Under the pieces are notes generated by a model that saw nothing but the letters and a program-made list of their open reading frames with translations, was not told the origin of the DNA and ran no database searches. This document shows, piece after piece, positions 1-40,636 of a DNA stretch of 40,636 nt. Origin of the DNA: Phoronis australis (Eukaryota; Animalia; Phoronida). The position numbers were made by a program, and so were the translations under genes. Every line of letters begins with the position of its first letter. Within the stretch, counting starts at the first letter, position 1. The stretch spans positions 79,891 to 120,526 of the forward strand of contig NMRA01000627.1 in NCBI GenBank assembly GCA_002633005.1, in the 5' to 3' direction.

Positions 1-190
1 GAAGTACGTGTTGTGTGTAAATTTCGTGATGATCGGACGAAAATTGCGACCTGTATCGTGCGAACAAAAAAAAAAAAAAAAAAAAACTTAGTGGAAGAGC
101 AACATACTTGGCGAAATTTATTTCGCCAAGTAAAAACTTGCTGTCAGAGCAACATACTTGACGGAATTCGAAGAATTCCGCCAAGTTATA
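1..190. mobile_element. Terminus (two stacked ends) of a non-autonomous Helentron/HINE-like element
   Basis: A-tract, then AGAGCAACATACTTG at 96-110 and again at 146-160, each running into a hairpin (106-131 perfect 11-bp stem; 156-186 14-bp stem with one mismatch). The family call is inferred from architecture. Confidence 0.45.
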
Positions 191-1268
191 ATCAAAGTTT
201 GGCTCACCGATATGTTCACTGAACGACAAACTGTCCTCTTCACTGGGTGTTGAACTGGGCCTGTATTCACTCTCACTACTCAACACCGCAGCAGGGCTGC
301 TTACAAGCTCCGGGCAATAATGAGTACATACCGGTATGCAGCAACAGTCTGACGTGTTGACCGACTCGTAAACAAAAGCAAACGACAACCGAACTTATCA
401 CAACTGAGGTAGATCAGTGACTGACTCGACAGCTCTCACGAGTCAGGCTATATGAAAAGAAATTGGCGCGAAATTCTTTCCTCTCACAACGTTATTTCTG
501 GAGTAGAGAATGAATAATTAATTAAATTACGAAAAGCTTTAATTAAGTGAAAAATATGTCTGGGATAATCAACGAATCTTATTTTTGCTAAAAATGACAT
601 GAAAAATGTTGCCTTCGCCTTTAATGTCAGGAACATACTGTTGCAGCATTAAACAACCAATTTAGATGGTAAGTCACATTCCATTCACAAGCTATTCAAA
701 TATGCTATTTACAAACTTTAAAATTGAAAATTTAAAAATATTACTGTTGCCCCTAATGTGTTTTAACATGATCTCATTATCTGGAGGAAGATACCATCAG
801 TAGCTCAAGGTCATTTCATTAACCACAACAGCACGAGTCTTTGATCTGTTCTAGCAAATTCTGTAGTGCCGCAAACCGTTAGAGTTTCGCCCCCTCGGTA
901 GAGTTGCCCACCCTCGAGTAGCCCAATCTGTTGGATTCTTTTCATGGAAGCTTTTACTGATTGGATTAGTGCTCTGTTTCTCAAAAAGAAATCTTGAGAT
1001 CAGGTTAGATTAAATTATGCAACAAAATATGTCCACACTAACTAGCCAAAGCTGCAGAAGCAGCTTCCTATGAGGTAACATCTTGTAGTTTAAACAGCAC
1101 TTATGACCTATTCATGGACTAGGACCTGTAATGAGCAGAGCTGACATGCTCCTGTATGTGAAACAGATTTTTTTTAAAAAAAATTTGTTTCAGATATTTG
1201 ATGCTTGGGTCGTATACTCGCATACGTTGTAGTCTACAACAGTTAGTGCGTTGTGGTATATCAAGGCG

Positions 1269-2231
1269 TGTTGCGGTTGACAGATGGCGCGCACGTGGTA
1301 GTAAATAAAACAACACACGAATACCTCAACCAATAAAATACGTCTATTAATTTGCAGCGTTGTGAATTACAAACAATAGATTGCAATAATTTGTGAGACT
1401 GATGACTAACTGATTGAGACAAGATATCTCTACTGATGAGACTACTAATCTACAGTGCCACTAGTCACCCCTAGCTACAGCACACGTTAACACAATACAA
1501 GTCACAATAGAACTATATCCGTCTAGAACAATCTCCAAACTGGTTCAAATGGACTAACAGGCTGAGACCAACGCCCGTGTTAAAGTGTCTATACCTCAAA
1601 CTGTACGAACTTTCTTCTGTTCATAGTCTAATATCATCTTCTGATGATTCGACTGTCTTTGCGCAGTTCCAAACCGTGTTCTCGTCATTTGTAGATCAGG
1701 TCTTGTTTAGTCTAGTCTGCCGTGGTCTCTAGAGCCAGTGCCTTAAAAGATACTCTTGGAGGCGTCACGTGATGGCCCCACCTCGAAACGTGCCTCTCCC
1801 TAGAACGAGCTAAGCAACTAACCCCTAGAAATTTCTTGCATAACTAGTAATCTTCCTCGATTGACTACCCCCTGGGAAATTCCTGCACAACTGCCAACAA
1901 CAGAGGTACGCCTGCTGGTACTTTAAGGTGTCTGTCAAAGACAAAGACATGTCTGCATGCACTCTCCTTGGATTAACTGTCCCCTGGGAAATGCTTGTAT
2001 CATTGTCACTCTTCATTGATTAACTACCCTCTGGGACTTTTAACTACCACAGTGGCATGCCTATCCCCTGGGGATAGACCAAGAGTGATAGGTTTGCATG
2101 CTCTGGAATTTTTCACTACCACCGAGGTATGCCTATCCCTTGGGGATAGACCAAGAGTGACAGGTTTGCATGCACTGTTAACTTGTGAAACCCTCGATGA
2201 GATGGGTAGTGCATAGCCTCATTACGTTACA
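1269..2231 (-). mobile_element. Possible solo LTR
   Basis: TGT...ACA termini (TGTTGCG / CGTTACA), non-coding, internal tandem repeats at the end that would be U3 on the minus strand; no target-site duplication found. Confidence 0.35.
2043..2177. repeat. 72-bp tandem duplication, each unit carrying a CTATCCCC-T-GGGGATAG palindrome (one mismatch in the second)
   Basis: Units start at 2043 and 2115; related TTRACTACCC(C/T)CTGGGA motifs near 1861, 1972 and 2020. Confidence 0.8.
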
Positions 2232-2317
2232 GCATCCAAGAAAATCTTCTATAACGTGTTGAGTGTTAGTCGTGTGCGAGTAGCAAGAGATAATTTTGTA
2301 TAATTTCCCTGTTTCAG

Positions 2318-2424
2318 CTCAAGGTACAGACTCTGGAATCGGTTTCTGTGGTTACGTGCTAGGTTTTTTCTCCATCGTCCTAGTTTTCCTCACCTTTCCT
2401 TTCGCTCTCTGTTACTGTATGAAG
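2318..2424 (+). CDS. STOM: Stomatin-like exon: hydrophobic hairpin
   Basis: ttccctgtttcag|CT CAA GGT...ATG AAG|gtgagt; encodes (A)[35 protein letters not shown], with the conserved Cys and the hairpin Pro. Confidence 0.92.
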
Positions 2425-5400
2425 GTGAGTGAAGTAGGCATGGCTACTGCGACGGAGTTACTCAATAATTACGTGTAAAAAGGAATAACCAGTTTCAAAG
2501 GCATACTAAATGCACAGGTTGGCCAGATCCAACCTCACTTGATAAGAAAGGTCCTTTGAAAGCGTCGACTTGCCTCTCTCCGTGATTAATTTCCACTGAT
2601 ATCTGAAAACTAAATAAAAACATGTTCTGGGAGTTTGTGCCCCGGGATATATGGGTGCAGCTGATTTGGGAGTTTTCACCGAATTTGGTATTGAAATGGG
2701 TACGGTTTTCATCGGTATTGAAAAGGATAGGGTTTTATTGATGTTGTCATTGAAATGGGAAGGCTTCTCCTTACGGTAATTTTAGTATTGAAAAGGACAG
2801 GGTTGTCATTGATTGTGGTATTGAAATGGATAAGGTTTTCATTTATTGGGTAGTGGTTCTCAATGATTTTGATATAAAAACGGGTCTATTTCTCAGGTAG
2901 TCATTTGAATCTTATTTCTGTCATGTCTGATGGTGTTGGTTGGCTTTTGATTGCTTTGGATAGGGAGTTGTTTTCTCAGCGTTTTTTTCAATTGGGTATC
3001 ATATTTGCTCGTTTGTCAGTTTTATGGGGCATTTTTTGTAAGGTACGTGGTTACTTATTGTGTCAGGTAAGGGTCACTTTTTGAGTCGGCTATTATAGAA
3101 ATGGATGTATATTCCAAGAATTTTGGTATTGAAATGGCTAATTATTTCACGGTATGGTTCTACTTTTTGTCCGCATGAAGACATACCTGTGTACCTAATT
3201 TTTTCTCTACCCCTGGACTCTCAGTGTTTGATCATCCTGTAATTGCCCTCACAAACAATTTTGTCCTATCTAATGAGATAGGTAGGGTGAGTGGAGGTGA
3301 TGTATTATTAACATTCATTGCATTAGGTTGAGTGGTATGTCAAAAGTGCCCTTAACATTCATTTACTTAACACTTAGTTACTATCTGTTACCATGCAAAC
3401 CAGTAATATTAATCATTGATTGAATGTCTCTGGTGTGGCACTGGTCTGACACTGGTCTCTTGGTAACTAAGTCTAATCAAAGAAGTCTGTTCAAAGATGG
3501 ATACAAAAAGATTATCTAAAATATGATTATTATTCTAAAGTCCCGCCCACACACAGCCTACCCTAGAACAACTTGCATTAGTGCAACTTACCTCACTTAT
3601 AAGTGGAGCGTCCACACACATTATAACTGGGGTAAGGCCGAAGTTGTTGCTCTGTGCGTGGTCAACAATGAACGCCTAATACGAGTATGGCACGCAAAGG
3701 AAAACCTGAGTGTCCATATTATCGGCAGCTGATAATTACTTAAGCCCTACCCCACTTTTGCGGCCACACAGTGATTACAAGTGGAACAAGTTACCCTGGA
3801 ACAAGCTACCCCACCTCGATAATGTGGAGTAAGTTGTCACAAATGAGGTGTTACTTACACTAGTTTAAATGGCATTCAGGCGGCACTCAAACTTAGCGAC
3901 ACTTCGTTCCTGGAGTAACTTGTTCTAGGGTAAGTCTATGTGTGGACTGCACTTTATTTGGACAATTGCAGCAGTAAGGATCATCAGTTTTACAGTTGGG
4001 AACCTTGCTGTCAAAACACTCAGTGCAGTCGTGCGAAATTTAAATTAGAAACCTCTAGTCCTTCACCGTTTATGAGCATCCTTTCACCTGTAGTCCAAAG
4101 TTGGAGTAAGAAAATGAAATTTATACCTGTCATTGTGGAAATTGTGATAACAAATTGTGAAACTTTCGTTACTTAGAATTGAGCAGACCATCGTAAATCC
4201 AGGACATTTCATTCCTAATCATGATACGTAAATTAATTTAATTATCCAAAGTGTCCTCGTGAGACATCTCAATAAGTATGGTGGAACATCACACATTTTT
4301 TATGACATAGAATGGCAAACGAGAGATTCAGACAATGTTATTTTCTATTTTTTTTCTTAAAAATTCCTACCAGATCAATGCTGCAGTAATACTTCTGTAC
4401 AAAGTTGATTATTATTTTCCATTTTTTCAAAGGCTGATTTCTGTGCTACAAATAGCGGAAACTTGGCCAAATGTTGTTTTATGACATCAACACAGTACAA
4501 ATGATGCCAGCAATAGACTAAATTTCTTATTTTTTATTTTGTGAAGAAATTAGTCAAAAAAGTTTCACTTGTCGGCCGGATTGTGCACCAAATAAGTGAA
4601 GAGCTAGCGTACTATTTTCAGGTTTTATAGCACATCCACTGTTGGATAGTGTCTTGAAAGAACATTCACATCAATATTAGAAGGCCTTGATAAGATGGAT
4701 AATGGGTAATTTTAGCTTTTCCTTTTGAAAATGCTGTGGAGCTTTTAACCTTTGTAGTGAGCTGGTAAGTTAGACCTATAGTTAGATATTTGTATTGGCC
4801 TGTAGTTCTTGCTTGATCCTGTGCTTGAGCACACAATCTTTGAATGTTGCAAAAGTCGTCTGCACCCATGCTTCGAAAATAAAGTTCCAGAGTTTGTTTG
4901 ATGTGAAAGAGTGCCTAGCCAAAAGCTTGATGTCTGGAGATGTATATTGAGAGGGCTGGTGTCATTAGATGCCCTAGCCAGGTGTTCCGCTTTTTCGTTC
5001 ATTTGGATGCCGGCATGACAAGGCACATAGGTATATACCACAGCCTTAGATGGATGCTTGGCACGGAAAATGGGCCAGTAAGATAGCAGCTTGCCAGGGC
5101 ATATCTTAGACAGGACAGTCATAGAGTCTGCTGCGAGGTTGACAATGCCCAGCTCAGAGAGCCTGACGAGAACTTGTTGCAAGGACTCAAAAGCCATGGG
5201 AGTGCTGCTGGTGTATGTGCTGTGGCATCCAGATCCTTCCACAACGGTGCTGTTTATTGCCTGAGCAGATGTAGTAGCCCCAGCCAGCGCGATTGTTGTC
5301 TGCCGAGAAAGAGCATCTTCACCTACTACATCACAGAATAGTTGGCGACAATGTGCCTGAGCAGCCTCCTCTGGCCATTCTCTTGCCTATCTGTCATAAT

Positions 5401-8400
5401 ACACAAACTGGAGAACCTCCACTGCAGTTGCTAGTCTTACATTATGAATTGCAAAATAACGGATTTTGATTCAACTTTTAAGTTTTCCATACGTTATTGG
5501 CCATTCGTTTACTTTTCTTGCATGGAAACTATTTTAATTTGACATTTCCAGACCCTTCATTGTGACTGGTACAGGCAACTAAATTATCCTGGAGTATAGG
5601 ATCATTACAGCATTGTGTGTGGCGTTCCTTGATTCAATAAATAACGTTTCGGGCAAGATTCAGTGGCAAGAATTGCTGACATAATAGTTTTCAAATTTAA
5701 GTATACAATGTCGAAATTCCATGAAGTTCCGTCTCACTAAACCACAACTCAATATCCATTTCTTTATGACCAGAACTCATTTTCAGTTCTGGCAAATCTT
5801 GACAGGTTTTGCTCCATTTTCATAAGATCAATTAGATGCTTATACTCTCCCTAAAATGCTATAATTATATTGCGACAAAATTTTGATGAAACAGCCAAAA
5901 AATTCTGGAAAGAGGTTTTCCAAATTTAATGGCATTTGAATTACAGAGTTCTGCCAAAGTGTTGTTTATTTTGAAAACTAGATATGCCGTCTACTTTTCT
6001 GAAGATAAAGCTCACAGCAAATGAAAATTGTATCATTGGAAAACCATATGAGTGGAACCATGTCAATGTCTGCCTCAAGTTGTCTCCATTTCTCAATGTC
6101 CTTGCTTGTAGTGTGATTTTTTATTGACAGGTGGTGCAGGAGTATGAGCGTGCTGTCATCTTCACGCTGGGACGGTTATCTGCCGGTGGTGCCAAGGGGC
6201 CAGGTGAGAGACTTAGCTGGCTGTCTGAAACTTGTTTTTATGTTTTTTAAACTCACATGTATGTACTCAGCATCCTCTGTATTACTTAGAATTGTACAGC
6301 TGAAACAAAGCGTGGAGGGAAATTAATGAATGTCACTTCTTTTGACTGTCCTTCATGCGACCTCCATGCGTCATTAGTCCATCATTTGTTAGTACCATGG
6401 TAGGTCATTACACTTTCATAAGGACTTGAATAGATCATTACACAATGTTCATTTATGAATTATTGATGTGCCTTTCATTCAAATCAAAATGGCTGCAAAT
6501 ACACCTTCGTTCTTAAAATCCATTTTTGATTTAGATCACTTACCAGTGTGACATTGGTCTCATATTGTTCCTTAGTCAAATTGGAGATGATGTCGGGGGC
6601 TTCGTAAGAACTATTAGATTGTTGCCTCTTCATACCAACCTCATAAAATTTAATATTCTTGGTCTGAAAAAAAAAGACGAGCTGTCAGTTCTTCCTGAGC
6701 TCTAAACCAACATAGGACAGCATAAGACCAATTTTTATAACGATAAGTCTCCTTAATCTAAACTTCTTTTTTGACAGAAAACGCACGTTTAATGGCTCTT
6801 TATTCACAAACTGAACCCCCCCCTCTTTGACGAGACTTGTGTTTCCATAAATTTAGAGACGGCCCTAAGTTTAGGAGTTAATACCCACTCTCGTGAAAAA
6901 GAGGGACTTGAATAGGGATTTAGAAACAAGGTACTGGATTGTCGCTTAATGCCTCTCTGTCTCTAGCTTTAAGGACTAGGCTTTAAGTAGCTTGTATTCT
7001 GATCCAGAGGCAAAATTCACTAAGCAAAGACCAGCTGTTATTTTCCACCAGCTTTAGTTGAATCAAATCATAAAGTATGTTGGAAATACAGCGTATTGAT
7101 CACTTTATGAAATGCTTTGAGAAATATTGCATGAAAGACACAGGAGATAAAGGGTAGTTACAATTTATTTTGACTTGAAATTTCATTTGTGTTGAATTGT
7201 CTCTTTTGTTTGAATGTCCTGTTGTCCAAAGTGATGTGCTCAAGAATTTGTCAAGCAGACTGCCAACGTGGGAAATAGTCACTTGCAGGGGTCTCGGATA
7301 TTGAGAACCAGTTTGATGCCTGTTATTCGGTGGAGAAACTGGTTCTCAAAATGCGGAACACCTTAAGTGACTATAACCCAAGAGTGCTTTTAGGGAACAT
7401 AGCGGTCATTGATAAAATTGTCATTTGTCATTTTTCAAGTTCATTTTTCAAATACATTACTGCCATTCTTAATTTTATTAAAACTGTTAAATTGTTTTGA
7501 GTTATAATACATTGTCTGCCATGTTGTGCCTCATAGTAAAGAATTGTAGTGCCATGTTTGGTCGCCATATGCACTCACACCACTTGTAATACATTATAGG
7601 TATCTTCTTTGTCCTACCGTGCATACAATCTTACACAAAAGTCGACCTGAGGACCGTGACATTTGATGTGCCCCCTCAAGAGGTAAGTTGTCATTGCTGG
7701 ATTATGTAGTGTTCTCATATTGTAAGCTGTGTTGCGTATGTGAATATGAAATACCATTACTGTACCCTAAGTGTATGCGGGCGTGCCTTCATGTTGGCAT
7801 GAGTTGCGTATAACTAAAAGTTAGAACTTCGTATTTTTTGTGATATGTTTGCATGGGAGGTAATCATGTTGGTTCCTTTCTTTCTAGGAATAATCCATTG
7901 ACTTTTGAACATCTGCTGTTTTTGACTACAGAGCCTCTTGCTATCTTAAACCATCCATTTTGAAAGGCCAAAAAACTCAATGACGATTGTAATTCTGGTA
8001 GCGAATGTAACTAGGGCTTGTAATTTTCCTCTTTTTTGGTTTCCCTTTCCTCTTATTGGATTTCCAGATTCCTCTTTGTTATCATTACTTAGACTTTATT
8101 CATGCAAAAACATTCATTTCAGTTAAATTTTACAGCACAGAATATTTCCATTACACCCGCCTATTTATTTGTGGAACGATACATCACCTGGAAAACTTCC
8201 TCTTTTTTGTCATTGGTCATTCCAAGCCCTGTGTAACCTTAGTATACAGTCAAATATTTTTTAATTGACACTCTTTGGTGAACATGGCATGACATAATTT
8301 TAGGAACGTGCTGCATAAAGTTTGGAACCTAAAAATTGTCAATGACTCACTGTGATTGGTTTGAGCTGAGTTTGGCGAGTAAAACTTAAAATTCCAATTC

Positions 8401-11400
8401 AACTGCATTTATGGATGTTATGCATCGAAAATAGTCACGATCTTAGTCATTTGCTGATCAGTATGACATTTATGGTCTGTTGCCTTTATTTATCAAACTA
8501 TGAATCATTGGTTTCACTGAAATCTTAAAAGTCTTCGATTAGTGGTCGTTTTTGCCGAGTTTGCCTTGAAAGAGGCCGTCTTTTTCCTCTCTTGGCTGTG
8601 CAGTCCAAACCATTGTTTTCAGAACTGGTTGCCCCAATGACGGCCACTAGATGAGTCACTGGGTCAGATTCTATACCAAGGTCAGCCCAAAACAGATCTC
8701 TATAACCAAAACTTTCGTATCAACCCAGTTTTGTCACCAGCGCGGCACTTAAGTTGTTGGACTGACGCGTGAATCTGTTCTCAGAATTGTTGGCGCCTAT
8801 TGTTATTTGTTGGAATATGGTTTCAGCTGTCATTTCAGCTGTCGGTAAATGATACCGAGATATTGCTACACCAGTGGCCCATAGTATTGATTTACAACTT
8901 GTTAAAGAACCTTTAAATTAGTTTGAGGTTAATGATGTAATAACTGATTGATCAGTCTGTAACCTATTGATTTTTACTCAGTAAAATTAATGGATATTTT
9001 CACGCAAGTAAAACAACAAAAATGGATTCTTCCTAAAGAAGGTAATCCTGGATGCCCGATTATAGCCAGCAACAACTGCCCTACTGACAAATTTCTCAGT
9101 TTGCTGAGTACCATGTTCAACAATTTGTCCTCACCCTTTCTTCATATGTTAAATATACAGATCATTTTCTTAATATAATTAAAAATATAACTGATCTACC
9201 CAAAATGTCCTCCTAATTCCTCTTTATGTTAAAAGCAGTAATCCATTTTTTGTTTTATTTAGTACGTATTTTTATTCTACTTTTCGACAAACAAGTGTAT
9301 CCTTTAGAGGATCTGGATGGCCTCTTTTAGTATCGAATTTATTTTCTACATTGGATATTTTCATAATGTAGAATGGCTGTGGAGTTGGGTTCAGTTAGAC
9401 TCTATACCAATTGCGTCATGTGACCATGTCTTAGTAAAATGTAGTACAAAAAGTTACATTTTAATAGCTGAACAACACTAAGAATAAAGGACCAAATTTT
9501 ATTTGATACAAGACTTCAAGATATCTAAGTTCTCAATAGTGTCATTTCATTTCTGTTTTATGCAGAAGTTAAGATTTTTTTTCACGAAAATTACAAATGT
9601 CTTATTTTTTTATTGCCCCTCATGGAATATTCATTTTAAAAACAAAATTTTCTAGCAATCTATTTGAAAACAGTGCATAAAACATTATATCGCAAAGTTT
9701 TGTCTGCATCTACAATGTTCCGAATTTAGCTCAAATAATTTGGAATTTTTCTAAGGTCCTATGCAACTTTATTTTGTGTTAGTAATTGATGCTTATTTTG
9801 TTGATAAAGGTCCACTTATTTTCATGCTCCTCCCTGAATGCATTAGTGTTTGGCTGGAATCCAACATAACCAGCTATGAAAATTGCTTTCACCAGTCAGG
9901 AAATGCAATTTCTTTTCATTACCACGATCAATATTGTAGATTCATTGTGACCCTTGTTTCTAGGGTAAATATTTGATTGTCGCAAACTTTCAGTCATCAG
10001 TGGCTTTTAAATGAGAGTGTTCATGGTTATTGCAAATTCACAGTGCCTAGACTCCATTGTAATAGAGGGCACTATCGTTTACAACATGTAATAGTGCATT
10101 TCCAATTGCTGTATTTGAAAACATAGCCTGGTTGTTGCATTAAACAGATTGAGCAACTGTTTGTCTGCTTCAGATGTTGGCTAACAGTCTAAATAGGTCA
10201 TGAGCAATGTTTGTAGGTTTGCCTTTAGGAAGCTGTTGCGAAATGTTTGTTTAGTGTTGAGAAAGCGATTTCGTTGTCAACATCGTTGTCAAAGCACTAG
10301 TGTTGAGTAATTTTTTCTACTGTGGCTGAACACAACAGGGGGAGGCAGTGTGGCCTGGTGTGATAGGTACCCACTTTCTTTACTGGAGGTCATGGGTTCG
10401 AGTCCCACTGGGTCACACTGCTAAACCCTTGAGTCAGGTTTCTATCTCCTCAGCTCGGTTTTAACCATATATTAACAAAGCATAAAAATGGTTCCAGGTG
10501 ATCAGTGCAATGGGCCCATATACGCGGCTTGTGCAAGTCTGGTATAACATGTATCAGACCACCTGCAGTTAATTTTTTAGACACAGCATTGTTAAAAATC
10601 ATTATTTAATTTCTGTTTGACTCAGTCTTGCTACATTTATGTTAACCTAGAAAATGATGAAACAGAATTTGTAGTTATCATGTCGATTTTATCTTGAGAA
10701 TATAATGTATCATTTCAGACAATAAATAAAAAAAACACTGAGTTCCTTTGTACACTGATGTGTCTATTAGGTGTGCGTTTGAGGAGTTGATGTTAACTGC
10801 CAGGGGGGGGGGCTTTTATGGAATAGTGGAATTGATGGTGATGGGGTGGTGGGATTAGTATGGTGGAGTGGATTAAGTAGTGCTGGGAGGAGGGCTATTA
10901 TGGGGGTGTGGCATTGCTGGTGGTGGGGGAGGATTTTCTTCTTAACTGAAAAGTACCCTTCTCAGAAGGCACAAGCACCTTTCTTTCCTATGGGTGAGGG
11001 CCCTGTCAGGTGAACGAGGGTGCTGCATGCTGCTGCTTATTACAATAGACATTCAGCACAAAGTAAAATAGAAGTTACCCCACTCGAATTACCATTGTTT
11101 AAATCTCTCCCCATCATATCGCATCAAGTCTAGACATGTATATACTGTGTTTTATAACTTGCAGGCTATCTGCCTATACTATACAACAGATTACAGTAAC
11201 TCAAATTTCATCTAGACTTGCAGTTCTGAACCTTCAAATTGCTTTCATCTTGAATTCTGTAGAGCAGCAAATTTAAAAACGACGTGCATGAAATGCCTTT
11301 GGTGTACTGCACTCATTTTTTGTAGTCGTCTCCTTCTTGGTTGGATTTGATTTTATTGTTCTGGTTAAAAGACAAATTGACATTTATTCCAACTATAGAA

Positions 11401-14400
11401 AACATTCCTGTGTACACTGCTGCGGTTGTTTTTCATAGTAGACAGTGTCGAAGGGTCCATTTTAACTTTCATGCACTTTTATAAATTTGTGTGACTGTGA
11501 AAGTTATTGTGCGTGCCCCAATCTCTCGTAGGTATGGTCTTAGCAAAGAGGGTCCTAATTTCCATTTTAATTTGTATACAGTTCATTAACGTTACTTGTG
11601 AAGCCAGTCATTATGTCTGAATACAAAAAATATCAATTCGACATACACTGCAGTGTTTCACTTATATAAAAATGCACCATTGCATTCCCAATAACGCCGC
11701 TACTATAACTCTATAACTATTTTACCTTCAGCCGGGCATATGACCTTTGACAAAATTGGGAACCCGTAACTTTAATTGTAAGGATTTGCTGCTAAATTTT
11801 GGATCATGTAGCTTTAATTCTGATAACCTTTACCTTTGTTGACTTCAGATTCTGACCAAAGACAGCGTGACTGTGTCTGTGGATGCCGTCGTCTACTACC
11901 GCGTGTTCGCTCCCACAATCTCTGTGGCCAACGTGGAGAACGCGCACCATTCAACTCAACTCCTGGCTCAGACTACCCTGCGTAATATCTTGGGCATGAA
12001 GACACTGGCTGAGATCCTTTCTGATAGAGAGTCTATCAGTAACTACATGGCGGTGAGTGATTGCGCTGCAGTGGCACTGTAGCAAATTGGTTTGTATCCG
12101 TTTGACTCGACTATGTTAAATCTTCTGTGTATGTATATCCTTGTTTACTCACAAATGTTATATTTTTCAATTATCTTTATTGTGAGCTCCTTTTTGACTA
12201 ACGACTCTCTAATGATATATCTGAAACCCAAATCCTTATTTCAGTGAACATAAATATTGACCTTAAACTAGGGGCATTGCATGAAAAGTTCCCTATTTAT
12301 TTTCAGCAATTTTAACAATTTAACCTTGACTTAACTCAATGTGTGTATCAAAGACAAAAATTGACTTACTAATGAGAATAAAACAGCATTAGAAAGAGTC
12401 ATCAGTGTCCACAAATGTGGTGAAAAGCTAAATGTAATGTAGCTGAGTGCCTATATGGACTGTTCCATGCAACTTGCCATGGCACCTTCACCTGTTGGAC
12501 CAGTCTAATGTGATTTGAAGCAGGGGTGAGACTGCATCAGACCTTTGACACATGCAAGTTTGGGGGATATACATGTTGGATGGAGTTAAGGGCACGTAGC
12601 ACTGTTCTCTTTGCTCAAGTTAGTTCTTTCAATAGTTGACTAGGGAGTGTCTTCTACCAGTGGTTTGATTTTTACTTTGAATTCTCATTACTGACTGGGT
12701 TGAAAACATTTCTGCTGCCTTATTTTCCCTTATTGCAAGATGGCTCCTTGGTCTTCTTGTGGTGTTAACTTTTAAGGAATGGGGTATCAAAATGGTATTT
12801 TTGAAGAGGAACAGCATTGAATTATTGGTTTCAGCCCCCTGAAACCTAAGTGTCCTGTAGGTATGAATGGAATTCTAATCTTGGGGTTCAAGACAATACA
12901 TTTCACATTCATGTGGACTTTTTCAATGGACGTTGCTCGTTTTGTTTTAGGAAAATCTCGACGACGCAACAGATCCATGGGGAATCAAAGTGGAACGCGT
13001 GGAAGTGTGAGTAATAAGTGCAATGACATTGTGTTTAATAATGCTGTTATTCCTAAGTAATAACCAGTGATTTGTGTTGGTGGTGATGATATTGGTGTTA
13101 GTATTGATGAGATTGGTGTTAGTAGTGATGAGATTAGTGTTAGTATTGATGAGATTGGTGTTAGTAGTGATGATATTGGTGTTATTAGTGATGATATTGG
13201 TGTTATTAGTGATGATATTGGTGTTATTAGTGATGATATTGGTGTTATTAGTGATGATATTGGTGTTATTAGTGATGATATTGGTGTTAGTATTGATGAG
13301 ATTGGTGTTATTAGTGGTGTTAGACCACACAACACCAATAATCTGTCTTTTTAGAAATTACTTAATGACTGATCGAATATTTGAATTATTTACCAAAGAA
13401 TTTGTATTTAAGGTAATTGTCCACTTCTCGGGGAAGTATTTTAAAGTTCAATAGTTGCATTTTGTTTGAAATTGTATCTGTATTTTTCATTGGTGCTCTT
13501 AATAGTTCATTTAAAACATTTAAAAGCCAAATATGCGTGCTGTTAGGGACAACTTCAATTTATTGCAATTGTTTGGCCAATCTTCACCAGCCATTTTCAG
13601 GCTTTTGATTTTTAATGCTTTTAGCGTTTTTGAACATTTACTTTCTGTAGTGCTTGGGTACATTGGCATGAAACTTTGCACACTTATTTTATGGTACTTG
13701 GCCGAGGGACATGTGTCTCACGTAATGTTCCTTGAGCAACGGAGGTATTAACTGAGGAAAATGAAGTCTTGTGTTGATGTTTTGGAGAGGTTCTTTATGA
13801 GTGATGTCTTTGTTGTTGCAGGGTTAACGGAAATGTGAGGCATGCTTTCTTACATAGACTAGTTTTAAAGTGAAATCACCCAAAGTTTAAGCTACCTTAA
13901 AAATTAATGTTCAAAGGAGAAATGACAATTTTCACAAAAATGGAGGTTACATGGTTATAAACAATTGTTTGAAGGTTTTTGGAATGATTTTTTTCACTCG
14001 TGGAGGATTTGCATATATGTACTTTTAAATTTGAAAGAGCTTCACGGAGGTCACAGAGGTTGACATTATGTGGGACCCTAGAAAAATTGCAAATTTGGCT
14101 AACTTCAGAACACTGTATCTCAGAAACAGCTAATATGTAGCTTTCAGATACCATGCTTTGTGTACTGTGCTCTAAATTCTGTTAGGAATTGATTTTTGTT
14201 GCCTTTTGTTTTTTGGTAATGGTTTTTCATGAACATTTTTGTGGAAAAGTCTTATGCTCGACGACTATATGATTTTGTTATTTACGGAATTTTGTGACTT
14301 GAAAATAATGCTCTGTCTCTGTCGACCTTCTATTTTTATTTCATGTGTGTGTTACAGAAAAGATGTCCGTCTGCCCATGCAACTGCAGAGAGCTATGGCC

Positions 14401-25586: not shown

Positions 25587-27899
25587 ATGAAGACGGTATA
25601 CATCATTGCCTTGTTGATTGTCACCGTGATGTTCTCAGCTACGTGAGTGATTGTGTTATCCAGCAATATAAATATACCCAGGGAGCATGAAAGTCACAAT
25701 GCCTCTTTCGCTAACCCCCGGTTGGACGTTCCTATAAAATTTGATTTGTTGATTTGTTTACTATGTACATGCCAATTATCGTTTTGTAAACCTGACAGTT
25801 TTGAACCAATTTTTTTAATTTTAAAATCCAAGAGTGTTGCCAAAATGCGAAATCTAACAGAGTGTAGAGAGGTTATATAAGTGACTACTTAAACCAACAG
25901 TGAAGTAATTTCAATGATTCAAAACATTTCTGCCGTATCAAGACAAATAATTTTCAAATATGGACCCTTCACAGTTGCTGCAGATAATTTGGCAATCGTC
26001 TGATATACTATGATAACGTGCCCGCATTTTGAGAACCAGTTTGATGCCCGGGGGAAAACTGGTTCTCAAAATTCGGGCACGTACATCAGACCATTGTGCC
26101 AATAGTCAGGCATTCATCCAAAATTATACAAATGAGAATTGTCTATTGTCTACCCAGCTAATGGAAAACTGGTTCTCAAAATTCGGGCACGTACATCAGA
26201 CCATTGTGCCAATAGTCAGGCATTCATCCAAAATTATACATCATTAATAATTAGTTGTACCTGAGGTGCCGTTTGATAGAATTACATTCTTCATTAAAAA
26301 TTTAGGATCAACAAGTGCAGTTACTTTTACAAGAAACGTGATAGACTAATTACTCCAGCTCTTCGGTCGTACTAACACTATGAATATCAAAGGCCAGTGG
26401 GCCACATTGTCACTATAAGGCCCATACCAACACAACTGCGCACAGTATTAAAATGTAATGCTTGTGCCGACAACTGAGAATTCGTGCACTGTATACGTGA
26501 CTACACTCTATCACAGTGCTAAACTTTGCAGTATAGGTGGCGCTGTGTCAGAGGGTATATACGTGACTTCAGTCGCGTACGGGACTTCCGGTACCTCAAC
26601 AGCACCGCTATCCGACCATCCATCAAAACGATGTCAAGCCCTGTGTTGGCCTATTGTACTACGTTAGTAGTCAATTAGCCAGCTAGGTTGCAGAAATAAT
26701 GTTTTACACAAGAGATGCCACGTCAAAGCATTAGACACACCTACATGAAAACGATGAAGTTTGAGAGCTCCGCCCCTTCCGCAGAATTGTCTATTGTCTA
26801 CCCAGCTAACAAATGGACCAAACAGGGCTTGGCTTTGTTTAACTTACAATGTCATTGTTGTTGGGGTATACGGGTAGGTTTGTAGCTATGAAGTCACGTA
26901 TACCGTACACGTGTACTTGTCGGTACACACGTTACATTTTATTGCTATTGTGATGTTTGTATGTTTTTAGTTTTAGTCTCGCATGTACGATACTTAGACG
27001 AGAGTTGTAAGAAAACGTTGTTGTAATGCAAGCCGCCATATTGGAATAGATTTAGACTAGTTGTTATCATCATGAGCTGAGTTTTTATTCCTCTTACTAC
27101 ATAAAGTATAACAGCCAAGAGCAGTTATGCTAGTACGGCCTACTGTTATGACCCGTAAAGTAAGGGCATACTACGCCCCTGCACAACTACATGTAGATTT
27201 CTGAATTCAAACTGGCCGTATGTGACATCGATATTTTTCTAGATTCCAAGGTACCTAAACTACACGGTTAACGGACTCATAAACACGGTCACGGACGCAT
27301 GAACACGACTCACGGACCTGCAAACACCGTCCACTGACTCACAAACACGGTAACGGACTCGCAAAACATGATCCCTTCACCCACATACACGGGATATGGA
27401 CTCGTATTCACGAGGAACACGGTTAACGGACCGCCAAGCACGGGTCACGGACTCATCGGCTTCCTGGGTCAGCTGACCAATCTACATTTTGTCCATAAAC
27501 CGTAATTAGCGGTCCGTTAACCACGGTGTTTCTTCGTGAATGTGAATCCGTGTCCCGTGTATTTGGGTGAATGGGTCGTGTTGGTGAGTCCGTTCCCGTC
27601 TTTGTGAGTCAGTCCGCCGAGTCGTGTTCATGCGTCCGTGACCGTGTTTACCCGTTAACCGTGTAGCCAGTTTAGGTACCTTGGATTCGTTGTTTCACAC
27701 ATTTTCCCGCGGGCAATCCAATAAAAAAGGTCATTGTTATTTTAGCGTCACGGAAGCTAAGGTTTGCTGCGCTGATCCACCCAAGGCGGCCAAAGTCGAG
27801 CGCCGCACGATCAACACTGAAAAGAGATTCTTGGACGTCGAGAGAAATACAGACACCGATCTGCGCCGCAACGCACTTGTGCGGCCTACGCGGTATTGA
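25587..27899 (+). CDS. Small secreted prepropeptide A, join(25587-25642,27746-27899), 69 aa: MKTVYIIALLIVTVMFSATVTEAKVCCADPPKAAKVERRTINTEKRFLDVERNTDTDLRRNALVRPTRY
   Basis: Acceptor ccttttacag|25552; ATG at 25587 with A at -3; classic signal peptide; phase-2 donor AC|gtgagt matches the phase-2 acceptor gttattttag|C GTC; stop at 27899; AATAAA at 27966; a paralogue has the same structure. Confidence 0.8.
26016..26082. repeat. 67-bp hairpin mini-element (27-bp stem, one mismatch)
   Basis: ACGTGCCCGCATTTTGAGAACCAGTTT ... AAACTGGTTCTCAAAATTCGGGCACGT. Confidence 0.9.
26053..26240. repeat. Exact 78-bp direct duplication with a 32-bp spacer
   Basis: 26053-26130 equals 26163-26240. Confidence 0.95.
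26423..26963. mobile_element. MITE/foldback with long imperfect terminal inverted repeats
   Basis: TAAAATGTAA..TGTGCCGACAA..GTATACGTGACT versus AGTCACGTATAC..TTGTCGGTACA..TTACATTTTA; boundaries approximate. Confidence 0.55.
27246..27684. mobile_element. Foldback element with ~210-bp inverted arms built of AACACGGT(C/T)ACGGAC subrepeats
   Basis: Termini CCAAGGTACCTAAACT / AGTTTAGGTACCTTGG, with ATT on both flanks (possible 3-bp TSD). Confidence 0.85.
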
Positions 27900-27965
27900 G
27901 AGCGTTAATCAGTAAAACCTGTCCCTACATTGGGCCATAATCCAGACATGTGGAAATATACACTG

Positions 27966-27971
27966 AATAAA
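27966..27971 (+). terminator. Poly(A) signal of peptide gene A
   Basis: AATAAA 67 nt after the stop; its context is conserved with 39428-39433. Confidence 0.65.
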
Positions 27972-29354
27972 GAGACACAATGAGTACTGTAAACTTTTCT
28001 TTTCTTCTGTCATCATGAATTGCAAGAGCTGGTTGATTGCGACAAACTCGACCTCATTTATGATCGCCAGATTATTTGCTTTCCTCGCCTCTCTGGCCGT
28101 GATCCCATGCAGTGCCCAAAGCACCAGTTTAAGACTGAACACTGATACTCTAGTAAGCGTGTTTTCGTCACCTGCTTTTTGAGCTGTTGTAGCTAGACGC
28201 ACATTAGGAAATAGCAATAATAACTTAACGAGATATCGGCGCTAGGGTTTCCGCTAGAAGTTCTCCGATTCATTAATGTAATTTGAATGCACAAAATTAT
28301 GCAATCGTTCCACACCTAACACCGCGGCACTAAGAGGACGAGCTCAAACATTCAAGGTACCACGAAAACAATTCCATGTGATAGAGATCAAAGTAATGTT
28401 GCGTCATTCTCCTAATTTGGTTACAAAAAAGGTTTCGTCTTGAGAACTATAGTGTCGCTCGTTACAAACGCGGCGTTTTGCTAGTTTCTTGTCGATTCTT
28501 CACTAAAACCTCATAACAATAATACCGTGACGCTTTGAAATTTACACAACATCTGGAAAAAGAACAGTCACTGAGTTGTCGATAAAAAGGGATTGGCCAA
28601 TAAGTGGCGTTCCATGCCATGATCATGATCAATGAGACGAAGACAGCGTGTGACACACAATCCGGCATATTGGTGACGGGCGATGTGTAAACAAAAGCAC
28701 GCCGCCTTATGGAAGCCGGGAAATTTTCAGAATATAATTCGAAATTTTAAATACTAACGAGGTTTCAAAATATTGCAAACATAATGCAGTATAAACCCGT
28801 GATCCAGACATTGCTTTAACGGTCATATAAGTCATTTCGCTGACAAAATTCCTAATGCTTTGGCTGAAATTCTCAAGGAGTGCTAGGGCCTGTGAGGTGT
28901 TGTCGGTTCAGTCAAAAAGATAATCACTGACATTTAGACATTTTATAAAGTTTGTAAAATATTTCCTTCATACTACTTGGGAATATACACCCATTAACCT
29001 TTAAAATTGCATAGAACCTATTTTCTAGTTGTTTATAAACCGACAAGACGGTCATCTGTCTGGGGGCCACTCACCCGCGTGCCATTAAATCACTGCATTG
29101 CAAAGCATTTAGTCTGGGCTTGTAATGGAGCTGATTTTTTGTCAGCGTTAGTTCATCCTGTAGGTCTACACTAAATACCTCCAAAAGGCTCACTCAGCTA
29201 AATTTGCCTGAACTTTCATAGATCTAAATTAGTTAAAGTCCTTCTCTCACGCGTTGTTAACCCTTATTACATGGTTAGAGGATGTTATAAGGATTCAAGA
29301 AGTACCTACTCCATAACTAATACACGATCCGTACTCCACAAAAAGGTTTAAATG

Positions 29355-30318
29355 CATAGGCGGATTTAGGGGGGGGGGNCCCTTGGCTGGCGCAAAAAAA
29401 AATTAAAGCAGCAAGAGCGTAGGGAAACGTTAAGTTTATTAATTTGCTCCGGTAATTAAAATTATACGGATGAAAAAAGATTTAAATGTGTGCAGTTTTA
29501 GTGTTGGGGGGGGGCTCAAATCCAATTTCAAGTGTCAAATTCGGAACACGGCGCATTCGTAACGGAACTATGGCTAAGTATAAGCACTCCCGCGATATCC
29601 CAGGCGACCGGCAGTGGCGCTGCGCACTACGACTCCGTTTCCGTCGTCTGCTCCACTGTGCAATGGAGAAAATTTACTTCATTTTTTAAAGAAAATGGAA
29701 CCTGAGTGACGATGAAAAAGCAGAAGCTGCTGGTAAGATGTGAATTTTAATCGAAGCCTTAGTGAATCACTCCGAAACTTTGTCAAACTTTAACTTAAGA
29801 CGATTTCCAAAGCAATCCTGTCATTATTGCCAACACGAAAAACAGATTTTGTCTTTTGGGCATTTGAAGACTATTTTAAATACAACAAATTTGTTAAGAA
29901 CCGATTGCTCAAAATATAAAACGTGTAATAAGCATAACAAAAAGAAGTAGGTTTCGCGCGCAAACGCTGTGAACCATAAACAAGTAGGTCTCTTAGCATA
30001 GATGCTTTACTGAAATCGTGGTGGTGTAGTGGCAAAGCACGCGCGTCCTATCACTCAGGTTCTGAGTTCGAGCCAGTGAAAGTCGCAATTTTTCCTGTTT
30101 TTTTTTCCTTTTTTCTTGGATAATACATCAGAAATCAAGGAAAGTGCTTGATTTTTAGAGGAAAAAACAGAAACATTTCCTGGGCGGGAGGGGGGCAAAC
30201 CCCCCCTCCCGACCTCCCCCCATTCGGTGTTATGCGCATCTACAATCGTGGTTGGCGCAAATGCTTACAGCAGGACAAGATGTTGGGCCCCCCTTGTGAT
30301 ATCCTAGATCCGCCACTG
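29355..30318. mobile_element. Non-autonomous hAT-like element
   Basis: Imperfect TIRs CATAGGCGGATTTAGG / CCTAGATCCGCCACTG of the same type as 16765-19462, with G/C-run subterminal sequence; TSD only partly matching (TTTAAATG/TTTACTCA). Confidence 0.55.
30015..30115 (+). other. tRNA-like Pol III unit (pseudo-tRNA or SINE head) with poly-T terminator
   Basis: A box TGGTGTAGTGG (30022-30032), B-box-like GAGTTCGAGCC, followed by T runs; no convincing cloverleaf. Confidence 0.45.
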
Positions 30319-30502
30319 TTTACTCACTTTTGTTTGGATATCAGTTGTCGCTGTTTCCAGTTTGTCAATTCGAAGACCCAACGCTGTGCCAATGTCGTCC
30401 AATTTTTTGTTCAGCGCACTTTCCAAGTTCAAAACAAAGGCTTTAATTTCGTCTAAATCCGTTGAAGCTGACACTGGCGCACTATGCGTGACCGTTCCGT
30501 AT

Positions 30503-30895
30503 TTAGATGTTGAACAGATTAAGCAAGTAGGAACTTGAAACGTTATTCATGTAACTTAAAAATGATGTGGTGTCGCATTGTGACAGTTGTGGAATAAATT
30601 GGATCCTCAAGTGATCATACAGAAAGCATCCTGTTAAGAAGTGAAATTCGTCTTCAATTTCATACAAATTGAATCTCTTGAAATGTTTGCACAGCCTTAG
30701 TTCTCTATCTACTCTTCCTCGCGCCAACTCGATTTCATGAGTATGAGAACAAAATATTGTCTGTTAGTTATATACCTGCGAATCTCACCACTTTCAGATA
30801 TGGAGCAACATTTAAGTACTTATCTAACACAGCAAAAAGTACAAGTTTACAACTATTTCGAACTTAACGATCCCATTCCTGGAAGGCGCAGTTCT
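30503..30895 (-). mobile_element. 3' fragment of a LINE ORF2 (C-terminal CCHC-like region, RTE-X/CR1 group)
   Basis: IELARGRVDRELRLCKHF...EIEDEFHFLTGCFLYDHLR matches the pattern IE.GR...R..RLC..C...IEDE.HFL..C..Y..LR. Confidence 0.8.
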
Positions 30896-32752
30896 TAACA
30901 CTCTNGCCGGAAATGTGGGTACGGAAATAACCGATGACAACCGGTAATCATACGCTCAGAGAGAACGGTCAAGTACTGTTCAAAAATCGCTTTTGGCAAG
31001 AAAGGCGAAAAGAATATAAAGAAAGGGTGTCGAAAATAAGATTTTATGTAGTAAGTATTTTCGGATACTGGAACCACATGGGCAGTTTGAGAGAAGGACA
31101 TTAAGTGAGATTTCGAACAGCACTGCCAAAGAGTATCTTTGGCACTGCTTCGACGGTCTGAAGTCAGAGGTCGAAATATGCATTTGCACGGACCCAATTT
31201 CCCGAAAGGTGATTGGAATTTTCTACTTCAGATTATACCAAGGAATAATAATTACACCGATATGCAGACGTTTGCCGATCTAGAATTTTTTTCTTCTATT
31301 CCATTACCAGAACGGGTACTGTTGCTGCAATTTGACGTACCCTCACGATGAGTCAGGGCACCTCGGCCGAGAGATGCGACGTATTCACGGACATATGATA
31401 ACATTAAATACCAATCGTCATATGCAAAGAGCAGATAAAATTTGGAAACTAGATAATTAAGTTTGTATCAAAAGAACCAACATGAGAATCAAAAACAATC
31501 AAACAATATAACACAGCTTTTACTTTCACGGTGACACTATAACGTTTTCAAGGACATGGCCGTCATTGAGGAGTCGTTCCTCAACTGATGCACAATGAAC
31601 TGGCGTCACGAAAATAGACGGGAAAAGTCAATGATTTTCTGATCTCAGTCGAGGTACAAAATTGGTCTCAAAAAGCTTTTTAATTTGATATTATAAAGGA
31701 GGTAAACATTATGGCATGTTACTCATTACTTGATATATATTATCAAGATTCTGAACTAGATATGGCTTTGAGGTTACTCAAAAGCGTTTCCATACAATCA
31801 ACATGCACCTGGGGTCTAAAATGTCTTTCGCCAAAAATGTGCTAGGTGGAGCACGGCAGAAGCCATGAAAAAAAACTCACTCACGTCACGTTTCTAGAAA
31901 TTTGACCGGATAAAATGTTTTAAACAAACAGCTGCTTCAAACAGGCAAGGGCTTCCTGAAAATTTGAATTGAATGACTGAAAAATATGCGTGTGAAAAAT
32001 AACAAATCGCTTTGTCAGTCGAAGTTGATGGGATTCTCAAATTAAATCAGACCTTTCCTGTCACATCTGCTTCCAATCGGTGTCAGTGAAATACAAAGAG
32101 GACAAACTACAACGATGAAACGTTAGATGTTCGAAATCCCGACTGCTCATACGTCTAAATACAACAAAACGTCCAAAAGCAAATGTGCAAATCTCAATGC
32201 GCATGCCTCACATAACCTCATGGATTGAACATAAAAACTTCTTAAATTATATCATTGAAATTTTTACGCAAAAATGTATCATATTCATTACACCATATCT
32301 TAAATGTTAATTGTCATCTAGTGTTTGATATTACTTTATTTCTGTTTCTGTTGACAAAGGACGTTATTACATCCGAAAATTTCAGTTGATCAATTCTTGT
32401 TGTTTTATTTACCTATTTATATTCTACAAATGTATCAAGAAATGGTAGGACAATATTGTATTGACCAGTTACAGAACACTCAGTATTCCACGTTATACTC
32501 CTGTAATTGTAGCGAGAGATGACGATAACATAGTTGCTAGGGTAGTCGATGCGAATATAGGGAGCGCTGAATCAGCACGACTTGCCGTGGATTTGCATTT
32601 CACATCATAACTGAAGTGTTCCATAGCAACTCGAGTACGATTCTCAGATTTGAGTACGCGTTTGGAGTCTACTCGAAATGTGACATTAAATACGCTTTTT
32701 CGAGTAGGCCTGCGACTCCAGTGAGCGGGACGAAATCTCGTCTTGGTCTGAC

Positions 32753-33130
32753 GTTCGAATCGATTAAGCCCGGCTTCAATGTAGGATATTAGCAGCTCGA
32801 CAGATTATATCAATGTTAAACACCATGTTTTTGTAGCGACTATGCATGAATTTTTCGGGTAAACGTCAGTAATCGAACAATATGCTGGAGATACGAGGGG
32901 TTCGAATAGACTAAGATCGGCTTCAATGTGGGATATAAGCAGCTTGATAGATTATATACATGTTAAATACCATGTTTTTGTACCCATTGTGGATTCATTT
33001 CTTTGAGGACACGTCAGTAATCGAATAATTTGCTGCAGATACGAGTAGGTTCGAATAGATTAAGATAAGTATAGAGTGGGTATTCGCTGTTTGGTAAATT
33101 ATATAAGTGACCAACAAATTGTTTCTACAC
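32753..33130 (+). repeat. ~148-bp tandem repeat, 2.5 units, ending in the gene B core promoter
   Basis: Units start GTTCGAAT at 32753, 32900 and 33049. Confidence 0.85.
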
Positions 33131-33165
33131 ACTGACTTGAAACTAGTTGCGACAATTTGGTAAGT
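33100..33165 (+). promoter_or_regulatory. TATA box, non-coding exon 1 and splice donor of peptide gene B
   Basis: TATATAAG at 33100-33107; ...GCGACAATTTG|GTAAGT (donor 33160-33165); homologous to 21436-21504. Confidence 0.62.
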
Positions 33166-36100
33166 ATGTTCTTCTAGATTTTCGAAATAATATTCCTTTG
33201 TATATGTGTCGACTATCTGTCAGTGGCGACAACAAAGGTGTACTGAAATCCCAGATTCGCGGTCCATTGTTCTGTTGGACAGGTCAATGAGTGAGTGAGA
33301 AGACTAAAATGTTACACTCTTCTCAGTCCTATCATGCAAGTGGACTTGGATAGTAAACGCTACGAACAAGACACCTATTTTGATCAATGATATCAGTTCT
33401 CTGACAAAGATTTTTTTCAGTACCTTACAACGAAAAGAACTGATTTTTTTTGTTTTTCAACATCAAAGCTGAGGCCAGAGAAATCGTCAAACATGAGGAC
33501 ACTTAGAGATGTTTCGAACTATCTCAACACTATTAGTTGACAATCAGAGTATTGGGGCAATAAGTTCTGTAACCGCAGAAGACGCGTATTTGTAAGAAAT
33601 TTGATTCACTTTTTTTAGAAAATGTTTAATTTTGTCTGCACTTTATAAAAATACCCGTAAACTGCCTCAATTCTTGTGAACGATAATTAACAAAGCTGGT
33701 ATTTGTAGGCAGTCAAAAGAATTATGAAAAACTCAACTATAAGTCCTTTTAAGCCAAACGGCAGTTCCAAGAAACTGACTAAGTTCACTTTTGACTTAAG
33801 CCCAAAATTTGTTTCAACCTTCAAGCTTTGAAACTTGCACATCTGGTATGATTCAAGACAAACTGAATACGAAATGTAAATAAAAAAACTATCAAATCAA
33901 ACTCAAGATCTCTTTCGGACTTTGGACAAATTCAGGTTTCATCTTAATTAAGACTTAGGATTTGTCTTAGCTAAGCAAGTGTTCTTGCATAGAGCGATAG
34001 GACTCTTTAGTTTCCATTTTTTAAAGAGTTGCCGACTTCCTCGCCAAAAAACTTAACTCTTTTTTTCATTTTCAACCAAAAAGAGTATATTACTTCTTTA
34101 CCGTCATGAATTGTCCAAGCTATGTAAAGATTTACATAACTATCGCACGTCATTTGAATAATTTCAGGCTCTTGGTGCATTTTATATGGCGTGATTTCTG
34201 GATGATATGTATGAATTCACCGTGTGTTTCCTTAGGGCAATGACATATGGATGAGACTTGTCTACCTTCCGCCCTTGTTGCTTTGTACCAGATTATAGAG
34301 CAGTGAAGGCCCCATTTCCTTCGCTCAGTAAACTGAGAGACGATCGTTCTCAGCAAACCCGTGTTCGCATTTCTACCTTTCCTAATTCATCAATTTCGTG
34401 CAAAACCAAAACCTCTGATCTGTCCACCTGTTTTTCAAAACAGAAAACGAAAAGTTTCCGCCCCGAAACTCCACTGAAAGTAATTAATCATTAAAACAAA
34501 ATACGTAGCTATGTAGACACAATGTTATACATGTAGATGTATTGCACTTGAACGTAATATATTCTAAATAGCTTAATTTACAATGGCTAATTGCTCTCAA
34601 TATTCAAGAGAAATTGTCAATTATTGAAAGGATTTTCCGACAGAACAGCTCTAAAAATTACTCGAGACACGTTTGGAAAGAAGTACATACTGTACATGTA
34701 CCAATGTATTTTTTCAGTTATGATAAGTGGTAAGCAATTAGAAAACACAACAGACATTTCTCTAAGTCACTTTATGGTTAAATATGACTAAATTGGGTAA
34801 GGAATATCGATATAAATTGTTCACTTTAGATACAAAAGTTCGATCAAATTCAACGAAACTAACGATTCTGTATGTTATAAAAACGGATAACGAACTCCTA
34901 TCTATGAATGACAATCGATCAGCTATTTATAATTTCTTAATTTGCAACTCAATGCATCTGACAATCACACGCAAGAAATTTGAAGAATACACCAGAACCC
35001 ATGAAAATCGTCTGCATTAAATCTTACGACGGAACCACGATACCTTAAGTACAGCCCAGAGCATCATGCTTGCAAACCGCAACATCCTAGGTACGAATCA
35101 CAACATCACACGTACAAATAAAAATCACCTATCCATACGCAAAGAATGATTTTCACATGATTCTTACGAATAACACTAAGATCGCCAAGTCTGGATTTTC
35201 TTCTAACGGTTGATCGGCTTTTCGACTCGTCATCGCATGTAGGATCTTTTGCTCACTTGCATTATTCTGTTGTCTGCGCATGATTCAAACGGCTGATACA
35301 GGGATTGTGAAGTACAGTACATGTACAATATGAAATGATGTGAGGACGAAAGTCTGGTGTGTTACCTTCTATCGATTTCCTAATATTTTGTAACGAATAG
35401 CATTCTCCGTCAAATGTATATCTCACGTACATAGAAAGAAATTTATTAATAAACATCACAAACCCCAATATATCGTATTCTTGCGAACTTTCGCCGAGAT
35501 TTTGTATTTTACCAGACCACCACCACTACGTATACACAATCGCATTGCCTGCCAGTTAATGCGTGAGTTGCATGTAAAACACAAAGTTCTTATAGAGATT
35601 TCAGATGTATCACAACACAAATTTGTTTTAAGGTCATATATATGTAGTATCGCTTTCCATAGGATTTTTTCTGGGATTATGCGCCAAGAGTTCGCATTAA
35701 TCACAACACGAATCAAAATCAGAGACCCAACTCCTTGAAGGAAGGATGTCAAAAAGCTTTGATAATATCACACGAACGATTACAATTAGCGTGAAGCTGC
35801 ATTTTGCTCTATTTAGAGGGGATAAAAATGTAAGATTTTCAACTTCCACGATGACATACATGTACGTGCATGCAGTGCCTGTTGGTTTGTGTATCGGGAC
35901 TGGAATGCTCTCATATCAACCATTATCAAGAGGGCGGTTTTGATGAGAATGAAAGGCCTCTTTTCATCCAGTTTAACAAGGTGAACTGTAGCTATAAAGT
36001 GTATGTGTGTATGATACTTAACACTGTCCATGACACTGAAAATGCCATGATTCTTTTGCAGCCTGAAATATTGCCATACGAGCCAAGCCCACTACAATGA

Positions 36101-36466
36101 AGCCAGTATATATCATTGCCCTTGTGATTGTCAGCGTGATGTTCTCGTCAGCTTCTTGAGTGATTATGTTGATCCGGCAATGTACCCTCACTTTGCAATA
36201 AAGTTGTAATTCCTTCTTCGCTGACTCCTAACGTCCAGTTCCAACATAACCCGCTCTTACTTTACTCGCCTCCTTAACTTGGTTCTTGAGTGCGTTGGTC
36301 ACGATCCTACTACGAACGCTACAAATCTCATAGCTTCCTAATTGGCGCAGCCACCTCTGTGTCGCTACCCTGCAAATTCCCGACTCCACCACCCAACGTA
36401 TAGGTGGCTGGAAGCACGAAGGGCTCAGGAACTACAATTCGTCTCCCATCCTTACACTTCCCACCA

Positions 36467-36704
36467 GGAGGCAGTGCGGCCTGATTGATAAGTGCCCGCT
36501 TTCTTTACTCGAGGTCGTGGGTTCGAGTCCCACAATGTCACACTGCTAAACCCTTGAGTCAGGTTTCTAGCTCCTCAGATTCGGTTTTAACTACATATTA
36601 ATAAAGCTTAAAAATCGTTCCAGGTGATTAGTGTAATGGGCCCACATGTGACGCATGCGCACGTCTGGTACAGCGTGTACCAGACCGCCTACAATTGTAT
36701 TTTT
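36467..36704 (+). mobile_element. tRNA-derived SINE, copy 2
   Basis: Collinear with 10341-10578; B box GGTTCGAGTCC; perfect 10-bp 3' stem GTCTGGTACA-GCG-TGTACCAGAC (36663-36685). Confidence 0.85.
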
Positions 36705-37204
36705 ACACTTTACCGCTACTAACAATCCCACTCACTCATTACCAGACTCTTTCGTCGCCAATGCACACACGTATTGCCAGTTCTCAACCTCATGACACCT
36801 TTTCTCCACATCGGGTCAACCGTCCATTGTCAGTGCCCCGTCTCACTCACCAACCCCTTTCATCATATATTGGGGCAACTGTATTACCAGTTTCTCGTTC
36901 ACTACTCATCTTCATCTCGGGGGCTGCTGTGTTGGCATTGTCTTCCGTCGCTTCCCGTTATTTTCTTTTGAACTGTATTGCCAGTGTCCTTTTCACTCAC
37001 CATTTTTCACACTAGGGCGCCTATATTAGTTGCCAGTGTCCTGATTCACTCACCCCGTTTTCGGGCTCCTACCTCCCGGGCACTCTTTCCAGTCCTGATT
37101 CTTGTTGCTTTACCCCATGCCCTCGTACATGCTAGAATGTTTAGTTGTACCCCGCTAATCCCAACTTATCTCAACTTATATCCTGCCATTACCCGGCACT
37201 GCCG

Positions 37205-38470
37205 ATGCAAGCCTGTTGCTGACATCATGCTTGCTTTCAAACTGCCCCGTCAGATGGCGCAGCGATTAGTGGGAATAGATAAATTAGTTGAAATGCGTGA
37301 TTGGTGTCTCTAACATTATGAGCTTGTGGATGACGTCATGTAAGTTATCAAATTGTGCACATGATGTGGCGCATCGATTAGAAATAGTTGAATTAGTTGA
37401 ATCCAACTAATCTGAATCCCAAGTCATCTCAACCTATTCAGCACTGTGCTATTCCACTAATTCAAGTAATTCTACCAATTGTTGCGCTATCTGAGGTATT
37501 ATTGGCATTGTGAGAAAGAAAGACCGGAGTCACTGCCTTGCCTGCAGGTGGTGCAGCGATTTGTGGTTTGAGTTGAATAAGTTGACATGCGTGTTTGGTG
37601 TCTCTAAAAGTGGGAGCTTATTGATGGCGTCATATATCTTACCTACCAGCCCACAGGTGGCGTCATCTTTTAGTGGGAATAGCTGAACTGCTTGTTTTGT
37701 GTCTCTCAACTTGTGATCTGGTGAGCCTTTTGCTGACGTCATGTACTTTATCTGTCTGCCTGCTGGTGACGCAGCGATTTATGGGAATAGTCAAATTAAT
37801 TGAAGTTTTTGTTCTGTGTCTCTCAAGTTGTGGCCCTGTTGCTGACTGCATGTTTGTCTTAACTATGAGTCTGTCCCTGCAAGTGGCGCAGCGATTAGTT
37901 TGAATAGTTGAATTAGTTGAAATGCGTGTTTGGTGTCTCTAAAATTGTAAGCCTGTTGATTATGATTTTATCTACCTTCCTACAGATGGCACAATGATTA
38001 GTGGGAATAGTTGAATTAGTTGAAATTCGTGGAGACTCTAAAATTGTGAGCCATGAGTTGATCAGATCTTCTACGTCATCTACCTGCCTACAGGTGGTGC
38101 AGCTATTAGTTAAAGAAATTGTCAATTGACATGCATTTTCTACTTGACCAACATAATTTCATCTAGACGTTATTTAGTGAATTCCCGCAGGTGGCACATC
38201 GAATGTAGTGGGAACTGCTGAATTAGTTGAAATGCTTGTTTTGTGTCTCTAAAGTTGTGAACCTTTATCTGACGTCTGTTTGTGTAACAGAGGTAGCTTG
38301 AAATATACGAATTTGCTGGGAACTTAGCACTGACTTCTGAAACATCATTTACCTATGAATGAAGTCACCATTTCATCTTTCTTTGCACTACAATGGTTTA
38401 GCGCCTTATATCCAGTATTTATAAGAGTAGTAGAAAAAGTATTGCAGGTGGCGCTGCAATTAGTTGAACT
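37205..38470 (+). repeat. Diverged ~110-bp satellite, about 10 units plus one inverted unit
   Basis: Consensus CAGGTGGCGCAGCGATTAGTGGGAATAGTTGAATTAGTTGAAATGCGTGTTTGGTGTCTCTAA; anchors near 37251, 37363, 37545, 37654, 37763, 37880, 37983, 38091, 38188 and 38445; inverted unit about 37400-37493. Confidence 0.9.
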
Positions 38471-39719
38471 ACAGCTTCCTATTAATCGATTAGTAGGTCC
38501 CTACCAAAGATTCAGACATTATTCCCGTTCTATGTCCATTATCTGTATGTATTTCTGTCTATACGTTTCACTATTTCTGTTTACATATACCTGCGTATGC
38601 AGCATACATTACGTCTGCTATGTACCTTACCGAGTGCCTTATGTATATTCCTTGGTTGTTATCAATCCATGTTAGCTTGATTTTCCTCTTAGATTTCAGT
38701 TACTCTCATTTCGACACCTTGTTACGATGATTGACATATTTTTAGTGTCATGTTATTCTGTTCTATGTTAGTCTTTCTCTTATTTTCGGCAGTATTTGTA
38801 CTCTCTTTTACTCATGCTACTTTTTGTCAGTTTCGCACGCTCTCCCTCGGGAGGGCGGATGCATCCTTCTGCAGCATCTGTGTCAGATTGTCACCCACCT
38901 GTACAGCTCAACATATTATACATGCATAAATTTTGTAATTATCCATATCTGTAGTAGTTTAGTTTGTCATAATACACATGACATGTTTTCTCATCCTCAG
39001 GTGTTGTTTCACTGTAACCTAGCTTCGGTATCGCTTCGCAGTTATTACAGTTATACAAATTATCTTTAATTATTAAATTATTTTATGTTAGCTATACTGA
39101 ATCGTACTTTTATTGACTAACTCCGCATGCAGTTTTAATACTTAATCGCCTATACTGTACGTTGATATAATAGACGTTGAGATCGTGGTTATTGATGCTC
39201 ATAGTTCCCCACGTTCAAGTTTTTATTCAACTTTATTAATTGTTGCTGCTCAGATCGTTAACTGTTTTTTTTCCAGTGTCTTCACTGCTGACGTCAAGGC
39301 CTCTGACATGTCTTTCCCTAACCGAAGGTCATCTGGCGACGAGGAGGGAGTTGTAATCAAAATGGGTTTGCGCAAGCCCGTGCCAACTTTATTATGGTCT
39401 ATATAATTGAAACATATGAAAATACCGAATAAATCGACATGATGCGTGCTACGTGTACTATTTCTGTCTTATCCAACTGCACGAGTGTTCGATAGATTAC
39501 TTAGTAGTCGGCTTACCTCGTCTATTGCCGTGATCCGAGTTCCCAAGGCATCAGTTCATGTCTTATTTTATGCTTTGAATACATGTTTAAACACTTACTA
39601 CCCTGCACTATAGATGTCGCTGTTATCTCAAACCCAATACTGACTTGACATTAGCTGTTTCACGACACCTGTGCTGCCTATTTTAATTTAAAGGGGGACC
39701 GAAAATATATTAACTCATT

Positions 39720-40636
39720 CCTGGATTTTATGACAAATCACAAATTTAAGACCTTCAATTACATACCCTACACGTCTTAGCCCCACATCAGCAACTTTAA
39801 TAGATAACTTCTTTACATCAACATCATACGGTCACATACATACACACTCTGGTATTCTTCTCTTTTCGATTTCAGACCACTGTCCTATCTTCATTGCTTC
39901 AAAATCGATAAAGAAAATCCACCCTAAACGCCCTACTTTCGTTTCAAAATATTCTTACACACCGGAAACAAAAACTCACTTTCTCAATAGCTTACGGAAC
40001 TGCAATATCATGGAAAAGCTAGACCGCAGCTTAGATTGTGACCCCAGTGACTACTACGCAATACTCAGTGATACTTTGACATATCTCACGAAAAAACACT
40101 TTGGTCCAAAAAATGTTAGACATAATAAACACAAACACGCGCTTAACTCATGGATTACACCTGGTATTTTAATTTCCATTCGTTACCGAGATAAACTGTA
40201 CAAACAAACCAAGACAACCCCTCGCAACACAATCCTACGCTACATGCCACAACAATCTTAAAGTATACAACAAGATTCTCAAAAAAACTATTGAGCAATC
40301 TTATTATTATGACACATTCGAAAAAGGGAAGTCTGACATAAATAAAACATGGGATACAATAAAGACAGTTATGAACAACGGCGTTCGAACAAAAAATGAC
40401 ACCCCAGAATGTCTCTTACGTTCAGATAACACTAAAACCAGTGACCTACCCGAAATGGCAAGTTTATTCAACACCTACTTTACCCAAATCGGCCCATCCC
40501 TTTCTGAATCAATAACTATGATAAAAAACAAGAATTTCAAAGCCTATCTTCCCACGCCAAACAAATTTAAGTTCTCTTTCAAACTAATTAATAATAAACA
40601 TGTACTAGATATTATAAGAGACATGGACGCAAAAAA
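39720..40636 (+). mobile_element. Frameshifted LINE ORF2 (CR1/L2 group, Crack/Daphne-like), end of the endonuclease and linker; runs off the window
   Basis: IDNFF..SGIL..ISDHCPIF (APE end), SWITPGILISIRYRDKLYK, KTWDTIK, MASLFNTYFTQIGPSLSESI. Confidence 0.88.

Follow-up and report, generated by a model that had tools for sequence, protein, structure and literature searches.

Conotoxin gene superfamilies consist of tandem paralogues with a conserved signal exon, a fast-changing last exon, a fixed cysteine frame and dead copies. Invertebrate neuropeptide precursors are short and combine a signal peptide with several mono- or dibasic sites. In the Mytilus CRP-I cluster, as outlined in PMC10138031, tandem paralogues likewise carry a conserved signal exon, a fast-changing last exon and a fixed cysteine frame, and are intermixed with dead copies, some of which were called on a lost canonical splice site. 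The Mytilus myticalins, cationic Pro/Arg peptides, are encoded in three exons with a non-coding first, and have a conserved signal peptide, a variable linear cargo, a dibasic site, and pseudogenes and differences among individuals (as described in PMC5577615). At the level of single splice sites, single-nucleotide polymorphisms are reported to yield personal, i.e., genotype-specific, splice junctions, where individuals vary at the splice-site dinucleotide, so that junction reads appear non-canonical when mapped to the reference, or fail to map (Stein et al. 2015, PMC4678817). A G-to-T change at donor position +1 is known from F7 IVS6+1G>T (PMC3787739) and FANCC c.165+1G>T (PMC6280755), and is normally null.

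The gene pair described here, genes A and B, lies in 40,636 nucleotides of Phoronis australis DNA (hereafter the window, i.e., the whole stretch that was analysed). Gene B is a small, likely secreted peptide gene of no known family, expressed and correctly spliced in the species. It is probably a tandem paralogue of gene A, expressed and made up of three exons, in which the T at position 36156 of the window is a real variant, likely a splice-null, segregating beside working G alleles of one locus. The features of the two genes are as follows.

21436..21498, plus strand: TATA box and non-coding exon 1 of gene A, from alignment with B and from spliced reads at 25551 with exon-1-like loose ends
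25552..25642, plus strand: signal exon of gene A, with ATG at 25587 and a GT donor at 25643
27746..27984, plus strand: exon 3 of gene A, 50 codons with RR, KR and RR sites, stop 27897-27899, AATAAA at 27966, molecule ends at 27984
32773..33106, plus strand: tandem 147-bp unit in 2.3 copies (TRF period 147, 78% matches), ending in the TATA box of B
33100..33106, plus strand: TATA box of gene B, TATATAA, aligned with the TATA box of A at 21436
33140..33159, plus strand: first, non-coding exon of B, beginning at 33140 or slightly before, GT donor at 33160
34756..35021, plus strand: intron-1 block common to A (22051-22321) and B, 72.5% identity over 273 bases, E = 9×10−38
36062..36155, plus strand: second exon of B, preceded by an acceptor, its 5' UTR part 35 bases long, ATG at 36097, 19 codons plus 2 bases encoding a hydrophobic, signal-like peptide
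36156..36156, plus strand: polymorphic +1 base of the exon-2 donor of B, T in the window and G in other haplotypes
36156..39276, plus strand: second intron of B, in phase 2 and 3121 bases long, joint 36155>39277 seen in RNA reads
39277..39449, plus strand: exon 3 of B, 42 codons, stop 39404-39406, AATAAA at 39428, poly(A) at 39449
39323-39328 (RR), 39371-39376 (RK) and from 39374 (KPVPTL), plus strand: motifs in the translation of B exon 3

The sequence-only reading held that the landmarks of A recur in B in the same order, and the likeness is indeed well above chance for the TATA box with exon 1, the signal exon and the 3' end. The exon-1 regions reach a local alignment score of 142 (random window segments, maximum 40, none of 440 reaching it), the exon-2 regions 233 (maximum 43, 0/427) and the 3' UTRs alone 69 (maximum 34, 0/461). 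The assignment of exon 3 also stands: 27746-27990 aligns with 39277-39450 at a score of 41 (maximum 32, 0/469), an acceptor precedes 39277, and junction reads and the poly(A) position at 39449, taken from a loose end in an X8 contig, mark the exon in RNA. The 3' end aligns as had been said, though the likeness begins within the coding region of B, at KPVPTL. The shared signal peptide was right in that the signal exon recurs (78% identity in exon 2, with differences at 8 of 56 coding and 11 of 35 UTR bases) and wrong in that B has one extra codon there. The duplication is old rather than recent: identity amounts to 75% for exon 1, 78% for exon 2 and 72.5% for the intron-1 block.

The claim of different cargo held in part. 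Between A and B, the coding portions of exon 3 fail to align (score 14, reached by 441 of 475 random segments with a mean of 16.8), and the protein alignment does no better than shuffles (1522 of 2000, local). Four residues are nevertheless common in the first ten codons, as is a C-terminal PxPT block. Gene A has a second in-frame stop at 27906 and a relic KPVPTL at 27915-27932, and the KPVPTL within the coding region of B corresponds to this in-frame KPVPTL behind the two stop codons of A. Thus, the cargo of A and B is not wholly different, because the C-terminal KPVPTL block is common to both.

The joint between exons 1 and 2 of gene B, 33158>36061 (cut +1, GT..AG), is found in 10, 6 and 29 RNA reads, and 15 molecules in RNA run X7 have an end at 33140. 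Read depth over exon 2 rises to 94 in X6 and 246 in X7, and falls to about zero on the sense side past 36156. The junction 36155>39277 was found in all three raw RNA runs (64, 97 and 254 reads, starting at 39, 44 and 79 places), on the sense strand only, and the spliced mRNA has a length of about 290 bases. For comparison, the GT..AG joint of gene A at 25642>27746 has 503, 440 and 398 reads. The resulting B/A junction ratios are 0.13, 0.22 and 0.64, a spread which exceeds what a null allele of 20% explains.

The donor of exon 2 in the window is TTGAGT (36156-36161) where gene A has GTGAGT at 25643, and the unspliced frame ends after 20 residues; both had been read correctly from the letters. 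At this donor the analysis covered DNA runs X1 and X2 and RNA runs X6 and X7. In X1, G occurs at 36156 in two contigs (depth 7.8 and 3.5) and T in a third. With a depth of 4.4, the T contig stays under the level of 5 at which caution is advised, and the assembly may itself derive from X1; over 36104-36211 (108 bases) this contig shows no difference from the window. In DNA run X2, G accounts for the entire depth (56.6 of 56.6). The G allele for which a search had been proposed is thus present in three contigs, two from X1 and one from X2. Since both bases occur in DNA contigs, the T/G difference at 36156 is a polymorphism and not an error, and the T variant is present in samples of two studies.

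When the spliced B reads were sorted by their exon-2 variants, all of them fell to non-window haplotypes (87 + 7 = 94 of 94 in X6; 217 + 28 = 245 of 245 in X7). The window haplotype, which carries T, accounts for 0 of 94 and 0 of 245, with an upper 95% bound of about 3% of reads in X6. The main expressed haplotype (C at 36134, T at 36142) supplies 87 of the 94 and 217 of the 245 reads, and its contigs end at 36152 in both DNA runs, short of the donor base; direct linkage to G exists for just two haplotypes, the minor expressed one (7 and 28 reads) and one absent from the RNA reads. Run X6 does carry the window haplotype: seven unspliced reads of 101 aligned, representing about four fragments and antisense in five of the seven, match the window at 99% or more, and the two that cover 36156 both read T. 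Window-type A is expressed in X6 (87 of 422 and 95 of 531 reads, about 20%) and absent from X7 (0 of 385 and 0 of 460), where B is also without any read of the 99%+ class. If the window types of A and B are presumed to share a chromosome, the expected share of the T haplotype in X6 is 0.18-0.21, at which none of 44-47 independent fragments has a probability of P = 2×10−5 to 2×10−4. With T and G both in DNA contigs and no spliced read from the T haplotype, the segregating null allele is the supported one of the explanations offered earlier.

On chromosomes carrying T, U1 snRNP would be unable to use the exon-2 donor, which matches U1 at 4 of 11 bases (6 for the donor of A). Intron 2 would be retained, the frame would stop after 20 residues and the RNA would probably be degraded. 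The TT..AG junction that appears on mapping would be a reference bias, produced by reads from G-bearing individuals. The apparent TT-AG intron is most likely such a bias over a splice-null allele, because no spliced reads come from the T haplotype although X6 holds that haplotype. The in-frame cryptic GT at 36147 was rejected as a rescue site, since none of the joints listed and no loose end speaks for its use, the loose ends behind exon 2 lying at 36156 only; premature polyadenylation at the intronic AATAAA at 36197 was rejected as well, as X6 has no sense reads beyond 36156. The sequenced copy is likely a dead version coexisting with working ones, a fairly ordinary kind of variation. It differs from the cases in PMC4678817 in that the dead base is in the reference, the intron is constitutive, and the gene is a short orphan of an invertebrate. 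The change is identical to those of F7 and FANCC (PMC3787739, PMC6280755); unlike in these, no cryptic or TT rescue was seen in B (0 of 94 from the T haplotype), and the variant occurs in the samples of two studies and is no rare disease allele.

That B is a fixed, recently dead pseudogene fits the TT donor of the window and the early end of the unspliced frame. This is hardly credible, save in the paralogue form treated below, since B is transcribed and spliced at 36155>39277 in all three raw RNA runs, and the earlier suggestion of fixed pseudogenisation is refuted by the abundance of this junction; furthermore, both DNA runs contain G haplotypes and the spliced B RNA is polyadenylated. That the gene is normal and the T an error of assembly or base calling is just as improbable. 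X2 has only G at depth 56.6 and the T contig is shallow and maybe from the assembly's own source, but this contig equals the window at all neighbouring variant sites, the T recurs in both unspliced X6 reads from another study, and an error would leave unexplained why the spliced reads lack the window haplotype. Only slightly less remote is the reading that the TT donor is truly used, i.e., that the main expressed haplotype shares the T, or has some other pair than GT, and is spliced almost fully at a non-canonical site. The junction does map as TT..AG, the contigs of the main haplotype end before the donor base, and, according to PMC6280755, human cells use TT better than any other non-canonical donor except GC. 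However, the window T haplotype supplies 0 of 94 spliced reads in the sample holding it, and the TT sites in PMC6280755 had near-full U1 pairing and required enhancers, against a U1 match of 4 of 11 here. The main haplotype would also have to depart from the T contig within 36156-36165, because this contig is unbranched over 36104-36211, yet the main haplotype equals the window at 36135-36155 in RNA. It agrees with gene A at 36129, 36133, 36134 and 36142, and therefore an ancestral G is parsimonious.

Unlikely, though well ahead of these three, is that the expressed haplotypes are separate, near-identical B paralogues elsewhere in the cluster and the window copy is a silent pseudogene, present in some individuals only. 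At least three to four haplotypes, 4-7% apart, occur per run (at least four in X1, at depths of about 8-9, 7.8, 4.4 and 3.5, and three in X2). The same two B types are expressed in X6 and X7 at similar ratios (about 7-11% and 89-93%) and recur in X1 and X2; haplotype number and constant expressed types are also compatible with near-identical paralogues. The flanking intron letters in the loose ends depart from the window at several of 30 bases, and mussel peptide families show such behaviour in the account of PMC10138031. Against separate paralogues, the 40.6-kb window contains a single set of B-like exons and no further ones, window-type A and B are both present in X6 and both absent in X7, the spliced reads equal the window in the first 30 bases of exon 3 and at the end of exon 1 (agreement 0.99-1), and pooled animals account for the haplotype number equally well. 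Versions of gene A with 7 of 15 bases different replace one another between samples, and B haplotypes 4-7% apart can therefore be allelic.

For the segregating locus preferred here, the B product is predicted to be a precursor of 62 residues that begins with a signal peptide and contains two dibasic sites (RR, RK; gene A has RR, KR, RR). A prohormone convertase would probably cleave it into short linear peptides, and the best candidate for the active part would be the proline-rich PxPT piece at the C-terminus. A and B both start with Met-Lys and reach an 11-residue hydropathy maximum of 3.2, a measure of hydropathy alone. In its putative signal peptide, dibasic sites and short length B resembles invertebrate neuropeptide precursors, from which it differs in lacking both an amidation glycine before the dibasic sites and a repeated motif, and in varying strongly in amino-acid sequence within the species. 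Unlike CRP-I and the conotoxins, neither gene has in exon 3 a conserved cysteine frame of the CRP-I, conotoxin or knottin kind (no cysteine in B, two adjacent ones in A). According to PMC5577615, the signal and the entire mature peptide of the myticalins lie in exon 2, which is followed by a phase-1 intron, whereas exon 2 of B encodes the signal only and is followed by a phase-2 intron. The cargo of B, in exon 3, is near neutral (6 K+R, 5 D+E) and without PRY-type repeats, unlike that of the myticalins described there, and no sequence link between A/B and myticalins was found. As to function we can only guess: defence by secretory cells or signalling at the surface comes closest to an even chance, a neuropeptide or hormone is a weaker guess, and a gamete or pheromone signal and a toxin are each doubtful.

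Homology searches gave little. Homologue searches with exon 3 are weak because exon 3 alone is short. Pfam gave no family for exon 3 of A or B (E up to 1), and word-index searches, covering near lengths only, no candidate for either. The full HMMER scan, covering exon 3 of A only, returned a sole match, P0121, which was rejected as a repeat-inflated hit to a 2018-residue tandem-repeat protein in eight stretches. The ESM Atlas gave three bacterial or unassigned hypothetical clusters at 0.89, below lead level, for A and no usable match for B, and Rfam had no match in the window. Three peptide motifs had no relevant match in full-text literature, and four motifs in two neuropeptidome supplements (one file each) matched receptors only. 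A literature search on segregating splice nulls in marine invertebrates listed nothing relevant among the best 15 of 94 matches, and one on the TT donor, narrowed by two further terms, had no match. Among the other proteins of the window, the stomatin showed no starred group in a tree of 26 of 121 proteins.

An annotation based on this reference would make B a pseudogene or give it a TT-AG intron, either of which is likely wrong. The splice finding is ordinary and its chief use is as a warning. The remaining interest lies in a pair of short, well-expressed orphan genes missed by standard searches, whose C-terminal peptide varies and of which a null version occurs naturally; any animals homozygous for the null would offer a ready test of peptide function. 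The versions of gene A differ at 4 of 7 residues of the PxPT core, and 4 of 5 coding variants in the signal exon of B change the protein. Because of this variation, and of the presence of the B null in the samples of two studies, it is conceivable, though we consider it rather unlikely, that with A and B an undescribed, lineage-restricted peptide family comes to light, its members being abundant, secreted and linear, with a PxPT core at the C-terminus, and subject to diversifying or balancing selection. If so, the locus would be a natural on/off and allele-swap experiment for a recognition system (defence, self/non-self or gamete signalling).

Repeats are also present around B. The promoter-proximal segment is partly duplicated, the exon-1 region matching 32901-32958 and 32754-32768 by blastn, and intron 2 contains a dispersed repeat at 36486-36708 and a degenerate array of about 110 bp at 37242-38270 (repeats D3, D9 and D12).

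Genes A and B lie on the same strand, downstream of a stomatin gene, in animal DNA (GC of the window about 39%):

2318-14640, stomatin/band-7 (MEC-2-like) gene, six exons with canonical introns, 5' end upstream
21436-27984, gene A, three-exon peptide gene
33100-39449, same strand as A, gene B, its paralogue

The best named match of the stomatin/band-7 protein was a hemichordate protein with 81% identity, tree support not being firm. The sequence-only reading held that B has lost its exon-2 splice donor, and the change itself stands: B carries T at position 36156, against G in A, and without splicing its reading frame closes after 20 residues. Three raw RNA runs (X5, X6, X7; about 18-19% of each covered) and one RNA contig run (X8) were mapped to 25300-39700. 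Junction 36155>39277, proposed as a check, was seen in all three raw runs (64, 97 and 254 reads, starting at 39, 44 and 79 places, sense strand only), at 5-23 reads per million records; the joint of exons 1 and 2 had 10, 6 and 29 reads, and the junction of A had 503, 440 and 398. The 3' end of B is marked by poly(A) on one contig at 39449. X8 covers exon 3 and has no depth in exon 2, an absence that is uninformative. Sense depth fell from 94 (X6) and 245 (X7) to about 0 directly past the donor, therefore the expressed B haplotypes are spliced almost completely. B is a live orphan peptide gene, and the copy in the window is quite probably a splice-null allele that segregates.

Two DNA contig runs (X1, X2) and RNA runs X6 and X7 were mapped to 36007-36456. 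The G allele sought at 36156 was found in two X1 contigs (depth 7.8 and 3.5) and in X2 (56.6/56.6), and T was found in one X1 contig (depth 4.4), identical to the window over 108 bases. Four haplotypes are told apart by variants at 36129, 36133, 36134 and 36142, namely that of the window, H1, H2 and H3; H1 and H2 are each linked to G at 36156 in contigs, and the H3 contigs end at 36152, short of the donor. All spliced B reads belong to H1 or H3 (7 and 87 of 94 in X6; 28 and 217 of 245 in X7), with none of window type. Among 101 mapped B reads of X6, seven are unspliced, from about four fragments, with five antisense; X6 contains the window haplotype, because all seven are at least 99% window-like and both reads over the donor carry T. 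Window-type A is expressed in X6 (87/422 and 95/531 reads), and finding none of 44-47 fragments of window type has P = 2×10−5 to 2×10−4, given linkage between the window types of A and B. In X7, window-type A was absent (0/385 and 0/460 reads), as were window-like (99%+) reads at B. Four of five coding variants in the B signal exon (including 36107, 36133, 36134 and 36142) alter a residue; a Val4 to Glu variant (15/199 X7 reads) could impair the signal peptide. In one G haplotype the donor matches the full consensus, because position 36158 is A there.

Three explanations had been offered for the donor change. Spliced B RNA refutes a fixed pseudogene, and a base-call error is contradicted by T in the X1 contig and in two X6 reads; a segregating null allele agrees with T and G in DNA contigs and with the lack of window-type spliced reads. 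Mapped on the window, the junction reads TT..AG, at first sight a non-canonical intron, and the donor base of H3 lies past its contig ends, as would suit real use of the TT donor. Such use is very improbable, however. The X1 T contig is unbranched over 36104-36211, at low depth, and H3 equals the window at 36135-36155, therefore H3 must differ within 36156-36165; H3 also agrees with A at each of the four variant positions, and both points favour G as its donor base. The site in the window matches U1 at 4/11 bases, whereas the TT donors that worked in the reporters of PMC6280755 had enhancers and near-full U1 pairing.

That the haplotypes are near-identical paralogues rather than alleles is unlikely. 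The three to four haplotypes per run, 4-7% apart, would fit extra copies, but they fit pooled animals equally well. Furthermore, the versions of A, different at 7/15 bases, replace one another between samples, therefore divergence of such size can be allelic here. The B splice variant is genuine, and its likely explanation, a segregating null allele, is a mostly ordinary one. PMC4678817 describes splice-site SNPs that make a reference disagree with the RNA of other individuals, a known pattern that the B donor variant resembles, and PMC3787739 treats +1G>T as a classic null.

The landmarks reported as shared by A and B do align: the scores of exon 1, exon 2 and the 3' UTR were reached by 0/440, 0/427 and 0/461 random window segments. 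A and B are 72-78% identical over exons 1 and 2 and one intron block, therefore the duplication is old. The signal-coding part (8/56 bases differ) is better conserved than the adjoining UTR (11/35). Spliced at the observed junction, B encodes 62 residues, with a hydrophobic N-terminus, then RR and RK sites, and no cysteine in exon 3. No homologue of exon 3 was found for A or B in Pfam, in the Atlas or, at near lengths only, in a 5.8-billion word index, nor for A in a full HMMER scan, such blanks being weak with short queries (42-50 residues). Three peptide motifs had no relevant match in a full-text literature search, and four had no relevant one in two neuropeptidome supplements.

The claim of different cargo holds in that the exon-3 coding parts do not align above chance (441/475 random window segments reach the score), but a KPVPTL block is common to both genes. 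KPVPTL of B (39374) has its counterpart at 27915 in A, in frame with that gene but past two stop codons (27897 and 27906). All six codons differ, at the third base only and always synonymously, a pattern with a chance of about 6×10−6 before allowing for the block having been picked afterwards. The majority version of A in reads (81/126, 98/130 and 106/106) ends in PMPTTG and is like the relic block at 15/21 bases, against 10/21 for the window's version. Because a read version of A resembles the in-frame relic behind stops, internal duplication and fast change are suggested. Selection has probably held the C-terminal block in both genes, with a later or parallel copy arising within A, which would now terminate after the first copy; from this history, the PxPT peptide behind the last dibasic site is put forward as the putative conserved working part. 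The versions of the A C-terminal peptide (27876-27896; relic at 27915-27938) differ at 7/15 bases and 4/7 residues.

Mussel myticalins and CRP-I peptides, as presented in PMC5577615 and PMC10138031, share with A and B a non-coding first exon, a conserved signal and a variable cargo, and likewise have dead copies varying between animals; A and B lack the defining features of these families as given there and are not assigned to them. The remaining interest lies in the two peptides, which are unrecognised, variable and predicted to be secreted, and in the likely natural null of B.

Several repeats lie in and around the genes. Upstream of A, 19082-19446 and 20750-21133 form a direct repeat of about 370 bases, 1.67 kb apart, with the first 256 bases 95% identical. 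Intron 1 of A holds an assembly gap (22495-22973) followed by a TAT/TAC simple repeat, and just 5' of the exon-3 acceptor of A is a nested inverted repeat (27257-27650; arms of up to 32 bases, 100% complementary), likely a MITE-type element. A dispersed repeat with a B-box-like word (36486-36708 and 10361-10582), likely a tRNA-derived SINE, is covered heavily by RNA from other copies and may be the source of the antisense reads on the window haplotype. The frames with frameshifts at 39734-40636 had no Pfam match at cut-off and resemble a LINE retrotransposon fragment from the endonuclease side. Intron 2 of B contains a degenerate array (37242-38270; units of about 110 bp). In intron 1 of B, the sense strand at 34439-35881 is thinly covered by RNA and also by X8 contigs (depth 39 and 19), overlapping a block common to intron 1 of A; this RNA is pre-mRNA or another transcript.
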